Shown: one piece after another, positions 1 to 64,000 of the stretch
Numbering within the stretch: the first letter of the stretch is position 1
Layout of the letters: each line of letters starts with the position of its first letter
NCBI GenBank assembly: GCA_030704615.1
Contig: CM060734.1
Coordinates: 36,022,001 to 36,086,000 of the forward strand
DNA length: 64,000 nucleotides
Reading direction: 5' to 3'
Source: Takakia lepidozioides
Taxonomy: Eukaryota > Plantae > Bryophyta
The notes under the pieces: model-generated
Database searches by the model: none
What the model saw: only the letters and a program-made list of their open reading frames with translations
What the model was told of the DNA's origin: nothing
Translations under genes and position numbers: made by a program

Positions 1-1314
1 AGCAACTGCCGATGTGGCAGCAGGAAAGTATCCAAAAACAGATAACAGAGATGAGGATCTACCAAGCATGGGTGTGGTATGAATGATTTGGAGACCTATG
101 AGCAAATGATGCACGAAGGGGTGAAGCCCAACCACATCACGTTCATTTGTGTTTGCAAGCCTGGGTGCCCTGGAAAAGGGGAAAGAGGTCCATGATGACA
201 TCGTCAAAGCTGGAATTGTACCAGATGACATTCTGAACACTGCCCTAGTGGACATGTATGCCAAATGTGGGTGTATTAAGGATGCAAAGGCAGTTTTCAA
301 CAATATGGCTGAACGAGATGTGGTGTCGTGGAGCGCGATGCTTGCAGGGTATGCACAGCAGGGACGTGGGGTGGAGGCTTTGGAGACCTATGAGCAAATG
401 ATGGGGGAAGGGGTGAAGCCCAACCACATCACGTTTGTGTGCATTTGCAATGCGTGTGCAAGCCTGGCAGCTCTGGAAAAGGGCAAAGAGGTCCATGGCG
501 ACATTGGCAGGGCTGGAATTGTACCTGATGTCATTCTGAACAATGTCCTCGTGGGACATGTATGCCAAATGTGGGAGCATCGAGGATGCAAAGGCAATGT
601 TTAACAATATGGCTGAATGAAATGTGGTGTTGTGGAATGCGATGCTTGCAGGGTATGCGCAGCAGGGGCGCGGGATGGAGGCTTTGGAGAGCTATGAGCA
701 AATGATGGTGGAAGGGGTGAAGCCCAACCACATCACGTCTGTGCATTTGCAAGCCTGGAAGCCCTGGAAAAGGGCAAAGAGGTGCATGGTTGCATCGCAA
801 AAGCAGGAATAGTACCAGATGTGATTGTCAACAATACCCTCGTGGACATGTATGCAAAATGTGGGTGCATCCAAGATGCAGAGGGAGTGTTTGGAGACCT
901 AGGAGCAAATGTTGTGCGAAGGGGCGAAGCCCAACCACATCACATTTGTTTGTGTTTGCAATGCGTGTGCAAGCCTGGGTGCTCTGGAAAAGGGGAAAGA
1001 GGTCCGTGGTGACATCGTCAAAGCTGGAATTGTACCTGATGTCATCCTGAACACTGCCCTGGTGGACATGTATGCCAAATGTGGGTGCATTAAGGATGCG
1101 AAGGGAGTTAATTTCAACACCATGGCTGAACGAGATGTGGTGTCGTGGAACGCGATGCACAGTAGGGGCGTGGGATGGAGGCTTTGGAGACCTATGAGCA
1201 AATGATGGGGGAAGGGGTGAAGCCACATCACGTTTGTGTGCGTTTGCAGTTCGTGTGCAAGCCTGACAGCCATGGAAAAGGGCAAAGAGGTGCATGGTTG
1301 CACCGCCAAAGCTG
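1..1314 (+). pseudogene. Frameshifted PLS-class PPR pseudogene (near-identical P-L-S triplets); runs off the left edge of the window
   Basis: Overlapping ORFs 149-604, 624-812, 782-1012 and 909-1205 repeat GKEVHxDIVKAGIVPD / VILNTALVDMYAKCG / VVSWxAMLAGYAQQG. Several frameshifts and stops; ends mid-L-motif at about 1314. Confidence 0.92.
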
Positions 1315-1426
1315 AAAACAATGAAATAAGGGATGTATGTATGGAGTTGACCCACCCCTTTTTGTGAAAATTGAACGTAGTTCTCAGAATTCGTCGCTAG
1401 TAGTGCGGAGCAACGCGAAGCCCTAG
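1315..1426 (+). mobile_element. Helitron-like 3' terminus, copy 1
   Basis: Matches the reverse complement of 14486-14606. Homology stops at ...GCGGAGCAACGCGAAGCCCTAG|TA, a GC-rich hairpin-forming stretch followed by CTAG and T. Confidence 0.55.
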
Positions 1427-1473
1427 TACTGAAATAAAAAAGTCCAAAGCTGAAATGCCTACTAAGATTTTTG

Positions 1474-1643
1474 GTTGTAGCCCAGTGGTAATGGGCACAT
1501 ACCAGCTCGGAAGTGGTCGTGGGTTCAATCCACCCTTGGTGTTACAAAGGTGTCCACCTTCGTAACGGAGGCAATAACCCTTCGGGGTGAAGAGACACCA
1601 TAAATTACGCTTCCTTCAGGAGGTATCAAATATTAAATATTAT
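1474..1643 (+). mobile_element. tRNA-derived SINE, copy 1
   Basis: A-box TAGCCCAGTGG, B-box GGTTCAATCC, AT-rich tail; homologous to five other copies in the window. No clear TSD. Confidence 0.8.
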
Positions 1644-2535
1644 CATGATTGGTGATACTTCTTAACAATTTGTCATCTCCAAGGAAATTTGCACCAATGA
1701 GTGTGACTCAATGTCTACATGACCTAATGATACAATAGATAAATTAGGTGATCAGATAGCAAAAAGCATGACTTACTAGTACATGTTGTCATCTATAAAA
1801 AGTGTTTCACATATGCATATTTGAGATTTAGAGGGGTTGCTCAATGAAAAATTGGAAATCAATGTACATGTTGATTAACAAACACATGGAATACATACAA
1901 GCCCTCCCCTCTTGTAATTTTTTGAGTAGGTTGTGAATTTATAAATAGAGTATCGAAGTTGTTTGCAAGTTTTTAAAGAGAACATGTTAATTACGTCGAT
2001 GCAACAAAACGTCAATCTCATAACAAATGAGAATATATTTTGTAGATGTTATGTCATTTGAATTAAAGTTCATAATCATGCATGATTTATTTTGTAGATG
2101 TTATGTCATTTGAATTACAGTTTATAATCATGCATGATTTATTAGGTAGTGAAATTGTCATTGCAAGCTTCAAGCTTTGAAAATATATGTGTCTGCTCAA
2201 TACTTTACTAGTAGTGGGCATTAAACATAAATAATTTTTCAGAGCTGAAGTTTTTGCTTTGTCACTTCAGCAAATACCAAGTGACCTTTCCTGATTGTTC
2301 ATTAGTCATGATCAATATATAAACATATCATACTAGCTGATGATCCCAGATATGGAAATACTAAACATGGAAGAGGTCTCTACAATGGAATGCATTACCA
2401 AAGTTGAAACAAACTATATATACTCTATTTTTATGCATATGAACAAAAAAAACTAAAAACCTATCAAATGAAAGTAAGTAACTTGACCCTTTAATTAAGT
2501 TGCATTGGCATGACATAACATATAACGTGAAAGCA

Positions 2536-2634
2536 TATAGGGCCCACCCCCGAAAGGGGCAGTTGCCGCAAGGTGAAGTGGCTCTTAGTTACGCCGGTTT
2601 AGGCCGGAGTCTTCTCTCTCTCTCTCTCTCTCTC
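2536..2634 (+). mobile_element. Short 5'-truncated non-LTR retroposon 3' end with (CT)n tail
   Basis: Perfect 13-bp TSD TAACGTGAAAGCA at 2523-2535 and 2635-2647; structured body and microsatellite tail. Confidence 0.75.
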
Positions 2635-5600
2635 TAACGTGAAAGCAAGTCTCCAAAGATATTTCTTTGTACCTTTGACATAGCAAGGACCTGCACGGCT
2701 TCAATGTATTGGTACTTGTTGAAACAGGTCACGGGCCAGCGTTACAGGCTATCAGTGACGGGTCTTAAAATGCAGCATGCATTAATCTCATTACTAATGC
2801 ACCTACATGTTGGCACACCCCTCGTAGTTAACCCCTAAACGCCCTTAGGGCCCAAAATGGGCCAAAGTGGTTGCTTATACAGGTGTAATTTCCGCATATG
2901 TTATCCAAATCCAATTTTTTTTGGGTCGTGCACAGGTTGCAAAGCGATTGGGTAGATTCAAAGGGACGACGCAAATTTAGGGTTTGCAGTGACAAAGGGT
3001 CTTGAGGGGGCGACTCCCACTTGTCATTATCATGACTTTCATTGTCTTCCCGCGGTTTCCTCTCTCTCTCTCACGTAGCTTCGCACGCGTTCCTTAATGC
3101 TATTCATTGCATGTTCCCGTTGCCTTGTGATTGCTTTACAAGTTGTCGTTTGCTTTCTGATTTTGCTGTTGTTCCCGTTGCGGTCGGCTTGTCTTGCACC
3201 TTCATTGTTGTTGTGTTGAAGGAGATCAGCTGTGCACTCTTGTTCATAGCTTCCATTTGTCTTGTCATGTCCTTCTCTTGCCTTGCCATTGTCTTACAGC
3301 CATCGCCTCACTTGCATGTCTAAGTCATTTATGCTTAGCGGGACTTAATAAGCTTGCTCCTTGAAGCTCTATAGCCTGCGCATTTGGGCACCTTGTCTGC
3401 TTGGATTCAATCAAGAAGGCGTTTGCTATCAATGTGTTGTTATGGCAACTTTTTCAAACGATCCTCCCCCTGCTCGGACGAAACACCTAGCTATTTAGGA
3501 GGCTCTTGCAATTGCTGAATGGGTGAGGGGCCTAGGTGCCAGTGAGGAGCAAGTAGCTCAACTCATCAGGGCTCTAAACAAAGGGTATCATTTAGTGCAG
3601 ATGAAACGTCCAGCTTGAATCACTTGGTTTGCTATGCCAGCTAATTTTCATTATTTGTGGCGTCGGCAAGTAGCTGAAATCCTCGAGTGGGTTGAACGGA
3701 AGGAGAAAGGCTTCTCTTCCCATATCAATGAGCTATTAAACGAGTCAATGTGGCCCGATTATGCAGAGTCATCTACAAGTAGTCACCATGAGGCTGAAAG
3801 TTTTGGTAAGGTCACTAAGTAAGTCCAATTCCCAACCTGCATTTTGTTTTGAAGAAAAATCAATCGACCAAACCCCTGCCTCATACTCGTTGAAAAGCTC
3901 TTAGGTTGTGCATCGTGACTTGGCTAGGCCATATCCAAAACCTTCAAGAATTGGGGGTGATTGGGCAAATTGTCAAGATGAGGTTTCGGGATTTGCAATT
4001 GCCGAATGGAGCAATATCGTCCTCCATCCCCCCTGTGTGGACCGTGTATGCATGCACTATTTATTAGGTCCACATGAAGCATTTTGGCTGGGATATTTGA
4101 GCTTTGACTCATATCATTTTTTGCTCCTGTGGACGTGCATCTCAGTGAATTGTCAGACATAAATAATGAATTGTCTTGTTCAGTAGAAGATATAGTTGGC
4201 ATGGATCCCAATGTTGTGAATTCAGAATCTGAGAGGTCAGACTATGATGATTCGGATTCAGATTTTGATTTGTAAGAGGAGGTAAGAACTAACCTTGACT
4301 CTGTTGTTGATCCTGATCTGTATGAATTCTGTGTGGATACTGGAAACCCCAATCATGAACTCTGAGTCTACGACTTGACAAAGAAAAACATCTCTTGGGG
4401 GGGGTCACTCCCGGTATTTTCAAAACCACGTGAGAACTAATATAGAGTGCAGTTTATTCTCTTGAGGTAAATTTTAGAAAAAAATTACTTAAACAATACG
4501 GTAGGGCAATATCCTTTCACCCAATTTCTTAAAAAAATGGGTCACAAAAAATCTAGAGTTTTACTTAAAAAGTTAATGTAATAAAAGGTTTTATCTATAG
4601 TATAATGTATCCATCCCTCATATTTCATCCATAGTACAAAATATTCGAAGGAAAGTTGGCTCTAAATGAGGAATATCAAGGCAGCATTTTGATTTGATGA
4701 ATAAGCCTGCTCTATCCAAATCTGGGGGTCCTTCCATTATGGTGTTTTTGAATTGGTTCTCTAGAGGTAGAGGTCACCTGAAGTTCAAATATGATTCCAC
4801 TAATACACAGTGGATTGATGTTGAGACCATAATGTCAACAATGACTATGACATTTGAACCATCTTAGAACTTGTACTCTTTAGATCCAAGTGATGTTGCG
4901 AATGAGTTCGTGGCTAATGAAAATTAAACTTTTCTTTGGGTTCGGCATTTGACTTATGTGTGGAATGTTGTTTGTGTACATGCTTTGAAATTTTGTAATT
5001 ATTTAAAAAGATAATTTAAAATAGGATCTAATTAATTGTTGTGAAAACAAATTATAAAGAAAAATAGGGTATTAAGAAACAAAGGGTTTTACAATATTAC
5101 CTAAAGATAGGGTGGAAAAAAATGCAAAATTTTAAAAATATAGCCTAGTATAAATATACCTTTGTACGCACGTGATATGGAAAAAATACATAGAGTGACC
5201 CCTCGTGAGACATCTATGCAACTGACACAGTGAAACCATATGGGCACGGGATTTTTTAGTTGTTTGGATTTGGGCAAAGAAAAAGGAAAGATGGAGGCTG
5301 CAATGACGTATTCATATTGCAAGATAGCTGCTTTAGCATGGTTTGAGACAAGAAATGTGTTCACTTACTATCTACTGATGTCAGACCTTTTGATCTGGAT
5401 TGTCTTATTACATGGTGGCACGATGGGGCTTACCGCCTTGTGTCACCTTCCCCGTGGTGAAACACTACAAAGAACATATGAGGGGGGTGGATGTGGCGTA
5501 GGACTAGTTATCTGGGTATTATAGTGTACAAACCCGTAATCACAAATGGTGGCATAGGCTGTACTTTCATTCTGTTGACACCAGTTTGGTGAATCCCTAT

Positions 5601-6850
5601 ATCTTGTACCAACAATTCGTGGCAGCAAGGGGTCGCACCTCTTGGTCACATCTGCTTTTCAATTTAGAAGTTGCTAATGGATTGATTGGTGGGTGGGTTG
5701 GTCCAAGGAGAACAGTCATGCTTGCAGGGGCGTGTGTACCGAACCCCGGGGCACTCTACTTCTCCATGAAAAGTAGTAGGACAAGGAAGTGTGTTTTTGG
5801 GGTACTGCAAGGTAAATGTACTTTTCCTCTGTATGTGGAGATGTCTCATTTTGTTTGGGGGCAATATTGTCAAGCATCACAGTGGATCGTGATGTATACG
5901 AGCCTTCTTTTAGTGATCTCACCTCTTGCCTGTCGCATTCAGCTTGAGGACATCCCTGAAGTAATCTGCTGATTTCTGCCCCCCTCTATTTCTTTTCCCT
6001 TCTACTGTTGTGGTGTCAATGTGTTTATGTTTGAATAGTGTGGTTTGCCTAGGTGTTAATTGCTATATGCTTTTGTTGGCTTTGAAGAAGACTTATTAGA
6101 AGGGTAGACCATAAGGTTATTTTGAACAGAGCTACAGTTGGTAGAGAGTTGTTTGGATAGTACATTAGAAGATATATGCAATTGTCGATTTTGGGAATTG
6201 GTTTGGGGTTGGGTTCCTGGATTCTAGTTTTTTGTTGGCTAATATGTATGACTTGTTGTTGTGGTTTGTATATAGATTGTTGCATGTAGTATGTATATAG
6301 GTTGTTGCATTGTGGTAGAGAGTCTGGTTTAGGCTAATATAGTTAGTGTAGTCCTCTATCCAAGCAAGTCGGGTATAGATGAGGGGAAAGAGTAGCTCCC
6401 CCCCTTATGTGCATGTATGGGCCGCTGCAAGAGGCAGTAGATCAATGGGTTCAAATCCCATCCATGCAATTTTGTTTGTAGGTGTGGGTGACAAGGACAT
6501 TATAGAGAGACACAAGTCTTGTTAGAGTCAGTTGCTGGTAACAAGAGAGAGAGATTCTGGTGAGAGTTCCATTGCTAGATAGAATAGAGAGAGACTCATG
6601 TGAGAGTACCATTGCTGGAAATGAGAGAGACAATGCCTTTAAATTGATATATCGCCTGATTTCTCCTACATAATGTCTTCTTGACAAGAGTTACAAAAGT
6701 GTCAAACCCCATCGCTCCACAATTGACATGAGATAACACACAGATAATGGAATGTCAGGAGACGTCTAATAGTGTAAGAGGAGGAAAAAATAGACATCAT
6801 AATACACCAGATAAGCACCCCAGAACAATGTCATTATTATTAGTCATCAC

Positions 6851-7191
6851 TGTAGTTGGAATTACGACGTATAGAGTACGGTATGAGGTTGTGTCACTTA
6901 TACTTTGAATCTGGTTGTTGTAGCTTCTTGGTACAGGGGAGGGGATTGTTAGTGAGTGATCAGTCTTCTTGGCTTTGGAAACCCTTGCTGGTATATAATG
7001 TAAATCCATGCCAATGGGTAGCTAGCTATATATAGTGCAAGAGTTAGTTGAGGCTCATGGCATGAGCCACAATGCAATTTGAGTGTGTATGTGTGATCAC
7101 GTGATCAATGATAAATCTGATTCCCTTATATTCATATACAGGAAGAGTGTAGTGTGATTTGTGCATGAGTAAACAGCCGAGAGTTTCAATA
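6851..7191 (+). repeat. Copia 5' LTR
   Basis: Starts TGTAGTTGG; ends TTTCAATA (CA mutated to TA); homologous to 11748-12048. Confidence 0.93.
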
Positions 7192-7467
7192 GGTTATGGG
7201 CCCACTTATCACTTTCATGAAAGTTGTGTCGTGATAAGAAGTGATAAGAACATCGACTCCGTGTCTACAAAGTTTGAGTCAAGGAAGTCGTCGTACTTGT
7301 GTCTGTGAGGTTAGGTTGTCATACCTGAATGTATGAGAAGTCAAGTTGCCACACTTGCACTGTGAGGAGTCAAGCTGTCACGCTTATGTAAGTTATTTTC
7401 TGTTTGAGTTCTGCAAGTCGAGTGAAGACAAAAAAAAATTTTGGAGAGAGAAATTTTTTCAGTCATG

Positions 7468-10400
7468 GGAGAATCAAAGGAGCTTGGAAACATTCGTATG
7501 TTCACAGGGCATAATTTCCACATGTGGAAGTTTCAAATGACGGCTCTGTTTCGAGGAAGGGAACTGATGGACGTGATTGACGATACCAGTGTGAAGCCTA
7601 CATCCTCGAATGCTGAGGGTCTTGGCCTATGGATCACGAAAGACAATCAAGTTGTGAGCTTGTTATGCTAAGCCGTGGATGAGAAGAGCATGAAGGGTTT
7701 TATGGGTAGCAAGACATCAAAGGAAATCTGGGACAATCTGCAAGAGGCGCTGCATGACCAACATTCCCAAGAAAGTGTGCACCACATCCAGCAACGGTTT
7801 TTTGATATCACCATGGAGGAAGACGACACCTTGCTAAGTTCTTTGGCAAAATTCAAGAAGCACGATGTGAGGTCCAACCTTGGTGATAACACCTTCACTG
7901 ACAAGACCGTGATGGCGAATATACTCAGGGCTCCAATTGCCAGGATATTATGGACCGTTCCAGTCGTCGTGGGATCAAAACGTGCCTGCAGCCGAGAGAA
8001 CAATCAGTGCCATGACTGGGCGTCTGATTAGAGAAGAATCACGAATGCACGATATTGCAGTTAGGACAGGAAGCAAGAATGGAGGTGCCACAACTTATGC
8101 TGCCATGTTCAAAACCGAAATCTGGATTGTCCACTGGATGACCTTCGCTCACCCCGGAGCAGCGGGAGCAGAGAAGAAAAGAGATTGCTGAACGGAAGAA
8201 GAATACCACTTGCTTTAATTGTGGCGAGCCTGGCCATTGGTCACGAGAGTGTCGCAATGAGAAGAAGACTCATGAAAAGGCAGAAGAGTCAAAGGGTGCG
8301 TCAACTGTGAAAACTCACCGAGCTTTCAGGCCCTGGGGTGTGCTCATATAACTGGTACATGGACAGTTGTTGCTCGCAACACATGAGTCAAAATCGAGAG
8401 TGGTTTTCCACGTACCAAAATATATCAGGTGACAAGCAGTCAGTTGAAGGAATTGGAGGGGTCATCCTGTACGCTCAAGGAATAAGCAACATTGTATTCA
8501 AGACCTGTATAAATGGGATCGAGAATATTGGCGTTCTGAAGGATGTTGTGCATGTTCCTCAACTTGGAAGAAACCTATTCTCTACATCACAAAGAGTCCA
8601 ACGTGGAATAAACACACTGCACACAGCTGGAGGGTGTAGTCTTATTTGCTAAGGATGAAGTTGTCATGAAGGGCGTTGAAGAATATGGAGTATACAAGCT
8701 CCTCATGACGGTTGTGCTTCCTTCGAGCTCCAGTCAGCAGTATGCCTTCTCTGCCAGCGTCATTGGAATCCAAAGCAAGAAGGAAAGCACGCAAACACTT
8801 GATACCTAGCACAGACAACTTGGTCATTTTCACCACAATATGATCAAACACATGGAGTCTCGTGATATGGTTGATGGTCTGATCATCAGTGGGAGAACTG
8901 AGCAGCCTCAAACTAGGTCAAGCATAACTGCAAGTGGGGTAAGGCTGTTAGCTGTTTAGAAATTTTGAACATATTTGTGAATTTTTTTTCCTACTTTGCA
9001 AAGGGTTCAAAAAACTTTTCATCATGGTCGCAAAAATATTCATCGGCTGTGCCTACGGAAAGAGTCACCGAGCACCATTTCCATGGACTGACGAGCGGGA
9101 AAAGAGTAAAGCCATTGGTGATCTCATTCATTGTGACCTATGCGGCCCTATCAATGTCGCCACGGTCGGAGGAGCAAGGTACTTTGCTCTCTTTAAGGAT
9201 GATTACTCTAGTTTTCGAGTTATATTTTGTATCAAACGAAAAACAACTGCTTTGGCATGCTTGCAATGCTTCTTGCAGGGCCAGATGCACCAAGAGAATG
9301 GGCATCATCTCAAGATTTTGAGATCTAATCGAGAACCGAGTTCTGCAATGAGCAGTTTGAGCGATACCTGGACACTAAAAATGCCAAGCACAAGAAGACA
9401 TGTGCATTCATGCCAGAACAGAATGGGGTTGTGGAGAGGGACAATTGGACCATTCTTGAGTCCGCAAGAAGCATGATTCATGTGAGCAATGTTCACCCTC
9501 ATTTTTTGGGAGAAGCGGTCCATACGGCTGTGTATTTGCTCAACAGAACTGGGTCTCGTTTATTTTGAGTCAACCACACCATACCAGCCCTGGTACAGAG
9601 AAAACCATCGGTGGGTCACGTTCGCATTTTCGGATCAAGTGCTTATGTGCATATCCCGGACGAGCAACGTAAGAAGCTGGACTGTAGAGCAAGCATTGCA
9701 TTCTATAGTGAAATGAGTAAGGCATATCGCCTTTGGGATAATGAATCTCGCCGCATCGTTGAAAGCTGTCATGTAATTTTTGACGAGAAGAGCGTCTCCA
9801 TGCGAGACAATGCATGCGAACTTGACTCTTCGATAGTCCAGTTGAGCGGACTTGTTTTCGAACAACAACTAGTGGGAGGCGCGATCATGGGCACAGTGGG
9901 AGACTATCTGCCACATGACGTAGCAAAGGAGGAACAGCTTGCAGTGGTTGTTAAACCTGCAGTTTTTGATCTCCCAGACAGCCCTGAGCATATCACGCCA
10001 CCGGAGGTTACCACATCTGATGCAGATGAAGCGCCAGCAAACATTGTGCCCAATGATGATGGCCTCGTGAGCAATAGCGGTTGTGTTTCCCAACCTGCTC
10101 TTTTCGATGGTAGTGTCACCCGCAACCTCCACCCACCCACACGTTACGGCGACTGGGCCGTCCCTATTGAAAAAGGCAGTTACACATGCAACATTGCCAC
10201 CGGTCGCATCAACGTACCGGATGAGCCTACCCACATCGATGCAGCAGTCACGTCTCTTGAGAGCAAGGAGTGGATCAGCGCCATGCAAGAAGAATATGAT
10301 TCCTTAATTGCTAATGACACTTGGGTACATCAAGATTTGCCCAAAGGATGCAAGGTGGTACGTTCAAAGTGGGTGTATAAGGTTAAATTGGCCGTTGATG

Positions 10401-11745
10401 GGACTGTGGCACGCTTTAAGGCTCGTCTCATTGCAAAGGGTTTCACAGAAAAGGAGGGGATGGATTATACGGAAACATATAACCCTGTGGTCAAGTTTGA
10501 TTCAATCTGTACCATCCTCTCTTGGCTGCTGCAGCGTTCTTGTACGAAGAGATAATGGATGAGGAAATTTACTTGGAGCAGCCAGCCGGTTTCATAGATG
10601 AAGACAACAAATATGCCGCTTGAAGAAGGCCCTCTATGGGCTCAAGAAATCTTCACGTGTGTGGAACCAAAAATTCAACGGTTTTCTCACTAATCATCAA
10701 TTTGTTCCCTGCACCGCTGATCAATGTGTATATGTGAGTCATACCGACCCTTGCTTGATTCTTTGCATTTTTGTCGATGACGGCCTTCCATGCAGCGTCC
10801 AGAATGGCCTCATTGTCCACGTCTTAGGTGAAATGAGGGAAGCCTTCAGCATCACAGAGGGCCATCTTGAGATTTACGTTGGATTGAATATCCATCGTGA
10901 CCATTTCACTCGCACCATTTGCATTGATCAACATCGATATATTGAACGTGTTCTTGCCAAATTTGGTTTTGAAGACTCCGCCCCGGTTGCCATTCCCGTT
11001 GATCCAAACGGTTGCATGGAGCTTGTCTCCAGCGAAGGAGAGCCAGATGATGAGTTTCCTTACTGGTCTTGTGTTGGCAATCTGATGTGGGCGAGCCAAG
11101 GCACTTGTGTCGACGTCACTTATTCAGTTGGACATGCTGCGAAGTTTTGCAAGTCCCCAAAGGTCCCTCACGCTGGTGCACTTCGACATGTGATGAAGTA
11201 TCTTCGCAAAACGCGCATCACCTATAGTGCTCCCGGAACCAATGCAAATCAGCTTGTGGCCTATTGTGATGCCGACTATGCAACCGACTTGGATGACAAA
11301 AAATCACGCTCTGGCTATGTTCTTATGCTCAACGGAGGACCTGTGGCATGGGGAAGCCGCAAACAAACATGTACTGCAAGTACTAGTACTACCGAAGCTG
11401 AGTACATTGCCGCTCATCTTGCAAGCCAAAACATCATCTGGTTACGCAGATTTTTGCATGATTTGCGTTTTCTCCTTGGAAGCAAGACCGACCATCCTGT
11501 ACAGTGATAACCAAGCAGCCATTCGGCTTGTTCGTAATCCTCAGTTTCACTGGCGCATAAAACATATTGACGTTAAGTTCCACAAGATTCGTGAAGCCGA
11601 GACAACCAACGAGTCACTTACATTTCAACTGCTGATCAAGTTGCTGACGTTCTTACAAAAGCGCTACCTCATGACAAATTCAATCGCATGAAGATGTTGC
11701 TGGGTCTCTTGGAGCCACCTTGTCTCCAACCTCATCCCGAGTGGG
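7468..11745 (+). pseudogene. Copia gag-pol pseudogene
   Basis: ORF fragments 7441-7671 (gag), 8338-8652 (protease), 9024-9476 (integrase), 9611-10555 and 10620-11507 (RT/RNase H). Confidence 0.92.
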
Positions 11746-11747
11746 AG

Positions 11748-12048
11748 TGTAGTTGGAAATACGACGTATAGAGTATGGTATGAGGTTGTGTCACTTATAC
11801 TTTGAATCTTGTTGTTGTAGCTTCTTGGTACAGGGGAGTCCCGGATCGTTAGCGAGTAAATCCATGACAATGGATAGCTAGCTGTATGTAGTGCAAGAGT
11901 TAGCTGAGGCTCATGGCATGAGCCGCAATGCAGTTTGAGTGTGTATGTGTGATCACGTGATCAATGATAAATCTGATTCCCTTATATTCATATACCCGAA
12001 GAGTGTAGTGTGATTTGTGCATGAGTAAACAGTCAAGAGTTTTCAACA
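11748..12048 (+). repeat. Copia 3' LTR
   Basis: TGTAG...CAACA; lacks an internal segment of about 45 bp present in the 5' LTR. Confidence 0.93.
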
Positions 12049-14286
12049 ATCACTTTCTCTGAATGACCTATAGTTGATGCCCTGCCACGGTTTTGTTGTG
12101 AACTGCCTTCACAATGAGATGGAGGAAAATCATTGCTGTCTAAGAAAAAATGGCGTGTCTCTTTGTATAGATATCTCAAATGTGAGAGTGTGTCACAGAG
12201 AGAGCATTTCTTTGAGCATTTCTTTCCAAAAATCAACAGTCAAACTAGAAATTCAGTCCCAACCTCATCACTGGTAGTTTGAGGCGCTTCTTCCTACTAG
12301 CCCAGATCCTAACGCTCGTCTTGTCAAGTCACCATTAGAGGACGTTTTCCCACTGTGCAACTGGTAGAATCCTACAGGGATAGTATGCAAAATTTGAAGA
12401 GACAACTAGCTAGACAGCTTGAGGTGGACTCGTTGTGAACTATGTGACAGTGTGGATTAGACAATAAGAAAACATACTTAGGAGTGGTAAATTTCAGGAA
12501 AACGTCGGGAGTACACTGACCTCACGTGTTCCACCAGGTTGGTGAACTTTCCGTAAACATTGATTTGACAACATGACTTGTGAAGCATATGAAAATAATC
12601 AACATATTCAACAAACAAATGTATTTCATCCAAAAAAACATTGGGAACCCTTTGTGTAGTCTGAGGGCAGGGCCAACCAATGGGATTACGATCAATGCAA
12701 AGTATAGAGGTAGGGCAGCCGATGAGGCCCTTCTTCCGTTTAAGAATGTGTGAATGAGGATCATAGGTGTCTTGTGCCTGACGTAAGATACGTCCTCCTG
12801 TTAGGATGAAAACTTCACGTCTGAGAAGATAATGATTTTAACAAGAAAACTTCTAGCTGGTTTTTCGCGTACATATGCAATTATTTAAATAAATCAAAAC
12901 AAGTGACTTAAAAAGACCTAGAAAGTTTAATGTGAACCATGTTAGCAAACAAATCCGCTACACTAAAAAAACTTGTTATCCTCTCCCCTAAATGTAAGCC
13001 AACATATTGTTGATAAGCCATGTATTTGTGCTCCAAACACCCTTAACCCATTTGCTCAGGGCCCTTGACTTTTTCAAAAAGAAACGACCCATGCAGTGAA
13101 AAAATGGTGTAACTTTTGCAAAATTGACTTTTTGAAAAAATTGACCCACATTATGTGTGTATCTTCCTCCTGCCAATTTTGAATTTCCAGGGCAATGAGC
13201 CCCAGATCCAAAAAATGGCACTATTGTGGGACCCATTATTGGGGCCATTGGAGAAACATAGTATTTTTTAGCAAATTTTTAAAGATTTGAGTGGCGGGAT
13301 CAACCCCAATTGAGGTGAGATTTGGCAAGCTTCATCCTCTTGGGTCCCTCATCCAACAAGCCAAAAACCATCCAATTTGGCCAACACATCTAGTGCCACT
13401 TGGCCAAACCTGGTCAGATCCCTTAATTATAACTCTCTCTCACACACTTGTGAAAAAAAATTCACATGAAAAAAGACAAAATTACCTTCATCAATTCGTG
13501 ACGCCCTTGATTGCATAATGACACAACTTTGCTTTAATCCAAAATTCGGGTAATCAACTGCCCAATCCTGGTAGTGCACCACAAGGGCCACTCGATGACA
13601 TTGATTTCATAACAGTTTGAAGCAGATCTGAAAATGCAATTGAGGTTTAAGTGGGCCCTGTGACCCGTTTTTCGGGTCTGCTGGGCATTTAAGGCAAGTC
13701 CTAAGAGCATCCCCACCCTTCTCACTAAAATGGCTCCTTTATAGCTATTGTGAAGGGGTTGGTTCAGGACTCTCGAAGGTGTGTGAAGGGGTCGGCTGCC
13801 TGTAGCCACACCCTTGCCCCTCGTTATGGCCCTGTATCCTGTGTTCCCGCCTTGCTGGAGTTTTCAGCGATGTTCTCATATCACGTTCGGGACCCACCGC
13901 TTGCCTTCACTGCCGACGCATAGCAGCTGGATTGGAAGCGAGAGGCTGGGAGGTGCGCTCTGACATATCCCTGGTCGGGACGACTTGGTTGAGCGACGAG
14001 TTCAGGGCACTGAATATCATACACGGATTCAGTGAAAGAGAGGCGGTTCAGTGTCCGCCCTTAATGGCGTATACGGTAGCGGGGCAAAGGTGTGGTACGT
14101 TTGGAGGCAAATTTGACCCTATATACGAGAAGTAGGGGTGAAGGGGTCCATAGAGGCGTAGAGTTGGGATGCTCTAAGCAGCGTGTAAGGCCCATGTTTG
14201 AACCTAAAAAGCCTCATTTTGTCCAGTCCCCTTGCTGGAAGTAGCCCAAGTCCCCTAGTTCCAAACTTCCATCATCCTTATGTTTA

Positions 14287-14468
14287 ATAATAATAATATA
14301 TAACACCTCTCGAAGGAAGAGTAAATTATGGTGTCTCTTGACTCCGAAGGGCTACTGCCTTCGGGCAGGAAGGGTGGACGACACCTTTGTGACACCAATC
14401 GGTGGATTGAACCCACAACCACTTCCAAGGTGATATGTGCCCATTACTATAGCTACAACTTGGTTGTC
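14287..14468 (-). mobile_element. tRNA-derived SINE, copy 2
   Basis: Reverse-complement match to the family. TSD TCCTTATGT(T/C)TA at 14275-14286 and 14469-14480. Confidence 0.85.
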
Positions 14469-14485
14469 TCCTTATGTCTATTATA

Positions 14486-14606
14486 CTAGGGCTTCGCGTG
14501 CTCCGCACTACTAGCGATGAATTCTGAGAACTACGTTCAATTTTCACAAAGAATGGTGGGTCATCCCCATGGTGTTACATACATACATCCCATATTTCAT
14601 TGTTTT
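14486..14606 (-). mobile_element. Helitron-like 3' terminus, copy 2
   Basis: Reverse complement reads ...GTGCGGAGCACGCGAAGCCCTAG|TA and matches 1315-1426. Confidence 0.55.
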
Positions 14607-16110
14607 TTGAAAGAAGAATGGCGGAGTGTTGCCGAAGTGCTCATGTCACATCTCCGTATTTCATTGTATCTATCTATCTATGCCCAAGAAGTGAGGGGGA
14701 GTTGAACCCCCTTTTTTGCCAAGTATGCAGACACTTCCACTTCTGGGATGCAACTTATCATCTAGAACGAAGGTGTGCACCCTGTTGCCAACCTCAATGC
14801 AGCAGTGACCTGGCTCCTTTCTAACCCCTCTGACCTTCATCATTCTCCTCACTTTTGCAGTATCATCCCACCTGTCAACTGGAGCATAGATGTTTGATAT
14901 AGCAACACATAAGTCGCGGCATCCTGTTCATCCCACTTGAGGATAGATGTTGCCACATGTTCAGCCATCTGCAGGCACCAAGCAAGCCCTTCCACACCAC
15001 AACATCTGGATTGATTGGCATTTTATTAATCAGGTCCACTACCTCATCCAGTTGTCTTGGACTTCCAAGAAGGTCCACCATGCAGCCAAAATGCTTTACT
15101 GGCAAGGTGACACCATAATCTTGACTTAGGGAATCGAAGTAGCGTCTACCTTCATTCAGTAGGCCAGTGTGGCTGCATGCAGAGACAACACATATAAAGG
15201 GGACTACTGTCCGACTTCAAGCCGTTCTTTTGCATTCCTTCAAATAGTTGCTGGACCTCCCTATGACAACCATGCTGGGCATATCCTGCGATCATCGCAT
15301 TCCACGACACCACATTTCATTCAACCACATTGTCAAATACTCCCTTTGCATCCTCAATGCACCCACATTTCGCATACATGTCCACCAAAGTAGTGTCCAG
15401 AATGACATTTGATACAATTCCACCTTTTTTCGTTACCATGCACCTCTTTGCCCTTTTCCAGGGCTTCCAGGCTTGCACAAGCATTGCAAACGCACACAAA
15501 CGTGATGTGGTTGCACCTCACTCCTTCCCCCATCATTTGTTCATAGGTCTCCAAGGCCTCCATACCGCGCCCCTGTTGTGCATATCCTGCAAGCATGGCG
15601 TTCCGTGACACCAAATCTCGTTCAGCCATATTGTTGAGCACTCCCTCCGCATCCTCAATGCTCCCACATTTGGCATACATGTCCATGAGGGTATTGTTTA
15701 GAATCACATCTGGTACAATTCCAGCTTTGGCGATGCAACCATGCACCTCTTTGCCCCTTTACCAGAGCTGCTAGACTTGCACACGCACTGCAAACGCACA
15801 CAAGTGTGATGTGGTCAGGCTTCACCCCTTCCCCCATCATTTGTTCATAGGTCTCCAAAGCCTCCATCCCACGCCCCTGCTGTGCATACCCCTGCAAGCA
15901 TCGCGTTCCACGACACCACATCTCGTTCAGCCATAGTATTGAAATTAACTCCCCTTTGCATCCTTAATGCACCACATTTGGCATACATGTCCACCAGGGC
16001 AGTGTTCATGATGACATCTGGTACAATTCCAGCTTTGACGATGTGACCATGGACCTTCAGAGCTCCCAGGCTTGCACACGCATTGCAAACACAAACAAAT
16101 GTGATGTGGT

Positions 16111-16290
16111 GACAACTAGCATGTAGCCCAGTGGTAATGGGCACATACCACGTTGGATGTGGTTGTGGGTTCAAACCACGGTCTGGTGTGTCATGAAGGT
16201 ATCCACCTTTCAGCTGGAAGGCAGTAGCCCTTGTGGTGAATGGACACCATAAGTTACGCTCCCTTCGGGAGGCGTCATATATATATATAC
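16111..16290 (+). mobile_element. tRNA-derived SINE, copy 3, inserted in the PPR pseudogene
   Basis: A and B boxes, (TA)n tail; TSD GTGATG(T/C)GGT at 16101-16110 and 16291-16300. Confidence 0.88.
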
Positions 16291-16530
16291 GTGATGCGGT
16301 TGGTTTTCACCCATTCGCACATCATTTGCTCATATGTCTCCAAAGCCTCCATCCCGCACCCTTGCTGTGCATATCCTGCAATCATCACACTCCACAACAC
16401 CACATCACGTTCAGCCATATTATCGAACACTCCATTTGCATCCTCGATGCACCCACATTTGACATACATGTCCATCAGGGCAATGTTCAGAATGAAATCG
16501 GTACAATTCCAGATTTGACGATGTCACCAT

Positions 16531-17762
16531 CACTATTACGTTTTGGGGGGGTTAGCGATGCCCCAGCGACCTCCAACCGCCGCGATTAGCGACAGAAATA
16601 CTCTACGGCGCCCGGGGCGCAGGAGACATTTTGCGATGTCGGGAAGTCGCAGAGACGTCGCTCCTGGAATGTCGCTAATTAGCATCGTCGGGGAATCGCA
16701 AACCCCTCGGGACCCCCTGGCCGCGGCGCCGGCGCGACTTGCGACGTCCGGGCATATATATATATATATATATAATATATATATTTTTAATTTTTAATTT
16801 TTTTAAAACGTTTTTTCCTGCGACGCCGCATTAGGGACGTCCGGGGGTCGTAAATGCGACCCCCAGACATTACAGTAGGGGGGTACATTTGAATTTAGGT
16901 GGGAAAATTTGAATTTGAATTTGAATTTCAAAAACTAGTTGACCATTGACTCAGCGTTGACCATTGACTCCAATTTTGTCCAATGGCAGTTCATACATTG
17001 TTCTACATATATTAGGCAATGCATACTTGAACCTAAGACCTCCACATTATAATATTTCTAAGACAATACACACTAACCAACAAATCTACAATACATCTAT
17101 GTATCACAAAAGCAGTCCAAGTATATATATACATATCAAGAGTTAGCTCCTAGTGACTACCACTATCTCAATCCTATCATTATGTGGCAGATTATGCGTA
17201 CTCTACAAGAGCTCTCACAGCTGGAACTTGCACCGAGATTTGTCCCCAGAGTTCTTCAAGAACAAATATCTATCAATGGCCTAAGTTTTGTAAAACTGCA
17301 TTGCAACTTATTGTTGGACAATGGCTGTAGTCTGAGGATGCCAAGCCCATTATGCTCTACAATCTACTCCCAGAATCAATTTTCCGCGACGCCCCCAGGA
17401 CGCCGGGAATCGTAGCGCCGCAGCCCCAACGATTTTATTTTTTTATTTTTATTTTTTGGGCGATTTCCCACCATCGTAGGAGCGCTCGGCCGTCGCAAAA
17501 GCGTCGTTGGGCTACGGCGCTGCGACGCCTCGTTGCGATTCCCCGACGTCGCAACATCCCGAGGGTGTCGCAACCCCCCAGCGCGTTGGCGGGGGAATGG
17601 GCTCAGACCCTTTTCCGGCGACGGCATGGCATCGCAAGATGCCACACTGTCGTCCGCAAGTCCCGGGCCGGACCCATGCGCGACGCTGCAGTCGCAAGGG
17701 GGTCAGCGCGTCCGGCGCGCCCGGGGTCCCGGCATCGCTAACCCCCTCTAAACGTAGTAGTG
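16531..17762. mobile_element. Non-autonomous CACTA (En/Spm) element
   Basis: TIRs CACTATTACGTTT / AAACGTAGTAGTG; 3-bp TSD CAT at 16528-16530 and 17763-17765; GC-rich GCGACG/CGTCGC subterminal repeats. Removing it restores PPR sequence GKEVHGDIV. Confidence 0.93.
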
Positions 17763-20023
17763 CATGGACCTCTTTGCCCTTTTCCAGGGCTGCCAGGCTT
17801 GCACACGCATTGCAAATGCAAACAAACGTCATGTGGTTGGGCTTCACCCCCTTCGCACATCATTTGCTCATAGGTCTCCAAAGCCTCCATCCCGCGCCCT
17901 TGCTGTGCACATCCTGCAATCATCGCACTCCACGACACCACATCACGTTCAGCCATACTGTCGAACACTCCCTTTATATATGTCCACGAGGGTGTTGTTC
18001 AGAATAACATTTGGTACAACTGCAGCTCTGACAATGTCGCCATGGACCTCTTTGCCCTTTTCTAGAGCTGCCAAGCTTGCACACTCATTGCAAATGCACA
18101 GAAACATGATGTGGACCTCGGGCTTCACCCCTTCCCCCATCATTTGATCGTAGGTCTCCAAAGCCTCCATACCACTTGCCTGTTATGGATACCTTGCAAG
18201 CATCGTGTTCCATGACACCACATCTCGTTCAGCCATAGTGTTGAAAACTCCCTTCGCATCCTTAATGCACTCACATTTGACATATATGTCCACCAGGGTA
18301 GTGTTCAAAATGACATCTGGTACAATTCCAGCTTTGACGATGTCACAATGGACCTCTTTCCCCTTTCCAAGAGCTCCCAAAGGCTTGTACACACATTGCA
18401 AACACAAACAAATGTGATGTGGTTGGGCTTCACCCTTTTGCGCAACATTTGTTCATAGTCTCCAAAACATTCCTACCACACCCAAGCTTGGTAAATCTTG
18501 CCAACATTATATTCTAAGTGATCAAAGATCGTTGAGGCATTCTGTTGAACACTTGGTGAGCATCCATGATGCTCCCGCACTTAACATACATGTTGACAAG
18601 GGTGTTGAGGAGAAAAACATTTGGCGTGAATCCACTTTAGATAATGCGAGTGTGTCTCCGCTTTCCAACTTCCAGACCTTCCATCTTGATGTACTTAAGC
18701 AAGAGACAGACATACATAGAAATGCCTCCTTGGTTTAAAGTTTGTAGAGCCTCTGTCAGTCTGCCTGCCGCACAAAGCATCTTTACATGCCCAGAAGTGC
18801 CAGAAGAGGCATTGTGGACTCCCTCTCTTGATCCTCTTTCAAAAGCTATGGTCATGGTTGAGGTGCCTGATTTTATCAACTGTGCCGCTGCAGTTTCTTG
18901 TAGCTATTTATCCACAGGGAATCATAGGTAATCTGGAGCTTGAAGTCCGGCCCTCTTGGATGAATCTGGACCCACACTCTATCCCTGCTCCTTCAGCTAC
19001 CTTTGCACAGATCATACATCCTTGCCTTGCTGCTAGCAGCTGACAAGGACAACCTAGATTTGTTCTAGGAAACACCCAAATCAACATATCCCACTAGTTC
19101 CTATGCTCAATTGCATCTGTTACTCTCTGTAATCCAACAGGCATTGATATTTTTGCATCGATTGTCCAACTATTGACTGGGGTCAGAAAAGTATTCATTC
19201 CACAGCTTCTCCTCGTCTCTGTTACTGACAGCGTGAAGTTCTTCCAGGACACACCCCAACCCTACTTATCGCACTAGTTCCTATGCTGACTAGTGTATTC
19301 ATTCCGAAGCTTCTCCTCGTTATCTGTTTTTGGATATTTTCCTGCTGCCACATCGGCAGTAACTTGTCAAGGTCACTCAAACCATCACAGATCCACCCAA
19401 CGAGCTCACTTACAAAATTCAATATGCATCTCAGGGCCGAGTCTGATGAAAGGGCAAAACAGGCTGAAATAGGTCGAAGAAGGTGCCTTCACCACATTGT
19501 CCTTGACCTTGTGTCATGACCCATGGAGGATTTGGGCAACCATCAACCCAAAAGGACCTCTTGTGTGTGCTGCTTGTGTCTGTAGTCAGGTAATGTCGGA
19601 TTGGTCTGTGAAAACCACCACAGTGCAGCTGAATAGGCAGAGATTGAAACACGGCCTGCAAAGACCAAGCTGATTCTCCCAAGGACCTTGTAAACATCAG
19701 GAAGAATACCAAAAAATGGTACTAAGAGTCCACATTTGCAGGATGGACAAACTTCTTCACATCGTACACTAAGAACACCTTGCGATTGCGGTTGTTCCAC
19801 CATCTGTGAGAGCTCTTGCGGTGTACTCATAATCTGCAAATGTCTCCATCTACGATCAGCGTGTGAAACCCCTCCTGCAGTTCAAAGAAGATCAAGAACT
19901 GAGTAGTTCCGGAAAACATGAAGCGAGTTCTATTGGCGTTTTTCGGGCGGGCAATCCGGGCAGATTCCAAAACATTTGACGATGATAATGGCAACGAAAC
20001 GTGGCAACGATGACATGGCAATG

Positions 20024-20110
20024 ATGATGAAGCACTATGACACCCTATATCTGCTCTACGCTAAACCATGATGAAGCACTATGACACCCTATATCTGCTC
20101 TACGCTAAAC
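20024..20110. repeat. Tandem duplication, about 44 bp x2
   Basis: ATGATGAAGCACTATGACACCCTATATCTGCTCTACGCTAAAC occurs twice in tandem. Confidence 0.9.
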
Positions 20111-22790
20111 TAGCTTCCGACCTTCGGCCGTCGGGGTGGTCTATTTGAGGTTGTGAATCGTATATTACTTGCTCTGGCTACCCAAACAAAAGTGGGGTGA
20201 GGGAAGAGAGCGGAGCACATCAAACCAGGAGCCCTCACTTTAAGCATATTTTGACACTCCGCACATCAACCAATTTCCATCATGTGGGGTTTCAAGTATT
20301 TTTGTTAAAGAATCCAGCCCGCAGAACATACCAGCTAGCAGTCATTCAACACCTGTAAAGTAAGTTCTCAAAAGAGGAGAATCTAACCTACCAAGACGTC
20401 CTTCACTGATCCATGTTTTGGAAATTTCTGTTTCACCTCCATTCTGAGGCTTGCTAGAAACACATGTATCCAACTGATCACCCATGCTCTCCTTGTTGGA
20501 GATGTCCTTCTCTTCATCTCATTCTGAAATTCTTCGTTCTTCCACAGAGGTCCCTAGCAGTTTGGAAATGATTCTGGAGCCATCGGTTTCGTGCGTGAAC
20601 ACCAAAATGGATGTTATGGGTCTGCAGAAGAGATGAGAGATCGGGTTCTGACACTCCCCAGCTTGTGGTCTTCCCCCTCCACCTGCTTCACTTGTTGACA
20701 TTAAGAGGTGGGATCAGTAGTATCCTCCTCTCCAGTGGGTGGGCACAATCTCCTCTCCCTCATCTGGGAAGTCTCTTGATGCCTCTCTTGCTTTCTGTAT
20801 ACGCTAGTCTATCTCTTTCTGCATTGGATCTTCATAGTCCTTGTCAGTGTGATTGAGAGTTTCTTCTTACATGCAGCAGAAACTACACAATAAAGCATTG
20901 ATATATGGATAGGCAGCTGTTTTTTGTTTGTTGGGGGGAGGAGATGGAGTGGTCCTGATACTTCTGCATCACTGATTCTGCTGGGACCTTGTCAATGTGA
21001 AGGCTGTAGAAAAGCTCCCTGGAATCAGTAGCTACCCAGGTGCCTTTCTCTGCCTCAGGCCGGTAAAACCACTGACCATGATCTTTTGCTTGATTTCCTG
21101 GGAGGGTGAAAGTGAAAAATGAAGTAAGTTTACCTTATACATAGTGTCATTGTTCATCTTGTCCTGCTCCCTCATTAATCGAACTGGCAGATTGCGTGGC
21201 ACGAAATCTATCAAAGTGATTCTGTAACAATGCCCAGCTGCCATACCTTGATAAAGGGCACCGTCAGGCTTCTGGCTATTCTTCTCACATGACTAACACA
21301 GGGTTGACCTGCAAAGAAATACACGAACAGTTGGAGATTTAGTCTCAAGATAATGGCAGGGTCTGACAAACTTCAAGGATCCTGGAGCAAGATGTATCTA
21401 GTGCCTTATCCTTTTCATTTGTTTGATATCAAAGTTCTTGAAAAGAGAGATGCCAGCTTCAATGGCAAGAAATCAGAGACTCTTGGTGACCTGCAAACAC
21501 CAGTAAAACTTAGTGTTTGATGTCAACAACAACCAAAGTGGCACGTACTAGAGTTGTTCCGAAGGTTACAAACAGGTCAACGTCAAGCAAGAAGTCTACT
21601 GAGAAGTCACATCCTTATGGAAATCATCCATGGATTCAAGCTTGTCTCTGCTCTTCAGCCAAAGATACTGGCCATTTAGTGATGTCTTTTGACAGGATAA
21701 GTTTATATCTAGGCATGCCTGATCTGCCTGCATGCCCTTCAATTGTTCAATGAACAAAAAGTCAAAAACCTGAGAGACTAACTTGCGCATCCTGACCTTT
21801 AGATCAAGCAGAACTGACGTTCAGGATAGTCCATTATGCGATGTCTTGTGTGCTACAATACTATGAAGGGACAATCAAGTCTCTTACCTAATGGGACGAC
21901 ACATGAGGTTACTTACAGTAATGTCACTGCTCCATAGGTCGCCACGCCTCTCTTCGTCATCCTCGCCAACCAATCTCACAACAGCATTGCAAATCCATGA
22001 TTTGGGGTTTGATCCACCAGCACTAGATGATTGGAGATTGCTGGAGTCAATACCAACAAAGTAGCACAACTTTCACATGAGGTGCTGGTTGTAGAACTTA
22101 CACAGATTGTGCAAAAAGCCGACCCATTTTAGGTAAGCCCCTTCATTTGTCATCACCTGACACTAGTAAAATGGAGAATACTAAACCCAGTCATGATGAA
22201 TCAAGGAGCTCTTGTCTCTCTCGGACACGTTACGATTCCTTATGATTGACAAAGAACTGAATTATGAAAAGCTAGTTAGAAAAGGAACTTGGACACTGTT
22301 TTTGCCTGTACTGCTTGAGGCTCATCCCCCTTCTGTTGGCATACCTCAATTGGGGTTTGGAGGTTACTTTCATGCGTTATCTTCACATACAACCATCCCG
22401 GATGCAGGACCACTCAATGCATGTCTAACGGAAATTTCTCCACCCTGTCAAGAAAGATGATATCCTGCATTGGCCTTCAGTGTTGTGGAGGGAACCATTG
22501 AGGAACATACATATGAGAGATTGTGGTATTCCTTTGGTCCTGGGGTGGCATTCCTAGATTGCTTTGAGGGCCTTCACATGGTGCAATACCCAAGGTGTTG
22601 AGCAGGATCTTCATTTTTGTTTCCCCCTCAAGACTGACTTGAAGTGGCCCAACCTGTTGGCTACTGAGTATGTTGCCGAGGTACCATCTTCAGATCCTTA
22701 TATCCTCAAATTGTTCCTTCCAAATGTCAACCTTAAATAGTTGGAGATTCCAAAGAACATACAAGTGGGTCATAGATATTTTACTTACAA

Positions 22791-25304
22791 TCACCAATAA
22801 TCCCCACAAGAACACACCCCATTCTTGAAGTGATGAAAGCGGTTGGCATCCCTTGCCACAATTTCTCGTCCAACAATCTTCGATATGAGTTTGGTGGCGG
22901 TGTGACAATCACCACATACCCGCAGGTTCTTGATTATGCGGATCGGTGTCCCAGGAGGCGTACTGATGAGCCCAAAAGCAATTGCCAGCTTTTCGCTGTG
23001 GTGACACAGAGCCTTTTCCTTCACTCCATCATCGACATCATGCAAGACAAAGCGTGTATCTGGCACATATCCTGCCTCCTTCATTTGCCTAGTCAATGTC
23101 TCCAACTCGGCATAAATTTCCTTGCTTTTCGAGTGTGATCTATCTTCTACAAGGAACGTATGTACCCTATTCTTCACCTCTATCCAGCTGCGCCCTGGCT
23201 CTTTTTTCACACCTCTGGTGTCCATCATTTTTCTTACCCTTGCTATTTCATCCCACCTGCCAGCTGCCGCATAGATGTTTGAAAGCAGCACATATACTGC
23301 AGCATTTTGTGGTTCGAACTTGAGAACACGATCGGCGGTCCTTTCTGCTAGCTTCAAATTGCCATGGTTTCTGCATGCACCAAGCAGTGCCACCAAGACT
23401 GTAGCACTTGGTTCAAATGGCATTTTGTTGATCAAGTCATTTGCCTCATCCAATCTCCCTGCACGGCCAAGAAGGTCAACCATGCAGCCGAAGTGCATCA
23501 GCTTCGGTGTGATGCTGTGATCTTGGCTCATGGAAAGGAAGTAATGATGACCTTCATCCACTAGCCCCACGTGGCTACATGCAGAGAGAACACCAATAAA
23601 TGTCACGTCGTCTGGCTGCAGACCTTCAGATTGCATCTCTTCAAAGAGTTGGAGGGCCTCCTTACCATGCCCGTGCTGGGCATATCCTACAATCATTACA
23701 TTCCATGAGACCACATCCCTTTTGAGAATATCGTTAAACACTCGTTGTGCATCCCCCATGCTCCCACACTTAGCATACATGTCAACGAGTGCAGTCCCCA
23801 CACAGATATCTGACTCAGATTCCCTGATATGGGCATGTACCCACTTGCCCTCTTCGAGGGCTCCAATGCTGGCAACAGCCTTGAGGATGCTGACGCAAGT
23901 AGACTTGTCAGGTTTCACTCCTTCTTGTTGCATTTTCTGAAATAGTCCAAATGCCTCTGCACCATCCCCTTCCTGAGCTAATCCAGCCATCATTGCAGAC
24001 CATGAGATAACATCTCGCTCGGGCATTCTGTCAAACACTCGTTGTGCGTCCACCACACTACCGCACTTGCAATACATGCTGAGAAGAGCAGTCCCCACTC
24101 GGACATCTGACTCAAATCCAGCTTCGATAATTCCCACATGGACCTGCTTGCCTTGTGCCAGTGCTGCTGGGATGGCACATGCATTGAGAATGCTGATGAA
24201 GGTGACCTTGTCTGCTTTCAAGCCTTTTCTTTGCATTTGCCAATAGAGTTCAAAGGCATCTGCCCAATGACCCTGCTGACAATATCCTGTAATCATAGCA
24301 GTCCATGAGACCACATCTCGCTTTGGCATTTTATCAAACAATTTGCGTGCATCCACCACACTCCACTTGCAATACATGCTGACAAGGGCAGTGCCTACTC
24401 GAATATCCGACTCAAATCCAGCCTTAATGATGCTGGCATGGAGCAGCTTGCCATGTTCCAGAGCTGCAGGGGTGGCACATGACAGGATGCTCATGAACGA
24501 TATTTGGTTCGGTTTCACCCCATCTCCTTGCATTCGCTGAAAGAGTTCGAATGCCTCTCTACCATGCCCCTGCTGAGATAATCCTGCAATCATGGCATTC
24601 CATGAGATCAAATCTCTCTGAGGCATGTTGTCAAACACTCGCCGGGCATCCACTACACTCCCGCACTTGCAATACATGCCAACCAAGGCAGTCCCCACGC
24701 GCACATCCAACCCAAATCGAGCTTCAGCGATGCCAACATGCAACCGCTTCCCCTCTTCGAGAGCTGCTGGGCTGGCACACGCCTTCAGGATGCTAACGTA
24801 AGTTACCTTGTCTGCCTTTACGCCTTCTCTTTGCATTTGCCAAAAGAGATGAAGAGCCTCCTCACCATGACCGTGTTGAGATAAACCTGCAATCATCACA
24901 TTCCATGAGAACATCTCTCGCTTGGGCATTTCGTCGAACACTTTGCGTGCATCCACCACACTCCCACAATTGCAATACATGTTCAGAAGGGTGTTTCCCA
25001 GGAAGATGTCTGGCTCCAATCTACTTTTGATAATATGTGAATGGACTCCCTTTCCATCTACGAGGGTCCTCCTCTTAGCACACAGCTGCAAAAGCTGAAC
25101 ACACGTATCGTAGTATGCCCCATAGCCTCGTTTCTCCGTCAGGTCCAGCATCTCCTTTAAACCACTAGTTCCAGAGGTGTCAGTACTGTTGCTTCCATCG
25201 CCATCTCCATTTGATGTTTGTTTTCTACAAAGGGTGGCTGTGGCAATGCTCATACCGTTGGCCCCGTTCTGATGTCGATTAAACCGCGAGGGCTCGTTCA
25301 ACAT
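22791..25304 (-). CDS. PLS-class DYW:PG pentatricopeptide repeat protein (organellar C-to-U RNA editing factor), 837 aa, single exon
   Basis: 17 L/S/P motifs, E1, E2, PG box EPGRSWIEV, deaminase motifs HSEKLA and CGDC, C-terminus CSCGDYW. Confidence 0.95.
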   Translation of the reverse strand: MLNEPSRFNRHQNGANGMSIATATLCRKQTSNGDGDGSNSTDTSGTSGLKEMLDLTEKRGYGAYYDTCVQLLQLCAKRRTLVDGKGVHSHIIKSRLEPDIFLGNTLLNMYCNCGSVVDARKVFDEMPKREMFSWNVMIAGLSQHGHGEEALHLFWQMQREGVKADKVTYVSILKACASPAALEEGKRLHVGIAEARFGLDVRVGTALVGMYCKCGSVVDARRVFDNMPQRDLISWNAMIAGLSQQGHGREAFELFQRMQGDGVKPNQISFMSILSCATPAALEHGKLLHASIIKAGFESDIRVGTALVSMYCKWSVVDARKLFDKMPKRDVVSWTAMITGYCQQGHWADAFELYWQMQRKGLKADKVTFISILNACAIPAALAQGKQVHVGIIEAGFESDVRVGTALLSMYCKCGSVVDAQRVFDRMPERDVISWSAMMAGLAQEGDGAEAFGLFQKMQQEGVKPDKSTCVSILKAVASIGALEEGKWVHAHIRESESDICVGTALVDMYAKCGSMGDAQRVFNDILKRDVVSWNVMIVGYAQHGHGKEALQLFEEMQSEGLQPDDVTFIGVLSACSHVGLVDEGHHYFLSMSQDHSITPKLMHFGCMVDLLGRAGRLDEANDLINKMPFEPSATVLVALLGACRNHGNLKLAERTADRVLKFEPQNAAVYVLLSNIYAAAGRWDEIARVRKMMDTRGVKKEPGRSWIEVKNRVHTFLVEDRSHSKSKEIYAELETLTRQMKEAGYVPDTRFVLHDVDDGVKEKALCHHSEKLAIAFGLISTPPGTPIRIIKNLRVCGDCHTATKLISKIVGREIVARDANRFHHFKNGVCSCGDYW

Positions 25305-27306
25305 GAGTTGACACCCCAGCGTCCTGCGTGATAGACATGCAAGAGTTCAATCCAATTATGCTTCTCTGGCTCTTCATTGGTTTCGCAAAGAAACGGGTCT
25401 TACTCAAGCATTTACATTGGGTTAGGGTTTCAACTTTATTCAGACCACAGACGAGAGGGATGAGTTGAGCATATCATACCGAACACTACAAATCTGTCTT
25501 CGGAAGCCCATGGGTACGACGCCCCATGCTAACTCTCGCGAGCCGTGTGTCCTCCACAGCGAGAGGCCAAAGCCTGATCATAGTTTCCCAGTGACATGCA
25601 CAGAGACAATGCAGTGAAACCCACTAGATTATTTGCTGCTCCTCCCTCACCGCGCTAGCATGTTTGGTGGTTTGCAACAGATCCACTGTCTAGGGAGTAA
25701 CAGGGGGGAGGGGCGGGCCACGCAGGCACACCCGCCCAGGGAGCATTCAACTCCCGGGCCTTTTCTATTACTTGGCGATGTGTATGCAGGAAAGAGGGCA
25801 CAGGTGTCACATTCATTCCGTTAGCCGACAGTTGCAGACGTGCAACAGTTCAAAGCTGAGAGGTGCTTGTCCCACAAATGGATAGAAAAGATGAGGTTAA
25901 CTCACTGCCTGGTTCAGGAGTTTTCAATCGGATCCTGATTGGCATCACGATTTGTAGAGGTTGGAGAGAGAAATTGCGGAACCAAGAGGAGGGATGGATA
26001 AGTATGCTGAAACTAAAGAGAATATAGCAGCTGTGAGTGCGAGGGGTGGACATCAGTAATAACCAGACTGACAATATCGAATCCTCCACACCCGAGCTTG
26101 ACCGCAGGCTGCACTATGCGCGCATTAGACAACCATCTACATCAGTGTCGGTAGATGGCTTGACACAGCTGAGGCTCATCCATGACAAAATGCTTCGCTT
26201 CTGGGAAGATATGTGGACGAGCTTGCCATGCTGTCTGCCTGTACGACGTGCTTCCTCGTCATGCTTATTCCCTTATGCATGTGACTCGATCAACTTGACC
26301 CTCCCTCAAGGATAAACTGAGAGAGCGAGATGGGTCCAAAGGGCTTGCATAAGTAGGCAAGCTTAAGTGATTCTGTGAGGTATGCATAGCGCCTGTCACT
26401 CATGTGTGCAATCTCTGTATGCCAGGCTTTAAACAGATTGAGGGTGATCAATGCCAGAGCGGAAAGAGAACGGAAAACCCAGTACTATTGTGGAAATGTA
26501 TGATCCTACAGCATGTCTACCGTTGTTGTCCGACGACTGCAAGGATCAACATCGCAGAATCTCCCTCAAGTAAGAACATTGCAGCTGGGTTGTCTGCTGT
26601 TGTTTATCGACATTTGCGCCCCAGTACTACTTCAATGCACAATCTAGCATCAAGATTATCAAAGAGGGCCGCGGGATTTTTTAACGGCTTATGATCTTTG
26701 TGAAAGGAAGCGAATCTACAGGGCATAGAGATTGTTGAATCATGCGAAAAATACAAATCTGAACTTGAATAAACAGTCTGACTCCAGTTGCTGCAACCGG
26801 CCATCAAACAATCCAAATGTTGCAAGGCAAGAGGAAAATTGGGTGATCATGCAAGGTGGGAGATTCAAAAAATAGTTAAACTTTCGAGCTCACTTCGAGC
26901 TTTCTTTTCAGTGTTTAAATTGCAGGGAATATTCTTGCTCACTCCAGCAAAGAATGATGATTTCCCCTATTATACAAATCTACGGTATGATGGGTCAATT
27001 TTTTCCCACTGCTGGTTTTTCATTGAGCCTCGTGAACAAAATTCGGTACCCGGAACTACGGTTCAAACGCATCAAATGCGGCGCTACAATTGCGTGATGA
27101 CTACGAAAAAACTGCTCCGACGAAGCTGAAGTTGACGGATTGCATGTTGTTTGGGTTGTATCGGTTTTGATGCATAGCTCTACCAACGTCAAGCCCTACT
27201 CCCTAGCTGGGTTGACAAAAAAGACGTCCCCATTGAAGTCAGCCATTTACATGTTACTAACAAGGAAACACGGGCGGAGAGAGGGCGGAGAAGGGACGTT
27301 GAATGG

Positions 27307-27816
27307 CTAGTTGCAAAAATTGCGGTTGATGTGGTTGGAGTAGTCAAGCGTTCCAGCACCTTCCCATCCCATCCAGTCCTCCCAGTCCTCCCAAGAATTG
27401 TCTCCAACTCCCATGAAGCTCTCACCCTCGACTTCCCGGAATTCCCATTGTGCTTCCCCATTAAGAATATCCTCATAAGCTCTATGAATTTGTTGAAACT
27501 TCGTCTCGCAGTCCTTGTCCCTGCACACATCCGGGTGAAATTTAAGGGCGAGGAGGCGATATGCTTTCTTGATCTCTGTCTTAGATGCACTTGGACCTAC
27601 TCCCAAAGTTTTATAACAATCTTCGGTCACAACTCCGTTCGCAGACTCTCTCGCTGCCAAACCACGGCGATAACTTACACCGCTCTCTTGTCCCCAACTT
27701 ACCCCAGCAAAATGGCTTGGAGTGGAATTGGAAAGTGTTTCTCTTCGGAATGAGCTCATGCTTAGTCGTTGTACGGTACTCACGCTACTTCCAACCATCG
27801 AACACGCGTGAGCCAT
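27307..27816 (-). CDS. ATJ8: Chloroplast DnaJ 8-like J-domain protein, intronless, 169 aa from the first ATG
   Basis: J domain (YKTLGV...IKKAYRLLALKFHPD), Ser/Arg-rich N-terminus, family C-terminal motif WEDWMGWEGAGTLDYSNHIN. Confidence 0.85.
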   Translation of the reverse strand: MAHACSMVGSSVSTVQRLSMSSFRRETLSNSTPSHFAGVSWGQESGVSYRRGLAARESANGVVTEDCYKTLGVGPSASKTEIKKAYRLLALKFHPDVCRDKDCETKFQQIHRAYEDILNGEAQWEFREVEGESFMGVGDNSWEDWEDWMGWEGAGTLDYSNHINRNFCN

Positions 27817-28454
27817 AATTCTTCGCACTGATCTGTTCCAACTCCTGCTTTCCTGATCTCACCCAACCCAACTACCTGTACCCTTTCTATCAACGAAATT
27901 CTCCAAGTCTCTCCTCGAATCTACAAAGAACTCTACAACGTGTGATCTGTGAAGAGAGATCTACACTGGGACTCGGAAAACAACAAAGATTGGACGTAGA
28001 AACACAGAAACGAGCACAGCTTCGAGTGAGGAAGGAGCCGAGGATTTGTGCCCTTTTATGGCATGCGACTGAGCAGTTCGCTGCATCCTAAGCGGCAGCT
28101 GGATGTGGTGGGCCCCGGCAGCGGCTGCAGCCTGGGCGGGCCCTGCTTCCAAGGGGGTAACTTAGCCCCCGCTGGTGGGAACATGTGCACGGAATTCTAC
28201 CCCCTGGGCGGCTAAGAGTTTCTTTTTAAAAACATTTAAAAAAAAAACAAGGAGCGACAACTCACAATTCAGGCAGAAATCAAGTTTTGTTTTAAAAATC
28301 GAAAATCAAGTTGAGATTTAACAGCAAGTCTATACGTCTATACAGTAATTAATTAATCAAAAAACTCTTGACGATAGAAATTCGTAGAATAACACGTGTC
28401 GACTAAGGACTAACTATAGGACAAAATATTATATTTATTTATGATAAGACTACT

Positions 28455-30185
28455 ACGTCAATGGCTGTGTATGTCTATATACATATAAAATACAAGGTAA
28501 CTACAAGCTTATCCAAAACTTGCTGGCAAGAATCAAATAAAACACCCAGTTTCTAGTCGGTCGCCACGGTCTTCGGCCATCTTGATCAGAACATTTGCCG
28601 TCCAATTCATAATTCCAACGGCTCGATATGACCACTGTTGGACTGGTATTGTATTTTGAACACACCAGGCTGGTACTGGTTTATAGGCCTCCGGCCAATT
28701 GTGATACAGGGAGGTACTGGTATTGGCAAAAATCTGAGATTTGGATACCATGGTGGTATCAATAACTGATTGGTGTGGTGTTTTACGGGTATCAATAGCA
28801 AGAGTTTTTAGAAATCGATACCAGGGTATTATCAATACTGGTGTGGTATCAAAAAAACTCATGATATGTTAAATATTGAAAGGCCCACTTCTCATATAAA
28901 TGTGTACAAGCATGCAGCGTTTGTTTTTTGGCGAATTTTCGCCAAACAGCGACCTCAAAAAATAGAAAAAAATATTCCGCAGCAAACTCCATGTTTTTCA
29001 TGGATGAAATCGCCAAATTTCTCCAAAAATAATAATAATAATGGATGAATTCGAAAGGAGCCAGTATTAGGTTTATGAATTTGGTCCTCAAATGTGGAGA
29101 TGACACCACTAACCCTCAATGGATTCCAAGCCTGAACATTCGTCGAGATTCCCGAGAATGGATTCAATGAGCTATGGCCATTATCATCTGTGGCCGTGCT
29201 TTGGCAAAAGTATGGAGTTATGCCAAAATAAGAGAAAGTGGGATTATGAAGTTGTTATGATTCATTTCTTTCTCTGCCCATTTGTAAAGATGAAATTGTG
29301 GACTAAAGGGCTTCCTCCCATGTTCTCCCCAAAAAAAAAATAAAAAAATGGACGCTTGAATGCTATATACGAACTAGTAACTGTACACATACCTACTTAA
29401 CCCCTAAGCGCCGGGAGCCATTTTGGTGGGGCAGCCCCAAAATGGGACCCACTGTCATGGATCAGGCTATATCTGCCAGTGTTGATTCATCCACATATAT
29501 GAACCTTATCAACTGACAGGTACCTACTACATCCAGCTACTGACAAAATTCGGGAAGAAATGACCGTTAGCGTTGGTACATTATAACAAATTTCCAGGGT
29601 GGATTTTTCAACTGCACACAAAAGTACAAGGAAAAATGCACTTTGACCAAGGTGCTTTGCCCTCACAATGATTTTTCTCTGTTTACAGTGGCGGATGTCA
29701 TCATCCATCACCATCCACTGCGACGGGCTCCGTGACCCGTCGCCCTGGAGAAAAGCATCCATGTCCATGCCCCTAAAGGTATTCCATAGATGGCCCACCA
29801 AATTGCCGAGGAGCCACAACGGCTTTGAGACGATCCCAGGTACCCGGAATGGATGCATTCCATCCCGCACACAACACGTGTGGTGTTGTGGATAAGTCTG
29901 CCACTCTCGACTGAGTTAACCTAACCTAATGTTACCTTGCATTTTCATCACACCCAATTAAATCCTTGCACAATACCCTGGTCATATCCGGCCGTTGGAA
30001 ATTATGAATCGGACGGCAAATATTTTGGTCAAGAAAAATGTGGGTGGATGGCCGAAGACCCCGGCGACGGACTAGGAACTGGGTGTCTTGTTTGATTCTT
30101 TCCATCAATTTTGGATAAGCTTGTAGTTTGTATTAAGTTACCTTGATATACAGTATGTATATACACATATAAAACCATTGAGGAT
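28455..30185. repeat. Diverged inverted repeat pair of about 180-200 bp (28455-28634 / 29979-30185) enclosing MITE fragments; possible long-TIR element
   Basis: CTACAAGCTTATCCAAAA...GATATGACCA matches the reverse complement of TGGTCATATC...TTTTGGATAAGCTTGTAG. No TSD found. Confidence 0.65.
28633..28870. mobile_element. Truncated hAT-type MITE of the same family as 40762-41266
   Basis: Starts CACTGTTGGACTGGTAT (one mismatch to that TIR) and has TGGTAT/ATACCA repeats; right end not found. Confidence 0.55.
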
Positions 30186-30591
30186 GACATCACGGTGATA
30201 AACCATATTAAAACCGTAAAGAACTTTCAGCTTTTCCCCTCGAAGGAAACCGGTGAGCTTAACCCTATGAATCCACCGTCCAAGGCAGTGATCAGAATCC
30301 TATAATCTACGCGCCAGGTTGGCCAATGCATTACAACAGTTCCATGTGCGTTCTTCACGCATGGTAAGCCTCTGAGTGGAGGGGAATACCTACACTCGCC
30401 CCGCCACGAGGCGGTTATCCTATGGTCTACGCGCTAGGCTGGCCAATGCATTACAAGAGTTCCATGTGTGTTCTTCATGCACAGTGAGCCTCCAAGTGGA
30501 GGGGATTACCTACACTTGCCCCACCACTCGGCTACCGCATCGTGGTGGGGCTCATTTTGGTAATCTCCTCCACTTGGAGGATTACCCTACA

Positions 30592-30755
30592 TAATATAAT
30601 AATATATGAGGCTTCCCGAAGCGTAAATTATGGTGTCTCTTGACTCCGAAGGGCTACTGGGACACCTTTGCGACACCAATCGGTGGATTGAACCCACAAC
30701 CACTTCTGAGGTGGTATGTGCCCAATGGTATGTGCCCATTACCACTAGGCTGTCC
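30592..30755 (-). mobile_element. tRNA-derived SINE, copy 4
   Basis: TSD TTACCCTACA at 30582-30591 and 30756-30765; family homology. Confidence 0.85.
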
Positions 30756-31740
30756 TTACCCTACACATAAAACATGATATCACGGTCAGTGACATCACTA
30801 GAATAAAGCTTAATAGATTTTTTTTTTCCTCAATAACTTTAGTGGGTTGCTAGGTGGAACCATGCATGTAGACAGCCTGGTAGATCCCATGTTGGCTACA
30901 GGCAGGTTCCGAGCAAGGTTCTAGGCAGGTTCAGAGCAAGGTTCTGCAGTGTAAACCGACCTTGTGACACATGGCAATAGAATACATGCTAAAAATCAAA
31001 ATTCTACTGCGTTGTGGAATAACAGGAACTTTGCGGGATTCCTAAGCGGAACCCATGACTCATGTCGGTGCTACTACATAGAGTGACACGGAATAAGTGA
31101 CATCACGAGAGTGACACCGAATGGGTGTCACTAATCCAATTGGTATAACTCCCATTTGGTGATATGAAATTAAAGGACGAGCTAACTTTTTCACTTTTGC
31201 AAAATAACAATATATACCTTGACTAAACTAGCTATATCTTCTCACCCCTATCCATCCACTTGGATGAACCTTACAACCTCATCCCTACAGACGACATGAA
31301 CAACATCACAAAATTTGGGCAGGTTTGACCGTTGCAAATAGGAGATTATAACGAAAAAAAATGACAAAAATTCGAACCCAAATAAAACTTACATGACACA
31401 AAATGGTTTGACCATGGAAATTTTCCAATATCCATATTTCTCTTGGATGAATGGCCTCCAGATTCACAATTCGGGGCACATAGGTGGTGCTCCCTGAAAA
31501 TTTCAGAGTGAAATCACCTAGGATACATATTCACCTTGAATCCTTCATAAAATCGGTGTAGACTCATATGGCATCGTAATGGAATATAACAAGCGGCTAG
31601 TCGCGTAATGGCTCCACCCTAAAAGTCAAAAGAAATCCTTAAAATATTATATTAAAATAAGGAGCCAAGCGCACCGCGGCACTCTTTGAAGAAAGACAAT
31701 CACATATTCAAACTATATTTAAACATGTTCCGCATAAGAG

Positions 31741-31784
<44 letters not shown>

Positions 31785-31944
31785 TTATATAAAGTCGGGG
31801 ACAGAGACCTTGACATAACTTTATTGATGTATAAAAAAACAAAAACAAATAAAGAATAAATGATGTATGAATTAAATATTGATGTATGATATCGCTGAAA
31901 TACTGAAATATTTGCTGAAGATCCTGATTGAGATATTGAAATAC

Positions 31945-32080
31945 TAAAACTTTGATGTACTAAAATGTTGTTTGTCTCCTTGGTTTAAAGTCTGTAGAGC
32001 CTCTTTCACCGCGCACATAGCATCCTCACATGCTACAAGTGTTAGAAGAGGCATTCCCATCCCCCGGCCTTCCCAAGCAG
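31945..32080 (-). pseudogene. N-terminal relic of the same PPR family as 14670-18880
   Basis: CTCCTTGGTTTAAAGT(C/T)TGTAGAGCCTCT...AGAAGAGGCATT matches 18726-18813; translates EALQTLNQG. Confidence 0.7.
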
Positions 32081-34410
32081 AGGATAGACCACAGCTTGAA
32101 TTTGAGCCTATGCTAACGAAATTTGGAATGAAGCCCTGAGCACCATGTAGAAACCAAAGCGAAAAAATAACAATCACGGTGCTCACACAATCTGAACTTG
32201 CAAAGTAGCACAACCTCCCACAATTCCAAGGTCACAAAACTGTGGGATGCACATGTGCGGCACTTCCCCTCTATGCCCATACCCCAACACTCAAGCAACC
32301 TTTTGTTGATCAAGAAGAGGCACTACAAAAAGACCAGGCTCGCTTTCACACCCTTGACAAGTGAAAAACTAGGACTGGCCGCAAAAAGGTTACGAGCCCT
32401 TCGGGCATATCCCCAGGAGGATATATCATATTTGTCATGGTTTTAGTCATGGTTAACTAGAATTACCTACTTCTAATAACTAGGACATTTTGGATATTAT
32501 ACTACAGTTGCAAGCATCCATCTCCAGTGATCGACGTAAGCTCCTAGCGAAGATCGATATCATGGCTTTATATTTGTATTTTGTGTGTTGGGACTTCATT
32601 TGGTCTCACATGCCAAGTGAGGTGTCCAACCTCACTTGGGACATGGGGATGGGCTTTCCCCTTGTGAGTGTTGAGGAGGGCTCATCTTCTTGTAGTTGAG
32701 CCTCCATGAGCCTCTCTCACCTCCATATTGAGAGGGAGTGTGTTGAGGGCTTTGTAGGGTGGATTCCCTTAGCAAGAGTGCCATTGGCTTGACTTAGTTT
32801 ATGTGATTGAGTGGATTCATGAGTGGATTGTTTCCATTGTGTTCACTTTCATTATCACTACAAAAAGATGACCTTATACTTGTAAATGCGGAGTATAAGG
32901 GTTAGTTTAGCACTCGTGTGTTGAAGAGCTTGGGAAGATAGCTCTTGTATTGCAAGGTGTTCTATATATTGCAAAGGAAAATCCTTGTGGTGTTAGGACT
33001 TTGAGAGATATTGCTTTGCCCTACAGAGGTGGAGATCTCAAAGATGGAGCTCTTGTAGATCACAAGCCTTGCAAGGAAAGGTTTTTGGTGAAGTTGCATG
33101 CACCAAGGAATTGAGAGCAAAGAGAATTTAGCTCTTGTATTACAAAGCTTGCAAAGGTTACAAGGAAAGGTATTTGTGGTATTACACCAAGGGTATTACA
33201 CCAAGGTGTTGGGGAGCTCATGAAGGAGCTTGTTTGCCACAAGATTTGAGAGGATTGCAAGAGGGAAGTCTTGTGTGTGTGGAAGCATGGATTCTAAGGA
33301 TTGAGAATCATTTCTATGCATTATGGAGTCAATGGTGTATGCCATGGCTTGTGGAGAGCAACTAAATGATTGTTAGTACTCATTTCACTATCAATCTAGG
33401 GTTAAGCAAGCTCAAGTGTGGATGTTGTGGAAGAGAAGCCAATGAGCTACATAGGCCAGGGCTTGAAGACAATAAGGGCAAGCACTTGGAGAGCATTAGG
33501 AAGCTCAAGAGGTTTGAAGGGGAGCACGGGAAGAAGTCTTCCAATCATGGTGGTGTAGAGCCAAGCTTAGGGCATTGGAAGGGCTTGGAGAACAACTTGT
33601 GGAAAGTCCTTGAAGAGATATCATCATTCAAGCATGCTTCTCAAGTGTGGCTTCCAATTTCAAGCTTGAGGAGAGCTAGAAGGTGAAGGGAGCAAGTTGA
33701 TTCCCTTGTGTATGAGGTGATGCATGTGTGGAGCATGCTTTTGGCTTGAGCTTTGCAATTTCAAGCTTGAGAGGAGTGGCTCTTGAGCTAGCAATTGAAT
33801 GGAGCTTGAATGATCAAGGCTTGAGAGGAGACAAGGCTTGGAGGCTTGCCAAAGGAGTGACATAGGAAGAGTCCTTGGAGGACTGTTTGGGGTCCTTGGA
33901 GGACCATTTGGAGTTCTTTGGAGGACTGTTTGGGGTTCTTGCAGGCCAAAATTTGGCGAGCTTGAGGAGTCTTTGGCGACTTCTGTGAGGGACTATTTGG
34001 GGTCATCGAGGGCTAAGTTTGGGTAGGCTTTTTTGGGGCTTTGGTGTACTGTGCACGAGGGATTACATACCATGAGCTCTTCATTCGATTGTTGTCAGAT
34101 CATCCTACAGATGGCTCTATTATGAGAACTAAAGCCATTGTTACGGACGCAATGTCTTATGATGTGCTTGTTGGTGGGGCTGTGTTATACCCGATGGGCT
34201 TTACTTTGGACTTTTGGGAGGAAACGACATCCTACAGGCCAGAATGACAGTCAGGGGATGGTCGACGTGCACTGCTCCCAGTGCGGTTTATTGGGAATGT
34301 AGCGGTGGATCATAGGAACATGATGCCCACAGTGGCTGCATTCTCAGGGGTGGTGGCTTGGGGTGGTGAGCTCTTGGAGTGCAATAGCCATGCAAATGAT
34401 AGGCCACCAC

Positions 34411-34860
34411 ATACTAGATGCAGCAGCGGTGGGATCACGCACACATCAACCTCGATTGTGGTGGACTAATCTTGCACCACCAGAGCTGCTCAAAAGAGCA
34501 TACAATTCCATTCAACGGCCACCCAATCTCACGGTTGAGGGCATTTTGGACCAAGGGAGGCAACCACAGAGGGTGCGACATGATGACCGTCCACCTCTTG
34601 CAGTGGTCAATCGAGTGGGGCAGCCACGTGCGGCCTTGCCTACGCTTATGAGCTTTCTCTCGTCTCATGCTTTTTGAGACAATGGTCCTGGGTTGATTTG
34701 GGACAGTGTGCTACAGCAATTGGTGGAGCCCAATGCAGATGAGCAAGAGCGGGCAATGGGATTTGTCATGGGCACTATAGCTGTGTCATCTCTGTCAGAG
34801 GCATCACGCCAATATGTGTTGGATCAAGCAATGGATCTAAATTGCTTGACATAGATCATT
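34411..34860 (+). pseudogene. C-terminal half of a C5 cytosine DNA methyltransferase domain within the retroelement polyprotein
   Basis: Reading through two stops gives ILDAAAVGSRTHQPRLWWTNL (motif VIII-like), EPNADEQERAMGFVMGT (motif IX-like) and SEASRQYVLDQAMDLNCL (motif X-like). Motifs I-VI are not seen. Confidence 0.75.
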
Positions 34861-34917
34861 AGCTTGTGCATGGCTGAGCAACGGAGGTTACAGACAGTGG
34901 TGGCTATTTCTGTACTC

Positions 34918-37840
34918 TATCAAGTTATTTCACCACTAGTGTGAAAGTAACAAAGAAATAGCTAGCTTTTACATATTGACATTTGGGATTGCCTAAGTAT
35001 CAATCCAGGGGTCAAGGCAGATTTAGGCCCTGGAGTGGTTATCTTCACGGCAAGCGCATGAAGCTCATCTTTTTCGAGTTGAGCCTCACCGCGCCTAGCT
35101 ATGGCGTCATAGTGTGGATTCCCCATGGCGTGGGGTCCACTTGGCTTGACTTGTATTTGAGTGATGAGGTTATATATGCATGAGTTTATGCTTCAACTTT
35201 GTGAGCCCCCGGGGCCGGCGCCGAATTTGCGACACCCGACCGTCGCCTAGCAGTCGCATGGGCGTCGCCAAAAGACGCGCAAAAATGCGACGTATGGGGG
35301 TCGCAAGCCCCCGCCGCAACTCCCGCGACTACCGGACGTCGCTTTTGGGGCCGTCCGCACCGATGGCAGGGGCCTCCTTCGAGCGACGTCTCGCCGTCGG
35401 GGCCCTCCAGCCGACGGCGTTGGTGGGGGCGACGTCGCATTTTTTTTTTTTTTTCTAACCTGCCCGGGAGTCCCATCCTAAAACCCAAAAACACGTGGCG
35501 TAAGCCAGGTGGTACGCCAAGCGACGCCAATGTGTCGCTGAAAGCGACTATTGGGCGTGGCAAAAAAAAACCAGCAGGAAGAGGAGTCGGGCTCCGCCAC
35601 GCCCGGGCGTGGGTTTTCACGATGCTCTGGCGTCGCTTTTTGATATTTAATCAAAAAAATAAAAGACGTGGCGCAGACAGGGTGGCGGGCTCCGCGACGC
35701 CAGGGCGTCGCGGCTTACGACCCCCGGACCCAAAAAACACGTTGCAGGGGGTGTCGGGCGTTGCCACCCGCAAATGGGGTATGCGACGCGGGACCGTCGC
35801 GGCTTGCAACCCCCGCCCAAAAAGCACATCGCCAATGGCGACGTCTTGCAGTCACGAGGGCAGCCTGGGGGGGGGGGGGGGGGGGTTGGGGGTGATTTTT
35901 GTTTTTTGCCTGGTTTTGTTTTTGGGGATGAGAGACCTAATCCTTTACCAATCATGAGATTGGGCTACAGGTGGAGTCTTGACTTCGCAGGACCGTTGAC
36001 ACTGACTATGCGCCACCGTAGATATATGTTGGTGATTGTGAAACACTTCTCCAAGTGGATTGAGTTGGTTCCATTGTCTGACAAGGCTAGTGATGGGGCT
36101 GCGTATGCATTCTTGGATCGTGTTCTTAGCCGATTCGGTGCTCCAGCTGAGGTACTCATGGACCAAGGGAGAGAGTTCTTGGGGGAGTTTCAGGCTTTGT
36201 GTGATAAAGCCTTGATTGACCACCGTACCACTTCTCGGGGTCGTCTTGAGGCCGATGGCTTGACAGAGAGAGTTGTTCAGACGGTGAAGAGGGGTTTGCG
36301 CAAGTATGGCTGCAGAAGGGACACCTAGGAGATTGGGATCTTCAGGTGCCTTGGTTAGCCATGGGCTACAGAGTCAGCAAGCAAGCATCACTTGCCTCCT
36401 TCTCACCATATTTCCTTCTTTTTGGCCGAGAGCCGGATTTGCCTGCAGCCATTCGTAGGGACACTGCTCAAGTCCTCAACCTTGACGATCCGGACATGTG
36501 GGTACGTGCATGTGATCAGTGGGCAAAGTTGTTCAAGAAAGTCATGCCCATGGCTTTTGAGAACCTTGCCATTACACAACACCGTGATACGTTGAGGTAT
36601 GTTACTATACGTGGTGGAGGATATCGTCCTGGGGTTCGGAGGTTTAGCCCTGGTGACTATGTTTATTTGCAGCAGACTGCTCCTACGACCCTAGATATCA
36701 CTGCAGGGCGTGTTATTCTGGGTTCGAGAGGTATAGCCCTCAGGAGTCCTGATCTTGGAGGGTCGGGATGGCATGACTTGGAAAGACCATGTGCGTAATT
36801 GTGCACCATGTCACCTTCCCAATGTCGATGGCAGAGTTGACCCAAACTTGGTAGTGGTACCTGCAGGTTTGAGGTGCATGCTCTGTGGGTCTGCCAAAGG
36901 GGCAGCCACCGTGCTGGTGTATGATTGATGCTCAAGAGGTTGGGACATGGGATGCTTGACACCATTTCTTGATAAGGTTCCTGATGGAGATTGGTTGTGT
37001 CCACACTGCTTGGGATAGTGGCGGTGGACATGACTAGAGGTAGCTAACAAGACATGGGAGGCCAAGCTCATAGGAGTCAATACACGAGATCCCAGGCTCA
37101 AGTTCACAGGTTGCAAGACGGCGACTAACGATGGGGCAACTCTTGCACCCGGCCTTTTGATCTATCGAGTTTGAGTGTAGTAGGGATAGTGGTGGAGGAC
37201 TTAGTGAGGCTACGGTCACTATTACATCTTGTGGCTATCTGGACTTAGAGGGACCTAAGCACCAGCTAGGGGGGCGATTGTGGTGGACTAGTGACTGCCA
37301 TAATGGGCAGCCTAGCGATTGACTAGTGGCAGCCTAGTGGTTGGACTAGTGGTGGACTAGTGGTATACTAGTGTGTGGTGTGCACATGTGTTGTGTGGTT
37401 TTGGACAGCGATGTAGTTGTGTAGCGATATATATGCGCACGACAGCTGTCAAGTTATTTCACTATCAGTGTGAAACTAGCTAGGAAATAGGTAGCTTTTA
37501 CATATTGACATTTGGGATTGGCCCAAATGTCAATTCAGGGGTCAAGGCAGATTTAGGCCCTGGAGTTATTATCTTCACGACAAGCGCGGGAGGCTCATCT
37601 TTCTCGAGTTGAGCCTCACCGCGCCTAGCTATGGCGCCGTAGTGTGGATTCCCCATGGCGTGGGGTGCACTTGACTTGACTTGTATTTGAGTGATGAGGT
37701 TATATATGCATGAGTTTATGCTTCAGCTTTGTGTGGTTGGACTAGTGGTGGACTAGTGGTATACTAGTGTGTGGTATGCACATGTGTTGTGTGGTTTTGG
37801 ACAGCGATGTAGTTGTGTAGCGATATATATGCGCACGGCA
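34918..37840 (+). mobile_element. Nested, internally deleted Gypsy-type element of a sister family (integrase + PHD) with split direct repeats
   Basis: 4-bp TSD ACTC at 34914-34917 and 37841-37844. Repeats A1 34918-35203, B1 37279-37444, A2 37447-37731, B2 37732-37840. PPT at 37268-37277. Integrase core WSLDFAGP...DQGREF...ERVVQTVK. Removing it restores the host reading frame. Confidence 0.9.
35935..37018 (+). pseudogene. Integrase core plus C-terminal PHD finger (inner element)
   Basis: ORFs 35774-36328 and 36346-36798, followed by CMLC...CSRGWDMGCLTP...VPDGDWLCPHC. Confidence 0.88.
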
Positions 37841-38183
37841 ACTCTCATTTGGTATTGCATCCTCTCTGCCAACCGGGACGGTTGAGGCAATGAGTGTCGG
37901 GGGCGAGCACATGATCATGGAGTGCAAACACCCATGGCAGATGTGGGATGAGATGCAGAAAGAGAAAGTCATTGGATATCTCAGGGAGCAATATGAGGAG
38001 TGAGGAGAGCCATACATAGAGAATCAGTTGGAGGCCAAGGTGGCCAACACTACTGAAGAGGTTGAGGATGTTTCTTTCGCAGAGGATGTTCTCAAGGTGG
38101 CTATGACGGAGCAAGTGGAGGCTACGCCACAGTCAAGGTGGGCGGACAAGGCCCAAGAGGTTGTTATCTAGCAATCAAATGAT

Positions 38184-41100
38184 GTGTCTCCTACCTCCAA
38201 GCCTGGTGTACCCAAGGTTGCCGTCACTGAGGACAATTGGGAACCAGATGTTGGACCTATAGTCACCGGAGGAGAGAGACGGAGGATCCAGCGATTTCTA
38301 AGGGCTTATAGAAATTGCTTTGTCTTCGGTTTGAAGGATTTGGGGAGTTTGAAAGGCCAGGAGATTCGTATTGATTTGGCAAGTGACATGCCAATTTTTT
38401 GAAGGCCCTATAGGTATAGTGATATGGAGAGGTATTTGATCCAGTCACGGACTATGGAGTTGTTCGAAGCTGGATTGGTGGAGTTGTCAGGCGGGGAGTA
38501 TACCTCGGCAACAGTGATGCCAGCTAAGAAGGATATCTATGGCAATTGGACAGAAATGAGGATGTGTGGGGACTACCATCCTATGAACCGTTAGACTAAG
38601 TCCGATAGATATGTCATGCCAACTCTAGATGAGATCTTTGATGCCATTGGACATGCAAAGGTGTTTGGCACATTGGACTTGCGATCTGGTTACCACCAGT
38701 TGCCAATCAAAAAGGCTGACAAGCAAAAGACGGCATTATGGGGGATTGACCAACATGAGAATGATTGCTTGTACCAATGGCGGTTCCTACCGTTTGGGTT
38801 GAAGAATGCTCCTACAGAGTTTCAGAGGGTCATCGATAGAATTCTTGCGGGGCTAGACTTCGCTCGGTGCTACATTGATAACATCATCATCTTTAGTGCT
38901 ACGATTGAGGAGCACGTCGAGAGACATCTTCAGATGGTATTTGAGTGTTTGAGAGCGCATGGGTTGAAATTGCACCCTGGGAAGTGCAAGTTCTTCCACA
39001 ACCAGATTGAGTATTTGGGCCACATGATATACCCTGGAGGATTGGGTGTTCAAAAGACGAAGGTAGAGGCCATAACACGCATTCCAAGCCCCATAGATAT
39101 TAGCAGAGTTCGTGCTTTCATGGGGTTGGCAAACTACTATCGATGGTTTGTCAAGGGATTTAGCAGCATTGCAAAGGCTGTTACCAAATTGACCAAGGTG
39201 GATCAGGAGTGGCAGTGGGAGGAGGAGCAGGAGGAAGCTTTTGAGGAATTCAAGGCTCGATTGACTTCTGTACCTATTCTGAGGCGGCCTATTCGGGGGC
39301 GGCCTTTCCAGCTACATACTGATTAGAGTATACTGGGGATTGAAGCAGTGCTCACACAGGTGGATGATGAGGGAAGAGAGCTCGTAGTGACATATGTCAG
39401 CCGCTGGAACAATGATACCGAGGCGAAGTATAGCTCATATGAAGGGGAGTGTCTAGCTGCAGTATGTGCAGTGACACATTTCAGATGCTACCTTATGACA
39501 ACCTCTTCACCCTTGTCAGGGATCACCAACCATTTGAAGTGGTTGATGGAATCAGACAAGCTTACATGGAAGCTTGCACGGTGGGCACTTATGCTTCAAG
39601 AGTACAACTTCCAGGTGTTGCATCGAGTTGGTAATTAATCGGAATGCAAATGGGTTGAGTCGTAATCCATGCACGAGCGAGCATGACGATACTGGAGCTC
39701 GGTGACATTTTGGGGTGCGGCACACTCATAGTATGCTACAAGGACAGTACTAGTGGCGGGGCCCGCACACGGATGTGCAACAGTTAGTGGCAAAGTACAT
39801 GGTGTGTGATAGAGTGCGGGCTTCTATTAATGCACCTACTCCACAATTGCATCCTTTACCCATTATGGGTTTGGGCTATCGTTAGAGTCTTGACTTCGTA
39901 GGCCCATAGCCACTAACGCTTCGCCATAACAAGTTTGTGCTGGTGATGGTGGAACATTTTTCCAAGTGGATTGAACTGGTGGCATTGCCTGACAAGGCAA
40001 GTGAGGGGGCTGCGTATGCATTCTTAGATCGAGTACTTAGCCAATTTGGTGCTCCAGCCGAGGTACTCACGGACCAGGGGAGAAAATTCTTGGAGGAGTT
40101 TCAGGCTTTGTGTCAGCAAACCTTGATAGAATACCACACTACTTCTCGGGATCATCCCGAGGCTGATTGCTTGGCCGAGAGAGTTGTTCAAAAAGTTAAG
40201 AGGGGTTTGCGAAAGTATGGCTTGCAGAAGGGACACATGGGAGATTGAGGCCTTCAGCGGCCTTGGTTGGCTATGGGCTATAGGTTCAACAAACAAACGT
40301 CACTAGCCTCATTCTCACCTTACTTTCTTCTCTTTGGTCAAGAGCCAGATTTGCCTCCATTTATTCGCAGGGCGACTACAATAGTCATCAACCTTGATGA
40401 TCAGGATGTGTGCACACAAGCATGTGCCCAGCGGGCAGAGTTGTTCAAGAGAGTCATGCCTATGGCTTTTGAGAACCTTGCTATTACCTAATACCGAGAC
40501 ACATTGAGGTATGCCACTATTCGTGGAGGGGGATGTCGTCTAGTAGTTCGGCGTTTCCATCTTGGGAACTATGTGTATCTGCAGCAGATAGCACCAACGA
40601 CCTTGGATGTCACAGCAGGGTGTGTGATTCTAAGGGTTTAGGAGGTGTTGTCTTCAGGAGTGTTGATTCTGGAGGGTCAAGATAGCATGGTATGTAAGGA
40701 CCATGTGCACAATTGTGCGCCATGTCACCTTCCACATGTGGATAGGAGGATAGATCCCAACCAGTGTTGGACTGGTATATAGGTGAAGGACTGGTATAAA
40801 GTACTGGTATATGCACTGGTATTCGATACCAGACCAGTCTGGTATCGTTTGGGAGAATACTTGGTCATATACCAGACCAGGCTAGTATCAGTTTTTTCAT
40901 ACCAGCCACAATACCAGTACTCCCCCACAGTCTACCTCATTTACTCTGGTATGTATACCATATTAATTTATGTGTACATTTGCCTATACATTTGTATTTA
41001 TATATATTTACTTCTAAAGCCATCTTGAATTACAAGTTTATCAAATAACAAATATCAAGTGAAAATAAAAAAATACACATAAAGGATGATCCCAAAGTTG

Positions 41101-41451
41101 ATACCTCATACCAGCTGGTATTGTGGTCATGATACTCATACGCATACCAGTATTTGGACAAATATACATCCACCATTATATAGACCAGACTGGTATGAAA
41201 ACTTGTGATACGCCTGGTACCAGGACCAGACTGGTATGTAAAAAACTTGATACCAGTCCAACACTGATCCCAACCTTGTTGTGGTACCTGCAGGGTTGCG
41301 TTGCATGCTATGTGGGCATGCTGGTGGTGCCGCAACCATATTGGTGTGTGGTAAATGCTCAAGGGGGTGACACATGGGACGCTTGACACCGCCACTTGAG
41401 GAGGTTCCTAGTGGAGAATGGTTGTGTCCACGATGCCTTGGACAGAGGTAG
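38184..41451 (+). pseudogene. RT-RNase H-integrase-PHD pol pseudogene (outer element)
   Basis: ORFs 38616-39326 (RT), 39348-39638 (RNase H), 39937-40491 (integrase); PHD CMLC...[29 protein letters not shown] at about 41300-41451. Confidence 0.92.
40762..41266. mobile_element. hAT-type MITE inserted between integrase and PHD
   Basis: 17-bp TIR CAGTGTTGGACTGGTAT; 8-bp TSD ATCCCAAC at 40754-40761 and 41267-41274. Confidence 0.95.
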
Positions 41452-43714
41452 TTGGGCATGATAGTGGTGAGGTTGACAAGTGATCCAAGGTCTAACTAAC
41501 GGGAGTTCAATGCCATGACACCCAGTTGAGGCCATGGATTGCAGGAAGGCGAGTAACAATGGAACTACTTTTGCACCCGGCCTCTTGATCCATTTACTTT
41601 AGAATTGGAACATGTGCGATTGAAGAGCAAGCGATGATCTTATTGAGATGGATACTTGTCAGCTATCCGGTTTTAGAGGGACCTAATCATCAGCTAGGGG
41701 GGCGATTGTGGCATATCTTTCTGGGATTGTGTGCTTAGAATGTATGGTAGACAACGAAGTATGTTGTGGTACAATGCTTAGGTGCACGACAGCTGTCATG
41801 GTTTTAGTCATGGTTAACTAGAATTACCTACTTCTAGTTAGCTAAGTTATTTTGGATATTTATAATTGTATTTTGTGTGTTGGGACTTCATTTGGTCTCA
41901 CATGCCAAGTGAGGTGTCAAACCTCACTTGGGACATAGGGATGGGTTCTCCCCTTGTGAGTGTTGAGGAGGGCTCATCTTCTTGTAGTTGAGCCTCCATG
42001 AGCCTCTCTCACCTCCATAGCTCTAGGTATTGAGACGGAGTGTGTTGAGGGCTTTGTAGGGTGGATTCCCTTAGCAAAGGTGCCCTTGGTTTAACTTAGT
42101 TTATGTGATTGAGTGGATTCATGAGTGGAGTGTTTCCATTGTGTTCACTTTCATTATCATTGTGGCATAGCTTTCTAGGATTGTGTGCTTAGAATGTATG
42201 GTGGACAATGATGTATGTTGTGGCACGATGCTTAGGTGCACGACATATCCAACCATCACAGGCAAGCATCAGTAACTACACTTCTGCCTGACGGATGCTA
42301 CATTGCATACCCCAGCTGATTTGGTTTAGGGAAATAGGAAATAAGAGGGCAGATAACATTTTAGGAACTAGAGAAAGAAAAGAAAACAATTTATAGAGGA
42401 ACAGGTCTGTGCAGGTAATGACATATGAGTTAGAGAGGGTACAAAAACAGACCATGTGGTGAAGAACAAAGCCAAGGCCTTCCTCAGGGGTCTTGGGAGG
42501 TATGATGAGCTCTCATTTCTCAAAAAACAGCAATGGTGCATCCAAAAACTTTTCTGGTGCAAACCACCTAAAAGAAAGTGCCCACATCAAACTCCCTGCT
42601 GCCGAAAGACCTGGAAGTAATACATGCTCATATCTGGACATATTCTCTAACGAACGACCAAATGGTCAAATACAGAAAAGACAACCCCTGATATCCACCT
42701 TGCTAGCCACTAAAGCATGAACTTGATAGAAGGAATCATACAGGTGATACCTAAATTGAATTCCAATGGCTGCATTACGCCTAGACACTAGCAAAATTTG
42801 GGGCCACTAGATTAACTCTTGCAAGGCCCTTGAAGTCAAGTGTATGTGAAACATCAGTGCACGGCTTAGATTATTATATTCACATCCCAAGCTAGCATAT
42901 ACAATCGTCTCAGGGTAGCTCTGGATAACCAGTGACTCCGAATACCCAACGAGAATGCAGGGTTCAAAGTCGATGCTTACTAGTGGCCAGTGTTGACAAT
43001 GAGGACATGGTGGCTATGTGGAGCTTTCGCCCATGTGCTTTGTGGGACATCAACATCAACTCGAAACCCTTTCTTATAACCCAGTTTCTCCAGCTCCCCA
43101 CCGCTTTCATTCACCTCCCATCTAAGGCACTCCCACCAATTGAAAAGCAGTTCTATTTCTCCGGACTTTTTCTTTGTCTCATGCTAATGAGGAACCTGAA
43201 AAGGTATCAAACAGGTCAAATCTTGTAGAATGTAAAGGGAAAGCTTGTGTTGGCCAAGGCCACCCTTCAGCCAGATTGATTGTGATGATACTTACATCCT
43301 TCCACAGCCCGTGTTTGACCAAACTCAGGCTTCTCATCATAAACTGTAATTCTACCAGAATTTGGACTCCAGTGTTGAAAATTCAATAAAGCTCCAAAGC
43401 TCACTCCAGAATGCGAGCCATATTCTGATATCCATCCACCATCTCATTGTGCTTAGGTGTTCTATGCTTATTGCTTGGCCTACATGCAAAGACCATTGAA
43501 ACATAAATCTAAAGCAGCTCCGGAATGCAGATATAGACTTCCCCTAAAATCTCCCCTCTCCGTCTCTCTGCCTACAGTGGTGTGACTAGCACTGCAATAA
43601 GAGAAGATGTTTTACCAAGGCTCCCGCCAACAGTACCCCAATTCACTGTCTTCAGATTTTGTTGGCTGTGAACGAGCACCTCGTGATTCTTGGTTGAGTT
43701 TCTATACCCTGATA

Positions 43715-43853
43715 CCCTCTTACGAGCGGTTGTGGGTTCAAACCACCCTGTTGGTTGTTACAAAGGTGTCCACCTTCCTACCGGAAGATGGCAGCCTTTT
43801 TGGGTCAAGTGACACCATAAGTTACGCTTGCTTCGGCAACGCGTCCACCTTTC
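43715..43853 (+). mobile_element. tRNA-derived SINE, copy 5 (5'-truncated)
   Basis: B box plus 3' domain; 16-bp TSD TTTCTATACC(C/T)TGATA at 43699-43714 and 43854-43869. Confidence 0.82.
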
Positions 43854-44930
43854 TTTCTATACCTTGATAGTCAAAACCCCACTAGCTCCTGCCAGGTTAT
43901 ACCCAAACAAAAATATGCCCTCAAGGGTGGGTCATTGTCAAGTTTTGTAAGGCACAGCCAACACATCTCTCCCTGCCCTTTATCCATCCCGCACTGTGCC
44001 TGGAAATTGTGGCTTTGTAGTGCCTAGATAGAACAGCAACGTCTTCGATCAAGCCATGAGCTTATGAGCAGGGATAATATGTTTTGCATCTTTTTCGATT
44101 TCAAAGGATTTGTGTGCGGTATGAGCCAACTCTAACCATATAGCAAGCCAGGTGGGTATTGACCCCCAAATGTCCCAAAGACAAACTGAGTAACTCTCTC
44201 AAATGTAATGAACGAAAGAAGAGAAAATCCACTGTACGTTCCTCAGCCCATGTGTACACATCGACAGCAAGCTGCTTCGCCAAACCGCGCCGTTAATTTC
44301 AACTGGTATGAGGCCCATATGGAGCCCGGACTGCTGCGAGGTACAAATTAATGATAGTGCCCAACCACTGTCACCTAGGGACACCAAGAATAAATTGTAT
44401 ATTCAACCTTTGAGCCTCCCTGAAGCCTTCTTCCTTTTGCTGGTCCTAGTTGCCACCAGCCCCAGCTAGCCTCTACTGCCAACACCCCATAGTGAGCCTC
44501 CCCTACCGCCACCTCTTCCTCCTGCTGGTCCTTGTAGCCGGCCTCACGTTCTCTTATAAGTTATTCTCTCCTCCCTCTGGCCCTCACTGCAAAGTTAGAG
44601 TCGCTCATGAACTCAACTAGTGAGGCACTACCTGATCCTACCCCCATTCCACTCGCCTACCTCCATTCTATAACATTCCATCCCGCCACAACCTTTACTA
44701 GCCAAATCTGGCGCATGGAGAGGGGAAGAGGCTTTTATTTACGCAGCAGCTGGCGTCATATATATATATATATATATATATGTCGCATGGAGTGCATGTG
44801 GACCCCACATGCAATAGCTATATGGGGCTACATGCAACCAGCCACCCTTGTTCAAACAAGTGATGAAGGGCATGGGGCTTTTTGTCGATTTTATGTTTTG
44901 AAGGATTGGAGTACATATTCACAATTAGGG

Positions 44931-45105
44931 GACAACCAAGTTGTAGCCCAGTGGTAATGGGCACATACCACCTCGGAAGTGGTTGTGGGTTCAATCCATT
45001 GGTGGCACAAAGGTGTCCACCTTCTTGCTGGAAGCCAGTAGCCCTTTGGGGTCAAGAGACACCATGATTTACGCTTCCTTCAGGAGACATCATATATTAT
45101 ATTAT
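44931..45105 (+). mobile_element. tRNA-derived SINE, copy 6 (full length)
   Basis: TSD ACAATTAGGG at 44921-44930 and 45106-45115; A and B boxes; AT-rich tail. Confidence 0.9.
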
Positions 45106-46434
45106 ACAATTAGGGACACATAGATGATGCTCTCTGAAAATTTCAGAGTGAAGGACCTAAAATTTAGGGGGGGGGGGGGGCTTTGTATGTGAATTTTGTG
45201 GCCCGCGTAGATTTCCCCAATTTGCTGAAGCGAACCAAGGCTCCTAAAATGTCTAGAAATTCTATTTGGAATCCAAATTCCTACGGTCAGTCTATGCTTT
45301 GCTCCAATGTAAAGTACACTGCCAAAACAATTCTGGTTAAGAGCAAATTTCTAGGTTGGATGGGCATGTTTTGAAACACCTTCCAGCTTGCCATGTTGGT
45401 AGTTGACCAACCCCCTAGGCTGCCACGTTGGCGGTAAACCGACTTGGACACCACTATAATCCGGTACCCTTGGTTTTCATGTGCCGTTTGTTGGAGCATG
45501 TAGAGGACAACGATGCCTACATTTTTCATTCAGACCGCACGTTCAAGTTACAGCATGGATGAAAAATGACGTGACCCGGGTCGCATCGTCGTTTAGGGGT
45601 TAAAAGTACGGAAAGAAAGTGACTGCAGAGTGACACTGAACCAGGTGCCACACTAGCGTGACTAGCAGGTGTTGGTTTGGTGAACATAGCATGAGACATA
45701 GCATGAGAGGGGGGGGGGGACCGCATGAGCGCAATCCACAATTAGTATGTTTGCAAACAAAAAAACAAGTCTTAGACAGACAGCTGGATTAATAGGATAT
45801 GGTCCATGAATATATTTTAAACATATTACCATGCACCTTAATTCATAGGAAAGAAGGGTTAGGCCCTTTCAAACCTTGGCAACCCATGTTTGTGCAATCA
45901 AACACTTAACCAATCCTAACCATTTATTTGCCAAAATATCAAACCCCCACAAACTTAGACCATCCCCACTGGTGGCTCGGTATAAGGGTACATCAATTGC
46001 CTTTTATTGAGGCATGTGCAGAGCGCGCAAGAAGATGGGTGTGCCTACAGGCGGAATGCTCCCCACCGCTGCATGGCAAATCTCACGCCAACCTCCCGCC
46101 TCAACCTCTCGCTCGCCAGCGTCTCACGTGTGGGATGCTCGCTTGACTCCAGATACTGGCTTGACTCGTCTAACGTTGACTTGCGTGAGTCATAACGGCC
46201 CGGAAGGACACGGCAACGTTCGGGGTCCGCAGCCAATTTGGAGCGAAAGGAACCTTACCGCGCGTTGTAACGTGCACCGGTGGGGCATGGTTTTTGTGGA
46301 TTTTCTCCCTGACACGGAACTTTGCCGCTTCCGTAGCTGATAGCAGGCCCTGGTGGGGATGCTCTTACAAAACCAGAAATACGGCAAGCCTTTCCGCACG
46401 CAAGTTAAGAGGCGATGGCACACCGGGTAAAGAG

Positions 46435-46921
46435 CAGTGTTTTGTTTTTTGAAATTTGGAAATTAACAGGAGTGGCTACTGAGTTTTGCAAGAAATAGCC
46501 ATATTTTCTGTTCATCCACTGAAATTTGGATAGAATCGCCTCTATACTTTCATCCATGTATATCATCCATGGATTAATCCATTTCCACGAATTCTTTGGA
46601 AAAACAGGAAGAGACGGAATCAGTTCGGAGGTTTTCCTTGAGCTGGTTCTTTCAATGTCCACAGAAGCATGCAGTATAATATAAGGTGTCTGCTCTTAAA
46701 TATGATTGGTATCTTAGTGCAGCCATATTTGCTGCGGCGGAGGAGGAGAAACGGACCCCAGGAGTTTGGCGATATCATCCATGAGAAAACAGGGAATTTA
46801 CGACAGAATATTCCATTTTATTTGTTGAGGTAGAAAAAGTGCGAAATTTCGCCAGAAAGATAAAGTTTCTTTAACGTCCAGTGAATTTACAGAGCCTACT
46901 GCAAAAGAAATAAAAACACTG
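46435..46921. mobile_element. hAT-type MITE
   Basis: TIR CAGTGTTTT / AAAACACTG; 8-bp TSD GTAAAGAG at 46427-46434 and 46922-46929. Confidence 0.9.
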
Positions 46922-47390
46922 GTAAAGAGTTCGGCTGAAGTGCATATGTGTGCATGTTTCATTATGGTATTCAAACCAGGGATGTGTCCTCCATATTTTG
47001 TTGAATCAAGTGTAGGTCAACTAGAGGACTTAAGGTGGGGGATGATTATATGTTGTGCATCAGAAGTATCAGTCATTAAGGGGACTCTGAGAATTTGTAA
47101 AGGCAGACGTAGTACAATTAGAGGCTTGGATGTGAAACCATCTAAAGGTGGATACCACCTTTCATGGCCTAAATTAGTGGGGTGGGTATTTTGGTTACAT
47201 TTTTGAAGGATTTCAAGTCACTAAGTTTTGCAGATTGCTTGATCTAGGAACTGCATGAATATGTAATGGGCTCACTTGTGATTATGAAGGTGTACAGTGA
47301 ACAGTGGGAATATGATTATCACTGCAACAGAGAGCTTCAACTAAAGAGGGAAGCTTTGTACAACACAGCTATTTGCAGGTACAGAGATGC

Positions 47391-48050
47391 GGGAACAATG
47401 TTATTGATAAAATGAAGCAGGTTCCTCTCTGGTGAGAATACCCCAGACAATGCATCACAAAATGTATACTGTCGACTTAAGGCTGCCCGCACATCGGACA
47501 GTTACAATCTCCCTTTCCTCTCTGCATCATTTTATGTTCAAAGGTGAGACTCCCTGCACTGAGTTAAATTTTCAGTCTAGTCACAATCCATAAGGTCCTC
47601 ACCCATGTCAAAGACTGGAAACAAGTGCAGAGAAGCTTTAGTGGCCTTCCTTCAGAAAAGAGGAATTGGACTCGTAAGACGTTGTTTGGGTGTAAGGGGA
47701 ACACAGATACTACCTTTGTGAGGGGCTCACTCCACTTACCATATATCCTCTTGAAAGCCCTTCACACAAGTGTCAACTTTCTGTGTGTGGGCTGCCCAGC
47801 AATTCGGCCTCAACAGGGCAGTTAGGCTCAGCCTGAAGATTTTCAAAGTTGGTGAACAGAGGGGCAGGGACAATGTTCTTGATGGTCCTGAAGAGGGTCA
47901 CTCTCTGGTGAGAATATTCAGGACAATGTATCAGAAAATGGATAGGCTGCCCACACAACGGGCAATTACAATCTTCTCTTCCTCTCGGCATCTGTTTATT
48001 GTTCTAAGATAGGCCTCCCACCCTGAGTTAAAATTTAAGTCTTGTGCCTC
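47391..48050 (-). mobile_element. Two diverged tandem fragments of a LINE ORF2 C-terminal zinc-knuckle region
   Basis: 47391-47581 resembles 47868-48044. The minus strand reads CPLCGQP-IHFLIHCPEYSHQR and CPMCGQP...HFVMHCLGYSHQR, a CCHC motif like that at non-LTR ORF2 ends. Confidence 0.55.
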
Positions 48051-48606
48051 TCACCATAATTTTCATATTTTCTGTTTGATGAAAATCTGACACTGAAATG
48101 TAGTATTGCAAAGAAGAATTGCACAAAAAAAGAAGCAAAACGCAACAAAGAACATGGGCAGTGCCAATGTTTTTCGCAGAGTTACCTTGTTAACCTGATG
48201 TACCAGATCAGCTCTCAAGAGACATTGAAAGTCTCTAACAGGGTGTGAAAACATCCAGCTGTCCATTTATCTTCTTCTCATAATGCAATACACTCATGGC
48301 GAGGTCTTCACAATCACACTATATCAAGGAGCTTTGAAATTGAATGACTTCAACATGAATAGTTTCTTAAGCTCTATTTAGTAAAGTTCGTCTTGAATTT
48401 TCATGCGCATGGATAGAACCACCCAATCAAATATCAGTGGTGACCAGGATCAGCAAGAAAAAACTTGAGTTAATTTTGATCAAAACAAAAGACAAGGGAT
48501 TTGATTTTCCTGTTTATACATTGAAAACAGGAGACAGACCTAAGAAATTACTAAACAGCTCAATGCTTGCTGCCCTGGTGTGAACAGGTCACATTGCCGT
48601 TCAAAT

Positions 48607-51600
48607 TTACTCACCCTCATACTCTACAAGAATGTAAAGTGGCGTAGTACCCAATTTCTCCCGACCCTGCAGCCCATCACTTCAAATTCTCAGCGAAAAG
48701 CTCCTTCATGCTCCAGGTAAGGAGACCGAATTGCAAGGGCTGCTGCGTTGCAATGGATGTGTGTTTGCTGGTGCTGTCTGAGGGAGGGAGCAAAGTGAAG
48801 AGGATTTCTAGTACGGGTTTATGTGGGCTGTTGTCCTTATCTCTAATGTCTAGACAACATTACAAAATTCAATTTTGGGATGGAGATAGACTGCAGGAAG
48901 ATGGAATGACGCCTCAATGCCCACAACACTAAATGATTGCGTGGGTGAGGACGGCAAGAAGTTTGTATCAACCCTCTTATTCGAATTTATAATTGACAGG
49001 TAGGCAGTGACTTACTTTTAGATCGGAGAGCTCAATCACACACGCACATTCCACAATCTGCGCCTGAACTTTTTCTGTCGAGTCACAACACCTCACATTC
49101 AGCTCCAAAAGAGCGTTTGTGGTGATACGTGTTCATTGCTGATCCCTACCGGCCCATAGGCCACAAGGGGAAAAGCCAACAACAAGCTCTTTCCCTCTCT
49201 CCCTGTTGTCTCTTCCCCTCTCTCTCTGGCAGTGCAATCAAAGCCACATAAGTGACATCTGGGTTATATTGTGGGACTCCAGCAGCAATCTGTAGTAGCA
49301 GCAGTCAACTCGTGGTATACCAATGTTGGAAAATCCTGGCTTCGACATTGACAACTAGATTGTTGTTGGCAATGTGAGCACTGTGGTAAGTTCATGTTTT
49401 AGGCTTGTACCCTAGTGAGCTTAAACCCCATATCCTGCTTCTGGAGGGCAGTACCCTGTGAGAATTACACCCTCAGAGGTGAGCATCAAAAGGGAATGGT
49501 CATGGGTAGAACACCTCTCTCTCTCCACATAACTAACCATCTTATGGTGCACCTAATCAAAATTTAGACGAGCACAAACAGGATTCTACTGACCAAGTAG
49601 CTTAATGGCTGCACCAAGGGTACCCCCTGTTGCAATCAAATCATCAACGATAAGAGCTCTTTCGCCCTTCTCCACGGCCCCTACATGCATCTCAATGCGA
49701 TCTGTCCCATACTCCAGCTCATACTCCTGCCCAATGACTGGACCTGCAAAAGGAAAATTGTCAGAAATGCTCGGATAGATACAGCAGAAAAAGGACAGAT
49801 GTCAGGCTGGGGAAAATTATTTTCCCCAGGGACCATGTTCTTAAAAGTATGTCCTAGCCGTGCACCTTTTCCTCTTTCTATCTCTCTCTTACACACACAC
49901 ACGCGCACACACACACACTCTCTCTCTCTCTAATAGCCACAAGGTTACAGCAAACAACGTCTTATGAGTACATTCTCTCTATTTAAACCTCGGTAGAGTA
50001 TTTCAGGTGGAATAAGGTGATTTTTTCCTATGGATGTCCTGATACTGACAAGTAGACACTTGCTGCTCCCTGGCTAGGGCCTTGTAGGATTTATTGAGTG
50101 CCCATGTGCTGGCTTAAATTTAGGGTTTCAGAACCCTAACCCTGCAATTTAGTACTCATTTACGAAAATTGTTTAAGTACGAATGCGGCTACCTGAAACT
50201 ATAGGCAAAGTGTCGGGCACACCGCTCACCAGGCTTTGCCTTCAAGAGTTTCTCATTAGGGTTGTAGTCAGCAAGGTTTAAGCGCAACCTTGCCAAGCTT
50301 CCTATGCAGTTACAGGGAAGCCATGGCTCAGTTGTTGACATGCACAGGAAGTTACACTAAGCCCTTACCTGTGCTTTGCACTTATTTGTTGTTGCACGAA
50401 CGGATACACGCAATGTCGCAGACTGGTCTGCCTCAAACTTTCAAGGTTCTGTGCAATGTCACAGCTTTACTATTACTCTTGCAATCAATCACTTGCTTAT
50501 CTGCATGTTGGACAGCAATAGCAAGCGTGAAGACCTGCTACTCACCTTGCACATCTCACTAGCTCGCATTCTGTTGGATGTGGTGGTTTCTGGGACGGGT
50601 GCAGGTGAGGGTCCTTCACCTATCATGGGTCTCTAACCTACATGTGTAAGTTGTGCTACAGATTTAATTGGATAGATAATGGAAATCACCTATCACATGA
50701 GGCAGCCACTGCCTAGGAGGAATTGTGCAACGCTTGACAACAGCCCCATGTTTCTGTGAGGGAAGTATTTTACCGAAGTAATCTACCCTTGGGATCTGAT
50801 ACCGGAGGGTTCTGAAGACCCGTCTTGACTTGGATCGATCTCAGTTTACAGCCCAGCTGAGTGGTTTCATTTTGAATACTGTGTTGTTTTGTTTTAAGAC
50901 ATGGCAGTACAACCTATTCGGCCTATGGTGGAAGACTTGGTGTTGTCTCAGTTTTGAGACATGTGATTTTTAGGGAGGTATCTGTGTCGAAACTGATCCT
51001 CACAGAGAGGTACAATGCTCGATTTCCTGTGGGCAGAGGTCTCTATGGTTTTAAGCAAGCACTGGTTTGCTTAAGTAAAGGCTAAGGCTGACTTGGAGGT
51101 CAGACCTACAGTCCACATGCTGAAAAGCACAAAGTTCACTTCTGGAAATCCCAGTATGACAGTACAGTCAATATGAATATTGTTCAGTATGATATCTGTC
51201 GCTCTGAAGAAAGGTGGGTTTTTGAAGGGTTTCTAGAAAACCCCACCACCCACCCCAATCACCCACAAGTGTGAAACAAATCAGGAGCAAGACTGTGGTT
51301 TAAGGGAAGGAATATGGTGCCTTGCAATGCAAGGCTGTTTTGTCCTGGTTTTTATTTTTAACATTCTGATCTGGTCAAGTCCTGACGTCCTGCCAGATCC
51401 TCCCTTGTCGTGACAAGACAAGCCCTCTCTCTCTCTCTCTCTGCTTTCATCCAGACTGGATAAGGTCCATAGCCGGAGGGCTACCCCAATTACAAAGTGC
51501 TCAATCCATCTCTTCTCTCTTGTAGTGGGCTCGTTTGTGTGCATGTTATAAGAGGAGGTATCTGAAAAAGGAAAGAGTGAAAAGAAACACCAATACCTGG

Positions 51601-52661
51601 TAATTTCTTGGGTTTGCGCATAGGAACAAACTTGGCTCCAATAGCCAATGCAATGGGTGGACCAAATATGAAGCCCCGGGCTTCAATTCCTGTAATGCCA
51701 TTTCTCCAAATATGAGTTCCTCTTTGTGACGCATGAGGATGCACGTCTTTTACTGAGTGTGGAAAATTCTGGTATATGACCCTCCTTTTCTGCTCCCTGC
51801 ACAATCTCCTGAAAACCTTTTTCCTGCATCGCTCTTGGTAGACCCTGCAACTACCTTCAGTCTAATGCAAAAGAATATCTTAAAAGAGGCTGCTGGGGCT
51901 GGCATCTTACCTACAACAACATCGATTTTCTGATCCCGGTAACGCTCCACAAAAATGTCGATGGTGTCACTGAAAGCTTGGTGATCCAGCAACAACGTTG
52001 TCACATCCCGAAACATAATCCCTGATAAGGACACGCCACAACAGGGTTGGAATCTCATAAGGATTCGGTTAGTGAACTCGAATGAGACAAGGTTACCAAA
52101 TCGTCAAAAGCCAAATGTGCTTCCATCGGACAGGTATATCAGACGTCTTTCATGATAATCAGCTTTACGGGCAGAATGCACTTGCAGCAACCCACCCCGC
52201 GGGAATAATCCTTCCCGGAGAGTGGCAATGTCAGTGTGGAACTGCCATAGAGCTCCGACAGCCAAGGGCCAACCCATTGGAACGATTGAGCTTCAATCCA
52301 GCTGCAAATCTGGCATTGAATGGCCAGCGAAAAAATACTCCGGAATATCCCACTGTGATATGCTACTATGGGAGAGAAACAGAGACCCACTCAACCCGAC
52401 CATCGGTTCCTATCCATAGATGATCAACTCAGAAGTTGCGACCACTATCTAGACCGAGATCAATCGAAAATCGTTCCATTGTCCAATGAGGCGTTCACTC
52501 GTCTTAATCTGGTTTTTGTTCAATGCGAAAAAGAAATGCCACTCTCCAAGCACCCACAATGACGAATGCAGCGAAGTACCTGGCTTGGGGAAGTCAGGGA
52601 TTGCGCGGATGGATTTGGAGATTCGGGTAACTCTTGGGTCACCATTCCTGGTGGCTGACAT
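48607..52661 (-). CDS. APT: Adenine phosphoribosyltransferase, 6 exons, 184 aa
   Basis: Exons 52661-52580, 52021-51911, 51689-51597, 49743-49594, 49074-49016 and 48666-48607, all GT-AG and phase-consistent (555 nt). Motifs [32 protein letters not shown] and PRPP-binding [11 protein letters not shown]. Confidence 0.96.
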
Positions 52662-54277
52662 CTTTCCCCTCGCAACAATTCCTGTTCTGAAATCCTTGGA
52701 CAAGTCACACCCGCATCTCGTCCCAAATCCTCTCCCCAAATCTCAGCACAAGTCGAACTGATCCACGGATTTGTAAGCCTAGTATTCCGTATTCTCGACG
52801 ATTTTTAGGTCAGTGTATCGTTTGTTTTTTATTTGTTTTTTGGTAAGTTTTATTTACGAAGTGAAGAACTGCCCTCTTTTCTACGAGATCGGTGCGAGGA
52901 GATTCAACTGTCTATTCGGGGATACCCAATCGGAAGTCTTCCACTAACTTACGAGGATCAGAAATGGTCGGCAGCGTATGTGCATGAAGCGTCACTGACT
53001 CTTAGACAACCACTTGAGCTTTAGTTGCGTTTGGGCTGCTTGTGGCCCTTCTCCTTTTCTCGTTGCTTTTTTCCTCTTTTCCCATAAGCTCTTTGAGCTT
53101 TCCGCGGACGTTATAAAGTACCATTTCATTTCATATCATTTCTCTGGGTCCCTGGGATCTCTCCCATCTTCTTCAAGTGCAATATGTAGAAGGGATGGAG
53201 ATTGAGCATTGCAGTGTAGGAAATAGAGTCGAGGGGTAGGAGAAGGTCAAAGGTAGTGTGGGCTGAAGATGTTCTTGTTATTACGAATGAGGAAAAGTGA
53301 TGTGTCAATGAAGGTCAAGGGAGTCAGGCTTGTGCTAGAGAGCCAAACATCAAATGTGAGGGAACGCTGAAATCTTCCAACGAGATTCAAGGCTTAAGTC
53401 TGCAACCATAGCTCTACACCGTGTTGGCGCTTTTGCAGTGCATTAGACTGTCTCTTCAAGGCCATCTGGATGGAGCTGGCACATGATGTGATTACTGTTG
53501 TCACAGATGTCCAATTTTTGGTAATCTACCTTGAAATTGGCCACCACGACTTTGAGTACGTTTGTCTAAGAACTTGTGTACCTAACTTTGTCCAGACTTC
53601 TTCCACGTCAAGATTGCATGTTGCGGATGTCCAACCAGTTAAGCTGGGGCACCGGCTTCATAATGTTGCAGATCCTACCTGAGTTGCTCTCATGAAAGGC
53701 TACCTCTGAATTGCTAATTTCTTCAGTGACTTGACATGCATTTAACATTCGCAACTTTCTTCTGGACTTTAACCTCATATTGGCAGGCAGCCAGGTGGTG
53801 AGAAGCTATACTTGAACTTTGTTTGATAATCAGCTTTCAGCAGCACTAAAGAAGCTGCCATTTGACAAGCATCTATCAATGCAGAATGTGAGGAAAGTGG
53901 TCACAGAGGCTGATGGCTACCAGGGCTCAGATCCGTCTCAGAGCGACAGACCTCTTGTCTACTATTTCCAAGACGGCCATAGCTAACCAGAATGTGGCAG
54001 AGTGCATTTTAGGTGGGCAATTACTTTCTATGACTCTTCTAAGAATCACAGTTCTTCCCCACCCCCTCTCCAGAGTGACACAAATTGGGGTGACACGGGG
54101 ATGAGACCGGAGCAGTGGTGAACAGGTATGTCCACCTTTTTAACACCATAGGGGTCCCGGTATGAAGTATGAAGGGTCCTACCCCTTTTTGGCTCCTCCC
54201 TAAGGAGAGACCATGCAATGATTGTTTTCTCCTGGTGTACCTTCCCCACTTTATACTTGCCTATCAAGATAATACCT

Positions 54278-54810
54278 GAAATGATATATAATTTATTACT
54301 CAAGGCCAAAACTTCAGCTCCTGAAGTCCTGTATTGAGTTTTTTTTTAAAGACAAATTATAAAATAATTTTATAACTTAAGGAGAAAAAAATTTAAAAAT
54401 TTAGATTGAACTTTGATCTTATGTTTAATTTTAAATTTCAACTAATATTTTTAGTTTTTTCATTAATGAAATGATATATAATTCATTACTCAAGGCCAAA
54501 ATTTCAGCGGACGAGGTCCAGAACTTGAGCAGCTGAAGTCCGAAACTTGAGCGGTTGAAGTCCGGCGTTGAGCTTATTTTAAAAAACAATTTATAAAATA
54601 CTTTTATAATTTGTTTTAAAACAAATGCTCACAATTCAGGCCATAGCTTAAAATTCTAGATGGAACTTTGATCTTATGTTCAATTTTAAATTTCAACTAA
54701 TATTTTAGTATTTTTATTTGAGGTTTTTAATGAAATAATATATAATTTATTACTCAAGGCCAAAACCACTGAAGTCTGGAACTCAGCGGCTGAAGTCCGG
54801 ACTTGAGCAA
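54278..54810. repeat. Degenerate tandem repeat, three units about 190-260 bp apart
   Basis: GAAATGATATATAATT(T/C)ATTACTCAAGGCCAAAA...GAAGTCC recurs at about 54278, 54467 and 54732. Confidence 0.8.
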
Positions 54811-56473
54811 AATAAATAGCCATTTGTAATAGACTCTAGACTTTTCATCCACCCATTGTTATCCATCCATCCATTCAGGCCCTTGTGGAGGAGGAAAGTT
54901 TAACCTCCTTTTCATATAAGCCATTGGGCATATATCACAAGAGGAAACGTCACCCCCAAATCAATAGGTCACAAAACAAATCATACACACAAGACAAAGT
55001 AGCAGGAATTGAACCCCAAAGCTACCAAGCCGCAAGAGAGATTTAGGTTTAAGGTAGGGTTCTAAAGAGTCTACCGCTGTGGGCTGTTTTTTTCTCGGTG
55101 CTATGCATTTTTAAACTTATCTGCTGGGCTCTTTCGATCTCGCTCGCTTGCAGCTCGAGCCGCATCCTATCTGTGTAGCAGCGTTTAGGTAATTTTTTTC
55201 TTCTCCACTTTGACTTTTTCAGTCCCATATCCCATATTCTCATTTCTGGTGATGATTGTCTGTTATCCTCCATTATGTACCTCTAATCCTCTTTCTCTGG
55301 TTGTCATTTGTTTTGTGAGGTTTCTTCAGCCTTTTTGTTTCTGAGATCTGCACTCCTCACTAGTCATTTAACCTGCCAGCTATGTCATTGATATAGGGGC
55401 GTGCTCTCTTATCTAGTTCTTTTCCTTGGTGTTTCAAAGGTACTTGGGAGGGTCAGCTCGGGCTGAGGAGGCTATGTTTAAATCTATGGCTATTTAGCTG
55501 CACAGACCAGTCTAAGATCAGACACCAGGAGCGCACACAAGAGGACGTTATTTGGCTAGTTGATGGTTGGTTGAATCCTCCTTGGGTGAAAGCAAAGCTA
55601 GCTGCTTAAAGGACACAAGATCAAGGACATGACAATGTGGTGAGGGCACCTTCTTCTTCAACATATTTTAGCATTTTTCCCTCTTATTAGAGTCGTCCAT
55701 AAAGTTTCATGTTGACTCTTGCAAAGTGATCTCATAAGGATCTACGATGGTTTGAAGTGATTTTTTGACATGTTACTGCCAATGTGGCAATAGGCATTTG
55801 GAAAAACAGAAAATGAGCTGATGGGAAGTTTTGAAAGAATTTGTTTTCGACCCTAGTCAATGGTGGGCGATCGAGGAAATAAATGATTTATGGTAGAATA
55901 CTACGAGGAAAAAGACAACAAGATACATTGCTAAACTTTCTTGGAAATTGTCATTTTCTCTCTATCCCCAGAATATTTTGAGTCTTAAGAGCAATATAGC
56001 ATAGAAAATAGTATGTGATAAGTTGGGTTGGGATGTTTGCTAGGGTTGAGAGTGATCGGTAGATCAGTTTTGAGGGCGGGTCCTATTCCACAGTGAGGGC
56101 TCGATTTGGAGGGATGTGAACTATTAATTTTCGAAGAAGAGGAAACTCGACAGTTCCTGAAGGACATGGTGTTATGTAGATTTTGGGCGTAACTTACTAA
56201 TCCATGATGGGTAGGCAGAACCTAGTAGTGATAAGGAGGGTAGTTGTTCAGAAGTTAGACAGGATTTGAATTCGGCCGAGGCCAAGTAATCTGAGGAGAG
56301 GTGTGAAGGAGTGAAGAAAACGGAGAAAGTGGCCAATACCTTAAACATAAACGTGTCGTAGGCATATATGTTGAACAACAAGGTATGGGTGTAGTGCTGG
56401 TCGTAGGACCTGTGTGTGTGAACATACTGTGAACAACATACTTGTTCTGGTTCAATTGGTGGCTCAGCGTATA

Positions 56474-56706
56474 TTCAGTTTATTATATGCAGTTCCCTTC
56501 AAATTTATCCCTTCAGTTTATTATATGTAGTTCCCTTCAGATTTATTCCTTCAGTTTATTATATTCAGTTCCCTTCAGATTTATCCCTTCAGTTTATTAT
56601 ATGCAGTTCCCTTCAGATTTATCCCTTCAATTTGTTATATTCAGTTCCCTTCAGATTTATCACTTCAGTTCTATTATATTTAGTTCCCTTCAGACTTATC
56701 CCTTCA
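56474..56706. repeat. 38-bp minisatellite, about 6 copies
   Basis: Unit TTCAGTTTATTATATGCAGTTCCCTTCAGATTTATCCC. Confidence 0.92.
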
Positions 56707-57445
56707 TCTCTATTACATTCACTTCCGGTTTTTTAACAATGAGTTCCATTTCTTTTCAAATTTCCAACTCCATCACATTCAATTTTATTTTTCACATTTG
56801 TTCATTGCATTTAATTATTATCATTTTTTTATCAAGGTGAAGAACACAAAATATTTATTTTCTAAATTTCACATTTATTTTGTAATTGTTATATATATAA
56901 TATTTATATATCATAATCATATAGATAGATTATTTTGTGTTCCCTTTAATTATTCTGTTGTGTTGATGCTTCAAAAATTGTGTGTATGGTTTATTTTATA
57001 CAATCTTTGCAAAATGCTAAATAACAAGAACAACAAAAAGCAATTCCTAAATATTTGTCAAATGAAATTTTATTTTAATCTACCAAATTATGTAATCACT
57101 ATTATCTAGTTAGATTCAAATATTTGTTATATTTGAATCTAAGGCAAGATGTCTTTTAGTGGTCAAATCCTGCTACTTGATGGGTGTGGTACCTTCTTCT
57201 CCCCCTTCCCTGCACAAGTGTCGTATCGGAAAGCCTTATGGCAAGGTTACTGAGAGGTTATTTTCTCCTCTCTTTATCAAGGGGCCTGATTTGTGAGCTA
57301 TCGCTCCCAGGTGTTTCCCTTTAAAAAAAAAAAAAAAAAAGTATATTAAATATAATATTTAATTGTTTTATTAAATCAGGACAACTAGTGCTAGCCTTCC
57401 AATTTTGTAATTAGGGTGGAGCCATTATGCGACTAGCTGCTTGTT

Positions 57446-57970
57446 TCATACCAGGCTGGTATAGGTATCTATACAGGTATGAGCAACTTGGGTATGAATC
57501 TGGTACGAGTAATTATATTTTGGGCTGTATATGAGTATGGTACTGGTATTGTCCTTTGTTTAAGTGATACTGGGGGGTATATGAGCACTAGTATGGTATT
57601 TCTACTACATAGAAATAAATATCATTCAACACACATCTAATTGTAGTCTAAACTATGAAACACAGGCAAAGACACCTGGGTGACACGGAAGGCCGTTGTC
57701 TTTTGTGTCACCCCAATCAGTGTAACTAAAAGCTTGGTATGTAAAACGCTCCTAGTCCATGAGACATTAGTACCAGTCTTGTGCTGGTATTGAGGGTTTT
57801 GCCGGGTATCAATACTAGTCATTAACCTAGTATCGCAGAACCTACCAAGAGGATATGTATCGGCCATTAAACTAGGGCACACAAGTACCACCCTAATATG
57901 GGAGCCCAACCTACCAGGTCATACCTGTATTCCATACCTAGGTTCAACCAGATATACTGATCCAATATTG
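57446..57970. mobile_element. Degenerate TGGTAT/ATACCA-rich hAT-type MITE
   Basis: Dense TGGTAT/ATACC repeats; ends in ATACTGATCCAATATTG, a degenerate version of the 41250-41266 TIR. Confidence 0.45.
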
Positions 57971-59954
57971 CACCAAACACCTGGGTGACACGGAAGGGAG
58001 TTTTCTGTGTCACCCCAATCAGTGGAACTAAAAGAAGAGCCTAGTCGATCGAGGCCTGGTTACTAAGGAGGTTGGGTAGCATGTGAGCATGCTCATGCGA
58101 GCATACTAGAATATTCTATAGATTCTCAAAATATCCTGTGAATATGCTACAGCTAAAGGAAAATACGTTCACGCCACTCAAATGCAAAACTACAGAAATG
58201 CACACGGGATACCAACCCCCCATGGTAGCAGGTTTCGGGCGAAAAACCAATCATCTGTCTCTACACGATGCCTTCCCGGGCATGGAAGGTTGCCAGTTAC
58301 TGTTTTTAGCTTCTCTCTTGATGGCACTAGGGAGTCTGATTTCAAAAGCAGTCGGGCGAGTTTCGCGTGTGGATTTATACTGTTTGTTTTTGCCAAGCGC
58401 GCTGACACTTGCAGTGGCCTCCAATCTGGAAATAGAATCAGTCCGCTTCGAAATACTGGGGACGACAGACACTAAATTGTTTCTTTATTTGTTGCCCACG
58501 TGGGGTTGGAGATGGAACAAGCAACGGATCTCACGGCACTACCGCGCCTAATAATTAATAAAAATGGAATATTATTAGGTAGATTCGTTTTATTATTTAG
58601 GCACCTCACCTAGGTAATTTCCAAACATTAGGCATGTATCACAGTCGACCTTGGATAATAATGAACAATTGTGTTATTTCCACATATTTGGACATTTTGG
58701 TATTTTTCATAATTTTCGAGCAATTAGGCACTTCTCAGGAAAAAATTTCCAAGTTTTAGGCACATTTTCCAAAAATGTTCTAAATTTAATTAGGCACTTG
58801 ATTTTGAATTAATTATTGCCTAATAAGCTAATAAGCTAGGTAAGTATGGTACTTGTGAGGAAAACGAACTACAGAAGTTCTCTCTGATCCCACGAGCTTT
58901 GGTTGTTTCCTCTTGGGGACAGTTACACCAATTTGTACAGTCACCCCGCTTGGGTCTTTTTATAAAGCTATGCAGGCTTATATATATATATATAGAGATC
59001 CCTATCAGAACTGATGAAACTCCACAGAAAATCTAAGGTTCCCATTCCAGTGGCGTAAATTTCAGGGTTAATAGGGACCCCTGCTACAACAGGACATTTA
59101 TGAGATCCGGATGTGGAGTCGAAAAACAGAAGAACAATACCCAGATTAGACTTGCCACCCGGGATCATCCTGGGTTTTTTCATTCAAAGATAAGATAAGG
59201 TGTGATTCGCAGCTGGCCTCCATGTGCGCTCACACGCACATTCTGCATACTCTACAACACTGTGACTCTCGAGACAGGAAAATCAGCCAGGGATGGCCCC
59301 CAAGTGGCGTCGCTCGTCGACATGTGAAAATGTCCAAGAGGCAGACCATTACCTACCGACGCGAAATACTTTGTGTTGCGTCGCAGGCAATCTGTTGCTC
59401 CCAACTTGACTCGCTGTCGCTTTGTGTTGCCTCGCGGTCGATCCGTTGCTCCAAGTTTGGCAGCGAGTGTGGAGCTTCAAGAGGCCCGTTGCGACACTTT
59501 CGGATCGCTGACGTGGTCCTAGGATCGGGATAAGGATGGATGAGATAGATGAGACGGCGGCGATCTAGAGCTGGTCGGGTTATCAATGCGTTCCCATCCA
59601 GACCCGGGATAGGATGCGAGACTTGAAGGCTTTGTTCCTTGTGAGGTGCGGAAAGAGAAGCAAGTGCGGAGTGTGAGTGTGGAAGACGAAGAAGTGTGAG
59701 AGATATTCGCTTTGCTTTCTCTTGGTTGGGAGGGTGAAGGTGCTCTCTAGTGAGAGTAGAACTGACGTAGAGAGTGAGGAAGAACAGAAGGCATTGCAGT
59801 AGAAGGAAGACAAGTGCACCTTCTTTTGGGAAGTCTTTCACAGTACTCCGATGAGGATGTGAGATTAGCAAGCTTGAGCTGGAAAAAGAACTGTAGAAGC
59901 AGAGTTACAGTGCCTGAAGTTGGGAGATTCGTCAGAAGAGGGAGGTCAAGTGAG

Positions 59955-61591
59955 ATGAAGATCAAGCTCAGTACTGGAAAACTTAACATTAGAAACCAAG
60001 GAAAAATGTCTGGAGTGTTTGGGGAGCGCGGGGTGGAGAAGATATCGTGCCAGAGTGCATTTCATGGCGATTCGATTACAGGTTGCAACAGGTCGGGGAG
60101 TTCCAAGTCCATGAGAGTCGATGAAAGGTCCAGGAAGGGGCCAGTGGGGGGTGTTGGTGTGTGGGCCTACCATGGAGGGGGACATGTCGAGCCCTTTTCC
60201 ACCTTAGGGGTTAGCCCTGGAGCCTCATTGCAGGAGATTAAGAAGGCGTACCGGAGGCTGGCACTCAAGGTATCTTCTGTCTATCCTGACCGAGGTTTGC
60301 CAGTTTCTCATTGACAATGTCATCGATCCGGAACGGGCGATTGTTGTATGGCTTTCCTCTCTGTCTAAAAAGCAAGGCATTTCCCTTTTCAGTGCGTATG
60401 CAACTTTGTCGTGCTACTTGTGGTAAGAACTTGGTGAAGGACAACGGAGCCATCATCCGACAAAGCAATGACTGGTGACACAACTTGGAGGCCGTCAACG
60501 ATATGATCAATTTAGAACTAAACGATAACCTTAAAGGAGAGCGCGTGGAGGAATTCGGAATGCATGAAGTATTGAAAATGATACTTCATATTGTAGATCA
60601 GAATTTTCTACTATGGGGTTTTGTGACATGGCATTCTGGCCCTGTGTTACCCATTTAGACACCAATAAACAAGCATAAAGGGGAGCAGAAACAGTTTTCT
60701 CACAGAATGGAAAATTGAACATTAAAACGTGGTGAGTTTGTGTGAATACAGTACCACCCGGATGTATGCAACGGAGACGACTGCGCGGAAAAATTCCAAC
60801 AAGTCAACAAAGCCTATGAGGTCTGCTCCGTGTCCACCACCCTGTTCCCCTTCTGCTGCTGTTGCCCTCTCCATTCTCCACATAATTGAAATATATCCCC
60901 TGCAACCATCGCGATCAGGGCGTGTTTGAGCTGAGTTTCACACTTGTTAGGTCTGAAGTCACACTGCTCACTGCGAGAGTGGGAACTTCTTACATATGCT
61001 ACACCAGCCGACAATCGTAAGAAACGTTCTATGTGCACACCTGTCTTTCTTCTGCTGGGTGGAAGGCTGGCACACATTGGATGGCCACAAGGCTATGGCA
61101 ATCAGCAGGACAGTTCCGAGTGGCAGGGCAACCACATCGCATTGATTTATGTAGATGGACATCTCCTGAATCAGTTGTCTGTCACCCAATGTCTTCTGGT
61201 CACAAACAACCCAGGCCACAATTTTACATAAATATGTACAGAAACTTCATGCAATGCATGTGGGAGAGTGTGTATCTTTGTCTCTTGCTGAATCAATTGT
61301 CAAAGAGTCATGTGCTCTTATGTTATTTGTGTGGAGACTCAAGCCAACAATCAAGTGTTTGATGTGTTCTTACACACAGAGTACTCCTGACATATGCCCA
61401 TTTTACACTTGCAGGTTGTACTCAACTCAGACTCTCTATCCGGGAACATGCTGTACGATCTGTCTGATGACTGCCCTGAAGGATTCATGGGGGTTGGAAA
61501 CGACTCTTGGGAGGATTGGGAAGAGTGGATGGGATGGGAAGGAGCTGGAATTCGAGACTATTCCTCCCATGTTAACATGTACAGTTTCTAG
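59955..61591 (+). CDS. ATJ8: Chloroplast DnaJ 8-like J-domain protein, 3 exons, about 186 aa
   Basis: Exons 59955-60269, 60752-60820 and 61415-61591 (GT-AG, phase 0). IKKAYRRLALK|YHPDVC...AYE|...WEEWMGWEGAGIRDYSSHVN. Start codon uncertain (59955 or 60006). Confidence 0.87.
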
Positions 61592-64000
61592 GAAAACTTC
61601 ATTTCATCCAAGTTTCTTGTCTGTATTGTACGTCAGAAAGTGGAAGATAGGGAAATCTCGAAGAGCAATCTTCCCTTTAAGCAGATTATGAGTAGATACT
61701 GCCTAAACAGCAACAACTGTAGGTGAAAGTAGCTGCCCTCAGTTGACACTCTCACTTTTAGGATTCCATTTGAGGTTGTGTGTGTGCCTCAAAGTGATAA
61801 TCCGCATGGGGCATTGTATGTGGGAGTATATATATATCTCTCTCCCTCTCTGGGGCCATAGGTCCTCACTGGGGACAAAAGATAAGATCATACCCTAGAT
61901 CTACCAGAGGTGTAGCACCCCTACTTTCAAAGACAAAGTGGAATGGTCCAAAGTCCTTGGTTGGCTTGAAACCTTGTCCACAAGAATGGACCTTTCTGTC
62001 TTCGCTGTCCCACCATTGATCCTAATTTTGTCATTTGTGCCAAGTAGCAGGTATTGAGCATTCATCTCAATGGGTCTTGATCTTTCGATTTTTTAAATTT
62101 CATTATCTCACTGAGTTGGAAAGTTGGTTGCCACCATTGCAATTGCTATACTGAAGAATATGGTTGCACCATTGACTGTCGAGGCTGAAGAAAGGAGATG
62201 TGTGCCATATTGCTGTCATAAACCTGTCATTGATCAAGAAGAGTTCAGTAACTATGCTTATCCAGGAGAGGCTTATATGGTTGAGGACAAAATCCTTTTT
62301 TCTCAGAGAAATTCTTTTGCAAATTCATGAGGTTTTTCTGATTGCAAGATTTCCCGGAGTTTGGTGTGCATTGGCAATTTATGTGTGCAGGATTTCCTTT
62401 GTCACATCCAAAGCAGGCAGGTCTAGAGTGAGCACAAAGTCACGCCGGAAGATAAACTTGAGGATGGGGACTGGATCTAATGTCTCCAGATGTAGATGTA
62501 GATGTAGACCGACTTCTCGTCTCATCTTGAACTCCCACCAATTAGTCTTGTCTGGAGAACAGAGTGTCTTGCAAACACTTTATTGGCCAATTTACTGTTT
62601 ACTATGTAAAAGATATGATCATACAACTCCTGACCGAAACTGCTGTCAAGGTAGCTGCTTGTCATGACAGTGCTGCCTTTGAACAGGGTCCTTGTTGCTG
62701 CCCACTGATCACTGTGATCTCATCCTCAGATTTCTTGCAAGCTACCAACCAAAAGCTGAGGTGCCATGGAATGCCCAGTCAGAGTTTAGGTTCCATGTTG
62801 CTCTGCAAATTCTCACACTGATATGGCTGAAGGGCATGTCTGGATTCCTAGGAATTATACTGTATTGACCGGGGCATGATACAAACCTGAAAGATGTCAG
62901 GGCAACCCATGGAACTAAACTCACAGCTAAGATGCCCTTTTCATGCTAGGGACAAGTGCAATGAAGTGCAAGAGCAAGACGAGGCACGCCAGGGCCGAGT
63001 GCAACATCAGGCAACATCAGGACACCACACAAATTTAGAGAAGCGACAAACGGAGAAGATGTAAGTGCATCGTGGAGAGCAAACAAAAACCAAAAGCAGA
63101 GCACAAAGAACAGAAGTTTGCCCAGAAAACCTACCCGTTGGCTGTGATTGTGCCCTTGGGATAGGTTCCATCGGCACAGCAGACTCTTCGGAACTTCCTG
63201 TCTAACAAAATTTGCAATCAAGTGCTACACTACGAGCTCAGCATCTCGTACGAGGTGAGGCAGGGAGAGACGTTTAGTTTCCAGCGGTTAGCAGGGCTTT
63301 ACAGAATGCGATGGACTATTTCGCTTGCTGTTTTCAAGTCTGGAAAGGGGCACATACGCTGTGCTTGTTGCAAAGAACACTCTTAAGGAATTTGATGTAA
63401 TCATACCCCCTAGTGATGTACTGCAGATGACAGTGTCCTCCAACCATCATGTGAACTATGCCAGTTTGTTGGCATTTTGCAATGCAGAGATCAACCGGTT
63501 GTCCTTTGTTGTTCCCACGAACAAATTTGATGAGATTGGATTCCAGCCGGAAGTCTGGCGGAAGCAAGCCCCTTACTAACAAGTTGGAGGAAAGATATGC
63601 TAGCAAGCTTTCGGCAGGCATGTATGGCTAGAATCGCATCTCATCAAATTTGTTCGGTTTGATACTACTCGTCGATACTACTATCCATTGCTCGAGCAAT
63701 GGGCTTTGGAGGTTGCGATCAATAGCATGACGAAGAGTAGGGGTGAGGGCAGCGAAATATTGCCAATTCTGAATCTATCAATCTGATCCGATATGAGGTA
63801 TCACAATAAGGTATCTCACCCCAAGATCTATTCATGCAATCTTAATGCAGTGGCAGTGAGCCTGCATAGACCGAAATGACCTTGTCTGCAATTTGTAACG
63901 TGATGCTAACCATGGTCTATGAACAGAGCCTCGGAAGAAGAAAAGATTCAGAGTGATGCACGAAGTGGGAAGGTGGAGCACTCAAAGCTACGACAGAATT

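Follow-up and report, generated by a model that had tools for sequence, protein, structure and literature searches.

The stretch at positions 34411–34917 of the window, by which we mean the whole 64,000 nucleotides of Takakia lepidozioides DNA analysed here, is the C-terminal half (motifs VIII–X) of a DNMT3-like cytosine-5 DNA methyltransferase (DNMT) domain in a dead Gypsy element. It is very probable, at roughly 0.93, that this element is a dead copy of a multi-copy land-plant Gypsy family with a DNMT3-like domain. The element belongs to the kind described as KnitGypsy-Dnmt3 (PMC5890265), which is here extended to land plants. Beyond the 2018 description, the present analysis adds the land-plant members, a conserved stop that puts the DNMT in the Gag ORF, and the near-invariance of the catalytic Cys, Glu and Arg residues.

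The methyltransferase remnant

The remnant lies on the plus strand and comprises motif VIII, the variable region, motifs IX and X and the next helix; it contains two stops and has lost motifs I–VI, as judged from reading frame, homology, alignment and profile. The frame that begins at 34411 is interrupted by two stops (TGA at codon 89 and TAG at codon 148), whereas the remaining forward frames have six and seven. Translated with X at the stops, this frame matched 39 of 1025 candidate proteins at E ≤ 0.001, with 52–67% identity (best match 67%; E value 6e-65), and the gene models among these relatives come from Marchantia polymorpha, Calypogeia fissa, Riccia sorocarpa and three Sphagnum species. 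The fragment shares 63–67% identity with the gag-protease-DNMT ORFs of Marchantia and Calypogeia, and its alignment with the Marchantia protein P0003 scored 221 bits, versus 22.7 bits for the best of 100 shuffles. The two stop columns are occupied by Arg and Trp in the relatives (alignment A1), which fits a deamination origin of the TGA and TAG codons. Thus, the proposal in the preliminary description of this DNA, namely a single frame with only two stops compatible with deamination of CGA and TGG, is borne out, and the peptides quoted there are present in the frame.

It had also been proposed that motifs I–VI were deleted at about 34408 and that the copy is dead. Up to residue 798, P0003 corresponds to 34062–34406, and from residue 1045 it corresponds to 34411 onwards in another frame. 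Nothing in the window corresponds to residues 799–1044 (about 246 codons, including motifs I–VI), and a change of frame occurs at 34406–34411, in full agreement with that proposal. The window copy does not retain the catalytic motifs: I, IV and VI are missing, Gln stands in place of the first Arg of motif VIII, and the frame is broken by two stops.

A Pfam search with the fragment alone returned no family at E ≤ 0.1, because the N-terminal half of the domain, the part detected by PF00145, is deleted. A PDB sequence search with the fragment alone gave no significant match, the single one having an E value of 0.14. Upstream of the region shared with the fragment, however, the relatives extend into a full C5 methyltransferase, and 14 of the 21 scanned match PF00145 above its curated cut-off. 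The profile check suggested beforehand therefore succeeds with the relatives and fails with the fragment itself.

Relationship of the domain to DNMT3

A profile built from 11 family sequences ranked 29 DNMT3A/B/C enzymes first (E values 3e-19 to 3e-14), followed by DRM-type enzymes (7e-11 to 6e-8) and then by bacterial ones (3e-7 and weaker). The same profile aligns the two motifs of the window to the motif VIII and motif IX stretches of DNMT3A, in keeping with the motif VIII–X character originally attributed to them. For the intact relative P0010, AlphaFold gave a model with a pLDDT of 90, which matches DNMT3A in Foldseek (E value 2e-19; TM 0.64/0.82), and all 35 rows listed in that search belong to the DNMT3 family. 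DNMT3 enzymes are hence the closest solved enzymes both by sequence and by predicted structure. With host enzymes of the DNMT3/DRM type (human DNMT3A/B structures; moss DNMT3, PMC6453930) the family domain shares the fold, the unpermuted motif order I–X and a close match in motifs VIII and IX. It differs from host DNMT3 in its identity of about 22% to DNMT3A, in being intronless and located inside a polyprotein, and in having no detected PWWP, ADD or UBA domain; it differs from DRM in that it is not permuted.

Residue conservation was counted after aligning 257 domains with the fragment; many of the rows are nearly identical and all were found by similarity, so that the counts are not independent events. 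Where the DNMT follows the protease (61 proteins), 59 retain the catalytic Cys, 61 the Glu, and 59 and 60 the two Arg; where it follows RNase H or precedes the integrase (131 proteins), the respective numbers are 131, 131, 131 and 130. The SAM-binding motif I is likewise kept in the protease-DNMT proteins (Phe in 60/61, Gly in 59/61). Had intact members lacked motifs I, IV and VI, the assignment would have been in doubt; the motifs are present (Phe 60, Gly 59, Cys 59 and Glu 61 of 61), and motifs I, IV, VI and VIII are also kept in the named Marchantia, Calypogeia and Klebsormidium proteins. The Pro that precedes the catalytic Cys is changed to Glu in 6/61 protease-DNMT proteins and in 72/131 RNase H-DNMT-integrase proteins; the three Closterium rows are among the proteins so changed.

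Decay is evident in the metagenome loci described below: of the 63 loci that span all eight sites, only 19 keep every one and only 2 are free of stops in the domain. Between the DNMT half of the window and seven loci, dN is 0.27–0.29 and dS 1.9–3.2, the latter near saturation, which makes the ratios rough; for the RT, dN is about 0.2. Among close loci the dN/dS of the DNMT runs from 0.28 to 3.4 and is noisy, these being dead copies. The comparison of the window with the seven loci indicates that the DNMT has been under purifying selection, as far as a dS near saturation allows this to be read from sequences.

Architecture of the outer element

The outer element spans 32433–42245 on the plus strand, begins with TG and ends with CA, and is flanked by a 4-bp target-site duplication with one mismatch (TATT at 32429–32432 and TATC at 42246–42249, three of four letters alike, as read from the sequence). 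Its repeats are split in the order A-coding-B-A-B, unlike those of ordinary LTR elements. The 5' copy of repeat A (32433–32857) has the TG start and an extra stretch of 70 nt at about 32497–32566, and is identical to 41794–42159 in 338 of 355 aligned columns. The 3' repeats (41705–42245) consist of B (41705–41791), the dinucleotide GC, A (41794–42159) and B (42159–42245) with the CA end; the B copies are identical at 80/87 positions, and the B-A junction is the palindrome GACAGCTGTC. The divergence of the repeats is K2P 0.05 and 0.086. The CG measure of the element is 0.45–0.55 versus 0.53 for the window, so that the element is no more CG-poor than its surroundings.

Repeat A is followed by a 5' leader (32858–34061), in which gag and the N-terminus of the protease are undetectable and presumably deleted; no gag match was found in the outer element at E < 0.05, most of the protease is gone as well, and the leader is covered by contigs from the same organism. 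The C-terminal part of the protease and the start of the protease-DNMT linker occupy 34062–34410 in frame +3, up to the deletion (48% identity to residues 682–798 of P0003; E value 3e-26). Downstream of the DNMT remnant and the nested element described below, alignment to the relatives identifies the tail of ORF1 at 37845–38168, in phase with both the remnant and the RT and with one more stop here. The reverse transcriptase and RNase H (38235–39708; RVT_1, E value 3e-28; 61% identity to Marchantia P0029) are interrupted by stops and small frameshifts, and are followed by the integrase core and C-terminal part (39826–40760; rve, E value 1e-11). A PHD finger at the integrase C-terminus (41284–41442; PHD, E value 2e-9) is separated from it by a 513-nt insertion, which is skipped by a contig joint. 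A DIRS-type tyrosine recombinase element is ruled out by the DDE integrase and the 4-bp duplications; DIRS-type elements are not known to make a target duplication.

The 513-nt insertion between integrase and PHD finger (window 40753–41275) has a 10-bp duplication and is skipped in other copies. The length of this duplication suggests that the insertion is a Mutator-type miniature element.

The nested element and other copies in the same organism

The remnant is followed by a nested element (34918–37840, plus strand), which is internally deleted, belongs to a related family and consists of A (34918–35203), part of an integrase (35939–36847), a PHD finger (36857–37015), B (37337–37444), GC, A (37447–37733) and B (37733–37840). 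Its layout is that of the outer element, its target duplication is perfect (ACTC at 34914–34917 and 37841–37844), and its repeat divergence is K2P 0.094 and 0.036. Immediately after it, at 37845, the outer frame picks up again in the phase of the RT. The nested integrase is 78% identical at the DNA level to the outer one, and gag, DNMT and RT have been lost from the nested element. The GC-rich stretch of about 730 nt at 35204–35935 has no match elsewhere in the window. In one run, contigs accumulate most strongly on 34918–37840, and the nested element may therefore represent an abundant non-autonomous form.

Several sequencing runs from the same organism bear on the number and the state of the copies. 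In run X1, 39,074 contigs fall on 32300–42400, as expected of a multi-copy family, although contig depth sums for these runs are not copy numbers and the window may itself derive from X1, which does not count as independent support. Beyond 34410, some contigs continue with other sequence (13 in X1, two in X5 and one each in X8 and X9, with at most 30 letters of continuation). Ahead of 34417, other sequence is found in five contigs of X1 and two of X5, and it resembles the coding sequence of the relatives just upstream of motif VIII. Thus, the deletion is not common to those copies.

The ORF1 stop and the production of ORF2

It had been suggested that the frame of the remnant runs on toward the RT once the nested element is removed. 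This is correct insofar as the frame resumes in RT phase, but it is interrupted by a conserved stop at 38169. In the window, this ORF1 stop is a TAG followed by CAATCA (38169–38177, plus strand), identified by comparison with the loci, and it fits the context CARYYA, which is known for readthrough in tobamoviruses (consensus as given in PMC2754532). Among 53 alignable loci, a stop follows the DNMT in 50 (37 TAG and 13 TAA), CAA comes next in all 53, and the RT follows in the same frame. The ORFs of Marchantia and of environmental sequences also end shortly past the DNMT. Because of this conserved stop (50/53 loci; TAG-CAATCA in the window), the DNMT of the land-plant families is assigned, from sequence comparison, to the gag ORF rather than to an open fusion with the RT.

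As regards the synthesis of ORF2, it is possible, though less likely than not, that ORF2 is made by re-initiation, from an internal promoter or by splicing, not by readthrough. An in-frame ATG two codons past the stop in 51/53 loci speaks for this alternative, as do the six bases after the stop, which are CAACCC in 50/53 loci and a full CARYYA in 0/53, and the use of TAA in 13/53; in addition, some algal-type relatives (P0288 and P0339) are open from gag to integrase in one frame. On the other hand, the family of the window has no such ATG and instead has TAG-CAATCA, a context found at 2 of the 749 plus-strand TAG triplets of the window, although this is one decayed copy and the context was noticed post hoc. 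Furthermore, the CAA after the stop is present in both families.

Relatives and order of domains

Full-length homologous ORFs are present in Marchantia, Calypogeia, Riccia and Sphagnum. The Marchantia gene models include unbroken gag-protease-DNMT ORFs of about 1280 residues with all motifs (e.g., Mp4g09160, Mp5g06330, Mp5g06860, MpVg00370 and MpVg00540), and they are annotated as hypothetical proteins. The order of domains in the family is gag-protease-DNMT, the stop, and then RT-RNase H-integrase-PHD. From 218 confirmed metagenome matches 74 loci were kept; since the query consisted of protease plus DNMT, only the order downstream is unselected, and there the next domain is RT in 48 loci and integrase in 2, while 22 have no further domain and 2 are uncovered. 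The succession protease-DNMT-RT was found in 37/74 loci and the whole order from gag to PHD in 7/74. Locus L027, with complete A-coding-B-A-B repeats and the target duplication AAGG/AAGG, is the sole one of the 74 with the whole arrangement, most being too short or decayed. The ORF1 tail of the metagenome loci is nearly that of the Sphagnum fallax model P0038, which identifies the loci as moss-like DNA.

A larger sister group (P0060–P0104 and P0188–P0333), in which the DNMT lies between RNase H and integrase, accounted for 93 of the 146 DNMT-matching representatives among the best 150. Its named members are chlorophytes, and the DNMT thus occupies two places in related Gypsy polyproteins. The representative search profile (611 positions) included integrase columns, and the 679 matches at 1e-30 and 3151 at 1e-10, of which the best 150 were examined, are therefore not counts of DNMTs.

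Descent and comparison with known systems

In a DNMT tree of 42 rows, which were chosen by hand from the 257 domains and later additions, 29 form one clade with support of 98/99. This clade holds the window, Marchantia, Calypogeia, the moss-like loci, three Closterium rows and one Klebsormidium nitens protein; the tree is midpoint-rooted with no host DNMT3 as outgroup. For the window row, just 47% of the columns are occupied, and the node that carries it is supported at 90/88. In a quick RT tree of 27 rows, the RT of the window groups with those of Marchantia and the loci (SH-aLRT 100). Chlorophyte elements with the DNMT after RNase H fall outside the clade of the window in both trees. DNMT and RT have, on this sequence evidence, descended jointly, and midpoint-rooted trees without a host outgroup fit a long vertical descent through the streptophytes.

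The fragment has 39% identity (E value 4e-28) with the gag-protease-DNMT protein P0330 of Klebsormidium nitens (GAQ93235.1), which is marked partial and ends just past the DNMT. We infer that P0330 represents the KnitGypsy-Dnmt3 element of the 2018 paper. According to de Mendoza et al. (2018, PMC5890265), KnitGypsy-Dnmt3 of Klebsormidium nitens combines Gypsy domains with DIRS-type repeats, and its DNMT is placed inside DNMT3 in their tree. It agrees with the present element in the Gypsy domain order, in a DNMT3-related domain with catalytic residues and in the A-coding-B-A-B repeats. It differs in its algal rather than land-plant host and in having the DNMT in the Pol ORF, whereas here the DNMT closes the gag ORF before a conserved stop; moreover, the window copy is dead. 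The original claim, i.e., a Gypsy lineage related to that of Klebsormidium with its own C5-MTase between protease and RT, is thus upheld by homology, order of the loci, fold and tree alike.

SymbioDIRS-Dnmt3 of Symbiodinium (PMC5890265) is also a retrotransposon-borne DNMT3 with split repeats, but it employs a tyrosine recombinase and is described in that paper as an independent capture, in contrast to the DDE integrase and 4-bp target duplication found here. Chlorophyte Gypsy elements with the order RT-RNase H-DNMT-integrase-PHD (Hariotina, Haematococcus and Monoraphidium) have a homologous DNMT (33–45% identity to the fragment for two named rows) and a PHD finger on the integrase; unlike here, their DNMT lies between RNase H and integrase, and they stand outside the clade of the window. 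No published account of these chlorophyte elements was found in the accessible parts of the literature searched, and a PHD finger has been noted in a Chlamydomonas Gypsy (10.1101/2022.06.16.496473). The EpiLTRs of Cymbomonas and Euglena (bioRxiv 10.64898/2026.05.21.726589) are LTR elements with a cytosine DNMT as well, yet their DNMT is sister to DNMT4 and is accompanied by an adenine methylase and a chromodomain; the preprint itself separates EpiLTRs from 'streptophyte Gypsy-DNMT3'. Phygy/Selgy (Neumann et al. 2019, PMC6317226), compared by their description, are like the present element non-chromovirus Gypsy elements of seed-free plants with 4-bp target duplications, but have tRNA primer sites and no extra polyprotein domain, and Phygy prefers NCGN targets. 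None of the duplications here (TATT/TATC, ACTC and AAGG) is NCGN.

In the accessible literature, two later mentions of 'streptophyte' Gypsy- or retrotransposon-DNMT3 cite the 2018 paper (PMC5890265). Neither land-plant members nor the ORF1 stop are named in the parts of the literature searched, although rows may stand in supplementary trees of PMC12344493 and of the 2026 preprint. The accessible portions of PMC11982613, PMC8616336, PMC11244446, PMC12885004, 10.1101/2021.11.30.470311, 10.1101/2022.06.16.496473 and PMC6453930 contain no word on Gypsy-DNMT3 in land plants, and Marchantia is absent from three supplement files of PMC5890265.

Proposed function

In intact elements, the enzyme is probably made with Gag and methylates the element's own new DNA, and self-methylation of the cDNA is a step which we consider rather more plausible than not. 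Architecture and residue conservation are observed directly, the functional steps of self-methylation are inferred, and direct evidence of activity comes from SymbioDIRS-Dnmt3 only, whose DNMT3 methylates CG de novo in yeast (PMC5890265). According to the proposed sequence of events, ORF1 would be translated at the level of Gag, so that many copies of the DNMT would enter the particle, where the protease would free the domain, and ORF2 would arise from leaky reading of the ORF1 stop. The DNMT would then write 5mC on the cDNA before or during integration, and the new copy would carry the marks of host-like or silent DNA on arrival. Integration might be steered toward particular chromatin by the PHD finger. 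The internal B-A junction could template both cDNA ends, with the central GC as the dinucleotide trimmed by the integrase. The complete scenario, in which an active DNMT3-type enzyme was carried from streptophyte algae into land plants, was kept in liverworts, mosses and this host, and is made at the Gag level via a leaky stop, packaged and directed at the element's own cDNA before integration, is put forward tentatively, the odds being somewhat against all of its parts holding together.

Alternatively, the target of an active enzyme might be chromosomal DNA, be it the site of integration, sister copies or rival elements, and the enzyme would be brought there by the integrase and its PHD finger. 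Such a target would account equally well for the conserved catalytic residues and would give the PHD finger on the integrase a part, and effects on chromatin at the insertion site are raised in PMC5890265. A place in the Gag ORF, however, suits a particle protein, and a Pfam scan reveals no chromatin-reading module belonging to the DNMT domain itself, so that we regard a chromosomal target as unlikely. Less likely still is a non-catalytic reason for the retention of the domain, such as nucleic acid binding in the particle or shielding of cytosines, or an action of the domain on the RNA of the element. The Klebsormidium domain did not methylate in yeast, a result which the authors call inconclusive as human DNMT3B failed too (PMC5890265), and the change of Pro to Glu at motif IV in many relatives points in the same direction. 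Against this stand the Cys, the Glu and both Arg, which are nearly invariant across groups with only about 35–50% identity, and the preserved SAM-binding motif I. It is extremely improbable that this single copy picked up part of a host DNMT3 or DRM gene, or that the assembly is chimeric here; an architecture common to several species refutes both. The fragment is indeed cut at both ends, but the same domain occupies the corresponding position in numerous species and loci, the DNMT and RT trees agree, and 1541 contigs of one run from the same organism fall on 34200–34700.

Self-methylation of the element's own DNA, the reading preferred here, bears on why a transposon should carry the class of enzyme that silences it, a question left by PMC5890265, in which the Gypsy case is an alga with an inconclusive yeast assay. 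The unbroken Marchantia ORFs make this question testable with genetics and methylomes, and the conserved stop leads to a specific prediction on the amount of enzyme and the place where it is made. In bryophytes, element-borne copies may have to be told apart from host genes when DNA methyltransferase genes are counted. If the proposal is true, de novo cytosine methylation in a model plant would have a source that annotation has missed, the intact Marchantia copies, and the failure of LTR surveys to notice the lineage would be explained by its split repeats.

Other features of the window

A decayed element at 7000–12042 has a pair of 187-nt direct repeats that are 94% alike, and is of Copia type as judged by the text of its ORFs alone. 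At 22791–25346 (minus strand) lies an intact PPR gene without introns that ends in DYW, and decayed arrays of PPR repeats occur at 54–1396 and 14875–18684. The PPR-DYW protein has 50–57% identity alike to most of its moss, lycophyte and gymnosperm matches, a pattern that marks the host as a land plant. A DnaJ-domain gene is present at 27307–27858 (minus strand), with a similar second stretch at about 60200–60314 in the ORF list. The exons at 51490–52103 (minus strand) are presumably those of an adenine phosphoribosyltransferase, as they read like this enzyme; a Pfam search with the single exons gave no match. A tandem array with a period of 38 nt occupies 56436–56708.
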